Origin: Carpediemonas membranifera BICM
Taxonomy: Eukaryota; Protista; Fornicata
NCBI GenBank assembly: GCA_019828565.1
Contig: JAHDYR010000011.1
Span: 319,072 to 383,071 of the forward strand
DNA length: 64,000 nucleotides
Reading direction: 5' to 3'
Program-made: the position numbers and the translations under genes
Shown here: positions 1 to 64,000 of the stretch, piece after piece
Position numbering within the stretch: position 1 is the stretch's first letter
How the letters are laid out: the number at the start of each line of letters is the position of its first letter
The notes under the pieces: model-generated
What the model was told of the DNA's origin: nothing
The model's input: only the letters and a program-made list of their open reading frames with translations
The model's database searches: none

Positions 1-1252
1 CATACTTGGTCGTGTCAACGCACCTGACGTCGCATGACTCGTACCATAGACCAGTCAGGAAGTATTCAACGAGACTAGTCTTCAGAGGATTGTTGCAAGG
101 ATAAACTGCGTCGTCGCCTGGACAATAGTTGCCGACTGGGCAGGCTGTGCACGGGTCGGCGCTGCTCAGGCGATATTCCCCGATCTCGCAGGCTGCGGTG
201 TGGGAGATCACGGTTTTGGCAGGAATATTCGGGGTGTATCTGTTGTACGACCGCTGTGTCATTGTGCCAGGTGCCCCACCAGTCAACTCGACGCCGTCAC
301 CGGAGGTCGAGTAGAGCGTTGTGCTGGCGGTCATAGCCGCAGACAGGTCGCCTGTGTATGGCTGGCCGGCTGAAATGAGTGATTCAAAATGGCAACGACC
401 GGCCGACTCGACGGCGAGTGCTGGCACGAAGTTGTTACCCGCAGTACAAGCGGCGGTGAGCAGGCTGCCGAGGTTTGTTGTCGCGGTCGTCTCGCACGCG
501 CTGAGGCCCATGGAGTAGGAACTGACGCTGTCGACGATATCGCGTGCCTTGACGAGCTGATTCTCCACCCAGGAGTCGTCGATCGTGCAGGTCGGGTCAT
601 ATATGCAAGATATTGAGTGATTCAAAGCCAGCGCGACAGCAGTCAGGCCTTGAGCGGTGAGCAGACCAACGACACCAGCTAGACCGTCTTCTGCATAGAT
701 TTCAGAAACGGCGGAGCTGCTTTCGGTGGTTACAGCGGCAATGGCGGCCTCAGTGTCAGCCGTGGAGCCGCACTGGGCGCTAAGGATGGCGTTGCATGGG
801 ACTGTGGTGGTCTTGCATACTGTGGCAGTGAACCGATGCAGGTCTGAGAACATTGCGGCCGTGATCGACTTGGCCTCGGTGATCTCATTGGTTGCGTCGT
901 CTTCGGCGAGGGAGGCCATAAAAATGACGAGATCGGCAAGCTCAGGCATAGCTCTGAATGCATTGTACGCGGTTGTGGCGTCGGACAGTGCACTCCTGAA
1001 GCCATTGGCGGAGCAAACGGAGGAAGAGTCGCCAGTAAAGCCGAGAGCAATCAAAGAATAGGGTGTTAGGTCCACCGATGAACCACTGAAGCTGCATTCA
1101 CCTGATGATAGCGAAATGGCGGGAGAAAAAGTGCTGGACAACAGTGCTGCGTCCCCATGGAGCTCGACAATCGCTCTGGAGATAGGATGATTGTACACAT
1201 TCACTGCGCCCAAGCAAAGGGATATAGTAAGCAATGCAACAAGGAGGCGCAT
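1..1252 (-). CDS. Secreted/surface cysteine-rich protein, runs off the window start (3' partial)
   Basis: Manual translation from ATG 1252 (MRLLVALLTISLCLGA, signal-peptide-like) stays open to base 1. It ends in CEIGEY..CTACPVGNYCPGD..YPC, a GCC2/3- or ephrin-receptor-like Cys repeat. Missing from the ORF track because no stop lies in the window. Confidence 0.75.
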   Translation of the reverse strand, partial: MRLLVALLTISLCLGAVNVYNHPISRAIVELHGDAALLSSTFSPAISLSSGECSFSGSSVDLTPYSLIALGFTGDSSSVCSANGFRSALSDATTAYNAFRAMPELADLVIFMASLAEDDATNEITEAKSITAAMFSDLHRFTATVCKTTTVPCNAILSAQCGSTADTEAAIAAVTTESSSAVSEIYAEDGLAGVVGLLTAQGLTAVALALNHSISCIYDPTCTIDDSWVENQLVKARDIVDSVSSYSMGLSACETTATTNLGSLLTAACTAGNNFVPALAVESAGRCHFESLISAGQPYTGDLSAAMTASTTLYSTSGDGVELTGGAPGTMTQRSYNRYTPNIPAKTVISHTAACEIGEYRLSSADPCTACPVGNYCPGDDAVYPCNNPLKTSLVEYFLTGLWYESCDVRCVDTTKY

Positions 1253-1518
1253 TGGCTACCTTCAGGAACTGCTCGTTGGAAATTTTCGAGCGATCATCTT
1301 CCACTCTCGGGCAAAACTGCGACCGACTTCTAAATCATCTTTTCTCCGCGAGGAAAGTGGTCGTGATAGTCTCGCAGGGTCAGTGAGCTCCAAGCACGAA
1401 GCAGCAATCAGATTTTCTTGCACGGTTGAACCGCCCCGGCGCCTCTGCTCATCAGAGCAACAGTTATAAGATGATTTACCGGAGAAAAATGCACGAGCAG
1501 GGCAAATACCAGAGTCGG

Positions 1519-2231
1519 CTACGTCCGGCTTACCTCAGGAGGCATCACATGCCGAGCCAGCCCGTTCAGCGTCGTCTCGATCGACCCCGTCTGGCTCGTT
1601 AGCCAGCTCGTTGCACTCATGAAGACCTTGATATTCTGGGAAATCTGATTAATATCGGGCGAATCTGGGGTTTTGATTGTCTTAACAGTGAGTTTTTTGG
1701 GAAAGTCCGGAAGTGGATTGGGGGAGGCCCGATTTGCCTCGATTGCCCTAGCCAGCTCGCGGGCAGCCAGGAGCTCGCAGTTAGAGTCACCAACAGAGAT
1801 GAAAGTGACTGATTCGCTCTTGGCCGACTTGACGAGGTGGATGAAGCTCATGAGCTTCCAAACGACATAGGCAGACTCTCCGTGCTTCTCAACAGAGTAG
1901 CGGCTTCCAAACATCTCTCTAGCAGAGATGATTTGGACTCTATCCATGAATTGCGAGAGGGAGGGACAGAATCGTTCGATGGACGAAAGAACCCAACGGG
2001 CTCTGGCGTTGGTGATAATACTGATAATGGCATTAGGGATTGTGAATAAGTTAGAGAGGAGTGAATGGAGAGTGGTTTCAAGCTTGCGGACGGATTCTTC
2101 AACCTGTGAGGACTGAGCTTCGTTCGAATCCAATGATGCCGCCCATTTCGATGGGAAAATTGTCTCATCCCAGTCTGATATAAGCTTGTATAGCAAGGAA
2201 ACGAACCAAGCGCTACGATAAGACGATCCAT
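1519..2231 (-). CDS. HAD-superfamily-like protein (DWDxT family), two exons
   Basis: Removing a 32-nt GT..CAG intron (2206-2175) gives MDRLIVALDWDETIFPSKW. Later motifs are IITNA, IISAR and ISVGDS..E. Confidence 0.7.
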
Positions 2232-2464
2232 TGCCAAAATTGTGCTTGATGTTTGTTTCTAGAATTGCAAGCGCGCGAATATCTGCCGCGGCTAAATCTG
2301 GATGATCGCCCAAATAACCACGGAGAGGCTTGCCCAACCACTCTGACGATGCCTGGACGCCCGATTTCGCAGACTCTCCGGATGTTCAAAAAAAACATTT
2401 GATTGTTTCATTGATTTTCACCGCCATTCTCACCGTAACAACAGGATTTAATACCTGGCTCAAA

Positions 2465-5400
2465 CTACTCCCACGAATCGCCGAACTCGTGACTCACACT
2501 GCCGATTTCAACGTCGAATGGACCCTCCAGGACCCGGCATGCGCGCCTGACAGTCGTAAACTCTACAACCTTACCGCCTGGTGCCTGCTCGGCAGGATTC
2601 CTGCCCGATATATCCTTGAAAAGATGGAATATCTCACCAACCCACATTGATTCTCTCGAGGGGTCGAAACTGCGGGAGGACGCGAGTCTTTCGATGCTAT
2701 CATCAATCATCTCTGTGATCTTCGCGGCTTGGGCAAGATCATCCACGTGCAAAGTATCCAGATGGAATGACTCGGATCCGCCGTTCTCTCGGCGTATGTA
2801 TATGGTCGTAACAACACCCGCGCCATCGAGATAGGCCTTAAAATGCACGCTATCAGGATCGAATATGGCGAGAAGTACAGTTAGCAGCGACTGGGGCAGC
2901 TGGAGCACGTGCACTGCATCCAGCAACCTAAGCACATTCCTCTCGCTTAGCTGGGACTGTGACAGTGCCAGCGGCAGCAGGTACTGGTCTGTCGAATCGA
3001 GGGCGACTGCTCGCCGTCTCAGGACGGAGTGTACGCCAACCTGGCCGTTAGTGGAGAGTTCTTTGAGATTCCTGAACGCGAACGGGACTACTAGCGTCTC
3101 TGGGTCAGGGTTGTTGCTGCCGCTGTCCCCGCTCTCGAAGTCCCGCATGCCTGGTTCGCAAGTCTTTCTATTAAAACCAGACACGTGCTGGGGGCATGGG
3201 AACACAATGCGGTCGTCAAGAACACCGGTAGACAGTGTGGCCAGAGTGGTCAGGGAGCCAGTGAGGAGGGTCAGCGGGGCTGTGTATCGCCCAGGTCGGC
3301 TCGGCAGGGGCGGGGCTGGGTCAGCCATGTTGAACAGCAGCGCCGTGAGACGAGGGGCCTTGGATCCGGTAGGCTGGACCACGCGGGCAATGACACAGCC
3401 AATCGAGTGGCCCTGAGGTGAAGGACGAAGCACCCCGCGGTTCCTATCGTAGCTCGTGTTCAAGAGGAGCTCGGCGGCTGATTCCCAGAACCCGGGGCTC
3501 GTGAGGATCTCGGGGTGCGCGTCAGTGGTCTCACACGAGAGCTCGTGGAGACGGAGCTCAAGTGCTGGTGACTCGTTGACGAAGTCAAGAATATCCATTC
3601 CAGATCTTTGGAGATACGTTCTGACTGCAGGACCAATCTTGATCTTGTCAACATCTTCTTGGAACTTCGGCTTGAGATCTACTGGCCTCGGTGTGGCGTT
3701 GAGGACCTGCAATGATCTGAGACCACTGAGCATCGCACCGCTGAGCAGAGCGGCACCGTGGTCAGACGTAAACATGTGGCCCTGCATGTCGACTCCTCGC
3801 TTGAACAGAGGGGCAAAAACCTGGGCGATTCCCCGGCTCGTGGCCGGGGGGAAGGCCCTGTCAATACTGGACGTTACAGAACGAAGCTGAGACAGGAAGG
3901 AGAGGAATAGGTCCTTCTTGAGGCCGTGGCGGGCGTAGAAGCTGTCGTTTCGGTCGCCAGAGTTGTAAGCCTCGAGGAGTTCACACATAGCTTGGACATC
4001 GCTCGTGGCCACGTCCCCAGTCATGAAGGGCGTCGGCTCAGAGTTCGGGGGTCGACCGATGGTGCTGTATCGCATGCTCTGGGCCGCGTACATCTCGGGA
4101 TGGGGGTCAAACCTCCAGCTGCCGAGGACGAATGGGAGTCTGCCAGCCACGTTGATCGTGGCAGCCACTGCAACTGTACGGATTAGCGCAGGGTCTCCTG
4201 AGGCAACGGAGTGCACCACCATGGCGCAGAGGGAGGCGGAGAGCGCGAGAGAGCAGGCAACCCTCCCAACGGGGGTGATGGAGGTTTGCTCATCATGCTC
4301 AGAGGTCACAAAGCCATGTATCCAATCATTATGCAGCGCTGTGCCCAGCCTGTACGTCTCCGGGGCCTCCAGAAGCTGGCTGAGCGTCTGACCCGGCGTC
4401 TCGCCCGGGTTAACCATGAGCAGTTTAAGGACGACTGTCTCGAGGGGCAGCGCCTGGATGACCGACATGGGGTTGGCCGGCATGACCCTATCGAAGAACC
4501 AGCGGGGGTAGAGGCGCACACACAGGCCGGGGCAGACCCTGCCTGTACGGCCGCGCCGCTGCAGGGCGGACGACTGTGAGATCCAGGTCGGCCTGAGGAT
4601 TATGTTGCCCTGGGGGTCGCCCACGGGCCTCTTAGCGACGCCTGTGTCGATGACCGTGGTGACGTTGGGGATGGTGACAGAGGTCTCGGCGATGGTCGTG
4701 GCCAGGATGACGTGTGTCTTGCCGGGCTGGGGCACCGCGAAGACGTCGTCGTCGAACTCGACCTCGCTGTGGAACTGGTAGAGCACGACTGATGGATCAT
4801 CGAGCATGTCAACGAGCTCACCGAACACAGTCTCGATCGCCTGAAGCCCGGGCAGGAATACGAGGACGGTGGTGCCCTCGGGGCTGCTAGGATGAGCCAT
4901 CCGTTGCCGGACTATGCCGCAGATGAGGGGTGCCCACAGTCTTGTCACGGACGATGAGAAGAGCAGGCTTTCAACCTTTCGCTCAAAAGCACCCTCAGGC
5001 AGGCCTCTGAAGTCGAAGTTGTCCAACATCGATCTGGTCGATCGTACTCTGCCCAAATCATCAGTCCGACCAATATCATCGAGGAAAAGATCTGTCACAT
5101 CGTGAACATGGCGATCGAGACAGAGAGGAGGCTCAGGGACATCAGCACATAGGACATTGAAGTACTCAGTAAACAGCCCAACGTTGACTGTGGCTGACAT
5201 CAGCACGAGGCGGGTCTGGGCGAGGTCGGCCCGCATCATGGTTCGGCGGACAATGAAGAAGAGAATGTCAGGGTCAACATCCCTCTCATGGATCTCGTCG
5301 AGGACTACGTGAGTGAAGTTCGCGAGGTACGTGGGGTTGTGCACTAGCATCTGGAGCAACCATCCAGTGGTCGAAAACTGCACAGTCAGAGTCTTTGAGT

Positions 5401-5932
5401 CGCCCTTGTGGTCGTCCTTGATATAATAGCCCACACGGCAGTCGGGATCGCCCAGAGTGCTGACCCACTCCTCTGCTATGCGCTGGGATACCTTGGTGGC
5501 GGCTTTGCGGCGTGGCTGAGTGCAGAGGACCCTTGCTCCGTCACAACACTCGGCAATATAGCGCGGAATGCGTGTGGACTTGCCTGAGCCGGTGGAAGCC
5601 TGTATAACAGTGACGCGCTGTGTCTGGATCGTCCTGAGTATGTCCACGGCCATGTCGTCCACGGGGAGGGGAACGAGGTCTCGGCGAATAGCCTGCACAT
5701 GGTGTGAGAGGCTCTCAACGTCTATACTTGGGGCAGTGAAGGTAGAACGATATGTTTTCAAGTTTGGCTCCTTCCGAGAGCGTCTAGTGTCGTTCTGACG
5801 GCGTTCCCTGATCGATGAGTCGCTGCCCCAGTCGCTGCACCGCTTAGGGCCATTCCTTGCGCGATTCGAACCACCCGTGTTCCTCCTATCCCTCCAATCG
5901 CCTCTACAATCCGCAGATAGCTCTCTGGGCAT
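2465..5932 (-). CDS. DEAH/RHA-family RNA helicase
   Basis: GSGKST, TQPRR, DEIHER, MSAT, FLPG, TTIAETSVTI and QRRGRTGR motifs in a 1155-aa ORF. Confidence 0.93.
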   Translation of the reverse strand: MPRELSADCRGDWRDRRNTGGSNRARNGPKRCSDWGSDSSIRERRQNDTRRSRKEPNLKTYRSTFTAPSIDVESLSHHVQAIRRDLVPLPVDDMAVDILRTIQTQRVTVIQASTGSGKSTRIPRYIAECCDGARVLCTQPRRKAATKVSQRIAEEWVSTLGDPDCRVGYYIKDDHKGDSKTLTVQFSTTGWLLQMLVHNPTYLANFTHVVLDEIHERDVDPDILFFIVRRTMMRADLAQTRLVLMSATVNVGLFTEYFNVLCADVPEPPLCLDRHVHDVTDLFLDDIGRTDDLGRVRSTRSMLDNFDFRGLPEGAFERKVESLLFSSSVTRLWAPLICGIVRQRMAHPSSPEGTTVLVFLPGLQAIETVFGELVDMLDDPSVVLYQFHSEVEFDDDVFAVPQPGKTHVILATTIAETSVTIPNVTTVIDTGVAKRPVGDPQGNIILRPTWISQSSALQRRGRTGRVCPGLCVRLYPRWFFDRVMPANPMSVIQALPLETVVLKLLMVNPGETPGQTLSQLLEAPETYRLGTALHNDWIHGFVTSEHDEQTSITPVGRVACSLALSASLCAMVVHSVASGDPALIRTVAVAATINVAGRLPFVLGSWRFDPHPEMYAAQSMRYSTIGRPPNSEPTPFMTGDVATSDVQAMCELLEAYNSGDRNDSFYARHGLKKDLFLSFLSQLRSVTSSIDRAFPPATSRGIAQVFAPLFKRGVDMQGHMFTSDHGAALLSGAMLSGLRSLQVLNATPRPVDLKPKFQEDVDKIKIGPAVRTYLQRSGMDILDFVNESPALELRLHELSCETTDAHPEILTSPGFWESAAELLLNTSYDRNRGVLRPSPQGHSIGCVIARVVQPTGSKAPRLTALLFNMADPAPPLPSRPGRYTAPLTLLTGSLTTLATLSTGVLDDRIVFPCPQHVSGFNRKTCEPGMRDFESGDSGSNNPDPETLVVPFAFRNLKELSTNGQVGVHSVLRRRAVALDSTDQYLLPLALSQSQLSERNVLRLLDAVHVLQLPQSLLTVLLAIFDPDSVHFKAYLDGAGVVTTIYIRRENGGSESFHLDTLHVDDLAQAAKITEMIDDSIERLASSRSFDPSRESMWVGEIFHLFKDISGRNPAEQAPGGKVVEFTTVRRACRVLEGPFDVEIGSVSHEFGDSWE

Positions 5933-6247
5933 TGCTTTGGTGAGAATGGAATAGCGCGCACTTTATGGCAGGTCGCGTCTGTGACGCCTGAAGGCATCCT
6001 GGAGTTCAGCACAGTGTGCTTGAGTGCTATTGAACCTACTTCTACGAAACAACACGACGTTGCTCTGATATAAAAGATGCGCCTCACGTAGACCAGAGCA
6101 GTGTTAACCCTCGGCAAGAGCTTTTGATGCATGATATGCATGTGCCGGTTACCGCATGGCCTTTCTTCCTGTCCTCTTGGTGTGATACATGCCTCATGTA
6201 TTCATGTAATACCAGGTACAGCTGAAGACAGCAATCCGCATCGCGCC

Positions 6248-6985
6248 ATGGATCTCAAATCGCTCAGCGGAGATGAATTGGCTGCATTAGTAAGCAGCTG
6301 GAAGTCCGCGCAAGATCCCAAGGGCCGTACATACTTCTACCACGCCGAGACGAGGAAAACCGCCTGGGTGCTCCCAGATGAGGTCATAGCGGCCCAGGAC
6401 GAGATCAAGCGAAGAGAAGAGAGGAGAGCGACTACTGTGAAGCGCAAGCCTGAGCCTGTTGCTTCCTTGAAACGCGCGAAGAAGAGCGACGAATCTGCTG
6501 AGGCCAGCACTCAGAAGCCACGGCAAGTTAAGCACCAGCAGAAGCTTTGGAAGGAACACGGCCAGTATGCGGACCTCCGCGCGAAAAAGCAAGCTCTGAT
6601 CGACTTGCTCAACGGCATCGCCGCCAAAGATCCGAATGTCATCTTCAACCGGCCAACTGCTGAGATCACCGAGAGTGGAGAGTACAGAGCAGTCCCAGTA
6701 ACAGCACGTAATGCTGTACTGCGGCAATGGGTCCATCTCATGCGCCTTAGGGCACAGAAGACCCTGCCGGCCCTGAGTGAGCTGATCGCCCAGCTCGTGC
6801 CAGGCATTGAGGACGTCACATGGACCATGGCGAAGGAAACAGTGCTCACTAACGACCGTGTTATGCAGCACAGGCTCGAGGAGGGCGAGGTCATGGTCGA
6901 GTTCATGCGAGTCAAGGAGGCTAGGCACAATGAGCGGCGGGCACTGGAGAGACAGAGGGCGGCTGAAGCAATGGCCGAGCGGTGA
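6248..6985 (+). CDS. WW-domain protein, Prp40-like
   Basis: WKSAQDPKGRTYFYHAETRKTAWVLP is a WW domain, followed by helical regions that may be degenerate FF repeats. Likely start is ATG 6248. Confidence 0.7.
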   Translation: MDLKSLSGDELAALVSSWKSAQDPKGRTYFYHAETRKTAWVLPDEVIAAQDEIKRREERRATTVKRKPEPVASLKRAKKSDESAEASTQKPRQVKHQQKLWKEHGQYADLRAKKQALIDLLNGIAAKDPNVIFNRPTAEITESGEYRAVPVTARNAVLRQWVHLMRLRAQKTLPALSELIAQLVPGIEDVTWTMAKETVLTNDRVMQHRLEEGEVMVEFMRVKEARHNERRALERQRAAEAMAER

Positions 6986-7184
6986 GTGCGGGTGGTGTGT
7001 AGATTCGCGGTGAAGTCATAAAGTGCTCTTTTGTGATGAATGATGTTGGTTGGCGGCATCTTATGACGCGCGAGGCCTAACGAGGGTCCGCTCGTGGTTG
7101 GCCTCGTTTCGCTGCGATTGCCGTGTGATCAGCTCGTCGGGCTACTATACGAAATACACGAAGTCACAACATCTCGACGCTCAA

Positions 7185-10100
7185 ATGCCTGATTGGAAGC
7201 AAGCAATCGACATTATAGAGTCATTTTCAGGTATTAGTTCAGGCGAAGAGCTCGTTCCCGGAGATGGGTTCCTGAAGCACTCACCCGAGGACCCCGAAAA
7301 CCTCCTCGTAACGATTGACCACATCAGTATGCAGTACACGTGCTCTTTACCCAGTTGAGACCTTTATCGCACTTGCGCCGAACGATATAGACACGCTCGT
7401 GCGCCATGGCACGTTCATGCGCTTCCTCCTCCGCCTTTTGCACCTTCCGATGGTGGATGAGAGCGTCCAGTACGCCACCCTCTACCTTGTCACCGCCATC
7501 TCCCACCACTGCTCCTTCATCGTCTACCCCGAGCTCGCCGCCGTCTTTGCGCGCTTCCTTGCCCGCGGAAACTCTCTCTTGCAGTCCCGTGTCCTCTCCT
7601 GCATAATGGAGCTCGTAGACGCCTCAGACGACTTCTGCGACATCCTCCTATCCCAGGACGACATCATCTCCACCTGCATGGACATCATCACCCGGTCGTC
7701 GGCCACTATGGCCTCTCCGCTCCGTGTGTCCGCCCTCTGTGTCTGCGTGCAGATCCTGCGTCGGCCCACGTCCAGAAGCTTCCTCCTCCGCCGCTTCCCG
7801 GATGCTATGACCAATCTCTCCAGGTACGCCACCAAGCTCTACGCCGCAGGCCTCCTTGGCGGCCAATACGACGTCTCCGGCCTCCTCCTCGAAGCCCTTG
7901 CCCTCGCCTCTGAAGAAACAGCCCTCCCCGCCTCCCCCACCTGGCTCCCCGTGCTCTCCGGTCTGCTTGACACCGAAGACCCTAACGATCAGCTCCGGGC
8001 TCTCATACTGGTCAGGTCCCACTCGATGAGCGCCCCCGGGATGCTCAGTGATCCTAGTGCAGCCCCCCTGCTTGCTGTGATATGCTCATTGGCGTCCCCA
8101 TTCGTCCCGTCTGACACGTCTCTGCTCGCTCTGAGTATACTGGCCTCTGTGGCGTCCGAAGGCGAGCTCCCCTCCGCTCTAACTAGTTCAGACCTGCTTA
8201 GCAACCTCCTTGCGATCATTAGAAACCCGCCAACCGCCGTCCACGCCGAGAGGGCATCTGTCATGCTCCAAGCAGTCGCCTCGACCGACGGATTCATGGA
8301 TTCGATCGACCAGGTCGGCGACCTCTTCGACCACCTCAAGCACTTCGCCGAATCGTCCTCAGGCGAGACTAGACGCGCCTCCCTCACCATCCTGGGCCAG
8401 CTGGCGGCCGATCCTGCCAACGTACCCGCATTGGTGGACGCGGACCTGCTTTCTGTAGTGACCAAGCTCCTTGGCGGCACACCCACTATTGCAACAGTCG
8501 CTATACGCATCCTCCTATCCATCAGCAAGATCGACGCCTACTGCCCCGCCATCGTCGACGCCGGCGTCTTGGGCAAGGTCGCATCTTTACTCGACACCAC
8601 CCAGCCTGCCCTGGCCGCTGCTCTTGTCAGCCTACTCCTCAACTTGGCATCTGTCGCCTCTTTGCGCCACTCCATTGCCGATACGGCCCCCGTTCTGGAC
8701 TTTGTCAGCCGAATCCTTGCCGCTGACGTCCCATCGGCCGACAGCGACTCCGCCCCCCAGCTGACCGCGACGTCACTCCTCTGGCACCTCTCGTGCGACG
8801 TCAGCGCCCTTTCCGCCATCCGAGCTCACCCGACGATCCTCCCCGACACGATGCTCATGTGCCTGCGGGCTGAGTGCCGTCATCCAGCGTACCATGCAGG
8901 CCTTGTCTCCGTGCTGGCTAACATGTCGTCTCCCGAGTACATGCGAGAGAGTGTCCTCGTCCGCAGGCCTGTGCTCCTCGCAGTGACCCAGCTCGTCGAC
9001 AAGATCATGTGGAGTAGTGCGCCAACGTACGCCAAGGCCATGTGTAAGCCTGTCAGGACCCTGCTGGCGAACATGACGTCGTCCCACGCCACAGCTGTTG
9101 TCCAGACGGTCGGGGGCCGTGTGCCGCACGTCCTTTCGTTCCTTCTCAACAGTGGAGATCCAGATACGACGCTGGCGGCGTTAAGAATGCTCCATAACAT
9201 CACAGGCCCTGTACAGTCAGACGTGCTTGCTGCTGTGGCTGGGGCAATTGTCGAGTACAACCAGAAGGCAGCATTCTTTGTCGAAATGCTCGACACGTTC
9301 GTCGAAGGATGCCTACCAGGCACGGAAGAGGCGCTCCTTTCGGTCATCCGCAACCTCTCCAAGGTTGTGGCCCTCCGCACCCAGCTGTGTGAGACACCAG
9401 GCCTGCTCAACGTCATCACCAACGCCATTCACAGCGCACCCTCGACCAACCCAGCCATCTTCGGCCTCGACGCCCTCTGCAAGTTTGCCTTTGTCCCTGC
9501 TTGCCGCACCGTCCTCGTGCCCCACACGGCCCTGCTCCCAGTCCTAGGCCAGGCACTCCTCTCTGGCGAGCTCTCCGCGGTGCTGCCCGCTGCCACTACC
9601 TTATGGTGTCTATCCCTCCAGCCGGAAGCTAGACCTGTCTTGGTTAGAGCAGACGTGATCACACCCACGCTGATCGCCCTGGACCGCCTCCGAGCGGCTG
9701 AAAACATCCCTGCGGTCGTCCGGGCTGCTGAGGGCCTCCTCTCAACACTGTGGGACCTCTCCATGGAACCGAGCTCCCACAGAATATTCGCGCAGGCAAC
9801 CATCGCCCTGCCCCCGGCCTTGGCCTGGGCGATGAGCCTTGGCACACCGAAGGTCATCCGGGCGGCTGTATCCCTCCTTTCCCACCTCAGTAGCAGCAGA
9901 GAGCTCCACACGGCCCTCTGCACCGGCCCTGCCTTCGTTCCCATGGTTCACATGCTCGTCCTCGTTGGTCACTGCATATCTCCAGCTGAGGGCGCCGGTC
10001 TCACTGGTTTTGACCTGGACCCCGACGTGCTTGACAACATTCACCAGGCCCTCGAGGTGCTTGATCCATCTATGGTTACATCGATCCTCATTCCCCTGTC

Positions 10101-10914
10101 GAACACTCTTGCAAACCTCAGCGCTCGCGAGGAGGCAGCCCAGGCAATGGGCACTCCACCCGTGATTCGTGAGCTCCTCGCAGTGCTGCTGGCCTCCACC
10201 AACGACACGCTCATCCACACGGCAGCGGTTACAGTCCACAACGTCGCTTCCTCCCCCCACCGCCTCTCCATAGCAATGGATCCCGCCCTCGTGGCCGCGA
10301 TCATCAAGAGACTCGGCGCCCCAGGCGTACCGGACACCACATGCGGCCCCCTGGCACGCTCGCTGCCTTCCATCTCATACCAGACCGAGACCCACGAGCG
10401 TCTGGCCACCACTGAAGGGTTCATCGATACTTGTCTGGGTCTGATGCGAGTCGGGGGCGACTCCGAGCATCTACACATCGCAGGCGCCACTACGCTTTGG
10501 AACTTGTCCGCATCGGCCTCTGTGCACCAGATTATTGTTGCCCACGCAGGTCTGCTCGAGACAGTGGAGCAAGTCCTTCGCACAGCTGCGAGTGCCGCCC
10601 CGCAGCAGAGCATGAGTGCCAGGGACGTGCTGACTGCTGCCCGGGCCCCGATGACGGCCGAGGACGACGGTCATGCCCCACCTTCCGTTGTGGCATCGCT
10701 CAGCATGCTATCTAACCTCAGTACGAGCAGCCAGCATCGCTTAGCCATCGTCGCACGCCCTGTACTGCTTGAAAGCCTCGTATCCATGCTTCACCACCCT
10801 AGCAAGCAGGTGCGGGCACTCGCGAGGCAGTGCACGAGTCGGCTGTTTGATAGCGGGAGCGGGGGGACGCTACTACCCTACCTGGAGAGTCTCGTGCGGG
10901 GCATGAGGGGGTGA
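7185..10914 (+). CDS. Armadillo-repeat protein, two exons
   Basis: Repeated ARM-like helices (LWHLS, LANMS, LWCLS, LWNLS). A 28-nt GT..CAG intron (7327-7354) joins the ATG 7185 exon in frame to the 1199-aa ORF. Confidence 0.8.
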
Positions 10915-11567
10915 GAGTAAGTTGTTGTAAAATTACGAGATTTGTTGTGGTATGATGAAGTCTTGGCGTACATCTCAGACCTGGGGTAACACTCATCCAT
11001 TATCATGCCCTCTAGTTGTTTATGCAGTTTATGGGGATTCATGTAAAGGAGCCTTAAGCTGTCAGCCCCGGGATGAACTCCAGAAAACTGGACGGGTTCA
11101 GCCTGACGGCCCACCTGTCGTACACCAAAAGGGTAGCGGATATGAGGGCGTCGGCAATGGTAAGGGCAGACGGTTCTGGGCGGGATCTCGCTCCGGCGGA
11201 CGCCAGGAATGTGACGACCTTTATGAACAACACAGAATGCATTTCCTTCCTTCGATACCTGTCAGGGTCCCTCTGACAGTGGCTGCTCGTAAATTTCCGT
11301 TCATCATATCTCGTCTCCACATAGTCTCCACTGTGGAATTCCGAGTCCTTGACTCAGTGGTTCGACATCACACCACATTCACTAGCACCTATCCATCAGA
11401 CGAGACTGGGACTTGTTGGGAGTCGATGATATTAGGCAAAGAAGTGAAGTGAAGTGAATTGTTCGAGTTGGGGTCGCCCAAATGGACAGCGCACTCCTTC
11501 TCAAAACGCTTCATCTCCTCAGCCAGTCAATACTCTCTTAACCAGGATTTATAAACAACTGCGCACT

Positions 11568-14210
11568 TTACAACACAGCGTCCTCCGCCATCTCTACGAG
11601 CTTCCTGACCTCCTCCTGCTCCCCCAGCCTCGACCTGTCCGCCACGACCACCAGCAAACCTCTTGGCCGAGTCACTGCCACGTTAATCCGCCGCACACTC
11701 CCCAGCAGAGTCGCCGCAGACCCCTCGGGCGAGGTGCACACGAAAACCACGGCTTCCCTAGTCTGGCCTTGGAAGCTGTCAACTGTGTCGACCTCAATGC
11801 TGGGTAAGGCCGCTCGGATAGCGGAGACGTCCGCCCGATAGGCGGCGACGACAGAGATTTGCATGGGGGGGATGTCGTATTGACGTTTGATGCCGGAAAC
11901 AATGTCCGGAACTACTTCAGCGGGACTCTTGCCGGAAAGATCGAAGACTGAAACTGGGCGTGACAAAGAGCGGTCAAGATCTGTGCTCGGAACAAAATCT
12001 TCGAATCTATTGAGGCGATATGACGCGACCGTCTCATTTGCTGGCTTAAGCCTGCCGTCATAGACAAGTTGCGAGGACAACCGGCAAATAACGTCATTCA
12101 TGCGATACTGAGCAGATAAACTAGTGATGCAAGGGGATTCGAACTCAAGCAATTTGTCCATAACAGTGTGTCTGAGTCCAGCTGCCCTCTTGACTACAGG
12201 ACCAAGCTGGTGCACGTCGCCAATAAGACACAGCCGAGCAGCCAAAGCCGTCGGGGGCAACAGTGTTGGCGTCTGTACTTGAGCGGCTTCATCCACGAGC
12301 AATATGTCGAACTGACGCAGCCCCTTGGCCTGTACGAACGTCTCCAAGGCGTGGAAAGACCATAGGGCTCTATGTGTGGTGATAGCGACCACGTTGACTT
12401 TTGGTGGAGTTGAACCGGTCAGGTCGATCGTGGAAATATCGTCGGAGATCAGATCGGATACGTCTGGATACGCTCTCTTGACATCAGATACGATTTGACC
12501 ACATGCCAGACGTGTGGGCGTGCATATTAGCACCGTCTTGCCCAACCTTGCTGCTGCGGCGACTATGGCGCCTATCGTGTGGCTCTTGCCAGCTCCGGGA
12601 AGCCCTTCCACTACCGATATGAGATGCGTGAATGCATGTCGGGCAGCAGTTGTCTGTGCATTGCTCAGGGCCGCCTCCGCGCACGCCGCGGCCACTATGG
12701 CTACCTCTTGATCGCCCAGTGGTGCCACAGCAGTGGGTAGTCTGTTCATGAGGAGTAGCCGGCCCAACGGCCCTTCCAGCCCAAGCAAGGGGCCATGACG
12801 CAGGGTTTTGGTCGTATCATGTGCTGGCATGAGATCTAGGCGATCAGCGTTTCTTGCCTGGCCGTACGGAGTCGCTATAGTCACAACGCTTGCCTCTGTG
12901 TCACGGTCCACAACCTGCCCCTCCACCATGGACTGGGTGCCCAATACCACTCTCTGGCCCACAGACGGCAGTGGGCCAGACACAGTGGCGCTAACCAGCG
13001 TCGGGGTGAGTATGGCGAGCATGCTGACTGTTCTCAGGGTCGGAGTGACCCACTCGGGTGTGTCATGCTCATTGAACTCCCGGTCGACCTCGGCGATGAC
13101 GTCTAATGCTGCCTTAGCTGCCCGCGGATTCGGGTCAGGCCCGGGGTGGATCATATCTAGAGTAGATCCGAGTAGATTACACATATCTATATGTGGGCAC
13201 CAGTCGCATCTTGGGGGGAGCCTCTCAATGTCGATGGAAGAATACTCCCCACGCCGTAAACGCCACACGCGGGCCGCCAAGCTACTCCTGTGTGCTAGCA
13301 GCGTTGCGATCTCCGCGGGTTCAGGTTCTACGCTGACAACACCCTCGTCACCCCTTCCTCTTGTACCAAGGACGACCACGTCGGGGGTTTCGCCTTCATG
13401 GATGGTCCAAGCCGCGTGATACAGCGCCGCCTGGGCCCTAGTTGACGAGCTTGTCATTGCGTAGGGTAGCTTGCCTGTCTTGACCTCCACCAGCATTGTC
13501 TTCCGGCCCGGTCCGCCGAGGACGATGTCGATCTTGCCTCTCAGCCCTAGAACAGGGGAGACGATGGTGTATTCAACCCCTTTGACTCTATAGCCCTGTC
13601 TCAACACGCGGTCAATCCAGAGGGCAGCGTTGAGCAGGTGGCCGTCGCCCTTGATCTGGTCGAGAGCGGGGCCCTCGCACAGCTCCTCCATACGTCGGCG
13701 GAGGTCGGACACATCTCTGGGCGGTGTGGCTGGGTCGTTTGCCTCCATTAATACGGATTGAATGGCCTCGTGAACCGAGACTCCCACGGTCATCGCATCG
13801 CTCGGGCCACCAGGGGGCGAGTCATATTGTGAAAGGACGCCACGACGAACACAGTCGATCGACTGGGCCAGAGTGGTGGGCGAGAGCAGTAGGTCGGGGA
13901 AGGAGACGGCGATGGCGCCCGAAGTGGGGCTGATGACGGCATGGGAAGACGTGGGGGGCGGATGGACGGTGACGACGTCGCCGGTGGCTACATTCATCGT
14001 CCTCCAAGGCCCGTGGAGTTCAAAGACTGTTTCCTCCGATGCAAGGGCGGTTCCAGTCTCAATCTTGAGGCAGTGGAGCTCGGTATGGCTGTTGGCGGGT
14101 TCGATGGAGCAAACCAGCCAACGATTAACGATTAGCGGTGTATCTGGGTAATGGTGCTGCTTTAACAGGGCATCGGGGCTCTTTGATGGCTGCTTCCGCT
14201 TCTCGCTCAT
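11568..14210 (-). CDS. DNA2: Dna2 nuclease/helicase
   Basis: CVRR plus CDWCPHIDMC (Fe-S Cys pattern), GLRGKID..EVKTG PD-(D/E)xK nuclease, and SF1 motifs GLPGAGKS, DEAAQ, GDVHQL, QYRM, TVDSFQG, RRINVAVTR. Confidence 0.85.
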   Translation of the reverse strand: MSEKRKQPSKSPDALLKQHHYPDTPLIVNRWLVCSIEPANSHTELHCLKIETGTALASEETVFELHGPWRTMNVATGDVVTVHPPPTSSHAVISPTSGAIAVSFPDLLLSPTTLAQSIDCVRRGVLSQYDSPPGGPSDAMTVGVSVHEAIQSVLMEANDPATPPRDVSDLRRRMEELCEGPALDQIKGDGHLLNAALWIDRVLRQGYRVKGVEYTIVSPVLGLRGKIDIVLGGPGRKTMLVEVKTGKLPYAMTSSSTRAQAALYHAAWTIHEGETPDVVVLGTRGRGDEGVVSVEPEPAEIATLLAHRSSLAARVWRLRRGEYSSIDIERLPPRCDWCPHIDMCNLLGSTLDMIHPGPDPNPRAAKAALDVIAEVDREFNEHDTPEWVTPTLRTVSMLAILTPTLVSATVSGPLPSVGQRVVLGTQSMVEGQVVDRDTEASVVTIATPYGQARNADRLDLMPAHDTTKTLRHGPLLGLEGPLGRLLLMNRLPTAVAPLGDQEVAIVAAACAEAALSNAQTTAARHAFTHLISVVEGLPGAGKSHTIGAIVAAAARLGKTVLICTPTRLACGQIVSDVKRAYPDVSDLISDDISTIDLTGSTPPKVNVVAITTHRALWSFHALETFVQAKGLRQFDILLVDEAAQVQTPTLLPPTALAARLCLIGDVHQLGPVVKRAAGLRHTVMDKLLEFESPCITSLSAQYRMNDVICRLSSQLVYDGRLKPANETVASYRLNRFEDFVPSTDLDRSLSRPVSVFDLSGKSPAEVVPDIVSGIKRQYDIPPMQISVVAAYRADVSAIRAALPSIEVDTVDSFQGQTREAVVFVCTSPEGSAATLLGSVRRINVAVTRPRGLLVVVADRSRLGEQEEVRKLVEMAEDAVL

Positions 14211-14362
14211 TCTTGCGCAAATGTCGACTTGACCGGGAATCGTGTGAAATCGTGGCCGGCATGGTCCGGAAGGCTCCTATGACTCGATGGATCACGTCAG
14301 TGGCTCATTTGCTGAAATGTCAGATTTGCTCACACAGCCCTCACATCCTCAACGACGCCTCC

Positions 14363-17300
14363 ATGGATGTTGATGCTGTGAAAATAGAGGCGCTAAAGCA
14401 CCTCATGTGTATGAAGAAACGAACCATAGACGAAGTTTTCGCCCTTGTCCGCGAAGTCTTCCAGGACGTTGACGACACTCTTGTGCAGACCGTCTGGCCC
14501 ACGATGGCCGATGTTTTCGGCGTCACCGTCACCGGAACAACAGATGCGGTCATTTCTGAGGCCGGAGCCCTCGCGTGGCTCAATAGACGCCATCCCGTTC
14601 CCTCCAGCCGCATTCCACCGCTCAACGATCACATGCGCAAGTCCATTACTGTCCTCGGCCAACACGGCTACGCTGGTATGAACCAGCTGGAGCTTTCCAA
14701 ACACTGCAAGATGAAACCGAAGGACTTTTCCTACGTCTTTCGGGTTCTCAGCAGGTTTGCCGTCGTATCTCACCCAGCATACGTGACTTTCGAGGGGAAA
14801 CTGAAGCTCACCAAGCACATCTACCTCAACGTCTTCGGCCCAGAGTACGAGAGCCGCTGCGTGACCCTCTCCATCCCGCCCCATGCCCCCTACCCCTCCT
14901 TGTACCATATCCTGCACTTTTTGAGAGATTCAGGGGAGACTACGCTCCGGGAGATCCACAAGGCCATCGCCGGTCCCCTCAAGGACAGAGGTGTACGGGG
15001 CTTCACGGAGGAGAGTCTCATGTTTGATCTCTTCATCCTCCAGCACGCTGACATGGGCTTCACGGACTCACGTGCCGTGGGTCCCGGCGATTTACCTGCC
15101 CAAAACCCTATCGCGGGCACGGGTAAGAAGGTGGTGCGGAAGAACTCGATCTACCATGTTTGGCTCAAGAGCTCGGTCGATGCAGAAGAGGAGGCATCGG
15201 GGGTCGGCCCCGCGTCTCCTGAGGCCAGCCGCACTCGGCCAGTTGCCCCAGAGCCCACCCCAGCGGACGGTCGTCGTCCCCACACCGCCATGGCCCAGCC
15301 GCTCGACACGGACCTCGGCGGCACCTCCACCAACATGACTCTCAAAGACAGAGTTGGGGCCAAGCACAGCAATCCCTTCGCTGGTCCTTTCGTACTCACC
15401 CCTGTAGACAAACTCCATGCCCTAGTCGCCGCAGTCCGCGAGGCAGGGGTGGAGGGGGTCAACCTCGATGACCCTACGCACGGGCGACCGGTGCTCGACC
15501 GGTTATTTATCAACCGGGGACGCACCGCGATCGGTATGATTCGGGACCCGGCATTGTCGAAGGGGAGCACCATTTCAGTGCTACCAGGCATACCGTTGCA
15601 TTGTTTTACGGACTACACAGAGTCTGTTGGGGTGGCTTACAGGCTCATACACTCCGACTTCATCACTGACGGCATGCCTAACAACAACGGCGGCGAGGAT
15701 GTGATCAAGGCCCCTTTCCTACCGAAGGTTCGCATGGCTAAGCAGATCATGGGCCTCATGAACCAACTGCCTCCCGGCCTCTCGGTAAGTATAATGCACG
15801 TGAGGAACGGCGTCGCCTTTACTGACGCGATAGAGGCCGGCCGGGGCCCACTGGGCATCTCTCAGACCGTTCCGTATTCAGGCACGGTGAGGGACGCCCT
15901 CCATGAGCTCGTGGACGCGGGCAAGCTGCTTTCATTCATAGACAGGGATAAGGCCGACAAGCCCTACTTTATCTCAGTCGACCGAGTGGAGCGGGATGAC
16001 CTCGAGGGCGAGGTGATCGAGCCTGTTCACATCACCCTCCCAACGCCCGAGACCACCAGGAATACAGCAGAGGGTCTCAAAGCCGTGCTGCGGGTCTGCG
16101 TGGAGGCGGGGACCAGAGTGTTTGACAGATCTGTCGCGGTAACGATGCCGGCCGGGGCCCTCGCGGTGCTGATGAAGGACACCGGGCTGAGTCGGCCCAT
16201 GCAGCGCATGCTCGACGAGGCTGGGACAACCCCGCTGTGTGAGCTGCCTGCTATTATCGCCTCGTTCTGTATCTCCGCGGGAAGCGTCAACACTCGCCTG
16301 AATGCGGTGCGTGAGAACCTCGTCAACCTCGCCCTCGCCACCGTCGAGAATGAGCATCTTATGATCGTATCTGAATACAGATTCCCTTCGACCAACTTCT
16401 TTGACACGTCTGATCTGCCGATCATTCCACTCAAGCCAGACACCATCGACGACATTTTTGCCCAGATCGAGTACTGTTGTGTCCAGAACAAGCTCCGCCA
16501 GCGCAAGGAGGCTACCCTCGCCGCCCTTGTGAAAGATGGCGAACCTGTCCCCGAGCAGCCTCAGGGCTTGGGCGACACCGTTGTCTGGCTCGACCGGGAA
16601 GCTGAGTTCCACCGGCACTACCTCATTAACTCCTATTGGGGCGTGATCAGCCGGAAAGTACGTCTCGAGAAGCTCCGCAAGGACACTAGCCTCCTGAGAA
16701 CTCGACAGTACGCGGCTCCGTCGTTCAAGCGCATCACTAAGCCAGTTGCGGAGGTCCGAACCTTCTTGGAGATGACTATGACGCTTACGAGTGACATACC
16801 CCGCCGCAAGATGCTCGAGCACACCCTCGCCCGAAGCTCGCGTCTGCCCGCACCCTCAACCATGGCTGGCGACGGAGGCGGGGCCGACTGGCCCGAGGAG
16901 GCCGACCTGAATAGAATCAGACAGATGCCCTTGTCCTATCGGAGGAATATCGTGTACGTCGTCGACGCCCATCGTATGTTCCCCCGGAGGAACATCGGTC
17001 ATTGTAAGTGGGTGGAGGCCGCGGCGGACATCGCGAACGCCATCCCCACGATGGGAAGCACTAACGCTGACGAGATTCGTCGCCTCATCAAGGGTGTGGT
17101 AGCTTCTTTCATCCCCAACCCGCTGGTGAACGCGTCCGCCCACCCAGGCTGGCGGACCATCTTTACCAACCACATTATCGGTGCCAAGATTGTCATGATG
17201 ATTCTACGAAACCTCGTCGACGCCTCCTCACAGTCTGGAAACTTCGGCTTCGACGACTCTAGGATCTTTGCCGAGCACAAGGACGCCTTCGAGGAGTTGT

Positions 17301-18865
17301 TCACCGACACCAATGCCTCTGCTCTCCAGTGGCCGAGCAACACCCATGAGGGGCCGGCAGTGCCTCTCATAGACTTCTTACCGCCCACGGTATTCCCTAT
17401 TAGAGCCGGACCACTGCTCGCGGCCGGACCTTACTCGCCAGAGATCATGCCGGGGTCGACCACAGCTGTCACCATCGGTCACGTTATACCAATCAACAGA
17501 TTCATCTCACCGACTGCTGAAGGTGTTGTGAGAGACACCAGGCTCGCAGGCAGGGCGAATCTGAGGCGTAGACTCCTCGTTCTCCATGCCGCAGAGAGGA
17601 TTGCGTCGCTCACTTCGAAGGTCAGGAGGAGTATGTTCAACCGCTGGGTCGGGGTGGACCCTCAGGCAGCGCACGGGGTGCTGGTCGCCCTTCTAGAGGC
17701 CAGGATGCTTACAAGGCGTCGGGCATCGGAGAAACACAAGCTGTCAACGCTTTTCTTCGAGAACACCATGATGGCTGCCTCGATTGAATTCATACGCGCT
17801 TTCACTCCCCCAGAAGCGATTGACGTTTCGTTCGCCTTCAGGTACACACGCACCACAATCAAAGATCTGTCCAACCGCATCTCGAATATCTCGAAGACCG
17901 CCCAATGGGCAGTGCCAGACTCTGTCACCCGGATTGACATGCTCATGGTCCTCGACCTGGTCTATCGCGGGCTCTGGGTTTTGGACAATGCGTCTAAGAG
18001 CGCCATTCGCGGCGTCGGCCTCAACATGACGAGCGGAACATTCGTGTTTGGCGAGAAGCTCGACCTTGTGCTCAGAAGAGAGCTCTTCCCCCATGAGAAG
18101 GCCCCGCCTGCTGAGATTGATCTCGTCACTGACCAATCAATTGATGAAACGGAAGAAGAGCCACTCCCTGACACTCTCGTCGCCCTCTTCCCCATGGATC
18201 ATCGGAGCAGACTCCCCGAGGTTAAGGGTGTCGCCCAGCTTGCCGGGCAGACTCTTGATTCTCTCGTGCCTGTGCTTGAGGCCATATGCCATGACCGTCC
18301 GCCGGCTACGAGGGAAGCACAAGACAGGGCCGCCGTCCTGATCAACAGCGGTGTTGTTATCGTCGGCCACGAGCATCTTACGCGCGTCCTTGTTCCCGTA
18401 TGGGATTCGGAAGACTACATACACCCCGAGGCGCCGGACGTGCCTCTGCTGGACATCATGACCGTTACAGGCGAGCACAGCATGGATGCTGTCGACTCGC
18501 TTGCCCTGGCACTGCGAGACTGCATAGGCTCAATGCCCGGCATCAGCCTGACCTTCATGTATCGTCGTTTCTTTCATTTCACGCCCGTGTGTATCCATAG
18601 AGTGCTCGACGTCATGCTCCTGGACGACGCTATTACTGCCTACATCCAGCTGTCGAAGCCAGCATCGCTGTGGGATGAGCCTGAGCATCAGACAGTGATG
18701 GTGCGCTCCGTCACTGATGCCGTTACGAAGCTCGAAGCCGACGGGCTTGCGGGGATGGCGTTTGACGGCGTTGGCGAGACCGACATAAGCTACGAGATCG
18801 TGCTGTATCCGACCATGTCAATCATGGCTACCGCATGGACTGTGGAGGAGGCCGTGGAACTGTAG
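14363..18865 (+). CDS. Probable TFIIIC B-box-binding large subunit (Tfc3/GTF3C1-like)
   Basis: About 1500 aa. GMNQLELSKHCKMKPKDFSYVFRVL resembles the B-block-binding winged helix, and a C-terminal PGISL..Y winged-helix-like segment is present. The start codon is inferred. Confidence 0.55.
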   Translation: MDVDAVKIEALKHLMCMKKRTIDEVFALVREVFQDVDDTLVQTVWPTMADVFGVTVTGTTDAVISEAGALAWLNRRHPVPSSRIPPLNDHMRKSITVLGQHGYAGMNQLELSKHCKMKPKDFSYVFRVLSRFAVVSHPAYVTFEGKLKLTKHIYLNVFGPEYESRCVTLSIPPHAPYPSLYHILHFLRDSGETTLREIHKAIAGPLKDRGVRGFTEESLMFDLFILQHADMGFTDSRAVGPGDLPAQNPIAGTGKKVVRKNSIYHVWLKSSVDAEEEASGVGPASPEASRTRPVAPEPTPADGRRPHTAMAQPLDTDLGGTSTNMTLKDRVGAKHSNPFAGPFVLTPVDKLHALVAAVREAGVEGVNLDDPTHGRPVLDRLFINRGRTAIGMIRDPALSKGSTISVLPGIPLHCFTDYTESVGVAYRLIHSDFITDGMPNNNGGEDVIKAPFLPKVRMAKQIMGLMNQLPPGLSVSIMHVRNGVAFTDAIEAGRGPLGISQTVPYSGTVRDALHELVDAGKLLSFIDRDKADKPYFISVDRVERDDLEGEVIEPVHITLPTPETTRNTAEGLKAVLRVCVEAGTRVFDRSVAVTMPAGALAVLMKDTGLSRPMQRMLDEAGTTPLCELPAIIASFCISAGSVNTRLNAVRENLVNLALATVENEHLMIVSEYRFPSTNFFDTSDLPIIPLKPDTIDDIFAQIEYCCVQNKLRQRKEATLAALVKDGEPVPEQPQGLGDTVVWLDREAEFHRHYLINSYWGVISRKVRLEKLRKDTSLLRTRQYAAPSFKRITKPVAEVRTFLEMTMTLTSDIPRRKMLEHTLARSSRLPAPSTMAGDGGGADWPEEADLNRIRQMPLSYRRNIVYVVDAHRMFPRRNIGHCKWVEAAADIANAIPTMGSTNADEIRRLIKGVVASFIPNPLVNASAHPGWRTIFTNHIIGAKIVMMILRNLVDASSQSGNFGFDDSRIFAEHKDAFEELFTDTNASALQWPSNTHEGPAVPLIDFLPPTVFPIRAGPLLAAGPYSPEIMPGSTTAVTIGHVIPINRFISPTAEGVVRDTRLAGRANLRRRLLVLHAAERIASLTSKVRRSMFNRWVGVDPQAAHGVLVALLEARMLTRRRASEKHKLSTLFFENTMMAASIEFIRAFTPPEAIDVSFAFRYTRTTIKDLSNRISNISKTAQWAVPDSVTRIDMLMVLDLVYRGLWVLDNASKSAIRGVGLNMTSGTFVFGEKLDLVLRRELFPHEKAPPAEIDLVTDQSIDETEEEPLPDTLVALFPMDHRSRLPEVKGVAQLAGQTLDSLVPVLEAICHDRPPATREAQDRAAVLINSGVVIVGHEHLTRVLVPVWDSEDYIHPEAPDVPLLDIMTVTGEHSMDAVDSLALALRDCIGSMPGISLTFMYRRFFHFTPVCIHRVLDVMLLDDAITAYIQLSKPASLWDEPEHQTVMVRSVTDAVTKLEADGLAGMAFDGVGETDISYEIVLYPTMSIMATAWTVEEAVEL

Positions 18866-18953
18866 ATTTACATATGCTAATGTATATATGAGATTCTATT
18901 CAATTTAAACCATACGAAGTCGAAATAAAAGATTTAGTGTGAAATACAAGCAA

Positions 18954-20613
18954 TCAGAGACGGCCATCCTTCTCGTGGTCAACGGCCTTCAATGCCTCAA
19001 CACGCATCGCCAGTTCCTCATTCTGCGCCGCCAAGGCTCTATTCCTGGCCAGCAGGCTGTCAATCAGACTCTTCATCGTCGCGGGGTCCTCCCTAACTCG
19101 TTCCAGATGATCCACAGGCGGCGGTCTTATGATTTGCTCGAGCTGGGCGGTCTGTTCCTGTAGCATCGTGTGAACCGTCGCCACCGTGAGTCCGGCCCCG
19201 GCTAGAGGGAGGCCTGGCACCTTCATGGCGCTGATGATGCTTGACGGCGGTGGGGCATCGCGGGTGGGGTGCTCGCTCTCGTTGTCTGACGTCGCGTCGG
19301 TCGCACGCTTGGCCTCGCTGCGGCGGACTGTGAATCTCCCCTTACGGTGGCCAACGGGCTTGCCCTCGGCGGGAGTGTCGGGGCGTGAGACGGCCTCCTC
19401 GGTCTTGTCGGCGAGTTTCTCGGCTGACTTCTGGTCGCCCGGCTTCTCTGTCGACTTTTCAGTGGATTTTTCAACAGGCTGAGGCTTTTCAGTCGTCGTC
19501 TCGGCGGACTTCTCCGCGGGCCTTGCCTCGACTGGGGCCGGAGGCTTCGGCAGTTCCGCAGGAGCAGCCCTAGGCTCCGCAGGCACCACGTCTGCCCTGG
19601 CTGCGACCTTGCTCTCCTCGGTTCCGCTGAATTTCCAGCTCGTATGAAGCTGGGCGCCGCTCGCCACCTGCGGGGCGGTCCTGGGCGGCGCGGTCAGCTT
19701 GTACTCCACGTACTGGCCCAGCAGAGCGCCTAGCTGCTGCTTCCCGTTAGGAATGCGGGATTTCTTGGCGGCTGCCCACGCCTGGAGGATGCCGAAGAGT
19801 TCTTTCATTGACAGACGCTCCTGCGGCGATCGCTTGAGGCATCCGTGGATGAATGACTTCATCTTGGAGCTAGTCTCGGGCGGTGGGCCAGGCGGGTCGC
19901 GCTGGAGGGTCTTGATGAGGACCTTCATGGCTGGCAGGTCCGAGTGGGGAGCTGCGCCGTACATCATCTCGAGAGCGGTGATTCCGAGCGACCACACATC
20001 CGCCTTCTGGTCGTAGCCCTTGTTGTTCTGCTCCACAACCTCCGGGGCCATCCAGCATGGCGTGCCCACGAAAGTCTGGCGCTTGTTGATGCGCGAGCCA
20101 GCATCAAGCATTGAGGCCGAGACACCGAAGTCTGCGAGATACACACAGAGATTAGTGTCGACAAGTATGTTTCCTATGTGAGCGATGGGCCTGTGGGAAC
20201 GGACCTGCTTTGATGTCTCGGTGAATACGCCCAGTAGAGTGAAAGTATACCAGCGCCTCGACCACCTCGAGCAAGATATAGCCTACGGTCTCCTCCTTGA
20301 GGCCTTCTGGGGACACGGCGTGCATTATGTCATGGATTGAGCCCTCAAGAAGGGGCATGACGATCCAAAGGTACTTTTCCGTTGGGAAAACGGCGTAAAA
20401 CTTGACGAGATTGGGATGGCGGGTCATCGTCATCGTATGAATCTCCTGTCTGATCTCATCTATGAAGCTGGAATTGCCGTGCTCGAGATCAATGACCTTG
20501 ATGGCCACAAACTGGTCGTTCTCAAGGCACTTGGCCTTCCAAACACTTGCTGAGCCTCCAGAGCCAATAATTTCAATGAGTTCGTACTTATCTTCGTCTT
20601 GAGGCCAATTCAT
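18954..20613 (-). CDS. STE20-family Ser/Thr kinase (OSR1/SPAK/Fray-like), two exons
   Basis: WP..D.YEL..IGSG, VAIK, HRDIKAG|NIL across a 31-nt intron (20204-20174), DFG, TFVGTPCWMAPEV. The tail has KGRFTV and a coiled coil. Confidence 0.92.
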
Positions 20614-21305
20614 CGTTGCCTCAACGCCCTTCTTCTGTCTGCCCACTATCCATTTATGGTTGCTCATGTAAAGATCGCTAGATGTGACTAGGTCCCCAGC
20701 GTGAACGACGATCAGCCATAACTGGACCAGCAATCGCGAGTAGGGAAGTCTGTAGGCTTTGCGGTTATTGACGCTGCCTCGAGACGGTTCTGGGCGGATT
20801 CACGACAACCGCAGAATATATAAACAGAATTAAAATGCGTGCTAGAGTCACTCCTTGTGGATCGAGAAGTGTGCGAGAAAGCTCTCTCTGGTTTGTACGA
20901 GACGTTTCTCTCGGTTGTCCAAATCGATTCTCGTTTTTTCTCATCTTGAAACATACGGTAATGTATAGCCCCCTTGTCATGCTAGTCTATCCTGGAACTC
21001 AATCGGCCCAACAGCCAGAAGCAGATAGTGATGTTGGCGAACCGTTCCTTCAAGTTCTTCTCCACGTTGTTATCGTGACTGCAGCAATGAAGAAGAATAA
21101 TAAGAGACTATAAAGGCTTCCTAGTAGCTCTGTGAACGCGATACAACACGTGGGCTATCCTCATTTGCCTTCCTTCGCATCTTTGACGCGGGCGGCCGCA
21201 GCAGCAAAATATGGGCCAAAAGAAGCGCCCACCGAGGGGCTCGAACCCTCGACCACTGGATTAAGAGTCCAGCGCTCTACCGACTGAGCTAGACGGGCTT
21301 GCATA
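19689..21305. repeat. Left arm of a 1.6 kb inverted duplication (partner 54889-56505)
   Basis: Reverse complement of 54889-56505. The ORF-track translations are identical and paired coordinates sum to 76194 at both ends and at the intron. Confidence 0.95.
21226..21298 (-). tRNA. tRNA-Lys(CTT)
   Basis: 73-nt cloverleaf GCCCGTCTAGCTCAGTCGGTAGAGC..CTCTTAA..GGTTCGAGCC..GGGCG with a TTTT terminator at 21221-21218. Confidence 0.97.
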
Positions 21306-21491
21306 CCGTCGTAGACGCGATGCGTAAGTACGCCTCGGGGCGTGGTACAGGCCCAGATGGACTACCGGCCATCTGGTACAAATATTCGAGAGAGATCGAA
21401 TATTGACCAAATATTCGAATCAAATCTACGGTCCAGTTCAGACCAATTTTACCAAGGGGTTAAAACCCCATTCCCCGGTAGTTCCGAGAAG

Positions 21492-22010
21492 ATGGGCGAC
21501 GCACAGCCCCCCGTGACACTGGAGAGCCTGGAGGCCCTGGTGCGGTCACAGGCTGCTACAATAGCATCACTGAGCGAGAATCTTGACGATGTCCGCACGA
21601 ATGCTGAGGATGTACGCAAACCCACCAAAATCCCAGCAGTGCTCAAAGAATTCCAACACCTGCGCGCCCTACACGGAGAAATCAAGTCAATCCTGGCTGA
21701 CCCCAGCAAGGAGACGATTGCTGACATAACCACAGCCATTAATCTTGCCGTTGAAAAGCGCCTCGAGTTCCTCCGAGTCCTCGACTCTGCCAACGAAGAA
21801 GCGGCCGCCTACTTTATCGTCACCGCCGAGGACATATCCAACGTCAAGGACCTCGTCAAGGTCGCCGCCAAGGCCAAGAAGGCCATCCCTGCCACGCGGG
21901 CTCACACATCACACCGGTTCGCCAAGCGTCCCTTCCGAAACCACGGATACAACAACCACAGATTCCAGAAAGCCTCGGGCAACCGCAATGCGGCCCCGGG
22001 GCAGCAGTAG
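21492..22010 (+). CDS. DIRS-A gag-like ORF1
   Basis: Coiled-coil protein with a basic tail, in the ORF1 position. Similar to DIRS-B ORF1 (PPVT.ESL, RLEFLR). Confidence 0.75.
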   Translation: MGDAQPPVTLESLEALVRSQAATIASLSENLDDVRTNAEDVRKPTKIPAVLKEFQHLRALHGEIKSILADPSKETIADITTAINLAVEKRLEFLRVLDSANEEAAAYFIVTAEDISNVKDLVKVAAKAKKAIPATRAHTSHRFAKRPFRNHGYNNHRFQKASGNRNAAPGQQ

Positions 22011-22079
22011 TTGCCCAAGTGAGGTTATGCCATCCTCAGATATAAAAAGGCACCGTCTACGTTTTGAATACAGAGAAGA

Positions 22080-24086
22080 ATGTCACAAGAGCAAGCAAGA
22101 AGCGAAACAAGCCAGGACACATGGCACCTATTGTCCGACGCTCAGCCCGTCTCTGGTCCAGGTCAACGGACACACGTGGTTGGCTCAATGAGTCGAGCGT
22201 GGAAAGAGTGGGAGGCCATGGGGGCCAGCACGAGTGTCGTGGACTTACTCCGGCAGGGAGTCCCAGTACAGGACGGGCAGACGACGAACTCGTCGCCCAA
22301 CGGGTCACAGGGCCCGATCACAGACACAATCAACGAGCTAATGGAGCTGCAAGCAGTGGAGCAGTGTGCACCGACAGAGGTAGCGCAAGTCTGCCCAATC
22401 TTCATGACGCTGAAGAAGAACCACATAGACTGGCGCCTCATCCACGACCTGAGGCCGGTGAACTGGTACCAGACAACTAGGCGATTCCGACTGAAGGGAT
22501 TGACCGAGATAGCGAATGCACTGACCAAGGGGGCGTGGCTCGCCAGCGTGGACCTGAAGAGCGGATATTACCAAGTCCTGGTCGAACAGACGGGTCGGAA
22601 ATGGCTAGGCTTCCAGCACGAAGGGAACACGTACCGCTGGAACGCGCTTCCTTTCGGCCTCAACACGGCCCCGGAAGCATTTCAATCGATCACGGCGCAG
22701 GCGGCGAAGATCATCCGCCGAGAGCTCTCTCTCACAGTGTTCGTCTACCTAGACGACCTGTTGTTCGCCGACCCATCACAGCAAGAGCTAGCACGAAAGA
22801 TGCCCGAAGTCCTGAAGATAATGGAGCGGCTAGGAATGATAATCTCGAGAAACAAGTGCGTTCTTACACCGACACGACGAATCGAGTACCTGGGAATAGT
22901 TATCGATACGCGCAAGAACACAATGTCTCTTCCGAACGACAAGCGCGTGGAGCTGAGAAGAATGATCGATCAGGTGCTCAAAGAACGAAGAACAACGAAG
23001 ATAGAACTCCAGCGACTCATTGGCAAACTCCTTTTCGCCAGATTCGCAGTAGGAGCAAGAACGCTTCCTCGACTGAGAGAACTCCAGTTAATGGTGACTG
23101 CGCCGAGTCAGCGATTTACGAGAGCCTCCATGCCCCGAGACGCCCGCACAGACCTCAGATGGTGGGCGCGTGTGATCGCGACAGACCCGCAGTACGCAAT
23201 GCAGGGGTCACCGCGACCGGAGATCAGGGTCGAGACAGACGCCTCGGACGTAGCTTACGGCGCGACAATATGGACAGACAGCGAGAGGATGGAGATCCAG
23301 GGCCGGTTCAAGCAGTCATTCATACACAAGTCGATCAACTGCAAAGAGACGAGGGCCATAACCACGGCGCTGCGACACTGGGCACATGTGATCCGAGACA
23401 GAGATGTCCTGATCGCGGGAGACAACACCTCGTCACTCGCGTGGGTTGCGAAGAGTTCGACGAAGGCCCCAGCCCACATTCGCCGGGAGATCGCCGACCT
23501 ACACGACTTCCTGCATGCCAACGGTTGCCGCTTGAGAGTCAAACATATCGCAGGTGTATTCAACACAACGGCCGATGCTCTGTCGAGGTACAAGAAGCTC
23601 GATTGGGCCATGCCAGCGGCCCTGCTGGCAGCTGCGATAGAGAGGTGGGGAGCAGTGGACCGAGCGCTGTTCGCGGCCGAAAGGTTCTTACCCCAGGACT
23701 ACGACTACTGCAGAGACGCGTTCACAGCGAACTGGACAGAGTGCCGGTCAATGGCGGTCCCCCCGGTGGCCATGCTCGACCGAGTGGCCGAACGACTGGA
23801 GGCAATCGTAGACCAACGAGAAGAGAGACATCCCAGTCAACAACAGTCAGGAATCCTAGTTATCGCCCCAGTCAGGCAGACGAACATCGACTTGCGCCTT
23901 ATCCGAGTCGCACAGGAGACAGTCAACGCATCGCTACCAGCCCACTGGTGGGCAGACACGGAGTTGGCGGTACTGTTCGAGGGCAAGACACACATTCCCT
24001 TCAGGGCGTACTGGGTCCCGGTGACGACGTCAGCCTCGGAATCTTCCTATCAGCATCAGCAGTGCAAGCGCGACACCGAGCACTAA
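22080..24086 (+). CDS. DIRS-A reverse transcriptase / RNase H / methyltransferase-like domain
   Basis: DLKSGYYQ, LPFGL, YLDD. RNase H motifs TDAS, INCKE, DN, ADALSR. C-terminal DRALFA..DAF..W..AVPP resembles the DIRS MT-like domain. Confidence 0.92.
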   Translation: MSQEQARSETSQDTWHLLSDAQPVSGPGQRTHVVGSMSRAWKEWEAMGASTSVVDLLRQGVPVQDGQTTNSSPNGSQGPITDTINELMELQAVEQCAPTEVAQVCPIFMTLKKNHIDWRLIHDLRPVNWYQTTRRFRLKGLTEIANALTKGAWLASVDLKSGYYQVLVEQTGRKWLGFQHEGNTYRWNALPFGLNTAPEAFQSITAQAAKIIRRELSLTVFVYLDDLLFADPSQQELARKMPEVLKIMERLGMIISRNKCVLTPTRRIEYLGIVIDTRKNTMSLPNDKRVELRRMIDQVLKERRTTKIELQRLIGKLLFARFAVGARTLPRLRELQLMVTAPSQRFTRASMPRDARTDLRWWARVIATDPQYAMQGSPRPEIRVETDASDVAYGATIWTDSERMEIQGRFKQSFIHKSINCKETRAITTALRHWAHVIRDRDVLIAGDNTSSLAWVAKSSTKAPAHIRREIADLHDFLHANGCRLRVKHIAGVFNTTADALSRYKKLDWAMPAALLAAAIERWGAVDRALFAAERFLPQDYDYCRDAFTANWTECRSMAVPPVAMLDRVAERLEAIVDQREERHPSQQQSGILVIAPVRQTNIDLRLIRVAQETVNASLPAHWWADTELAVLFEGKTHIPFRAYWVPVTTSASESSYQHQQCKRDTEH

Positions 24087-25227
24087 GAGCCGCAGGCGTG
24101 ACACCCGACAGAACCAGAACGCAGATAATATGGTCCCGGGCTAGCCGTCCTAAGAACGAGGACGTCGAGAGAAAGGTCGCGTCCAGCCCGCTCCTGCTCC
24201 GCCTCGAGAAGGTGACGCGTGATCGAATTGCAACAGAGACCGCAAAGTTCACATTCTTCCGCAACATGACCAGAGAACCAGATGACTCGGACTTCGAGGC
24301 CTACCTCGGACAAAATGACGACCCGGCACCAACCCCACGGGAAGCTGCATGGGAGATCGTACGACAAGCCCACGAGAAAATCCATGACCAGAAGTGGGTG
24401 CAAGAGTTCGAGGAGGTGGCAATCGCGGGGGACGATGACGACACACTGCTATGGTACATGATAGGGGAGGTGCCCTTCCTCGCCAAAGACTCACTGCTAA
24501 CGAAGGAGGCAAACATCAGAGATGGAATGACCGCATTGGGCGAACCCATAGAATGCCCACCACTCCACCGGGCCCTGATCAAGGCCTGTGGCAGATTGGC
24601 TGGAAGGTGCCCAACGTCAAGCCAGCGTCGAACAGGGGAAAGCATGGCCAATAGCCAGGGAGACCCTGTCACAGGCCGCGGTGCAAGCAGGCAAGAGCGC
24701 CACACCAGCATTGACTCAAGCAATAGCTTTCGGGCTGGTCGGGTTCGCGACAATATCTCGGTCGGGGGGAGATACGGGGGCTCTCAACATCAGACGTCGA
24801 ACGACACGGCAGGGACATCACCATCACCATACGACGCTCCAAGACATCGGATGAACCCATGCTAAAGCTGGTCCCTAACGTCCCCGGAGACGACAACCCG
24901 GCAGACTGGCTTGCGAGACATATGGAAAACCTCCCAGATGAAGGACCCCTGTGGCGCTCATTCGAGGCCAGGGACGCGCTGATCAAGGACAACAGGTCCT
25001 CCCTGATGAACAGAGACCACCCTTGGAGAAGATGGGAGATGTCCATGGACCTAGAGGAGGTGCTGCGCGCGTCGGGCCACTCATTCCGGAGAGGAGGCGC
25101 AGTCCACATGATGAAGCTAGGTGTAGCCCCAGCAGTGATCCAAGCAATCGGGGGCTGGAAACAGCTCGACTCGATGCAGACCTACGTCAGTGAAGCCGTG
25201 CGCCTCTCCACGAGCGCTTGGGTGTAG
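22535..25227 (+). CDS. DIRS-A tyrosine recombinase ORF (overlaps RT, frameshifted near 24.64 and 24.8 kb)
   Basis: SRSG (catalytic R), HSFRRGGA (HxxR), GGW and terminal Y (MQTYV), spread over three frames. Confidence 0.85.
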
Positions 25228-25820
25228 AAGGACGAGAAAGACGGATAATACATAGAATATGATTGCATAAGGCCCCATTAGACTGTACAATAGGCCATGT
25301 AAGAGTTAAAGACATGATAGAGAGCAGAAGATAAGGCGGGAGAAAGCCAGTTCACCAATGATTTCAGCAAAGTGGAAACACTTCGATCATGGATGGACAA
25401 GGACCAACAGGCCTGGCCTATATGGATAGGGCAGTGCCCCATGGAGCTCAGAAGGAGCGGCCTTGGCCTCCTGTCTGAACATTCAAGGGTTGCTATCAGG
25501 GCATACCGCTGGGCGCGAGTGGGAGCTCCACGCCCATACCAAGGAATCAAAGTGTCTTCATGGAACGTATGTTTACAAGGAAAAGGAAAACAACCGTCGA
25601 GGGCCAGTGCTAGCACCGGCGGCTACATGGTTTTGTCAAGACCACAAGGAAGGAAGGGCAGCACAAAAGGGAAACAGGGGCCGTCGATAGAGGCTAAAAG
25701 GAGACTACGAACAAAGCAACAACAACTACACAGAAAGGCCCCGCTACTCAGAAAAGGGCGACGCATTTTTAGGACCGCGCCTTTTTGAAAGAATGGCCTA
25801 TATAGTACGGAGCATGGACA

Positions 25821-28800
25821 ATGGGAGAAACTGGAAGGCCTGGACGGAGACCTCACCCGGATATGTACATGTGGCCCGACTTTCGGACCCAAAAATTCCG
25901 ACCCAGTTTATGGACTAGGAAAAGGGGAGAAATTTTGCACTCAACAATGCAGGTAGAAATACCGACAAGGATCAGGGATTCCACGCAGAAGCAGTGGGAG
26001 GACATCAGGGAACTACTGGACAGCTTCCTCGCTGAAAGGAACGATTCAAGGACTCTACTTCTTCGTAGAACAGGCAAGTTTACAGGAAAGTCGCTCAATG
26101 CGAACTCCAAAGGACGCAAGGAAGTAATCATGAACGCCAGACGCATCCTCTTCGCAACCGGCGTCACTGACAACAAGGACATCATCCTCAGGAACCCATG
26201 CGGCATCCACGGCCTCCGCGACCTTTTCTACATGCTCACAGAGGCGCTCAACCCCAGAGACGAGGAAGCAAAGGACATGGCACAGGCACTGGAGCCCAAG
26301 ACGCTGAAAGCGGGCTTCACTGGCATGGCAAGATGGCCATCTGAGAAGGACATCGAGACGGCGATCCTCAAGCCGAAGGAAGATGGGCCCATCGAATGGG
26401 ATGTAGACAGGGACAGCGTCAAGAAGGCCGAAGGGTCGTTCATACTGGTATCAGGGGCTCATGGAGACGAGGCCGTAGAAGGCGTGCCTTACGACAAGGT
26501 ATGGGATCCGGCAAACCAAGGCCCGGTCACCAGAGTGGCCTACGAGCAAGAGGACGGCAAGTACAGGGTCATCCTAGAGCTAAGCGACACGTCAGCATGG
26601 TCCATCAGCCGCTTCATGGAGGAGGCTAGGGACATCCTCAGGCTTCAGGCACCGGAGGCCCCGGCCATATGGCAGGCAGCATGGAACAAGTCAGGGATCT
26701 ACCTGAAGGGCAGAACCAATATCCTGGGCGAAGGGGAGGAGACCCCCCTTAGCAACGAGCCGCCGTTCCGGAAGGTGAGGCTGGAAGTGCTCAAGGCCAC
26801 CTCGGTCCGCAGCAATAGGGACGAACATGCCGATCTGGACAGGTCGTCCGCTAGCACGGTCATCGACGGAGACGAGGAGCAACATGTCAAGGACAAGGAG
26901 GAACGACGCCAGCAGGCCACCATGCCCGGCAGAAGAAGCCTCGACGACAGCCTCCTGGAAGTGAACAAGGACATGGTCGGGGCCAACCAAGGCAAGATCG
27001 ACCAGGACGAGGAGGTCGACTCAAACAAGGTCAGCAGCCAGCCGCCGAGGATGCCTAGAAAGGACAAGGAGAAACGACTGGTGATCGGAGCCATCGACTT
27101 CGAGTGCGCAGACCCTGGCGTCAAGAAGGCAGGGATCCCTGCCATCCCGGTTGAGGGCGGGATCGTACTCTTTGACCTCAGCACTGGGGACATTCTTGGA
27201 CACGGGCATGGCCTGTATTACCAGGACATACCGGCAGCAAGCATGGACCAAGCGAGGTACACGGCATGGGCAGTGACGGGGCTGCCGCCGGCCACCTTCG
27301 TGGAGGTCGGGACGGGGCGGCCGCCGATCGAGTATGAGAAGCACATACATACTTTCAGGGACTGGGCCAACCGCCTGGCGGCTCAGCTGGCAAGGATCGA
27401 AAGGTCGGAGGGTTGGAAGATAATCATGTATGCAAAGGGGGTGGAGATGGAAAGCTTCCTCCTCACGAACCCCACAAATGGACTGGAGCAAGGAACCAGG
27501 GAATTCTTCCAAGCTAGGCTGGTGGACGAGAAGAAGCTACCAGAGATCCTGGAGAACAACGGCAAGGAGGAGGCTGGCCAAAACCTCAGGGACAACCTCG
27601 ACAAGGCCAACTACCTGGAAGCAGTAACAACATGGTCAAATGGATGGCAGAACAGGAGCGAGCCCAAGGGAGTCTGTCCGTACCACAGACACACCGCGGG
27701 TTGCTACCACTGTGGGTTGGCGGATACAGTAGTCTTCACAGCCAGGATCAGGGCCCTATGCAAGGAGAGGATGAGCACCCCAGACGTCTACCACTACATG
27801 GGTAAGGCACTCGACAAGACCATGGAAGCAGTCGGGAAGGCGGAGCCGGGCATGGATATCATGGGAGGCCCGGAATTCGCGACAAGGAGGGACACCTTTG
27901 AGATCTTCGGCACGTACCCGATCGGGGACGCAAGGGACGTCAGCAGGGAAGTCGGCGACAGGATCCTCGTAGTCCCGGACAACGGACACCGCTTCGGCAT
28001 CGGCTTCGGGTTCGGGGAGGTTCTGTTGGGCATGAAGGGCATCTTACTGCCCCCCTCACAATCATGGACAACGAAGGTGTACTGGAGAGAAGCCCGCTAT
28101 GGACCATCATGGAAAGAGCCACGGCTAACCAGCTCCGCATGGTACGCGTCAGGAAGGGCCTAGGGGCAGCAAGGGAGGAGGACATCATAACCATGGCCAT
28201 GCTATACGAGTGGTGGCCCTCGAAGGAGGCTACGGCTCATCAAGGAGTCTGGGGCTGCGACGACCTAGCAGAGAGCCTCAGGGACTATGAGAAGGTCATA
28301 GTCAACGTCAAGGCCCCCCAGGAACAGGGGTAGGATCACCCTAGGGGCGAGCTTCATCCCGAGAGACTGGGGGCATGGTCAGGGTCAGCGAGGCTGGGAC
28401 CATCCTAAGCCGCATGCGCAAGGAAGGGGCCAGACTAGTCTCGGCAGCTATCCCGGACGAGCCCAGAGCCAACACAGTCAATGTCCCAGGCATCACGTAT
28501 GTCCCCACCATCGACGGAAAGTCCGAACAGCCATACCAAAGTAGGTTCTTCGACAACGGCCTGGAGGAAAAGGCGAGGCGGATTAGCACCAGGATGGTGG
28601 GCAGGCACTTCGGCCAGGACGCGGATCAAGGACATCACGACCAGCATGGAGACAGGGAAGAGGACAGAAGGGTAGGACACGGAGCCGGCGGTAGAGCTGG
28701 TGTCAGAGCTGACGACAGAACCGGCGACAGAGCTGGTAACATGAACAGGACCTCGGATCGTAACCACGGAGGAGACGACAGGGAGAGACAGGACAACACG

Positions 28801-28929
28801 GGAACGCAGATGAGAGGCTCGTTCAGCGGGAACACCTGGGCCGGTAGAGGCTCAGAGGGAGGCATGGACAACAGCAAGGATCACTCTTCCTCCACGACGC
28901 TCAAGCGCAAGGGAGGGCAGCACGAGTAG
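25821..28929 (+). CDS. LINE ORF1 with a Maelstrom-like DEDDh/ECHC nuclease domain (about 27075-27750), probably one ORF split by frameshifts at about 28050 and 28330
   Basis: AIDFE, IPVEGG, YAKG..ME, CPYH and HCGLAD motifs in the 780-aa ORF. Continuation frames begin at C and G runs. Confidence 0.65.
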
Positions 28930-28933
28930 GATC

Positions 28934-29326
28934 ATGGACTCGGACAGCGGAAAGAGAAGCAGGCACGAAGAGGACATGGACTGGGAGTCTGGAAGCAGAC
29001 AGGCAACCGGCATGGACTCGGAGAAGCTGCGGCTCCGAAAGCAGTTGGCAGAGGCGCAACAAGAGATCTCAGCGCTCAAGTCTGCCCGACTCATGCAAGA
29101 GCAAGGCCACGGAAGGTTGGTGCTCTCCGGCGTCGCGACTAAGCCCAGCAAGGAGAAGCCCACGATCCCCCGGCACAAGCACAAGAAGGCTAAGAAGGCC
29201 AAGCAGATCTCACCCATGGACCTGATGACCCAGTTCATCACGGTAATGCAGAGTCTACAAGGACAGCAAGTGAGTCAGGCCGAGGACAGCTGCAGCGGCA
29301 GTGGGGAGTCCACGGAGGAGGAGTAA
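28934..29326 (+). CDS. Small coiled-coil, Lys-rich ORF inside the LINE
   Basis: 130 aa with heptad LRKQLAEAQQEISALK, basic KHKKAKKAK and an acidic end. Confidence 0.5.
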   Translation: MDSDSGKRSRHEEDMDWESGSRQATGMDSEKLRLRKQLAEAQQEISALKSARLMQEQGHGRLVLSGVATKPSKEKPTIPRHKHKKAKKAKQISPMDLMTQFITVMQSLQGQQVSQAEDSCSGSGESTEEE

Positions 29327-29658
29327 GGACATGGTAAAAGCAGTATTCTTTCAAGGAACAAGCAACATTTTCTTTATAATTCACAAGCCCTGGCTCCCAC
29401 CCAGGGCCCGGCATTAGCTGAAATGCACTGCCGGTAGGCTGTAGCGGCAGCCAAAGGGGGGTCACGTCATATCGTCCCCCTCCTAAGTACCCTGCCCGAA
29501 GAATGGAAGGTCACCAGGTGGTAACAAGGTTGGCCTGACAAGGGTCACCGAGACCGGCATCTAGGCCCCTTGTTAGGACAAGGATAGCAGGAGAGGAGCG
29601 GGAAGCTGGGGCTCCCAAATTCTGGGAATTCGCAGGATAAGGAAACAGGACAAAGGCA

Positions 29659-32600
29659 ATGGTAACCTACAAGATACTTAGTCTGAACACAGAGGGACAC
29701 ATAGGAAGAGGAAAGGACTTCACGGCGTCTATGGCAACGGCGATTCAGCTAAGGTTGAAGGACATAGAGGCAGTACTCATACAAGAGACATGGAGAACGG
29801 CGAATACGAGGGTTCATTGCTTCATGGACCTTGACTACGCACTAGCAGGGAGGGAGACGGAAGAGGACCTGGTCTTAGCCAACGAAAAACGAAAGGTGGA
29901 TGTCAAAAGTCAGCACCGCATCAACCGACAACTAGGCATAGCAGGCAATGACGAACCTGCGCCAAGATGGAAGGGAACAAGGGAAGGCATCGGCACGATA
30001 GTGAGCCCACACGCAACTGCAAAGTGGGACATCGGCATAACGGACAGCCTATCGGGAAGAGTGCAAGCCAGCATAATGAGAACCGGCAGGGACATACTAG
30101 TCATCAACGTGTATGGCCCTCCATCCGGCCACAGCAAGCAGGAGAAGGATGGATTCAGGGACACTATACAGAAGATCATGGACATGAAAGGGAGCATGGA
30201 GGCCATAATTATGGGAGACTGGAACATCGACCCAGGCCAGATGGAAAGATCCACCCGGTGGAAGGATATGATGGAGAAGCACAGGCTCAAAGCCATCATA
30301 CCCAAGTCTGGGACGCTCACATCAGGAACATCAACCCCGGACTTTGCAGTGACAACACCAGGAATCCAGGGGGCGGAGATTGAGGTGGTAGAGTCTCAGA
30401 AGGTCGGGGTATGGGGCTCAGCACACAATGGAATCACACTAGCATGGAAGGAACAACGGTACTATGGCAGAAGTGAGCGAGACGTGGCTCTGGCCATACC
30501 CGAGGTGCACACCTGGCCCATGAAAAAGAAGGAGGGGCCAGTCACAGTCTCAAAGCTGAACAGGATCAAGAGCTCGGACCAATGGGAAGAGACTATAAGA
30601 GCATGCATGGGCGACCCAGTGAACAACAGGGGAGCAAAGGCAAGGGACAAAGTGTTCGGGAACGGAGTGTGGAGCGAACTCCAGCGAACCCCATGGACAG
30701 AAATAGGCAACAGGACCAGGAAGGAAAGGATGAAAGAGGAGCTGGAGAAATACTGGGGAGAGCGCAGGGCCAAATGGGTGGCCGACATCAGCAGAAGTGC
30801 AAAAAGGGGGTATAGGGCCTCAAGGGCCTCAGTGGAAGCTGCCATCAGAAGGTGGTGGTGTGACAACCAATACAAGGGAATGCCGGAGAGCCTCCTCAAG
30901 GACGGAGTGATAACCACGGACAAGGCGGCCATCAGCGAGATCCTCTTGCAACAGTATGCTAGAGTCAGCAGAGGCAGGGAACCCACCTGGAAGACATGGA
31001 GGGGCAGGGACGGAAATGAGTTCAAGGAAAGCGAGGTCAAAGCCGCAATCAAAAGGATCAGGAGGGACACCGCACCAGGGCCTGACCTCACATCTGGAGA
31101 CATGCTGAGAGAGCTGGATGAGAAAGGCCTTAGGGAAGTGACGAGGCTCATCAACAGGGTCTACAGGGAGGGCGACGTACCCAAAGCATGGAAGTATGCC
31201 ACAGTGTCGGCCATACACAAGACAGGGAAGCCAAGGGTCAAGCCGGAATCATATAGACCAATATCCTTGACACCACTGCTGTACAGGGTCTATGGTAGAT
31301 TGCTCAAGATACGTCTGGAAGCAGCAACGAAAAGGTTCATACCAAGAGAACAGGCTGGTTTCCAGTCAGACAGGGACGTCATCCAGCAGATACAGTACAT
31401 TGTGCAGCGGCACCAGGAGGGGGTGAGACCACGTCAATCTTTCTGGACATCGAGAAGGCATATGACACGGTACCAAGGGACATTCTCATGGATAAGCTAC
31501 AGGGTATGGGGGTGGAGGAGCACTTGATCAGGGCAATTCAAGGCACAATAAAAGGAAACCTGGATATCAGTCAAGGGGGCAAAGGCATGGGAAAAGAACC
31601 AACAGGGGAGTTAAGCAAGGGTGCGTCCTGGCACCGACACTGTTTGTGCTGTTCATGGCTAACTGGCCCCACCTGGCCAGAAAGAAAATCAAGGGAGAAC
31701 GGTACGACATCAGAGAACCGCCAAGGACCACGAGCCACCTCAGCGACCGACTACCGGCAGCACTTACCATGTTTGTGGATGACACTGCGGTCACAGGGAG
31801 CAAACCGGAGCATAGCCAGATGGTCGCCAACATAATGGTGGACATAATCAGAGAGCATGAAATGAGGGTGAACGCCCAGAAGAATGTAATGATTAGCGTG
31901 GACAGAACAGCCCTAGTCAGGATCGAGGGGGTAACACTACTGCCAGAGAAGGAGGCGAGATACCTGGGATTATGGATCGCAAGTGGGAAGGACCCTATGT
32001 CGGCCTGCATAAGGCGGAAACAGGAGCAGAGCGAAAGGTACAAGAGACTGGTGAGATGGGCAGGGTGGACCAGGGCAAACATGCCAGCACTAGCGAGCAG
32101 GCTACTACTGGAAATATATATATGGCCCAGGATCCTCTTCGGAGTCGAGGTGTGGGGGAACGCACCGGGAGGTAGAAGGATCTGGAATGACTGGCAGGGA
32201 ATCATGGCAGGAACAGGACCGGGAGGGGGCGCAGCCATGAGGCTGATGAATGGATGGGTGGACCTCCAGGCACACATGGAATGGCTGGCAGTCAAAAGGA
32301 TAGTCAACTACAGGGACCAGGATATACCAGTCAGAAACAGAGAATGGGGGCGGGGCACGGTTATGTGGGAAGCTAGGGAGAGAGTGCAGCATCTACTGGA
32401 GGGCACCAGAGAGGGAGCCCCTAAACCAGCGCTACTGGATTATGGCATGGAAACGATCAGGAGGGGGTGGATGAAGCGGTGCAAAAGCCGTACGGCACTA
32501 GGACTAATGGAAATCATGGGGACAAGGAAATTAAGCAAGTGTCTGCAAGGTAAGCCTACGGTAGACCGAAAGGCTGGGAAGGGGCAAAGCAGGGCGGAAT

Positions 32601-33104
32601 GGAAGAGAATTGTATCCATTGCAGCCAATGTCAGCCCATCCCCATCGTCGGCAGAGAGAGGGGAGGGCCCTATGAGAGCCATCACAGAGCTGGCCCAAGG
32701 CGCTGACCTGAAGAGAGAAATTAGCAGACTATGCCCCCTATGCTCGGAGGAGTCGGAGGTGAGCCTGTTCTACAGGATCATTAGGGAAAAAGCCAGGACC
32801 AGCAAGGAAGCAGGAAATGATCAGGGAGTGGGCAGAGGGCCAGAGGCTAGGATCGGCAGCGCACATAATCTGTGAATGCCCGGCAGTAGACAGGGGAGAA
32901 GCTTGGACAAAGCTGTGGACAGCAGCGAAGCACAAAACTAAGGACTTGGAAGTAAGGCAGGGCCCCCAGGGCGAATGGTACCAGGAAAGACCCATCCTAG
33001 AATTACAGCAACTAATAATATGGGGCTCGGAGGACATTTGGGAAGGCCTCACGGCAGGACTACGGGAACTGGCAAAGGTTTACAACAGCTTCAAGGTGGA
33101 ATAG
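29659..33104 (+). CDS. LINE ORF2: AP endonuclease, reverse transcriptase and CCHC knuckle (frameshifted)
   Basis: LSLN, IQETW, NVYGP, MGDWN. APGPD, YRPISL, QAGF, FLDIEKAYD, QGCVLAPTLF, FVDD. CPLC..HIICECP. Frames change near 31.42, 31.56-31.6 and 32.8 kb. Confidence 0.9.
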
Positions 33105-34632
33105 AAGCATGTCATGAACCCCTGACTCCAGGACCGGGAAGGGATGGACAAGGAATCAGCCATGGACCACCCTCGCTGGTGCTAAGCTCCTGGGATCAGT
33201 GAGGAAAGGCCCCACGTATCCCGGTAGCCAGGAACCAAAGCAAGGGAAGGAACGACTGCAAGGAAAGAACAGGGAAGGACAGATCAGAAATAAGAAAGAA
33301 AGGACATGCAACAAGGACAGAGCAAGGATAAGGTCAAGGAAATCCATATTCATATGGTTGCACCACTCGTTGGGACCCCAAGGAAACTGCAGGGACTGGC
33401 CACGGGGGTCGGAGGGGCACAGGTGCCCCTGCCGCCCTTGTTAACGACATGGGAAACCAAGGACATGTAGTGCAAGCGAAATGTTGTAAGGGGTAACAGG
33501 ACAACCAGGCCTAGTGCCTGGGGGTACACCACCCATGCCCTGACCCACGCCACCTAACCGGGGTAGACAGCATGGACTTAGTCACTTTCCCCGCCTTCGG
33601 GTAGGCTTCTTAACAGAGTCGAGGGGGCATGGAATTGGGGAACCGGACAGACGAGAGGGTGCCGTGGCTGAACGGCTCTACAAGGACTGCAGGGAAGCAA
33701 GGAGTGTCATAGTCAAGGTTCTGCAGGACGATCCTGCCTGTCAATGCCCCGAGGACAGACCCCCAGGCTCCCCGGATAGTTGCCGGACTTTCAGGGAGAC
33801 AGGAAAGCATATTTGCACGGAGATGGCCGCAGGGCCTCTGGGGCGATTGGAATCGGCTTTCCGCGGAGACAGTAGCACCGAAAGCCCAAGGCAAACGCTG
33901 CTGACCAGTTTGCCACGGGAAATAGGCAGTACCCCGGGGCACTCAGCTCCAAGACAACGGGAAACAAGCTCAGTCCGGGGTCAGAATCCAAGCACCATAA
34001 ATTTCTTTCTTTCTTTCCTTAAGGCGGGAGAAAGGAGAAACCGCAGCAGATTGTCACTAATGGTTAATAAGATCGATATATCGAAGACTATCGAAGAATT
34101 GGCCGGAGAGAGTGAGAAAATGCCGGCGATGGAAATGGCCAAAACCGCGCACAAAGAATGACTATCAGGCTGTGAAAATATGTGCCTGAGAGATGGGCAT
34201 CAATGGCATGCTGGGAGGCACAGGAGACCAGAGAAATAATTTCTGAAGAGAAAATTTTTATTATATGATGGCGGGATACATCAATTGGAGACTTCGACCG
34301 TAGTCGACTGCAAGTCGGCATACCGTCGTAGACGCGATGCGTAAGTACGCCTCGGGGCGTGGTACAGGCCCAGATGGACTACCGGCCATCTGGTACAAAT
34401 ATTCGAGAGAGATCGAATATTGACCAAATATTCGAATCAAATCTACGGTCCAGTTCAGACCAATTTTACCAAGGGGTTAAAACCCCATTCCCCGGTAGTT
34501 CCGAGAAGATGGGCGACGCACAGCCCCCCGTGACACTGGAGAGCCTGGAGGCCCGAGCATGTTTCCCATCAATCTCGGGTATAAATTTGATTAGATCAAT
34601 TGGAGACTTCGACCGTAGTCGACTGCAAGTCG

Positions 34633-34938
34633 GCATATCATCGATATGTAAGCTATCACGCCTCGGGCGTGGCTCACGCCCTGACACTGCTGGGTCAGGG
34701 CGTGTCAGAACAGGATTCCGGGGACACGAGAAAGATGGCCAAAATATTTAGAAAATCTCGAAAGATATGATTGTGGATACGGTCTTGATCCGTCCCGATC
34801 GCGAGCAGATCGTATCCCTCCAGCAGAAACCGTGAGGATGGCCGAAGGCGACACGGATGACGGGCCAAGGCCGCCAAACGGAATATAAATTTGATTAGAT
34901 CAATTTGGAATAGTCGATTATCGTCGACCAAATGGTCG
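34633..34938 (+). mobile_element. Solo A'-spacer-B' remnant of DIRS family B
   Basis: 34633-34858 matches A' (54893-54668, one mismatch seen) and 34899-34938 matches B' (50802-50763). No ORFs lie between them. Confidence 0.85.
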
Positions 34939-35250
34939 GGTGTTCACTCCGGAGGGTGACTCAGACAGGGTGTTAGGACACCGATATATTGCCTGTTCTG
35001 CTCCTGGGATCGAGATCCTGGCGGGTTCTGCACTCCCCAAAGGCAATGACCGACGACGCGTATAAACACCTTGTTGGATTATTTACTGCTGTGCAGTTGT
35101 ACTCGTGCAGAGCACGTAATTTTGAAAATTGGTCTTGTCAGTGCCTCAGTTATTATTATTGCTATTTATAACTACGGGCACACTCACCCCTGCTTCGCAG
35201 GTTATGTGTAAATACTGTTGTCGCCACAGAATCGATTCTAGTACAGACTC

Positions 35251-36838
35251 ATGTTTGCCAAAACCCAAATGACAATTCCAGAGCTCGACGCTATTAACCT
35301 CGACCGCGAGAGCGTCCGCTCCTTCAAGAGGCAAGTCCAACGCCTCAAGGTGTTCGCACCTGACGCGAAAGCCTCCCTTTTCCTCACCGACGCCTTGTCG
35401 GATCTCATTCAGCGACAGTTCGACCTCAACGCTGAAACCATCACCGAAGAGGAGCTCTTCAAGCACCTCGACAAGCTCGTCGGCCCTCAGACATCCCGCC
35501 AATGGCTCGCCGAGCTGAGCAAGGTCCGCTGTGAATCCACTATCACCGACCTCAACACCCGCACCGTCCTTGTGCGCAAGTACATCAACGCATTCCAGGA
35601 CATCTTCCAGCTCTACACAAAGGGCGCATTCTCCGAAGAGGAGAACCTCTCCCGCGACGACGATACCGTCATCGAAAAAGCCACCAAGCTGTGCCTCTCC
35701 CATCTGGCACCTGACGCTTTCCAACGTGTCGTCCGCACGGAGTATGACCTCCGAAAGCCAACCAAGCTCGAGGACGTGTACAAACTCATCACCGAGGCCG
35801 CCCGGGTTGAAGACCAGCTTCGCCTGGACATGACGCGCTATGGCTACGATCTAGTGCGCACCAAGAAGGCCAGAACCAAGGCCAACAGCGACCCCGACAC
35901 TGACGAATCCTCCAGCACCAAGCAGGCCCTCCCCATCAAGGCCAAGGAAGCGGCTCCCACCTCCAAGCCGCGTCCGAACGACATCCATCCGACCAACAGG
36001 CCCCCGAAGACCCCTTGCCCCATCTGCCAGGGCAATCACTGGCGGAACGAGTGTCCCCGTTCAGAGAAGACACGCTCCAGGGAGTCGGGCGGCGGCCTCA
36101 GAGCCAAATCTGAGCTCAAGGCCAAGACCCCGTTCGAGGCCATGATCCTTGACGATGCCGAGATCGACACCGAGGACGACGTGCTCAAGACTACGGGCCA
36201 TATAAATGGCCAAGAGTACGTGTTCCACATTGATTCATGCGCCAGACGTTCAGGAGTTTCGGAGGGACTAGCAAAGGATCTCGCCCTACCCCATTCAACG
36301 GGCCCTACGCGGCATTATTTACTGGCAGACCAGTCAGTGGCCACCGCTAATGGCCGGACCTCCGCGGACCTCCGAGTGGCCCTAGCTGGCCACGAGACCC
36401 GCTTCACTGCCAACCTCGACATCATACCAGGGAAAAAACCCCTGATCCTCATAGGCTGCGATATTCTGAGAAGCCTCGGATGCCTCACTTCCGATGGCCT
36501 TTTTGTTAAGCTCGTGAAAGAAACCGCAGCAGACGAAGGGGACGATATTCCTTTCAGACCAGCAGAAGAATTACTGCTGGCCGACAACGTACAGCCCAAC
36601 ATTGAGATCGAGGAGCTTAAGCAACCGATCACAGCGATATTGGAGCAGCACCCTCACGTTTTTGACGGCCTGGCGCCGGGAGGAGCCAAGGTGCCCGCCA
36701 TGCGCATCCCGCTAGTGGACGAACAGCACCTCGTGCAAGCCAAGCCCCGCCGCCTCAATCCCAGACGCCGTGAGCAAGTCAGAGAAGAGCTGCAGCGCCT
36801 GCGATCGGCAGGTATCACACGGGCCTCACAGGGACCGT
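35251..36838 (+). CDS. Gypsy 1 gag-protease and RT N-terminus
   Basis: CPICQGNHWRNEC knuckle and IDSCA protease site. Removing Gypsy 2 and one TSD restores QGPFASPIVVV. Confidence 0.88.
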
Positions 36839-36970
36839 TGTGGTGGTCATAGACCACACTAATCATTTATACAGTTTAAGCCATTTATTGGCACAAGGGT
36901 TTTCTCTTCTTCTTTCCCTATAAAAGCATTCTCCGCATTAGCGAGGCACATTAACGTTAATTCCCCTCAA

Positions 36971-39900
36971 ATGCTGAAGAAATCCGATCCCCCGTTGCTG
37001 AAGTCGCCAGATCTGAACGAACTGTTCATCTTTGTGGACAAGTTCAACGATTACCGCGCCTTAGGGGGCAAGCGAGACATTGAGAAGCTAATCGACAGCG
37101 AGGTTCGGGAGATGGTGACAGCAATCCTACCAGCGGACGATCTTGACGACGCGGAGGAAGAGATCCCTCTCCTCCTTAATCAACATCATCGTGCCGCTCG
37201 CTCCAGAGCCCAGAAGGACCTCAAGATCATCAAGCGCCTAGGACGCGCTCTCAGACCTACTCAAGAAGTCAACAAGCTCCGTCTCTTTAGAATCACCGCC
37301 AAGGACTTCTCCCCTATCGAAGTTGCTCGAGTCAACAAGAAGTTCCGTATTACCATGGCAGTCGTCCAACCCGAGTTCCCCCTCGAGACACTACGCGACA
37401 TATACGTTCGTTGTTTCAAGTTCGGATCCAACCAGACGATGTACCGCATCAAGGGAGGTGATCCAGGACATGTCGCTAGAAGATGCCATGCCGCGCGTTC
37501 TAGCCCTATCCAGAACAGTCCAAGAGAGCACCGCGATCGCCAACGCGTTCCAGGACAAGCCGTCCAACGCCGAGCACCACCACACGAGCCGTAACTCCCA
37601 CCGACGCAACGATCGCAAGCCTCAGTCACGTCCCACCGAAGACCGTTCGCATGCTACCAGACCTGAACACGCGTCGACTAAGCCTATCGACAAGAAGGGC
37701 AGACGTGATCATTCACAGTTCACTTGCTATAACTGTGGTGGTAAGGGTCACGCCGTCTACGAGTGTAAGAAGCCCAAGAACAAGTGTCAGAAGTGCGGGA
37801 AGAGCGGACACCTTGACAGGTTCTGTAAATCCCCACAGTACTTGTCCTTGTTCTCGATGACTTCACACAAACGCAAAGATAGCCTACCTCTGTGCAAAGT
37901 TAAGGTCGAGGGTCGAGACGTCGTTGCCTTGATTGATTCGGGGAGCCAACTGCTCCACTATATCCCCCAAGCTGACCAAGGGTATGACGCGTATATCAGA
38001 TGAAGAGCGAAGCGTGCGTACAGCCAAGGGAACTATACAGTCCCAAGGTTCCGTGCAAGGGAACATCAAACTCATGCCGTCAGCCTTTACACCTAAGGCA
38101 GTGTCCTTCAAGCCGGAGTTGATTGTGCTAGATACTGAGTTCGACGTCGTCCTGGGGTACCCCCACCTTGTCGAGCTGGGAATCCTCCCCGACGTGAACG
38201 TAGAGTCAGGGGAATACTCGGACGAAGTCCAGGTCCCCGAAGCTTTCAAGCACAACGCTGCCATTTTTAGTCTATCCGACCAGTCGACCAAGAGTCAAGC
38301 CGAACTGATCAAGAGGTTCTCCGATCTATTCCAAGACCGGGACGAACCTAGCAGGCTAGAGCCGTACGACCTCGTTCTGAAGGACGATCGGGTCGTGAAC
38401 GCCAGACCTTACTATGTACCCCCAGCGAAGATACACGTCGTGAGAGAGCACATCGACACGCTGCTAGCCAAGAAATATATCGAGGCCTGCCAGTCACAAT
38501 ACGCTTCCCCAGCTATGACTGTGCCTAAGAAGGGAGGCAAGTCGCGTTTCGTAGTCGATTTCCGCCGTATTAACGAGCTTACTGAGCCGTTCGACTACCC
38601 CATCCCTCGTATCGACGAGGTGCTGTCACAGCTCGCAGGACAGAAGATCTTCGCGACTCTAGACCTGTCGTCCGGGTACCACCAGATCCCTTTGACAGAA
38701 CGATCAAGACCCCTGACTGCATTTACCACCGTACTAGGGCAGTATCAATACCGACGGATGCCTTTCGGGCTGCGCAACGCAGGAGCTCACTTCCAGAAGG
38801 CCATGGAGCGCGCCTTCGCCGGGCTCGTGGGCAGCTCATGTTACATTTACATCGACGATATTATTGTCTTCGGCAGCGACGAGGCCGAATATCTCGCGAA
38901 CCTCGAAAGAGTCCTGGACCGTGCGCGTAAGGTCAAGCTCCAGCTCAATCGCGAGAAATGCCAATTCGGCAGGCAGGAGGTCGAGTTCTTAGGTTGGGTT
39001 GTCAATGATGGGCAGGTGAGAATCGCACCCAGCCGTGTAGACGACATCGCAAATCTCCAGATGCCGACATCCATCAAGGGCATGCAGGGCCTAGTAGGAT
39101 TCCTCAACTATTTCCGGGATCACATCCCCCATTTTGCGGAAATCGGACACCCGTTAATCAAAGCTATGTCCGGTCACACAAGTCTCGGCCTGACCGCCCA
39201 GCAGGAGGCCCTCGATAAGCTCAAGCAGAGCCTTACCTCCGCTGACGCCCTAGCAATTTTCGACGCCACGAAGGAGCATTCTATAATGACCGACGCCTCG
39301 GGAGTGGGGTACGGCGCAGTCCTATTGCAAGAGGGCAAGCCTGTCTGTTACATGTCGAAGGCCTTCAACGCCACACAGTCTCGTTGGTCAACGATTGAGA
39401 AGGAGGCGTACGCCATTGTGGCGGCCTTGCAGCGCTGGCGCAAGTTCCTTGCCTGGGGACCTTTCTCCATACTCACTGACCACCGAAACCTTACCTTCAT
39501 GTACCGTAGCATCAACCCGAAAGTCAGGAGGTGGGCCGATGCCATTTCCGACTTGGACTTTGAGATTAAGCACGTCGCCGGCCTGGACAATGGAGCCGCA
39601 GATGGTCTGTCCCGTGTGTTTACTATGTTCACTCGCAAAGCTACGACCGATGAGATTGAAGAAGCACACACCACCGCCGGCGCCCATCTATCTCGACGAC
39701 TAACGACCGAGAAGCTTAGAGCCGAAGGGTTGTCGGTGTCGAGAGCCGCAGTCGACCAGGTGATTGCAGCTTGCCCGGTGTGCCAAGTCCTCGAGAAACC
39801 CCACGTCGATACACCGGATGGTCTGCATACCGCCGTTGATGAACCGTTTAAGCGAGTAGCCATCGACACCTTAGGTCCGTTCCCCAAGTCGCAGGGGTTC

Positions 39901-40908
39901 ACGCACATCTCCGTCATCATAGATATGTGTAGTAGGTGGACCGAGTTGGTTCCAGTTACAGGTACGACTGCGCAAGCCGCAGTTACGGCGTTCGTTAATA
40001 ACTGGGTCTTACGCTATGGCTGCCCCGAGGTCTTACAGACTGACGGCGGGCCCGAGTTTAACAATCAGCTCATGAAGTCCCTGGCCGACGAGATGGGTTT
40101 CCACACCCATGTTACGACTCCACATCACCCGCAATCTAATGGCATCGTCGAACGGGCCAACAGTGGAGTTCTCAAAATCTTGAAGGCCAGAAAGTTCCAT
40201 TTCCGGGACGCGGACTGGGTCAAGCACTTACCTGTCGCACAATTTATCGTCAATTCGACGCCCAGGATACCCACTCACCTCTCACCATCCGAGATCATAC
40301 TAGGTGTCAACATCAGGATCCCGAACGAGATCATCATCTGCACCCACTCGACTAGCGCCAGAATACAGGACAGACGCGCGGCGGCTGGCCAAGCCATCCA
40401 GCTAGCGAAGGCTAGAATTCAGGCAATGAGAGAGGACGCTCTCGCAAACGCCGCATCGTCACGTCAGGAGTTACTGTGCCGGTTCGTGTTGGTCAAGTAC
40501 CCAGCCAGACCTCCCAACAAGCTGATGCCAGGATGGCGAGGGCCCATGCGACGGGTCAGTGCGGTTAAGCAAGATGGCGTGACGGTCGCCTATGAAGTTC
40601 AGGACCTCAACCAGGGAAGCCAAGGCAAGATATTGAAGGTCGACGCCTCGCGCGTACGCAGATTTAACCCTGGCAATCTATCCGAGCGAGAGATCAAGGA
40701 CTTGGCCGCCACGGCGAACGATGAGTGGGAAGTGGACCGTATTTCCAAATCGCGAGGGAACGGAACACGAACCAAACGCGAATACCGCGTTCACTGGTCT
40801 GGTTTCGAGGACGAGGAGGCGACATGGCAGGATTGGGACTCCGTCAAGGACCTGGAAGCATTAGATATATATTTGAAGTCTGACCAAGCCAAACTGGACG
40901 GTCTATAA
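36971..40908 (+). CDS. Gypsy 2 gag-pol (two CCHC, PR, RT, RNase H, IN, chromodomain), frameshifted near 37.45 and 37.94 kb
   Basis: CYNCGGKGHAVYEC, CQKCGKSGHLDRFC, LIDSG, YIDD, TDAS, TDGGPEF, NGIVER, WRGP, EWEVDRI..YRVHWSGF..ATW. Confidence 0.93.
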
Positions 40909-40950
40909 ATCTTCACCACATCTAATCGCTCCAGCGTCAAGTCATCAGAT

Positions 40951-42031
40951 TTATTCGTCGTCCGACTCCTCGGTATCGGTCAGCTCGACCAACCAAGACG
41001 CGTCAGCGTGGCGCTCAAGATCGTGCTCAGCAAGATAGTCGCGCACACAACGGACGAGACAGAGATCGGCGTTCAGCCAGACGATGCTGAGGCCTGAGTA
41101 ACCCTCATACTGGAGTATGAGAGCGAAGGTCCCAGGTCCACGAGTCGTTTTCAGGAACTCATGGCGGACAACACACGTCACCGTGTAGTAACGGTCCGGG
41201 TCAGAGACCTGGAGAGGCTCCCAATGGATCTCGTCCCCGATGGCAGGCAGGTGACCATCGCGGCACAGCTCGTCGACCAGCATCGCCCAGAAAGCGATGG
41301 GTGCACCGATACCGCGGCTGATGCCAAAGAGCGCTACCCTGAAGTAGTCCGGCGAAAAGACGAGGATCATGAGCCGGTTGAGGTAACCACGAGCCGTGGT
41401 ATCAGATCCGACATTAGCAGCAGCGCGCACTGCGGCCACGAGCCCAGCTGAGTAACGCCCATTGCCAGTCAGGCTGATATCGCCACTCTGAAGGGCGGCC
41501 GACACGATGTCCCCGTCAGTGAGGGTCGGGCGCAGACGGATCTTAAGGTGAGACACCACGCCAGCGAGAGCGAACTGACAGAAAGCCACGAGGCCGAGTA
41601 CCTGCCGACACTTCACTACATCCATGTACACCGAAGCCTGATGAAGGTGTCCTTGCTCGATTGCGTCGAAGATGCGCTGAAGAGGCATCTCGACGGAGTT
41701 GGTGTAGCCGGCTAGGCGCCGAGTGACCTCCGCTCGTATGTCGCGAGGTAGCTGGTGGGATGCGGTTGTCGGGCGAGTGATCCGCTCCGCGGCCTGCACA
41801 CGGTGTCTGAATGAGTATTCTGTTGATATTGGTTACTTACAAGTTCCCGGTGGCCAAACGCTTGCGTTGCGTACGGGTCTGAGCACGAAGAGAACGACAG
41901 ACGGCGGAATGAGCGGAAACAAGAGGCTTAGTGAGTTCCTCGTCACCAATTTCGGCGATTTTAGCGCGAATAGTATCCAGAATTGCTTCTACGGCGGCGT
42001 TGTCCGACATCAACTGAGTTGACGGCGACAT
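40951..42031 (-). CDS. Antisense accessory gene inside Gypsy 2, probably spliced (348 aa), with a chromodomain-like C-terminus
   Basis: A 34-nt intron 41840-41807 (GTAAGT..ACTCATTCAG) joins the 42031 exon in frame to the 282-aa ORF. The C-terminus reads YYTVTCVVRH..LQYEGY..W..VRDYL. Confidence 0.6.
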
Positions 42032-42885
42032 ATTCTGCACTTTTGGAACAATCGGTTTCAGGACGAAACCTAGAGCAGTAATAGGACGCCAAATCAAGCT
42101 AATTCATCTATTTACTAAGCGCTGTAGCCTATTAGCTCCATCGGAAGCCGATTGATGTTGTTAATGAAGTACGAGCGCGCCAGGAAAAATGAAAGGCCCA
42201 AAACTCGCCAACGAAGGCCTTTTTGGAGCCTCTTAATGCCTTTTTCGGCGTCTGCGTAAGTTTCAGCGCAAATGGTACAGTACTTCTTCTTATTCTTCTA
42301 GACGCCGAGATCAACCCTCGAATTACTTAGAAGCATGCGTAACACGTAATATTTTTCGAGACACGGCCATATGAGGCCGTGGAGGGGCAGGGATAAGCCT
42401 CTATGAATACGGGCGAACCCTAGCCGTCCGTTTGACTGTCATTGACGTCGGTAAGTTCGGACCCTATATGCGGTTCATGAGGGCGGCGAAGCCCTGGTAA
42501 GACCATCTTAACACGTAACATAGCAATTGCTTACACAGTGGATCCACGTTATCATATACAGCTGTCGGGTTTCATTCCCATGTCACCGTTGGTGATACCA
42601 TAATTCCGTATCGGAAGACCGCGGGTCGGGCGTTGCCCACTCCACTGCCAATGGAGTAGACCGTTGCATAGCTTGGGTGGCACCAAACTATAACACGGAT
42701 GACCCTAGGCCAACCTAACCCCCGTAACTCGTTGAGTGTCATGCCTATTACCCAGGCATGGAGGGGCAGTGTGGTGGTCATAGACCACACTAATCATTTA
42801 TACAGTTTAAGCCATTTATTGGCACAAGGGTTTTCTCTTCTTCTTTCCCTATAAAAGCATTCTCCGCATTAGCGAGGCACACCGT

Positions 42886-45324
42886 TTGCCTCTCCCATTG
42901 TCGTCGTAGACAAGGCATCCGGCGCCATCAGACTGTGTATTGACTATACAGCTCTCAATAGGGTCACAGTCAAGGACCACTTCCCCCTCCCCGACTTGAA
43001 GTCGTTTGTACGGGAAGCATCCGGCTCACGCTTCTTCGCGGCGCTGGACCTCACGTCCGGGTATCATCAAGTCCCAGTCCACCCGGACGACGTCCGCAAG
43101 ACGGCTATGATCACCCCAGACGCGTATGACGAGTTCGTGCGGGTGCCATTCGGCCTAGCAAATGCGCCGTCTCACTTCCAAAGAGTCATGCAAGGAGTCC
43201 TCGCACCCGTGCTTCACAAGGGTGTTATGGTCTACATTGATGACATCCTCATCCACGCAAAGACACAGGAGGAATTCCTCCAGACGCTAGAGCACACCTT
43301 AGTGCTACTCGATCGCCATGACTTGAGACTTAACCTCGCGAAGTGCAAGTTCGCCTCCCGTAAGGTCAAGGTCGTCGGCTTCGACATCTCGGAGCAAGGT
43401 CGCAGCGTGGACCCCGAGAGAGCCAAGGCCCTCAACGACATCACATCTCCCACCTCTGTCAAGGACATGCGACGCATCGCTGGCATGTTCAATTACATCG
43501 CTGAGCACCTTCCGCGCGCACAGGAGCTTCTTGGCCCGCTCTATGACGCAATCAAGGCCGAGGAGTGGGGTGATCCACAAGAACAGGCCCTCCAGAGCCT
43601 CAAGGAGGCAACAGCGGAGGCCATCACCCTCACCCAGCCGGACCCGGGTCTGCCCTGGCATCTCTATACAGACGCGTCCGACAACGCGGTCGGCGGTATT
43701 CTATACCAGATCGCTGCGGACGGCCAACATCAGCCCGTCACGTTATTCTCCAAGAGACTAACTGATGTGCAACGCCGCTGGTGCACCTATGATAAGGAAC
43801 TGTATGGTATCCTTAGTGCACTCACCAGATCAGACATGCAGCCCCTGTTCACCATGGCCACGGACCTACACGTCCACACGGACCATCGCAATATCGTCTA
43901 CCTCATGAAGCGCTCGGACTGCTCACCGAAGGTAATGCGCTGGAGGATCACCCTCCAGCAGTTCCCCGCGGAGATATCACATGTGGCAGGGGGAGGACAA
44001 CGCTGTAGCAGACGCTCTTAGTCGCTGCTGCTTCCTGACCACTGACGACATACCAGAAGACGCCCGCGCCATCCTCCGGACCCTTCATGGAGGATCCGCC
44101 GGCCACCCATCAGCCAGAATCATCCGCAGGCTGGCAACGCCAGCTCAACGCGAGACCATTGACCCCTACATCGACGTCTTCGTTCGGACCTGTCCGGCTT
44201 GTCTGAAGACTCGACAGATCCAAGCGCGCCAGACCGCGTGGCATAGCACGCAGAGGGTAGAGCCGTTCGAGACAGTCCAGCTGGACACGATCGGGCCCCT
44301 GCCCGAATCCACTAGGGGCAATCGATATATCATCACCATCATTGACTCCTTTACCAAGTACGTCGACCTAGTTCCAGTCCGGGACACGTCGGCAGACTCA
44401 GCCGCACAGGCCCTACTCGCATTCGCTGGCCGCTTCGGCATTCCTCAGGAGATCCACACCGATGGAGGATCCCAGTACCGCAACAAGCTTATGGAGAAGC
44501 TTACGAGTGAATTGACCCTCAAGCACCACATTGCTACAGCCTACCATCCACAGAGCTCGGGTATAGTTGAGCGAGCGAATGGCACGGCCGTGCGCGTTCT
44601 ACGCAAACTCATGATGGAAGCAGAGTCCAACGAATGGCAACGATGGCTTTATATGGCCCAATTCCTCGTCAACTCCGCTCCACATCGCACTCTTGGGGGA
44701 ATATCACCCCTCGAGGCCTTACTGGGCATCAGCCCTCGACACTTGAAGACCCCACGCAGCTACACCGACCCCGAGCGCGCATCTACAGCTCTCGCCAGTC
44801 ACATCGAGGCCCTCGGCCGCATCCGCGCACTGAGCAAGCATGCTGTGGAGGAGTACAACGCGGCTAAGCGCCGGGGAGATCACTTCAAGACCACCCACAG
44901 GTGGAAGCCGCACGAGTTCGCGTTTATCATCCCGAGCAGGAAGCCCCAGAAGCTCTCACCCTTCCTCCGGGGACCACTTAAGGTCCTGGGTCGTGGCGAA
45001 GACCCCAACGTCTACCGACTGAAGGACCTCATTACGAAGAAGGTGGTCCACATCCACGGGGAGCGCATGATCGCAGCGCCCGTCAGCCCAGAGGCGGCCC
45101 TCAAAATGGCGGCCCTGGATCACGACGAACTTGTCGTCGAAGCCATCCTGGATCACGACCTGAGGAAGGAACCAGGCCTGATCAAGATCCTCTGGGCAGG
45201 ATTCGAACGCTCAGAGGCTACGTGGGAACCTCTAGATGCAGAGAACCGCCAGCTCGTCGCATTAGACAGTTACTTGTTGACGCTACCGCCCGACGAGCGC
45301 TCAAAGCTGGAAAAGCGACTATAA
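42886..45324 (+). CDS. Gypsy 1 RT, RNase H, integrase and chromodomain (frameshift near 43.99 kb)
   Basis: LDLTSGYHQ, YIDD, TDAS, TDHRN, TDGGSQY, GIVER, LRGP, LVVEAILDH..WAGF..ATWEP. Confidence 0.92.
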
Positions 45325-46166
45325 CATCAGCCCATCCTAATCTCATGTTGATGTTGCTTATTGTACAACCATTCATCCGAACGAACGCAGTTCGAACAGG
45401 AACATCATGCATTCCCTCATCGAGAACCGATAGCAGGAAAAGGGGGGAAAGAAGGACTTTCTAACAGTATCCTTCGCGTTTCGAACACACCAGGCTCATT
45501 CTGGACATCATACCGTCATCACGAACAACTCGCTCATCAATTGATCCGCTGTTCGACAAAAGTGACCATCCCGGGACTCGAACCCAGACTCCTGGCGAAT
45601 ATCGTGGAGAATATCCTCGAGATCTGACCGAAAGATTTGATGACATCAAAACATATCTTCGGCACCATCATTCATACGCCCCACTTACAGCTCGAGGGGG
45701 GTAGTGTCAGTGCCTCAGTTATTATTATTGCTATTTATAACTACGGGCACACTCACCCCTGCTTCGCAGGTTATGTGTAAATACTGTTGTCGCCACAGTC
45801 TTCGTGGACCGAGGTCATCGGTCCCTCGCTCCTCATGTCCCCCCATGAGGTGAAGGAGGTCGCTCAAGCCCTCCTCGTCGCCTTCTGGCGAGCCCAGGTC
45901 GCGTACCATGTTGAGTACATGGACAAGGCCGGGTACCGTCGCCGGAGACAACGCTCCGCCCCTCTCCAGTAACGATCCCCTCCTATCAAGACGCGCTTTG
46001 ACCGCCCACCCCCACACTACGCTTCACCGCGTTCCTCTCTGAACACGTGATATTCTCGCTAAGAAGCGTGATGTGAAGCTTAATTTTCTAAATTACGACC
46101 ATTTGGTCGACGATAATCGACTATTCCAAATTGATCTAATCAAATTTATATTCCGTTTGGCGGCCT

Positions 46167-49100
46167 TGTCACCGGTCTATAAACTGCTCCGTCCAGTTTT
46201 GACCACTTTTACCCCGCTGCGGTTTACTGTAAATGATTTCAACCGACAATACTAGTATTAGCTGTGCTGATGTCGTTAACTGTTCAAATTCCTGAGCTTT
46301 CTCCTTCAAATCTAACACTAGAGACTCTTGAGGAGTTTGAGCGCCGAGCAACGATTTTTACTATACAAAACCCAAGCATCCCACTGTCCGTCCTCATTGA
46401 GGAGTCATTTGCCCTCGAACTCAAGGCCGAAGGCATAGACACATCCGACAAGAACTACACTCTCAAGAACTTCACCGAATGGTGTCGCCAGCGGCTCCTT
46501 CCCCACTCCATCTTAGCACTCGTCGAAGAGCTCCAAGACCTTCGTTTCCCCATGGTGCCGAGCACCGCACGCAACTTCGAAGCTGGCACGAGACTACAAG
46601 CGGCAGCATTCCGCAAGCGCATCGAGCTCTACTCCAAGACGCCAGACCCAGAAGGGTTCTTGGAACCCATCGACGACAACCCCAATGCCGACGAACTGCT
46701 CGCAAGCTTTGATAAGCTGGCTGCACGGCTCTTCAGGGAGTCCCTGAACCCGACAGCATTCCGCAAGAAGGCACAGACCTTGCTTGCTCTCCACAACGTC
46801 AAGACCTTCGAGGACACCGTAGCGGTGGCTCTTAGGGCTGCTAGGGCGTATGACCATGATCAACCCCTCTCGCAAACCCCGGCCGGCGGACCCAAGGCCC
46901 CGGCCCAGGCCAGGAAGGCCCAGTACCGCCCGGACGCGGCCAAGCGCCCGCCGGCCGACGGACCCAAGAAGCCGTCGCGCCCCTGTCGTTTCTGTGGCGG
47001 TCCCCACATGGACTTCAGATGCGATAAGCACCCCCGCTACAGCGAGAACAACAACGCCGACAGCGCGTCGACTAACGAGAAGGGCGGGAAGGGTCCACTG
47101 ACGACCCCCGCTACTGTAAAAGGCAAAACTTACTCGTTCGTTGTAGACACTGGTGCAAGCCGAAGCTTCATTAGTTCGAAGGCACTACGTACCCTACCCA
47201 AGGACACAGTGCAGACCTCTCTCGAGGAAAAGATCAAGGTCACGCTAGGAGACGGACGCTCCCTCGTGACAGATCAAGCAGTCACATTTAAGGCAGCATT
47301 CCCAGCACTAGGTGTCACACCGTTGGAGGTTACATGGAAGTACTACGTACTCCCCGGTGAGTTCTTCAAGGTTCTCATCGGGTGTGACTTGCTGAGGTCA
47401 CTCGCACTCATTGGCGATGGCACACTCAACCTTAACCTGCACAAGCTCTCCTCAATTGAGGAGGACGAGGACTGGCTGCCGTTCTACCATGAATATCTCA
47501 CGGAGGACGCAAACATGGCGATAACCGACGACTACTGTGGTGTCCACGTCCCGGAGTCGAAGATCCGACCCGAGATTCTCGAGATAATCAACTCATTTGA
47601 CGATATCTTCGAGGAAGAACTACCCAAGGAAGGGTCTCGACTGGAACCCATGTCGATTGAACTGATAGACGAGCGGGCAATTGTACAATGCCGCGCTCGC
47701 AGACTCGACCCAGTGACCCAAGGCCTGGTGTCGACAGAGCTAGAACAACTCAGGCGAGACGGGATAATCCAGGACTCGACTGGGCCGTACAGCTCGCCGA
47801 TCGTAGTAGTCAGGCAGGGCCACAAAGGATCGACCAAGATCCGTCTTTGCATTGACTACAAGGAGTTAAACTCCAAGACAGTGAGGGATAACTTCCCCCT
47901 GCCTAACACGCGCGAGTTTGTAGACCGAGCATCAGGCTGCAAATACTTTGCAGGCCTAGACCTCAGACAAGGCTACTACCAGATGCGGATGCACGAGGAA
48001 GATATCCCCAAAACCGCTTTTGTCACTCCAGACGCATACTGCGAGTTCACCAGATGTCCATTCGGCCTGATGAACGCCCCGGCGAGATTCCAACGCGCCA
48101 TGCAGAAGGCGTTCGCCGAGGTCCTCCACAAAGGGGTGGACATCTATCTTGACGACATCTTGATTTACGCCAAGACCGAGGCCCAGTTTCTCACCCTGAT
48201 CAAAACCGTCTTCAGGATCTGTAGACATTATTCACTGCGCCTTAAAGGCCCGAAGTGCACGATAGGCTCAGCCCACGTCGAGGCCGTCGGGTATATTGTC
48301 TCGGAGAAGGGGAAACAACTTGCCCCAGAGAAGGTAGAGGCGGTAAACGCCATACCGCTCCCGTCCACCGCAAAGGAGCTTCAGAGGACACTGGGATCAT
48401 TCAACTATGTCGCCCAGTTCGTCCCGGACTCATCACGAATCCTCAAACCTCTCAACGAGATGCTAACGGCACAGGAGAACTCAAAGAACATAACTTGGAA
48501 CCCCAAACAAGAAGAGGCGTTTACAACGTTCAAGGAGAGACTCAGCTCAGACACAGTCCTCCATTTCCCCGACTTCTCAAAGAAGTGGACCCTCGAGACG
48601 GACGCGTCGAACGACGGACTAGGGGGCATTCTGTTCCAAGAAGACGACTCCGGCAACCGAGAGATCGTCTCGCTCTTCGCAAAGTGTCATACGCCAACCC
48701 AGACTAGGTGGCCGACCTACGAACAAGAGCTTCATGCTATCATCTTTTTGTCTCACGAGACCTGACATGGCTCAACTTTTCCGCCTCAAGGACAACATAC
48801 AGATCCGCACCGACCACCAGAATCTGGTATATCTCATGCAGAGGAAGGAGCTTTCCAAGAAACTCCTCAGGTGGACGTCTGTCTTGTCGGACTACAACAT
48901 TACGATCGAGCATATTGCTGGAGAGACAAACAAGATGGCAGACATGCTGTCGCGTATCCTTCCCCGAGGGGGACCTCGGGCCGCAGCTGAACCTGCGAGA
49001 GGCGGAGGACGCCGGCCCAGGAGCTGACCCTTGAGTTGATCCAGGCTGCCCAGGCCATGGCACCTGAGTCAACTCGAGTCGGCTGGGAGAAACTAGAGGG

Positions 49101-50523
49101 AGTATCCATCGAAAACTCGATCTACTTCAAGGACGGAGTGCCGATTATCCCCAAGGGAGAGACACGCGACAAGGCCCTTCGGACCGCTCACCAATTTCAT
49201 ACGGGAGCAAATTCAACGTTCCAAGCACTCGCCACGTCTGCATTTTTGGCCGGGGATGCTCTTGGACGTCAAAAAGCACATCAAGACGTGCCCCATTTGT
49301 CTGAAGACTCGCATCAAGGACTACTTTATCGCCCAAAAGGGCCAGACAAGACGCACCAGACCATGGGAGACAGTGGCAGTCGACACAATTGGCCCTATCC
49401 CAACGGATTCGCTGGGCGCTCGCTACATCATTGTGGCTGTAGACATGTTTACAAGATACACCGAGCTCGTCGCAGTCGCATCGATCGACGCCGAGACCTC
49501 CGCCAGGGCCCTATGGGACCACGTTTTCACGCGACACGGGATACCGGCGGAGATTCTGTCCGACGGCGGCCCGGAGTACGCGAACTCGATAGTTGAACAA
49601 CTCACAACGTCATTGAAAGTCGCACACCACTTCACCATCCCGTTTCATCCACAGAGCAATGGTCTCGTGGAGAGAAGGAATGCGGAGATTGGAAGACACC
49701 TACGGTGGCTTGTCCTGGCAATAGCCTACAAAGACCAGTGGTGCGGACTCCTACCGACGGTCCAGATGATTATCAACGGCACGACACATACGGCCACGAA
49801 GTTCTCCCCGCACGAGCTGATATTTGGCCATGAGCACAACATGTTTACAAGCTGGTGGACGAACGACAACAACTCTCCGATCAGAGATTTCCCAGAGTTC
49901 AAAAAGGACCTGGAGCTGGCCCTTAACGCCCTGGAGACCACTGCCAGAGAGAGTGTGGGCCCGGGCCAAAAGACAATAGTCAACACCGAACTGCCGGGTG
50001 ACTACGTCCTCTGGAAAGATGAGGCCCCTCAGAAGCTAGACGCGCGCAACAGGGGCCCATGGAAGGTACACGATGTACTTGATAATAACAGAATAGTCCT
50101 GCAGTCGATACTCGACGGATCGACCAGATCAACCCACATTGAAAAACTGATGATGTTCGACACGGATGCCGTAACGGACACGATGATGCTTCAACTTGCA
50201 AGCTTCGACCAGAAAAAATGGGAGGTAGAGCGAGTAGTATCGGTAGACTGGAAAGAAGGGACAGCCGCCATCAAGTGGGTAGGATTCGAAAACATAACGG
50301 AAGAACCACTCTCGGGAGTGAAACACCTCGAGGAGATGAAGAGGTTGGCCCGTAAGGCGAGGAAGAACCTGAAACTCTACTAACCATCTTTTTCCCCCGT
50401 TCCTTGCAGGTTGGGGGTTTTCTCATCAAAAAGGGAGGTAGTGTCACCGGTATATAAACTGCTCCGTCCAGTTTTGACCACTTTTACCCCGCTGCGGTTT
50501 ACTGTAAATGATTTCAACCGACA
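46167..50523 (+). mobile_element. Chromodomain Ty3/Gypsy element 3 (82-bp LTRs)
   Basis: LTRs 46167-46248 and 50442-50523 (one mismatch), TSD GCCT/GCAT, PPT AAAAAGGGAGGTAG. Confidence 0.93.
46270..50383 (+). CDS. Gypsy 3 gag-pol with chromodomain (frameshifts near 48.75, 49.0 and 49.25 kb)
   Basis: CRFCGGPHMDFRC, VDTGA, YLDD, TDAS, SDGGPEY, NGLVER, RGPW, KWEVERVV..KWVGF. Confidence 0.92.
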
Positions 50524-51005
50524 GCATTGGCCCGTCATCCGTGTCGCCTTCGGCCATCCTCACGGTTTCTGCTGGAGGGATACGATCTGCTCGCGATCGG
50601 GACGGATCAAGACCGTATCCACAATCATATCTTTCGAGATTTTCTAAATATTTTGGCCATCTTTCTCGTGTCCCCGGAATCCTGTTCTGACACACCCTGA
50701 CCCAGCAGTGTCAGGGCGTGAGCCACGCCCGAGGCGTGATAGCTTACATATCGATGATATGCCGACCATTTGGTCGACGATAATCGACTATTCCAAATTG
50801 ATGCATCCCGCCATCTAACCTTGCGATGGTACCCCTGAGCCTTCCTCTACTGCACTTATGACCTTCTGTGCCGGTTATACGTGGCATATGTAATTCCTGT
50901 TCCGAATCCGAGAAACATCCATTTCTCTAACTCTTGCCTGATTCTTTTCCCCTCGTTCCGTTTCATCTCCCTTTATCGCTACAATGCTCTCTTATGTCCT
51001 ATTTT

Positions 51006-54000
51006 CTATGTTCTTCTCTGCAGAGCATGCTGTGAGATTCGAATGGCCTCTTCACAGTATCTATTCACCGAATCGATCGACTTCCAGCCTCCTAGTGCCT
51101 GAATAACCAATGGGGAACGCCCTTCATCGATCATGTGAACGACGGCTCCACGTCTGAAGCTGTCCTGTTGCCTTGAAGACCTCGTTGACGTCCATGATCA
51201 TCTCCCATCTGCGCCACCTTGTTGCTGTCAGTGGAAGGCAGTTGTCTCTCAGCAGGCTCTCGGTGTGCTGTATGGATCTCCACAGGGGTCCTTCCGTCTG
51301 AATGTCGTTGAGGTGTGCTCTCAGCCACTTGGCTGGGCTTAAGCCTCCTGCTGCTAGTAGTGGGATCAGCTTCACCATGGGCTCATCCCTGGTCTTGGAT
51401 CTTCGAATAGTGATCTCGTAGCCCTCTCTCACCCGCCGAACGTCGGTCGTGAGTAAGCTCATTATCTCCCCTGATCTGCTGACGGTGGAGAAGCACGTCA
51501 GTCCGAAGGCTACTGCCTGCGTGAGCGCCGGTGACTTGGTCTTGCGCGCCGCGGCTGCTGCTCTCTTCAGCTGCTCGACTGTCACCGGGTATGCCTTTCC
51601 AGTCTTACGACCCACAGTGAGCTCGCACTTGCCGGCCATTCTTGCACACGCGCGTATAAGAGCCCTGTGGATGGGTGAGCTCTCCAGACCATGGTTGATC
51701 GACTCTAGGCCAGTCCTGATATTTGCTTCCTTGACGAGGAATGTGTCCTTGGCAATGAAAGGGATCTCTTGTATCATGTAGTGTAGGAGGTAGTCGTCAT
51801 CAGGCGCCATCTGTGCGATCTCTTCGACTTCTGCTCTCCAGTCTGCGTCCCTAATGCGTTGTGCCATCTCGCCCAGGAAAACGGCTGTTTCTGCCCTTGC
51901 TCCTACCGTGTCTCTGTTCTCTCCAGCTTCCTCCTCTTCCTCCATCATACGTTCTGCAAAACTGATGTACTTTGCCGTCTCCACGGCTATGCGCTCTCGG
52001 GTGCTCCGTTCCCGGTCCCTGATGAGTGCTGCTCCGAGTATCTGATCTCTGAGGCCTGTCTCGAACTCTCTGGGGCTTCTTCGCCACCTGTGCTCCTCCT
52101 GTCTTCCGCTGGCGATACGTTCTCTCGCTCTCTGTTGCAGGACTCCCCCGGCTGTGAGGACGAGGTCTCTGTGGCGATCGGGATCCAGTAGGCTATGAAC
52201 GTCGCTCTCTGCTTGCCTGTGAAGAGGCTCCCTATCTCCGTGTGGGCCCACCAGCTGGTCGGGAACGCTGCCTCGAACCAGTCCTGTGCTATGGCTGCCA
52301 GTCTGGCGTTGGAGTTCGTCCTGCGTTGTGGTGCGATGACTAATAGGCCTCTCTGCTGCAGTGCGGGGTGCGTCTCGTCTGACGTGGCGATCTCCTCCGC
52401 CCTGGCGATGACCTTGTCCAGTAGGCTGACTGGTGGGACCGCCAATGACCTCATCTCTGACCAATTGCATGTAAATGCGTCCGTCTGGAAGTCGTGGTCC
52501 TCCGGCAGGAATCTCTCCGCGCAGAAGAGTGATCGGTCTACTGACCCCCATCGTTCCAGCGCGCTCTGGAGCATCGCCGCGGGTGAGTTCCAGTCCAGCT
52601 TCCGGTACCTGGACAGCCCGTCGGCAGTCGTGTTGTATCTCCCTGGAATGTGCTTGGTTCTTATCCTGCAGCCAATCTCGAACAAGTAGTCGTGAAGCTT
52701 CACAATCGTCCTTCTGATGTGTCGGGGGGCTCTGGTGCTTGACTTCAGGACCCATGAAAGCGCTGATGTGTTGTCCCCGGCTAGGAGTAGGTCCCTCTCC
52801 TGAATGTCGCTCGTCCATCTCCGCAGGCCTTCCTCCATTGCCCATAGCTCCTTCGCGTTGATGCTCTTGGAGCATTGTGCCTCTGAGAACCTGCCCTGGA
52901 TGTTGAGGGACGTGTCTTCGACAAACAGCGTCGCGCCGAACGCATAGTCCGACGCGTCGGTCTCCATACGAAGTACCTGGCCTCTTGGGCCGAAGTACCA
53001 TGCCGGATCGGATGATAGCTGTCTGGCCCACCACCGCAGGTCCGTTCGTAGGTCCTGGGGCAGGCTGGACTTTGGGTACCGCACTCGGTCGTCGCAGCCA
53101 GCGATCCTGACCTGCAGCTCTCTGAGCCGGACAAGTGCCCGCGTCCCTAGTGCGAACCGGCAGAAGAGTAGCTTTCCGTGAAGGGTCTGAAGGTCCCGCT
53201 TTGTGTGTCTCTTGAGTTGCAGGTTGGCTATGAGACTGCTGTACTGAGCCCTCTTCTCCTCTGGCAGCGACATCGTCATCTCGCGCAAGTCGACTATCAC
53301 GCCCAAGTAAGTTACCCTCTGGGACGGGGTCAAGTGGCACTTCTCTCTCGATAGGACGACTCCAAGTGAGTCCAAGATCTCTAAGATCCGTGGGACCTGG
53401 GCGCTCAACGACACTCTCGAGCGACTGATTATGAGCAGATCGTCCAGATACACGTATATTATCAGTCCTTCGAGAAGTGAGCGCAAGATCTTCGCCATCT
53501 GTGACGTAACCGACTGAAACTGCCGTGGCGCCGTTGAGAGGCCGAAAGGGAGTCCTCTTCATCTGTATTGTTCTCCCTCGAACGAGAATCCGAGTTCCTG
53601 TCGTGAGTTCTCCTCCACTAGGAGCTGGTAGTACCCGGACTTCATGTCCAATGTTATTCCCCACGAGTTTCTCGGAACGCCATGCTGTATCTCTGCTAGG
53701 CCCTTCAGCCTGAATGTTAGGTCCTCTTGGTATGCATTGACCGGTCTCAGGTCGTGTATCAGACGGTAGCTGCCTGCGATCTTCTTCTCTAATGTAAACA
53801 GGGGGCATATTGTCGTCGCCTCGCCCTTCTCTATTGCTTTCTGTTGCAGTAGCTCCTCTAGTAGAGCCTTCATCGTGTCTGTCTCCTTCTGGAGGTGCGC
53901 ATTGAGCGCCGGTGCTGCCGGGGTGACCTTCACTCCCTCTCGTAACAGTTGCACCACCTCCCTGCTGGCCCCGAGGGCCTCCCACCTCATCCACCGACGG

Positions 54001-54120
54001 CTCATCGAGCCCGTCAGCCCCTGTATACACTGGGTGGAGGTGTCTTGCTGATCTTCTTGTGCTTCTTCTCTTTCCATTGCAAACAAACTCTTCGAAGTAT
54101 ATCGAGCCTTTTATAGTCAT
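51006..54120 (-). CDS. DIRS-B tyrosine recombinase ORF overlapping RT (frameshift near 51165)
   Basis: SRSGE and RSKT, with the SFRRGA..GW..Y segment in the shifted frame ending at TAG 51008-51006. Confidence 0.85.
51987..54086 (-). CDS. DIRS-B RT / RNase H / MT-like domain (frameshifted near 53.55 kb)
   Basis: DMKSGYYQ, YLDD, TDAS, INAKE, ADGLSR, DRSLF..DAF..W..AVPP. Colinear with the DIRS-A RT. Confidence 0.9.
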
Positions 54121-54688
54121 CGGGTTCAGGCTTAACCCTTCTCTGGCCTCTACTGGGCCCGCCCCGGTCCGAGGTCGGTTGCCGGGGCACGACGGTTGTT
54201 GTTGTTGAAGCGGGGAGAGTTGCGGCTGAAGCCGCCGAAGCCTCTCTGGAACCGCTTGGGTCGAGGAGGCGGTGGGTGGCCTTGGCCGCCTTGGCGGCCA
54301 GCACTACGAAGCGTTGCGCGTCTCGTTCTTCTCTCGAAATAGCCATGAAGTAGCGCGCAGCGGTGTCGGAGTGGCTGTCATATAGCCGTAGGAACTCGAG
54401 TCTGCGCTCGAAGACCGCCTCGATCGCGGCTTCGATCTGGTTGACGCGCGTCATCTCCGGGTTGTTGAGGATACCTCTGATGTCGGCAAGTGTCTCGCGG
54501 AGGTGGTCGTACTCCTTAGCAACGGCTCCTATCCGAGACGGGCGTCTCGGGTCCCGTGTACTGTCCTTAACCGATGAAACATCCGAACGGAGTGCCGTAA
54601 TGACGTTCTGCTGCTGTTGTATGAGCTCAGCAAGGCTCTCCATGGTGACAGGCGGCGGATCAGCGTTATCCGTGTCGCCTTCGGCCAT
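54014..54688 (-). CDS. DIRS-B gag-like ORF1
   Basis: Homologous to DIRS-A ORF1. The 3' end is uncertain. Confidence 0.7.
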   Translation of the reverse strand: MAEGDTDNADPPPVTMESLAELIQQQQNVITALRSDVSSVKDSTRDPRRPSRIGAVAKEYDHLRETLADIRGILNNPEMTRVNQIEAAIEAVFERRLEFLRLYDSHSDTAARYFMAISREERDAQRFVVLAAKAAKATHRLLDPSGSREASAASAATLPASTTTTVVPRQPTSDRGGPSRGQRRVKPEPDDYKRLDILRRVCLQWKEKKHKKISKTPPPSVYRG

Positions 54689-54895
54689 CCTCACGGTTTC
54701 TGCTGGAGGGATACGATCTGCTCGCGATCGGGACGGATCAAGACCGTATCCACAATCATATCTTTCGAGATTTTCTAAATATTTTGGCCATCTTTCTCGT
54801 GTCCCCGGAATCCTGTTCTGACACACCCTGACCCAGCAGTGTCAGGGCGTGAGCCACGCCCGAGGCGTGATAGCTTACATATCGATGATATGCAA

Positions 54896-54968
54896 GCCCG
54901 TCTAGCTCAGTCGGTAGAGCGCTGGACTCTTAATCCAGTGGTCGAGGGTTCGAGCCCCTCGGTGGGCG
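54896..54968 (+). tRNA. tRNA-Lys(CTT), duplicate copy
   Basis: Identical to 21298-21226, with TTTT at 54973-54976. Confidence 0.97.
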
Positions 54969-55580
54969 CTTCTTTTGGCCCATATTTTGCTGCTGCGGCC
55001 GCCCGCGTCAAAGATGCGAAGGAAGGCAAATGAGGATAGCCCACGTGTTGTATCGCGTTCACAGAGCTACTAGGAAGCCTTTATAGTCTCTTATTATTCT
55101 TCTTCATTGCTGCAGTCACGATAACAACGTGGAGAAGAACTTGAAGGAACGGTTCGCCAACATCACTATCTGCTTCTGGCTGTTGGGCCGATTGAGTTCC
55201 AGGATAGACTAGCATGACAAGGGGGCTATACATTACCGTATGTTTCAAGATGAGAAAAAACGAGAATCGATTTGGACAACCGAGAGAAACGTCTCGTACA
55301 AACCAGAGAGAGCTTTCTCGCACACTTCTCGATCCACAAGGAGTGACTCTAGCACGCATTTTAATTCTGTTTATATATTCTGCGGTTGTCGTGAATCCGC
55401 CCAGAACCGTCTCGAGGCAGCGTCAATAACCGCAAAGCCTACAGACTTCCCTACTCGCGATTGCTGGTCCAGTTATGGCTGATCGTCGTTCACGCTGGGG
55501 ACCTAGTCACATCTAGCGATCTTTACATGAGCAACCATAAATGGATAGTGGGCAGACAGAAGAAGGGCGTTGAGGCAACG

Positions 55581-56661
55581 ATGAATTGGCCTCAAGACGA
55601 AGATAAGTACGAACTCATTGAAATTATTGGCTCTGGAGGCTCAGCAAGTGTTTGGAAGGCCAAGTGCCTTGAGAACGACCAGTTTGTGGCCATCAAGGTC
55701 ATTGATCTCGAGCACGGCAATTCCAGCTTCATAGATGAGATCAGACAGGAGATTCATACGATGACGATGACCCGCCATCCCAATCTCGTCAAGTTTTACG
55801 CCGTTTTCCCAACGGAAAAGTACCTTTGGATCGTCATGCCCCTTCTTGAGGGCTCAATCCATGACATAATGCACGCCGTGTCCCCAGAAGGCCTCAAGGA
55901 GGAGACCGTAGGCTATATCTTGCTCGAGGTGGTCGAGGCGCTGGTATACTTTCACTCTACTGGGCGTATTCACCGAGACATCAAAGCAGGTCCGTTCCCA
56001 CAGGCCCATCGCTCACATAGGAAACATACTTGTCGACACTAATCTCTGTGTGTATCTCGCAGACTTCGGTGTCTCGGCCTCAATGCTTGATGCTGGCTCG
56101 CGCATCAACAAGCGCCAGACTTTCGTGGGCACGCCATGCTGGATGGCCCCGGAGGTTGTGGAGCAGAACAACAAGGGCTACGACCAGAAGGCGGATGTGT
56201 GGTCGCTCGGAATCACCGCTCTCGAGATGATGTACGGCGCAGCTCCCCACTCGGACCTGCCAGCCATGAAGGTCCTCATCAAGACCCTCCAGCGCGACCC
56301 GCCTGGCCCACCGCCCGAGACTAGCTCCAAGATGAAGTCATTCATCCACGGATGCCTCAAGCGATCGCCGCAGGAGCGTCTGTCAATGAAAGAACTCTTC
56401 GGCATCCTCCAGGCGTGGGCAGCCGCCAAGAAATCCCGCATTCCTAACGGGAAGCAGCAGCTAGGCGCTCTGCTGGGCCAGTACGTGGAGTACAAGCTGA
56501 CCGCGTCACTCCGGAGCCCCAGTGCCTCGATCATCTCAGCCTTGGTGATGGCGCGCGAGCCGCCGGTAGTTCCCGCCGTGCTGGCGCCCTTAGCCGCCTG
56601 CTTAACGATGTACTTGGAGTTGGCGGGCGGATGCCAGTCTTTGAGGAACTCCTGTAGCTGA
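55581..56661 (+). pseudogene. Truncated duplicate of the STE20 kinase fused at 56505 to antisense DIRS-C sequence
   Basis: Identical kinase domain with intron 55990-56020. It diverges after VEYKLTA and stops at 56661. Confidence 0.8.
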
Positions 56662-56827
56662 ACAATCCAGTAGCCCTTCCTCGCCACGTTCGATGGCCCG
56701 CAGAAGGAGCCTTCGTCCTTGAGGAAGGCTACAAGCTGGTCTCGATCCGACAGGCTGCGATCGCGAGAGCCTTCGAACCTGGCCACCCAGCCGGCCACCG
56801 TCCGAGCAGACGCGTGATTAAGGTGAA

Positions 56828-58624
56828 TCACTCTGTCCGACCTGAGGACTCTGTGGAAAACGTCCTGAACGCCATCACATTGAACCGTAGGCGTCCTCTG
56901 TCCTGTAGGTGAAGTAGGTGGGCCAGATCTGAGCTCGAAGCCGGGACGGAGAGACGGAGTTTCCAGGACGTCCAACTCTTGAGGAGTCTCATCTCCGGCG
57001 CTTGAACCTCTGGGTAGAGGAGAAAGACTGCTGAGGTCCAAGACCTCGGGTGTCCAGTCTGAGTCTGAACTCTCGCTGTCGCTATCTTCTGGACTATGGC
57101 TGCCATAGACGAATTGGGGGCCCAGAGGACGCGACATCCAAGCCTTACGTCTACGTCCGCTGAGACTGTCTGGACTGGACCCCACTCCGCGAGGACAGAT
57201 TCCATGCTGGACTCCAGAGAGGAAGGGAGTCGTGAGAAGCCTCTGGACAGCCGATCTGCTGCCAGGTTGATGATGCCCGGAGTGTGTAGTCCACGGAGTG
57301 TCAGGTTCCGGTCCTCCGCCTCCTTCTGGATCTGGGCTAGAATGTGCAGGGCCTGAGGTGGAGCCTTCGTAGACCCCGCCTTGTTGAGCCAGGCCAGAGC
57401 TGATGTGTTGTCTGAGAAGATCGATAGCTCGCGTTGGGAACTCTGTCTGCCGATCAGACGGATGCCCTGTAGGATTCCCGCGAGCTCCTTCACGTTGATA
57501 GATTCTGCTCTTAGTTCTGGAGTGAACGTGCCCGAGGCTGAGGTCCCATACTCGCCGTGCACGGCTGCTCCCCACTTGACTCCAGATGCGTCTGTCGATA
57601 CGACGAGGTCTAAGGAGGGGTGAGCGCCCCAAAGCGACTGAAGTTCTCTGATGTCTCGGACTGGGCGCTCTCTTAGCAGTAGCAGCCACTCTTGCAGTAG
57701 CTCCTTGGAGAGTGGGTCCTGTTGAAGGTGTCTCAGCCGGAGGAAAGCCCCGTGGGCGGTTGTAGCGAAGTAAGTCAGTCTCCCGAGGATCTTGGCCCAA
57801 GTCTCCTGATCGATGGTCTTGCCTGCCAGAGCCTGATGAATGTGAGAGGAGTAACGTTTGGCCTTGTCCGCCGGGAGGCGTATTGTAAAACTCGCGGAGT
57901 CTATCACGAGCCCCAGATAGACCAATGACTGAGTCGGTGCCCATTCTGACTTCTCCTCTGAGGTGAGGACACAGAGGTCGGCTAGAGTCCGCCTGATGCG
58001 CGGCACCGCCCTCCTCAGGATTTCTCGGTCGCGGTGAAATAAGAGGAAGTCGTCGAGGTAGACAACGATGGTAAGACCCGTCCGAAGGGCTAGTATCTTG
58101 GCGAGTTGGTTGGTGATCGTCTGAAACACGAACGGCGATGCGCGCCAGCCGAAGCCTAGCACTCTGTACTGAAACGCTCGTCCGTCTGGAAGATAGACTC
58201 CTAGCAGCTTGCGGTCCTCCTTCCGTACTGGTACTTGATGGTACCCGGACTTGAGGTCGAACTTGACCATCCAGTCGCCCCTCTGGAGAAGGGAGAGAGC
58301 TCTGCGCAGACCGTAGAGCCGGAAGGATGAGCGCTCTGCCGAGCAGTCGTTCAGTATCGTGAGGTTGTGAATGATCCTCTTCGACTCGCCCTTCGGCACA
58401 GTAAACAGCGAGGCGGTGTGTCGCAGGGAAGAGGGATTCACTTGCTCTATGACGCCTGTCTCTATCAAGGAAGGAATCTGCTGGACAATGAATGGGTCGA
58501 CTGTCGGCTGTTGCCTTGGTGCTGGTGGTTGACTTCTCAGACGGATCTCGACCCCGTATCGTAACCAGTTGATCACCCGTTGTGATGCTCCCAACCTCTG
58601 CCACTCCCTCCACGCCGCGTTCAT
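56828..58624 (-). CDS. DIRS-C RT/RNase H, copy 1
   Basis: DLKSGYHQ, YLDD, TDAS, INVKE, SDN, ADRLSR. Confidence 0.92.
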   Translation of the reverse strand: MNAAWREWQRLGASQRVINWLRYGVEIRLRSQPPAPRQQPTVDPFIVQQIPSLIETGVIEQVNPSSLRHTASLFTVPKGESKRIIHNLTILNDCSAERSSFRLYGLRRALSLLQRGDWMVKFDLKSGYHQVPVRKEDRKLLGVYLPDGRAFQYRVLGFGWRASPFVFQTITNQLAKILALRTGLTIVVYLDDFLLFHRDREILRRAVPRIRRTLADLCVLTSEEKSEWAPTQSLVYLGLVIDSASFTIRLPADKAKRYSSHIHQALAGKTIDQETWAKILGRLTYFATTAHGAFLRLRHLQQDPLSKELLQEWLLLLRERPVRDIRELQSLWGAHPSLDLVVSTDASGVKWGAAVHGEYGTSASGTFTPELRAESINVKELAGILQGIRLIGRQSSQRELSIFSDNTSALAWLNKAGSTKAPPQALHILAQIQKEAEDRNLTLRGLHTPGIINLAADRLSRGFSRLPSSLESSMESVLAEWGPVQTVSADVDVRLGCRVLWAPNSSMAAIVQKIATARVQTQTGHPRSWTSAVFLLYPEVQAPEMRLLKSWTSWKLRLSVPASSSDLAHLLHLQDRGRLRFNVMAFRTFSTESSGRTE

Positions 58625-58638
58625 GCATGGAAAGAGGG

Positions 58639-59121
58639 TTAGGTGTGGGCTCTCTTGCCGGAGGATCCTGTCTGAGTGCGACCTCGGTCCTGAGCGCGGC
58701 CACCGCGGCGAAAATTAGCGTCGCGCTTATCGCCCTTAGACTTGGCGCGGGCCGCCAGTTCCAGGACCTCGTCGCGATCAGGCACGCCCTTCGCCTTGCA
58801 ATAGTTCTCGAACCGCTCTGCAGTAGCGTCAGTGTACACGTCCTTGATTAGAAGGTACTGGATTCTTGCAAAGAGAATGTTCCCGATCTCCTTCATCTTT
58901 GCGCCGTTCTCGATCCTATTCATGGTCTTGTATACGAATCTGGCCTCATCTTCGAGGCCGAACCTCTTTGGCATCTCCAGGAACAGTGGACGGCGAGCTG
59001 CTTCTGCTTGCTGCTCCAAAATTGCTTCCGATTGTATCTTAACCAAGCGCTCCAGCTTCTCGATACGCTTGTTAAGCTCATCGGGACTGTCTTGCGGCGG
59101 CAGGTCTTCGTTATCAGACAT
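58639..59121 (-). CDS. DIRS-C gag-like ORF1, copy 1
   Basis: MSDNED.. coiled coil with a basic tail, immediately after the repeat. Confidence 0.7.
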   Translation of the reverse strand: MSDNEDLPPQDSPDELNKRIEKLERLVKIQSEAILEQQAEAARRPLFLEMPKRFGLEDEARFVYKTMNRIENGAKMKEIGNILFARIQYLLIKDVYTDATAERFENYCKAKGVPDRDEVLELAARAKSKGDKRDANFRRGGRAQDRGRTQTGSSGKRAHT

Positions 59122-59652
59122 CCTGCCGATGCGTTTCGAAGTGTGACCTAAAGTGCACATTGATCGGCGCGCGCAGGTGCCAGTGATGGTCCTGTGACAG
59201 GATCCACAAAGTGTGGCTCTATAACAGAGAGCCCTCCTCTTAAATCCAACCAAAATGGGGGGGGCGAGTATTTACTTCGGGTGGCTTCCCCGAGCTCTTA
59301 TGACAGACCCGGGTAAATCCTCGTCTCGCGGTCCGGTCAGGTCCTAACGGCTCCGACACCTGCCGATGCGTTTCGAAGTGTGACCTAAAGTGCACATTGA
59401 TCGGCGCGCGCAGGTGCCAGTGATGGTCCTGTGACAGGATCCACAAAGTGTGGCTCTATAACAGAGAGCCCTCCTCTTAAATCCAACCAAAATGGGACAA
59501 TCCCGCAAGACGTCCCTGTGGGACTAAAGCTTTGGGCCGGCGAGTCTATCTCGCCTCGACCAGAGTTAAGAATTAATGATGAATCCAGGCCGGCGAGTCC
59601 GTCTCGCCTCGGCCGTTCCCCCTCGAACGCGGATGTTTAATGGAGGGGGTGG

Positions 59653-62403
59653 TTAAAAGTGGGGCCCGAGAAGGCTGAGGTTCATCCTCCTGGTGAGGTC
59701 CTCGTTTGTTCTGATGGCGTCAGCGACATAGCTGCGGAGGGAGGTGACGTCCTTCCATGTGCCCATTGAGAGGATCACCTCCAGCGGGACTCCTGATAGA
59801 GCCATCTCCGACGCTGCCCCCTTACGGAAGCTGTGGAGACCCGTCCGTGGACCGAACAACGCCTTCACGACTCGTCGGAGGTGTGCGGCTGTGAGCGGTT
59901 TGTCTCTGCTCAGGCGCCCGTTGACTATGACTCGCCAGATGGGGGTGTCATCAGCCAGGTAGTGTGTGCCCTCGACCCAGCGTCTAAGTGCCAAGGCCGG
60001 GTTGAAGGCGGCTGATAGCCATACGTATGGTACGCGCTTCTTAACTCCCGTTAGGATGGTCTTGGTCCGCTGAATGTGTAGGAGAATGTCGCCGTTCTTG
60101 AGTAGCTCCAGGTCGGCCGGGCATAGGGAGAGTATCTCGATGCCTCTGGACACCGTCAGATAGGCGACTGCCCCAAAGAGACATGCCTGATATGACTCAA
60201 AGTCGTCACTCCGGCGCCCCAGTGCCTCGATCATCTCAGCCTTGGTGATGGCGCGCGAGCCGCCGGTAGTTCCCGCCGTGCTGGCGCCCTTAGCCGCCTG
60301 CTTAACGATGTACTTGGAGTTGGCGGGCGGATGCCAGTCTTTGAGGAACTCCTGTAGCTGAACAATCCAGTAGCCCTTCCTCGCCACGTTCGATGGCCCG
60401 CAGAAGGAGCCTTCGTCCTTGAGGAAGGCTACAAGCTGGTCTCGATCCGACAGGCTGCGATCGCGAGAGCCTTCGAACCTGGCCACCCAGCCGGCCACCG
60501 TCCGAGCAGACGCGTGATTAAGGTGAATCACTCTGTCCGACCTGAGGACTCTGTGGAAAACGTCCTGAACGCCATCACATTGAACCGTAGGCGTCCTCTG
60601 TCCTGTAGGTGAAGTAGGTGGGCCAGATCTGAGCTCGAAGCCGGGACGGAGAGACGGAGTTTCCAGGACGTCCAACTCTTGAGGAGTCTCATCTCCGGCG
60701 CTTGAACCTCTGGGTAGAGGAGAAAGACTGCTGAGGTCCAAGACCTCGGGTGTCCAGTCTGAGTCTGAACTCTCGCTGTCGCTATCTTCTGGACTATGGC
60801 TGCCATAGACGAATTGGGGGCCCAGAGGACGCGACATCCAAGCCTTACGTCTACGTCCGCTGAGACTGTCTGGACTGGACCCCACTCCGCGAGGACAGAT
60901 TCCATGCTGGACTCCAGAGAGGAAGGGAGTCGTGAGAAGCCTCTGGACAGCCGATCTGCTGCCAGGTTGATGATGCCCGGAGTGTGTAGTCCACGGAGTG
61001 TCAGGTTCCGGTCCTCCGCCTCCTTCTGGATCTGGGCTAGAATGTGCAGGGCCTGAGGTGGAGCCTTCGTAGACCCCGCCTTGTTGAGCCAGGCCAGAGC
61101 TGATGTGTTGTCTGAGAAGATCGATAGCTCGCGTTGGGAACTCTGTCTGCCGATCAGACGGATGCCCTGTAGGATTCCCGCGAGCTCCTTCACGTTGATA
61201 GATTCTGCTCTTAGTTCTGGAGTGAACGTGCCCGAGGCTGAGGTCCCATACTCGCCGTGCACGGCTGCTCCCCACTTGACTCCAGATGCGTCTGTCGATA
61301 CGACGAGGTCTAAGGAGGGGTGAGCGCCCCAAAGCGACTGAAGTTCTCTGATGTCTCGGACTGGGCGCTCTCTTAGCAGTAGCAGCCACTCTTGCAGTAG
61401 CTCCTTGGAGAGTGGGTCCTGTTGAAGGTGTCTCAGCCGGAGGAAAGCCCCGTGGGCGGTTGTAGCGAAGTAAGTCAGTCTCCCGAGGATCTTGGCCCAA
61501 GTCTCCTGATCGATGGTCTTGCCTGCCAGAGCCTGATGAATGTGAGAGGAGTAACGTTTGGCCTTGTCCGCCGGGAGGCGTATTGTAAAACTCGCGGAGT
61601 CTATCACGAGCCCCAGATAGACCAATGACTGAGTCGGTGCCCATTCTGACTTCTCCTCTGAGGTGAGGACACAGAGGTCGGCTAGAGTCCGCCTGATGCG
61701 CGGCACCGCCCTCCTCAGGATTTCTCGGTCGCGGTGAAATAAGAGGAAGTCGTCGAGGTAGACAACGATGGTAAGACCCGTCCGAAGGGCTAGTATCTTG
61801 GCGAGTTGGTTGGTGATCGTCTGAAACACGAACGGCGATGCGCGCCAGCCGAAGCCTAGCACTCTGTACTGAAACGCTCGTCCGTCTGGAAGATAGACTC
61901 CTAGCAGCTTGCGGTCCTCCTTCCGTACTGGTACTTGATGGTACCCGGACTTGAGGTCGAACTTGACCATCCAGTCGCCCCTCTGGAGAAGGGAGAGAGC
62001 TCTGCGCAGACCGTAGAGCCGGAAGGATGAGCGCTCTGCCGAGCAGTCGTTCAGTATCGTGAGGTTGTGAATGATCCTCTTCGACTCGCCCTTCGGCACA
62101 GTAAACAGCGAGGCGGTGTGTCGCAGGGAAGAGGGATTCACTTGCTCTATGACGCCTGTCTCTATCAAGGAAGGAATCTGCTGGACAATGAATGGGTCGA
62201 CTGTCGGCTGTTGCCTTGGTGCTGGTGGTTGACTTCTCAGACGGATCTCGACCCCGTATCGTAACCAGTTGATCACCCGTTGTGATGCTCCCAACCTCTG
62301 CCACTCCCTCCACGCCGCGTTCATGCATGGAAAGAGGGTTAGGTGTGGGCTCTCTTGCCGGAGGATCCTGTCTGAGTGCGACCTCGGTCCTGAGCGCGGC
62401 CAC
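59653..62403 (-). CDS. DIRS-C tyrosine recombinase ORF, copy 2 (intact, overlaps RT)
   Basis: SRGIE, RTKT, HSFRKG, GTW, RSY catalytic set. Confidence 0.9.
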   Translation of the reverse strand: MAALRTEVALRQDPPAREPTPNPLSMHERGVEGVAEVGSITTGDQLVTIRGRDPSEKSTTSTKATADSRPIHCPADSFLDRDRRHRASESLFPATHRLAVYCAEGRVEEDHSQPHDTERLLGRALILPALRSAQSSLPSPEGRLDGQVRPQVRVPSSTSTEGGPQAARSLSSRRTSVSVQSARLRLARIAVRVSDDHQPTRQDTSPSDGSYHRCLPRRLPLISPRPRNPEEGGAAHQADSSRPLCPHLRGEVRMGTDSVIGLSGARDRLREFYNTPPGGQGQTLLLSHSSGSGRQDHRSGDLGQDPRETDLLRYNRPRGFPPAETPSTGPTLQGATARVAATAKRAPSPRHQRTSVALGRSPLLRPRRIDRRIWSQVGSSRARRVWDLSLGHVHSRTKSRIYQREGARGNPTGHPSDRQTEFPTRAIDLLRQHISSGLAQQGGVYEGSTSGPAHSSPDPEGGGGPEPDTPWTTHSGHHQPGSRSAVQRLLTTPFLSGVQHGICPRGVGSSPDSLSGRRRKAWMSRPLGPQFVYGSHSPEDSDSESSDSDWTPEVLDLSSLSPLPRGSSAGDETPQELDVLETPSLRPGFELRSGPPTSPTGQRTPTVQCDGVQDVFHRVLRSDRVIHLNHASARTVAGWVARFEGSRDRSLSDRDQLVAFLKDEGSFCGPSNVARKGYWIVQLQEFLKDWHPPANSKYIVKQAAKGASTAGTTGGSRAITKAEMIEALGRRSDDFESYQACLFGAVAYLTVSRGIEILSLCPADLELLKNGDILLHIQRTKTILTGVKKRVPYVWLSAAFNPALALRRWVEGTHYLADDTPIWRVIVNGRLSRDKPLTAAHLRRVVKALFGPRTGLHSFRKGAASEMALSGVPLEVILSMGTWKDVTSLRSYVADAIRTNEDLTRRMNLSLLGPHF
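60528..62324 (-). CDS. DIRS-C RT/RNase H, copy 2
   Basis: Translation identical to copy 1. Confidence 0.92.
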   Translation of the reverse strand: MNAAWREWQRLGASQRVINWLRYGVEIRLRSQPPAPRQQPTVDPFIVQQIPSLIETGVIEQVNPSSLRHTASLFTVPKGESKRIIHNLTILNDCSAERSSFRLYGLRRALSLLQRGDWMVKFDLKSGYHQVPVRKEDRKLLGVYLPDGRAFQYRVLGFGWRASPFVFQTITNQLAKILALRTGLTIVVYLDDFLLFHRDREILRRAVPRIRRTLADLCVLTSEEKSEWAPTQSLVYLGLVIDSASFTIRLPADKAKRYSSHIHQALAGKTIDQETWAKILGRLTYFATTAHGAFLRLRHLQQDPLSKELLQEWLLLLRERPVRDIRELQSLWGAHPSLDLVVSTDASGVKWGAAVHGEYGTSASGTFTPELRAESINVKELAGILQGIRLIGRQSSQRELSIFSDNTSALAWLNKAGSTKAPPQALHILAQIQKEAEDRNLTLRGLHTPGIINLAADRLSRGFSRLPSSLESSMESVLAEWGPVQTVSADVDVRLGCRVLWAPNSSMAAIVQKIATARVQTQTGHPRSWTSAVFLLYPEVQAPEMRLLKSWTSWKLRLSVPASSSDLAHLLHLQDRGRLRFNVMAFRTFSTESSGRTE

Positions 62404-62821
62404 CGCGGCGAAAATTAGCGTCGCGCTTATCGCCCTTAGACTTGGCGCGGGCCGCCAGTTCCAGGACCTCGTCGCGATCAGGCACGCCCTTCGCCTTGCA
62501 ATAGTTCTCGAACCGCTCTGCAGTAGCGTCAGTGTACACGTCCTTGATTAGAAGGTACTGGATTCTTGCAAAGAGAATGTTCCCGATCTCCTTCATCTTT
62601 GCGCCGTTCTCGATCCTATTCATGGTCTTGTATACGAATCTGGCCTCATCTTCGAGGCCGAACCTCTTTGGCATCTCCAGGAACAGTGGACGGCGAGCTG
62701 CTTCTGCTTGCTGCTCCAAAATTGCTTCCGATTGTATCTTAACCAAGCGCTCCAGCTTCTCGATACGCTTGTTAAGCTCATCGGGACTGTCTTGCGGCGG
62801 CAGGTCTTCGTTATCAGACAT
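62339..62821 (-). CDS. DIRS-C gag-like ORF1, copy 2
   Basis: Identical to copy 1. Confidence 0.7.
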   Translation of the reverse strand: MSDNEDLPPQDSPDELNKRIEKLERLVKIQSEAILEQQAEAARRPLFLEMPKRFGLEDEARFVYKTMNRIENGAKMKEIGNILFARIQYLLIKDVYTDATAERFENYCKAKGVPDRDEVLELAARAKSKGDKRDANFRRGGRAQDRGRTQTGSSGKRAHT

Positions 62822-63114
62822 CCTGCCGATGCGTTTCGAAGTGTGACCTAAAGTGCACATTGATCGGCGCGCGCAGGTGCCAGTGATGGTCCTGTGACAG
62901 GATCCACAAAGTGTGGCTCTATAACAGAGAGCCCTCCTCTTAAATCCAACCAAAATGGGACAATCCCGCAAGACGTCCCTGTGGGACTAAAGCTTTGGGC
63001 CGGCGAGTCTATCTCGCCTCGACCAGAGTTAAGAATTAATGATGAATCCAGGCCGGCGAGTCCGTCTCGCCTCGGCCGTTCCCCTCGAACGCGGATGTTT
63101 AATGGAGGGGGTGG

Positions 63115-64000
63115 TTAAAAGTGGGGCCCGAGAAGGCTGAGGTTCATCCTCCTGGTGAGGTCCTCGTTTGTTCTGATGGCGTCAGCGACATAGCTGCGGA
63201 GGGAGGTGACGTCCTTCCATGTGCCCATTGAGAGGATCACCTCCAGCGGGACTCCTGATAGAGCCATCTCCGACGCTGCCCCCTTACGGAAGCTGTGGAG
63301 ACCCGTCCGTGGACCGAACAACGCCTTCACGACTCGTCGGAGGTGTGCGGCTGTGAGCGGTTTGTCTCTGCTCAGGCGCCCGTTGACTATGACTCGCCAG
63401 ATGGGGGTGTCATCAGCCAGGTAGTGTGTGCCCTCGACCCAGCGTCTAAGTGCCAAGGCCGGGTTGAAGGCGGCTGATAGCCATACGTATGGTACGCGCT
63501 TCTTAACTCCCGTTAGGATGGTCTTGGTCCGCTGAATGTGTAGGAGAATGTCGCCGTTCTTGAGTAGCTCCAGGTCGGCCGGGCATAGGGAGAGTATCTC
63601 GATGCCTCTGGACACCGTCAGATAGGCGACTGCCCCAAAGAGACATGCCTGATATGACTCAAAGTCGTCACTCCGGCGCCCCAGTGCCTCGATCATCTCA
63701 GCCTTGGTGATGGCGCGCGAGCCGCCGGTAGTTCCCGCCGTGCTGGCGCCCTTAGCCGCCTGCTTAACGATGTACTTGGAGTTGGCGGGCGGATGCCAGT
63801 CTTTGAGGAACTCCTGTAGCTGAACAATCCAGTAGCCCTTCCTCGCCACGTTCGATGGCCCGCAGAAGGAGCCTTCGTCCTTGAGGAAGGCTACAAGCTG
63901 GTCTCGATCCGACAGGCTGCGATCGCGAGAGCCTTCGAACCTGGCCACCCAGCCGGCCACCGTCCGAGCAGACGCGTGATTAAGGTGAATCACTCTGTCC
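63115..64000 (-). CDS. DIRS-C tyrosine recombinase, copy 3 (5' partial)
   Basis: Identical to the C-terminal part of copy 2. Confidence 0.9.
   Translation of the reverse strand, partial: DRVIHLNHASARTVAGWVARFEGSRDRSLSDRDQLVAFLKDEGSFCGPSNVARKGYWIVQLQEFLKDWHPPANSKYIVKQAAKGASTAGTTGGSRAITKAEMIEALGRRSDDFESYQACLFGAVAYLTVSRGIEILSLCPADLELLKNGDILLHIQRTKTILTGVKKRVPYVWLSAAFNPALALRRWVEGTHYLADDTPIWRVIVNGRLSRDKPLTAAHLRRVVKALFGPRTGLHSFRKGAASEMALSGVPLEVILSMGTWKDVTSLRSYVADAIRTNEDLTRRMNLSLLGPHF

Follow-up and report, generated by a model that had tools for sequence, protein, structure and literature searches.

Does a transposon encode the type of nuclease that its hosts and some viruses carry? Maelstrom (MAEL)-type nucleases are known in print from hosts, in transposon silencing, and from arenaviruses, in immune evasion. 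The question is raised by a 64,000-nucleotide stretch of Carpediemonas membranifera BICM (contig JAHDYR010000011.1, positions 319,072 to 383,071; here called the window), in which a sequence-only reading had proposed that ORF1 of a LINE carries a DEDDh nuclease resembling MAEL and the arenavirus nucleoprotein (NP). No report of such a nuclease as LINE cargo was found in the literature. A predicted catalytically complete MAEL-type nuclease, stable in a LINE clade, would mean that the transposon side of the conflict has this enzyme type as well.

The domain lies within an APE-type LINE

The element is an APE-type LINE (non-LTR retrotransposon) of 8673 bp (25347 to 34019, forward strand), delimited by its target-site duplication (TSD), Pfam matches and a run X1 contig whose match begins at 25348. 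The earlier description of a TSD-bounded LINE was borne out: the longest exact repeat shared by the LINE ends is a 15-bp sequence, TAAGGCGGGAGAAAG, found at 25332 to 25346 and at 34020 to 34034 (both forward strand). The element has no LTRs and ends in a simple TTTC tail (33997 to 34019, forward strand), in which ATAAAT is followed by short TTTC repeats without poly(A); the 3' ends of two relatives, L004 and L009, consist of ATAAAT plus TCAT repeats. The LINE interrupts a DIRS-type element (21301 to 34554, forward strand; gag-like, RT/RNase H and tyrosine recombinase regions, 237-bp direct repeats) about 105 bp 3' of the DIRS recombinase ORF. The possibility that the nuclease domain is part of the DIRS element was rejected, because the domain is inside the LINE TSD and travels with APE-RT elsewhere.

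ORF2 (29659 to 33104, forward strand) encodes an APE endonuclease, an RT and a C-terminal Cys/His region and is split in the window copy into three frame segments, the third at 32763 to 33104. Pfam analysis placed both enzymes downstream of ORF1, as had been read from the sequence (Exo_endo_phos_2, E 1.2e-6; RVT_1, E 1.3e-5 and 7.1e-13), and the best PDB sequence match was LINE-1 ORF2p (E 4e-11). The order APE then RT also was found in L002 (both by Pfam) and in L004 (RT by Pfam, APE by tblastn), whose intact ORF2 is 31% identical to that of the window.

ORF1 extends beyond the open frame of the window copy

The sequence-only reading had treated 25821 to 28929 as a single ORF, and here it required correction. 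The open frame of the window copy is 25821 to 28163 (780 aa), and proteins of sister families align from 25947, past the stop at 28163, and via further frames to 29323. Since these proteins match across several frames, ORF1 was placed by homology at about 25947 to 29326 (forward strand, approximately 1120 codons; tblastn and blastx with P0002, P0009, P0013 and P0022); intact ORF1 relatives have 1074 to 1261 codons. The window ORF1 contains about four frame breaks, all 3' of the nuclease domain and mostly at homopolymers. No run X1 contig crosses the breaks at approximately 28050, 28315 and 28370.

Three other regions were distinguished in ORF1 (all forward strand). The N-terminal conserved region (25947 to 26810) shows approximately 50% identity among the named sister families, and its profile weakly matched 4 of 8 distant ORF1s (E ≤ 0.003); it had no Pfam, PHROG or PDB-sequence match. 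A second conserved region (27786 to 28614; defined by profile and alignment A5), which has FIPR-x-WG at its end and is broken in the window copy, also matched 4 of the 8 by profile (E ≤ 0.0012) and gave no known family and no PDB-sequence match. The C-terminal segment (28856 to 29326; 38% to P0009 residues 700 to 863) likely includes a coiled coil, and the corresponding part of L002 ORF1 matched ATG16 weakly (E 0.0013, below the cut-off). Nothing meaningful emerged when the domain and the whole ORF1 were scanned against Pfam and PHROG. In agreement with the initial impression that no RRM or CCHC gag is present, Pfam detected no RRM, zinc knuckle or HMG box in ORF1, and the knuckle pattern C-x2-C-x4-H-x4-C was absent from 10 of 10 ORF1 proteins and from three window segments. 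An ORF1 with this nuclease domain represents an architecture that has neither an RRM nor a zinc knuckle.

The domain is predicted to have a DEDDh fold

The nuclease domain comprises 240 aa (27066 to 27785, forward strand), as delimited by structural modeling, Foldseek, VIA-align and conservation. The model, built from alignment A3, had a pLDDT of 80 and a pTM of 0.78, with its weak spot in the zinc loop (pLDDT 53 to 65 at residues 191 to 220 and below 50 at 210 to 213). A single-sequence fold was poor (pLDDT 38, best Z 5.0) and was left out of the evidence. Foldseek returned 39 matches at E ≤ 0.001, and among the matches listed all were DEDD-type. When the A3 model was compared with 48,161 chains by VIA-align, the top 28 rows were all DnaQ/DEDD-type domains. 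A DnaQ-type RNase H-like fold was matched with Z up to 11.6 to 11.9 (rmsd 3.5 to 4.3, 150 to 190 residues aligned), and the best match was the DinG DNA exonuclease domain (Z 11.6). Two parts of the DEDDh signature were present: strand 1 carries D-x-E, and the domain closes with H-x4-D. If no gap is assumed beside the alignment ends, the alignment end points set D426 in register with D122 of Bombyx MAEL, D389 of Lassa NP and D12 of epsilon, and D635 with R306, D533 and D167 of the same three proteins. The model thus agrees with the fold originally claimed, and the domain almost certainly is of the DEDDh type.

Both MAEL and Lassa NP, the structures put forward for comparison by the sequence-only reading, matched the model, although the scores were not MAEL-specific among DEDDh enzymes. 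The MAEL chains gave Z scores of 10.9 (9nhc; 184 aligned, rmsd 4.3), 10.7 (4ybg; 190 aligned, rmsd 4.3) and 10.0 (5af0; 180 aligned, rmsd 3.8), in or at the edge of a tied top group and level with 3'hExo, ERI2, RNase T and DinG. Their alignments were the longest in the top 28 (180 to 190 residues, compared with 140 to 180 for the others). Lassa NP scored 8.5 (143 aligned, rmsd 3.6) and LCMV NP scored 8.2, at 16 to 17% identity. Arenavirus NP was not among the Foldseek PDB matches listed or among the named rows of the best 50 BFVD matches, absences that exclude nothing. The top Atlas matches were unnamed bacterial/archaeal clusters of 240 to 252 aa (0.94) and Rv2179c-like (0.92). No Maelstrom cluster was among the Atlas matches listed, and arenavirus NP was at rank 30 (0.91, 139 shared features), which is a lead only.

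Predicted catalytic and zinc-binding residues are conserved

Inspection of the ORF at 25821 to 28163 recovered all of the IDFE, PVE, CPYH and HCGLAD motifs reported for it (all coordinates forward strand). The Exo I motif D-x-E (27096 to 27104) is IDFE, with D426 at nucleotide 27096 (kept in 11 of 12 covering rows) and E428 at 27102 (12 of 12), and it was supported by conservation and by structural register. E445 of PVE (27153 to 27155), on strand 2 of the model, is the first predicted zinc ligand, the E of ECHC. E544 (27450 to 27452; 13/13 covering rows) is the putative third catalytic acid, with Glu replacing Asp; the surrounding K-G-x-x-M-E resembles, by eye, K-G-x-L-M-D of kinetoplastid MAEL. 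The C-terminal motif C-x2-H-x7-H-C-x3-D (27675 to 27725) contains predicted zinc ligands C619, H622 and C631 (codon starts 27675, 27684 and 27711) and predicted catalytic residues H630 and D635 (27708 and 27723). C619, H622, C631 and D635 are kept in 13 of 13 covering rows and H630 is kept in 12 of 13.

In all, nine key residues are kept in 11 to 13 of 12 to 13 covering rows at 26 to 59% overall identity. The E-C-H-C site that had been proposed stands at the level of sequence, with E in 12 of 12 rows, C, H and C in 13 of 13, and the MAEL spacing. The window copy has five of the six residues of the EHHCHC set (Zhang et al. 2008), the second His being Thr; the first His is present in 11 of 12 rows and the second in 6 of 13, one row (L010) being out of frame there. 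The motif set was matched in none of 20000 residue shuffles of the 780-aa ORF, and the DNA pattern in none of 100 window shuffles; because both patterns had been derived from the sequence itself, these tests exclude only compositional noise. We predict that E445, C619, H622 and C631 bind zinc and that D426, E428, E544 and D635, with H630, carry out two-metal catalysis. The domain very probably is an active nuclease.

The domain is inherited with ORF2

The domain might have been a one-off capture. This was rejected: of 11 motif loci, 8, which lie in a second assembly and represent seven families, carry the domain in a large ORF1, and at 7 of these 8 the domain ORF is directly upstream of an APE(-RT) ORF. 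Both a predicted DEDD fold and the presence of the domain in other family members, the two points on which the original proposal could have failed, were found. The remaining three loci (L003, L007 and L011) were dropped as chance matches because the motif was in a 39-codon frame or was interrupted by a stop. Identity in the domain tracks identity in APE (rho 0.90, 21 pairs of seven elements), with 8 of 5040 permutations reaching this value; the domain co-diverges with ORF2. In 28 of 28 domain pairs, pN was lower than pS.

L004 and L009 occupy different sites, show no difference over 7499 nt and have both ORFs open, a pattern indicative of recent mobility. L002 yielded no TSD. The intact, apparently recently mobile copies (L002 and L004/L009) make the enzymology directly testable. 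Protein-seeded scans confirmed no instance in metagenomes (252 stretches examined), viral contigs or phage records, and a word-index search with A3 returned P0004 alone.

Proposed function and ancestry

In our leading reading, to which we give slightly less than an even chance, ORF1 would supply a zinc-stabilized, metal-dependent 3'-to-5' RNase serving counter-silencing. The ORF1p of other LINEs is an established, abundant RNP coat, and this ORF1p may likewise coat the LINE RNA. The substrate would be RNA rather than DNA, and the nuclease would likely degrade paired or antisense RNA around the LINE transcript and thereby dampen host RNA silencing. The proposal is drawn by analogy with Lassa NP, which coats RNA and contains a dsRNA exonuclease of the same fold. 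That counter-silencing is the domain's main job is suggested by this analogy only tentatively.

The same enzyme could instead have a housekeeping role, trimming the 3' end of the LINE RNA to the repeat priming tail or substituting for RNase H by removing the RNA template once the first strand has been made. The tails of inserted copies indeed consist of short repeats and lack poly(A), neither the window ORF2 nor those of L002 and L004 gave a Pfam RNase H match, and the tight co-inheritance with ORF2 would suit a core step. To our knowledge, however, numerous LINE clades that combine repeat tails with a lack of RNase H manage without such a nuclease, and we consider this role somewhat unlikely. 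One Entamoeba MAEL has been shown to be an active RNase that cuts single-stranded RNA, an activity as compatible with trimming as with dsRNA removal.

Whatever its function, the domain could descend from a prokaryotic or viral DEDDh enzyme that gained the C-H-C zinc loop independently, the likeness to Maelstrom being convergent. The prokaryotic clusters at the top of the Atlas search, the absence of a Pfam Maelstrom match and the occurrence of the E-H-H residues in prokaryotic epsilon exonucleases are consistent with this notion. In two Pfam scans, none of 15 and none of 16 rows matched Maelstrom, arenavirus NP or RNase_T; these misses reflect divergence, because the same scans miss every other DEDDh profile too. 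PDB-sequence searches with one domain sequence and three profiles gave chance matches only, with no MAEL, NP or RNase_T. Against convergence, the C-x2-H-x7-H-C-x3-D spacing is identical in the LINE domain, Entamoeba MAEL and Bombyx MAEL (C290/H293/C302/R306), and D-F-E, P-x-E-x-G and K-G-x-x-M-[DE] are common, by eye, to the LINE domain and protist MAEL. Furthermore, the MAEL chains gave the longest alignments, and a motif scan of 185,579 prokaryote genomes and of the IMG/VR viral contigs found no true match. Convergence is therefore rather unlikely, and the domain probably is MAEL-type by descent. The likeness first seen to both Maelstrom and arenavirus NP was upheld and refined: the motif residues are spaced as in protist catalytic MAEL, MAEL scores above NP in Z, and the putative third acid is Glu. 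A bolder scenario appears improbable: the nuclease kept by the LINEs would be an ancient form of MAEL with intact catalysis, used first as a counter-silencing weapon and recruited later by hosts, as the Maelstrom of the piRNA pathway, and by arenaviruses, for NP.

Two further readings have little probability. The domain might act on DNA, trimming 3' flaps or cDNA ends at insertion like TREX1, RNase T or ExoX; the top VIA-align match is the ssDNA-bound DinG exonuclease domain, and TREX1 and RNase T reach Z 9.6 to 11, but the ECHC motif is reported in the RNA-acting proteins MAEL and arenavirus NP (PMC3429428 for NP), and the domain is in ORF1, outside the integration polyprotein. Equally doubtful is an RNA-binding module with little or no cutting that replaces the missing RRM or knuckle, as suggested by Bombyx MAEL, which binds ssRNA without cutting, and by the Glu at the putative third acid, since every catalytic position, the general-base His among them, is retained between families with 26 to 36% identity, whereas metazoan MAEL, with its role in the host piRNA pathway, has lost its DEDD residues.

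Comparison with known systems

The MAEL-type LINE domain offers a third branch for the question of Maelstrom and arenavirus exonuclease origins. With protist catalytic MAEL (Entamoeba histolytica EHI_192630 and kinetoplastid proteins; PMC4408791, PMC2628886) it has in common the DEDDh fold, the catalytic acids and His, and E-C-H-C. Unlike these proteins, it is embedded in an ORF1 of approximately 1100 to 1260 aa, its putative third acid is Glu, the second MAEL His is often Thr, and it is undetected by Pfam. Metazoan Maelstrom (5af0, 4ybg and 9nhc) is similar in fold and in the C/H/C spacing of Bombyx C290/H293/C302; in contrast, the LINE domain retains the catalytic residues, and its ORF1 has no Pfam HMG box.

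Arenavirus NP has a longer loop from C-x2-H to the last Cys. Its nuclease is fused to an RNA-coating protein, an arrangement that may also hold for the LINE ORF1p, although sequence searches (Pfam and PDB) gave no match to the NP core domain in the N-terminal region of ORF1. The NP exonuclease (3r3l and 4o6h; PMC3429428) is alike in its DEDDh fold, ECHC site and H-x4-D end but differs in its lower Z (8.2 to 8.5) and shorter alignment (143 to 148).

Among retroelements, bdelloid LTR retrotransposons and Athena/Terminon elements likewise carry a 3'-5' exonuclease with DEED residues, and a Cys-His-Cys motif has been noted in Vesta2 and Vesta5 (PMC5408684). That cargo is DEDDy (RNase D-like) and is encoded by a separate ORF3 in LTR or Penelope-like hosts (PMC5408684), whereas the domain described here is DEDDh/MAEL-type and lies inside ORF1 of a non-LTR element. 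The CR1, L2 and RTEX LINEs also have an enzyme built into ORF1 (cited in PMC5408684), in their case a lipid esterase rather than a nuclease.

A LINE with a predicted nuclease domain in ORF1

From about 21 kb on, the window is a retroelement nest. It contains an 8673-bp LINE (25347-34019) with APE endonuclease and RT (Pfam) between the copies of a 15-bp direct repeat (25332-25346 and 34020-34034), which confirmed the target-site duplication and downstream APE-RT proposed by the sequence-only reading. A PDB-sequence search identified LINE-1 ORF2p as the nearest solved sequence to its ORF2 (E, 4e-11), and its 3' tail consists of ATAAAT and then TTTC repeats. The LINE sits in a DIRS-type element (237-bp direct repeats at 21301 and 34318), immediately past the tyrosine recombinase. 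Upstream of ORF2, a 780-codon frame (25821-28163) bears all four motifs previously named (IDFE, PVE, CPYH, and HCGLAD).

A 1638-bp inverted duplication (19674-21311 and 54883-56520) encloses the entire 21- to 55-kb transposon cluster and takes in part of an ORF labeled kinase-like by reading the sequence. Several nested gypsy-like elements (35131-50523) have very short direct repeats (99 bp at 35131/45700, 112 bp at 36839/42770, and 82 bp at 46167/50442), and 50524-64000 holds a second DIRS-type element (minus strand, 230-bp direct repeats) and a third in near-identical tandem copies (2756 bp at 99.96%). Judging by their motifs, two host-like genes on the minus strand presumably encode a DEAH-box RNA helicase (2465-5962) and a Dna2-like nuclease-helicase (11568-14276).

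ORF1 had been read as one frame, 25821..28929; instead, the open frame ends at 28163, and homology continues in other frames to 29323. Three related proteins (P0009, P0013, and P0022) match consecutive frames up to 29323 (P0013 to 29113), and the ORF1 gene therefore spans about 25947-29326. Three breaks coincide with homopolymers of C or G (near 28050, 28315, and 28370), and a fourth falls somewhere in 28800-28870; the nuclease domain (27066-27785) is upstream of all of them. In ORF2, a contig from sequencing run X1 differed from the window by three single-base homopolymer indels (31418, 31550, and 31592), consistent with an open ORF2 frame in that contig. Given the homopolymer breaks and these indels, assembly error is plausible for the window frame breaks; X1 contigs span no ORF1 break, and decay is the alternative. 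Two sister-family proteins, P0002 and P0007, stop just beyond NVKAP, the position of a frame change in the window at a C run (28314-28319), and P0009, P0013, and P0022 read through it. This shared stop or shift may be either a common homopolymer error or a programmed frameshift.

The domain recurs in related LINEs

Word-index searches returned two proteins from 2580 candidates and two from 589, all Carpediemonas membranifera hypothetical proteins. P0004 was 99.4% identical to the window across 355 residues, and cluster look-ups added P0006 to P0009 and P0022. When a three-row profile was run with HMMER over all 1.84 billion representatives, 14 proteins scored at an E of ≤0.001, among them six named C. 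membranifera and six other NCBI proteins. P0013 (KAG9395705.1) carries the source name "Splicing factor U2AF" and is a LINE ORF1 fragment (51% to residues 566-746 of P0001).

Of the 11 loci recovered by a DNA scan with the C-terminal motif, 10 lay in metagenome_contigs and the other in genome_contigs; viral_contigs had none. The domain profile matched 8 of the 11 (best E of 1e-54 or lower at each; L010 is split by a frameshift), all on contigs named PPCM01; the other three, with the motif in a 39-codon frame or cut by a stop, were rejected as chance. An APE-like ORF lies downstream of ORF1 on the same strand, after a gap of 50 to 438 nt, in 7/8 loci, and the eighth, L008, is cut off by the end of its contig. 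Both ORFs are open, with RT, in L002 (1261 and 1194 codons) and in L004/L009 (at least 1074 and 1173 codons). L004 and L009 show 100% identity across 7499 nt before diverging exactly past the tail, and the remaining loci show ≤71% nucleotide identity; the eight loci therefore represent seven families, which answers the earlier question of whether other copies carry the ORF. Nuclease-bearing LINEs occur in at least two assemblies.

These LINEs often are nested in or beside other transposons. The window LINE with its repeats (25332-34034) lies inside the DIRS element, retroviral-type protease ORFs occur at the 3' junctions of L004 (1199-2068) and L009 (200-1084), a chromodomain integrase ORF follows L002 (L002:9806-10657), and a DDE transposase fragment lies upstream of L005 (L005:3-383). 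A Pfam scan of the L006 and L010 flanks gave no match. Such nesting could reflect either targeting or survival bias.

The domain and the APE region showed correlated pairwise identities (Spearman coefficient, 0.90, for 21 pairs from the window and six families), a value reached by 8 of 5040 label permutations. Small domain and APE trees concur on L001/L006/L010 and L004/L005 and disagree on the placement of the window and L002, the two longest branches. pN was below pS in 28/28 domain pairs, with synonymous sites near saturation and uncorrectable in 7; the L006/L010 pair gave a dN of 0.33 and a dS of 1.15. The identity correlation and the pN/pS pattern indicate that the domain is, on sequence comparison, an old, maintained component of the LINE clade.

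Predicted fold and Maelstrom-type site

A 15-row alignment lifted the domain model from a pLDDT of 38 (single sequence) to 80 (pTM, 0.78), the zinc loop being its low-confidence part. Foldseek gave 39 PDB matches at an E of ≤0.001; those listed were all DEDD-type, with Bombyx Maelstrom (MAEL) at rank 10. VIA-align against 48,161 chains, with Z differences within 1 taken as tied, gave 11.6 for the DinG exonuclease domain, 11.2 for 3'hExo, 10.9 each for Maelstrom, ERI2, and ESRP1, 10.8 for RNase T, 10.7 for Drosophila MAEL, 10.0 for Bombyx MAEL, and 8.5 and 8.2 for the Lassa and LCMV nucleoproteins (NP); a second run was similar. The modeled fold is thus DEDDh, as the sequence-only reading proposed, but does not single out MAEL (10.0 to 10.9), which ties with other DEDDh enzymes; the Maelstrom/arenavirus-NP-like label of that reading was borne out in part. 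Among the best 28 rows, MAEL chains gave the longest alignments (180 to 190 residues versus 140 to 180), partly because they are longer targets. By alignment end points, assuming no adjoining gap, D426 (780-codon frame numbering) falls on D122 of Bombyx MAEL, D389 of Lassa NP, and D12 of the DEDDh exonuclease epsilon, and D635 falls on R306, D533, and D167 of these proteins, respectively.

In the 16-row alignment A4, covering rows kept D426 in 11/12, E428 and E445 in 12/12, H630 in 12/13, and E544, C619, H622, C631, and D635 in 13/13, the exceptions being P0010 and P0014. The C-terminal residues of L004 and L008 are circular here, because the motif itself recovered both rows; alignment A3, which predates the motif scan, has the same pattern (10 to 11 of 11 rows). 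According to Chen et al. (PMC4408791), the Bombyx MAEL zinc ligands are E137, C290, H293, and C302, and R306 takes the place of the last Asp; the offsets of C290/H293/C302/R306 (0, +3, +12, and +16) equal those of C619/H622/C631/D635. The E-C-H-C site read from the sequence, kept in 12/12 or 13/13 covering rows, thus has MAEL spacing. In a comparison by eye with supplement S1 of Zhang et al. (PMC2628886), D-F-E, P-[LI]-E-x-G, and C-x-Y-H-x7-H-C-[GA]-L-x-D occur in Entamoeba MAEL rows, and the K-G-x-x-M-E of the LINE corresponds to K-G-x-L-M-D in kinetoplastid MAEL.

Against MAEL identity, no alignment row matched Pfam Maelstrom, arenavirus NP, or RNase_T, and PDB-sequence searches with domain profiles matched no such protein. 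ESM Atlas matches to the window domain are headed by unnamed prokaryotic clusters (0.94) and those to P0011, an ORF1 relative, by RNase_T/Rv2179c-like clusters, with arenavirus NP at rank 30 (0.91); no Maelstrom cluster is among the matches listed. Three unnamed clusters of 240 to 252 aa (Bacteroidota; Methanobacteriota), at 0.94, could be prokaryotic relatives of the domain. Zhang et al. (PMC2628886) also note E-H-H in prokaryotic epsilon exonucleases, which leaves only C-H-C as diagnostic. We class the domain as DEDDh, with a site of MAEL type, and consider it probably MAEL by descent, but not a proven MAEL member.

Possible role and comparison with known systems

An Entamoeba MAEL protein in which both motif sets are present degrades ssRNA using Mg or Mn (PMC4408791), and Lassa NP degrades dsRNA (PMC3429428). 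The retention of all catalytic positions points to activity as a two-metal 3'-5' exonuclease. Neither an RRM nor a zinc knuckle was found in ORF1 by Pfam or motif pattern, in agreement with the sequence-only reading; the RNP scaffold would then consist of the N-terminal region, a second conserved region, and a probable coiled coil at the C terminus. Scaffold and nuclease in one protein would parallel arenavirus NP. Read-through may give antisense RNA where these LINEs adjoin or sit within other transposons (window, L004, L009, L002, and L005), and the nuclease would remove paired or antisense RNA as counter-silencing. The NP parallel and the nesting lead us to favor this role, tentatively, over its rivals. 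That the nuclease trims the RNA 3' end or clears the template is somewhat less probable; trimming of DNA and pure RNA binding are both improbable.

MAEL and arenavirus NP have been linked via ECHC (PMC7968707). Rodriguez et al. (PMC5408684) bear out the earlier statement that bdelloid retroelements carry DEDDy cargo: they report it, with DEED, in LTR and in Penelope-like elements, mention a Cys-His-Cys motif for two of these, and cite esterases within LINE ORF1. Searches of the open full-text literature, seen mostly as listings and opening lines of abstracts, turned up no description of a LINE ORF1 with a MAEL-type or DEDDh domain. The LINE ORF1 with this domain is real and conserved, has no description in the literature searched, and adds another form of enzyme-bearing retroelement to these.
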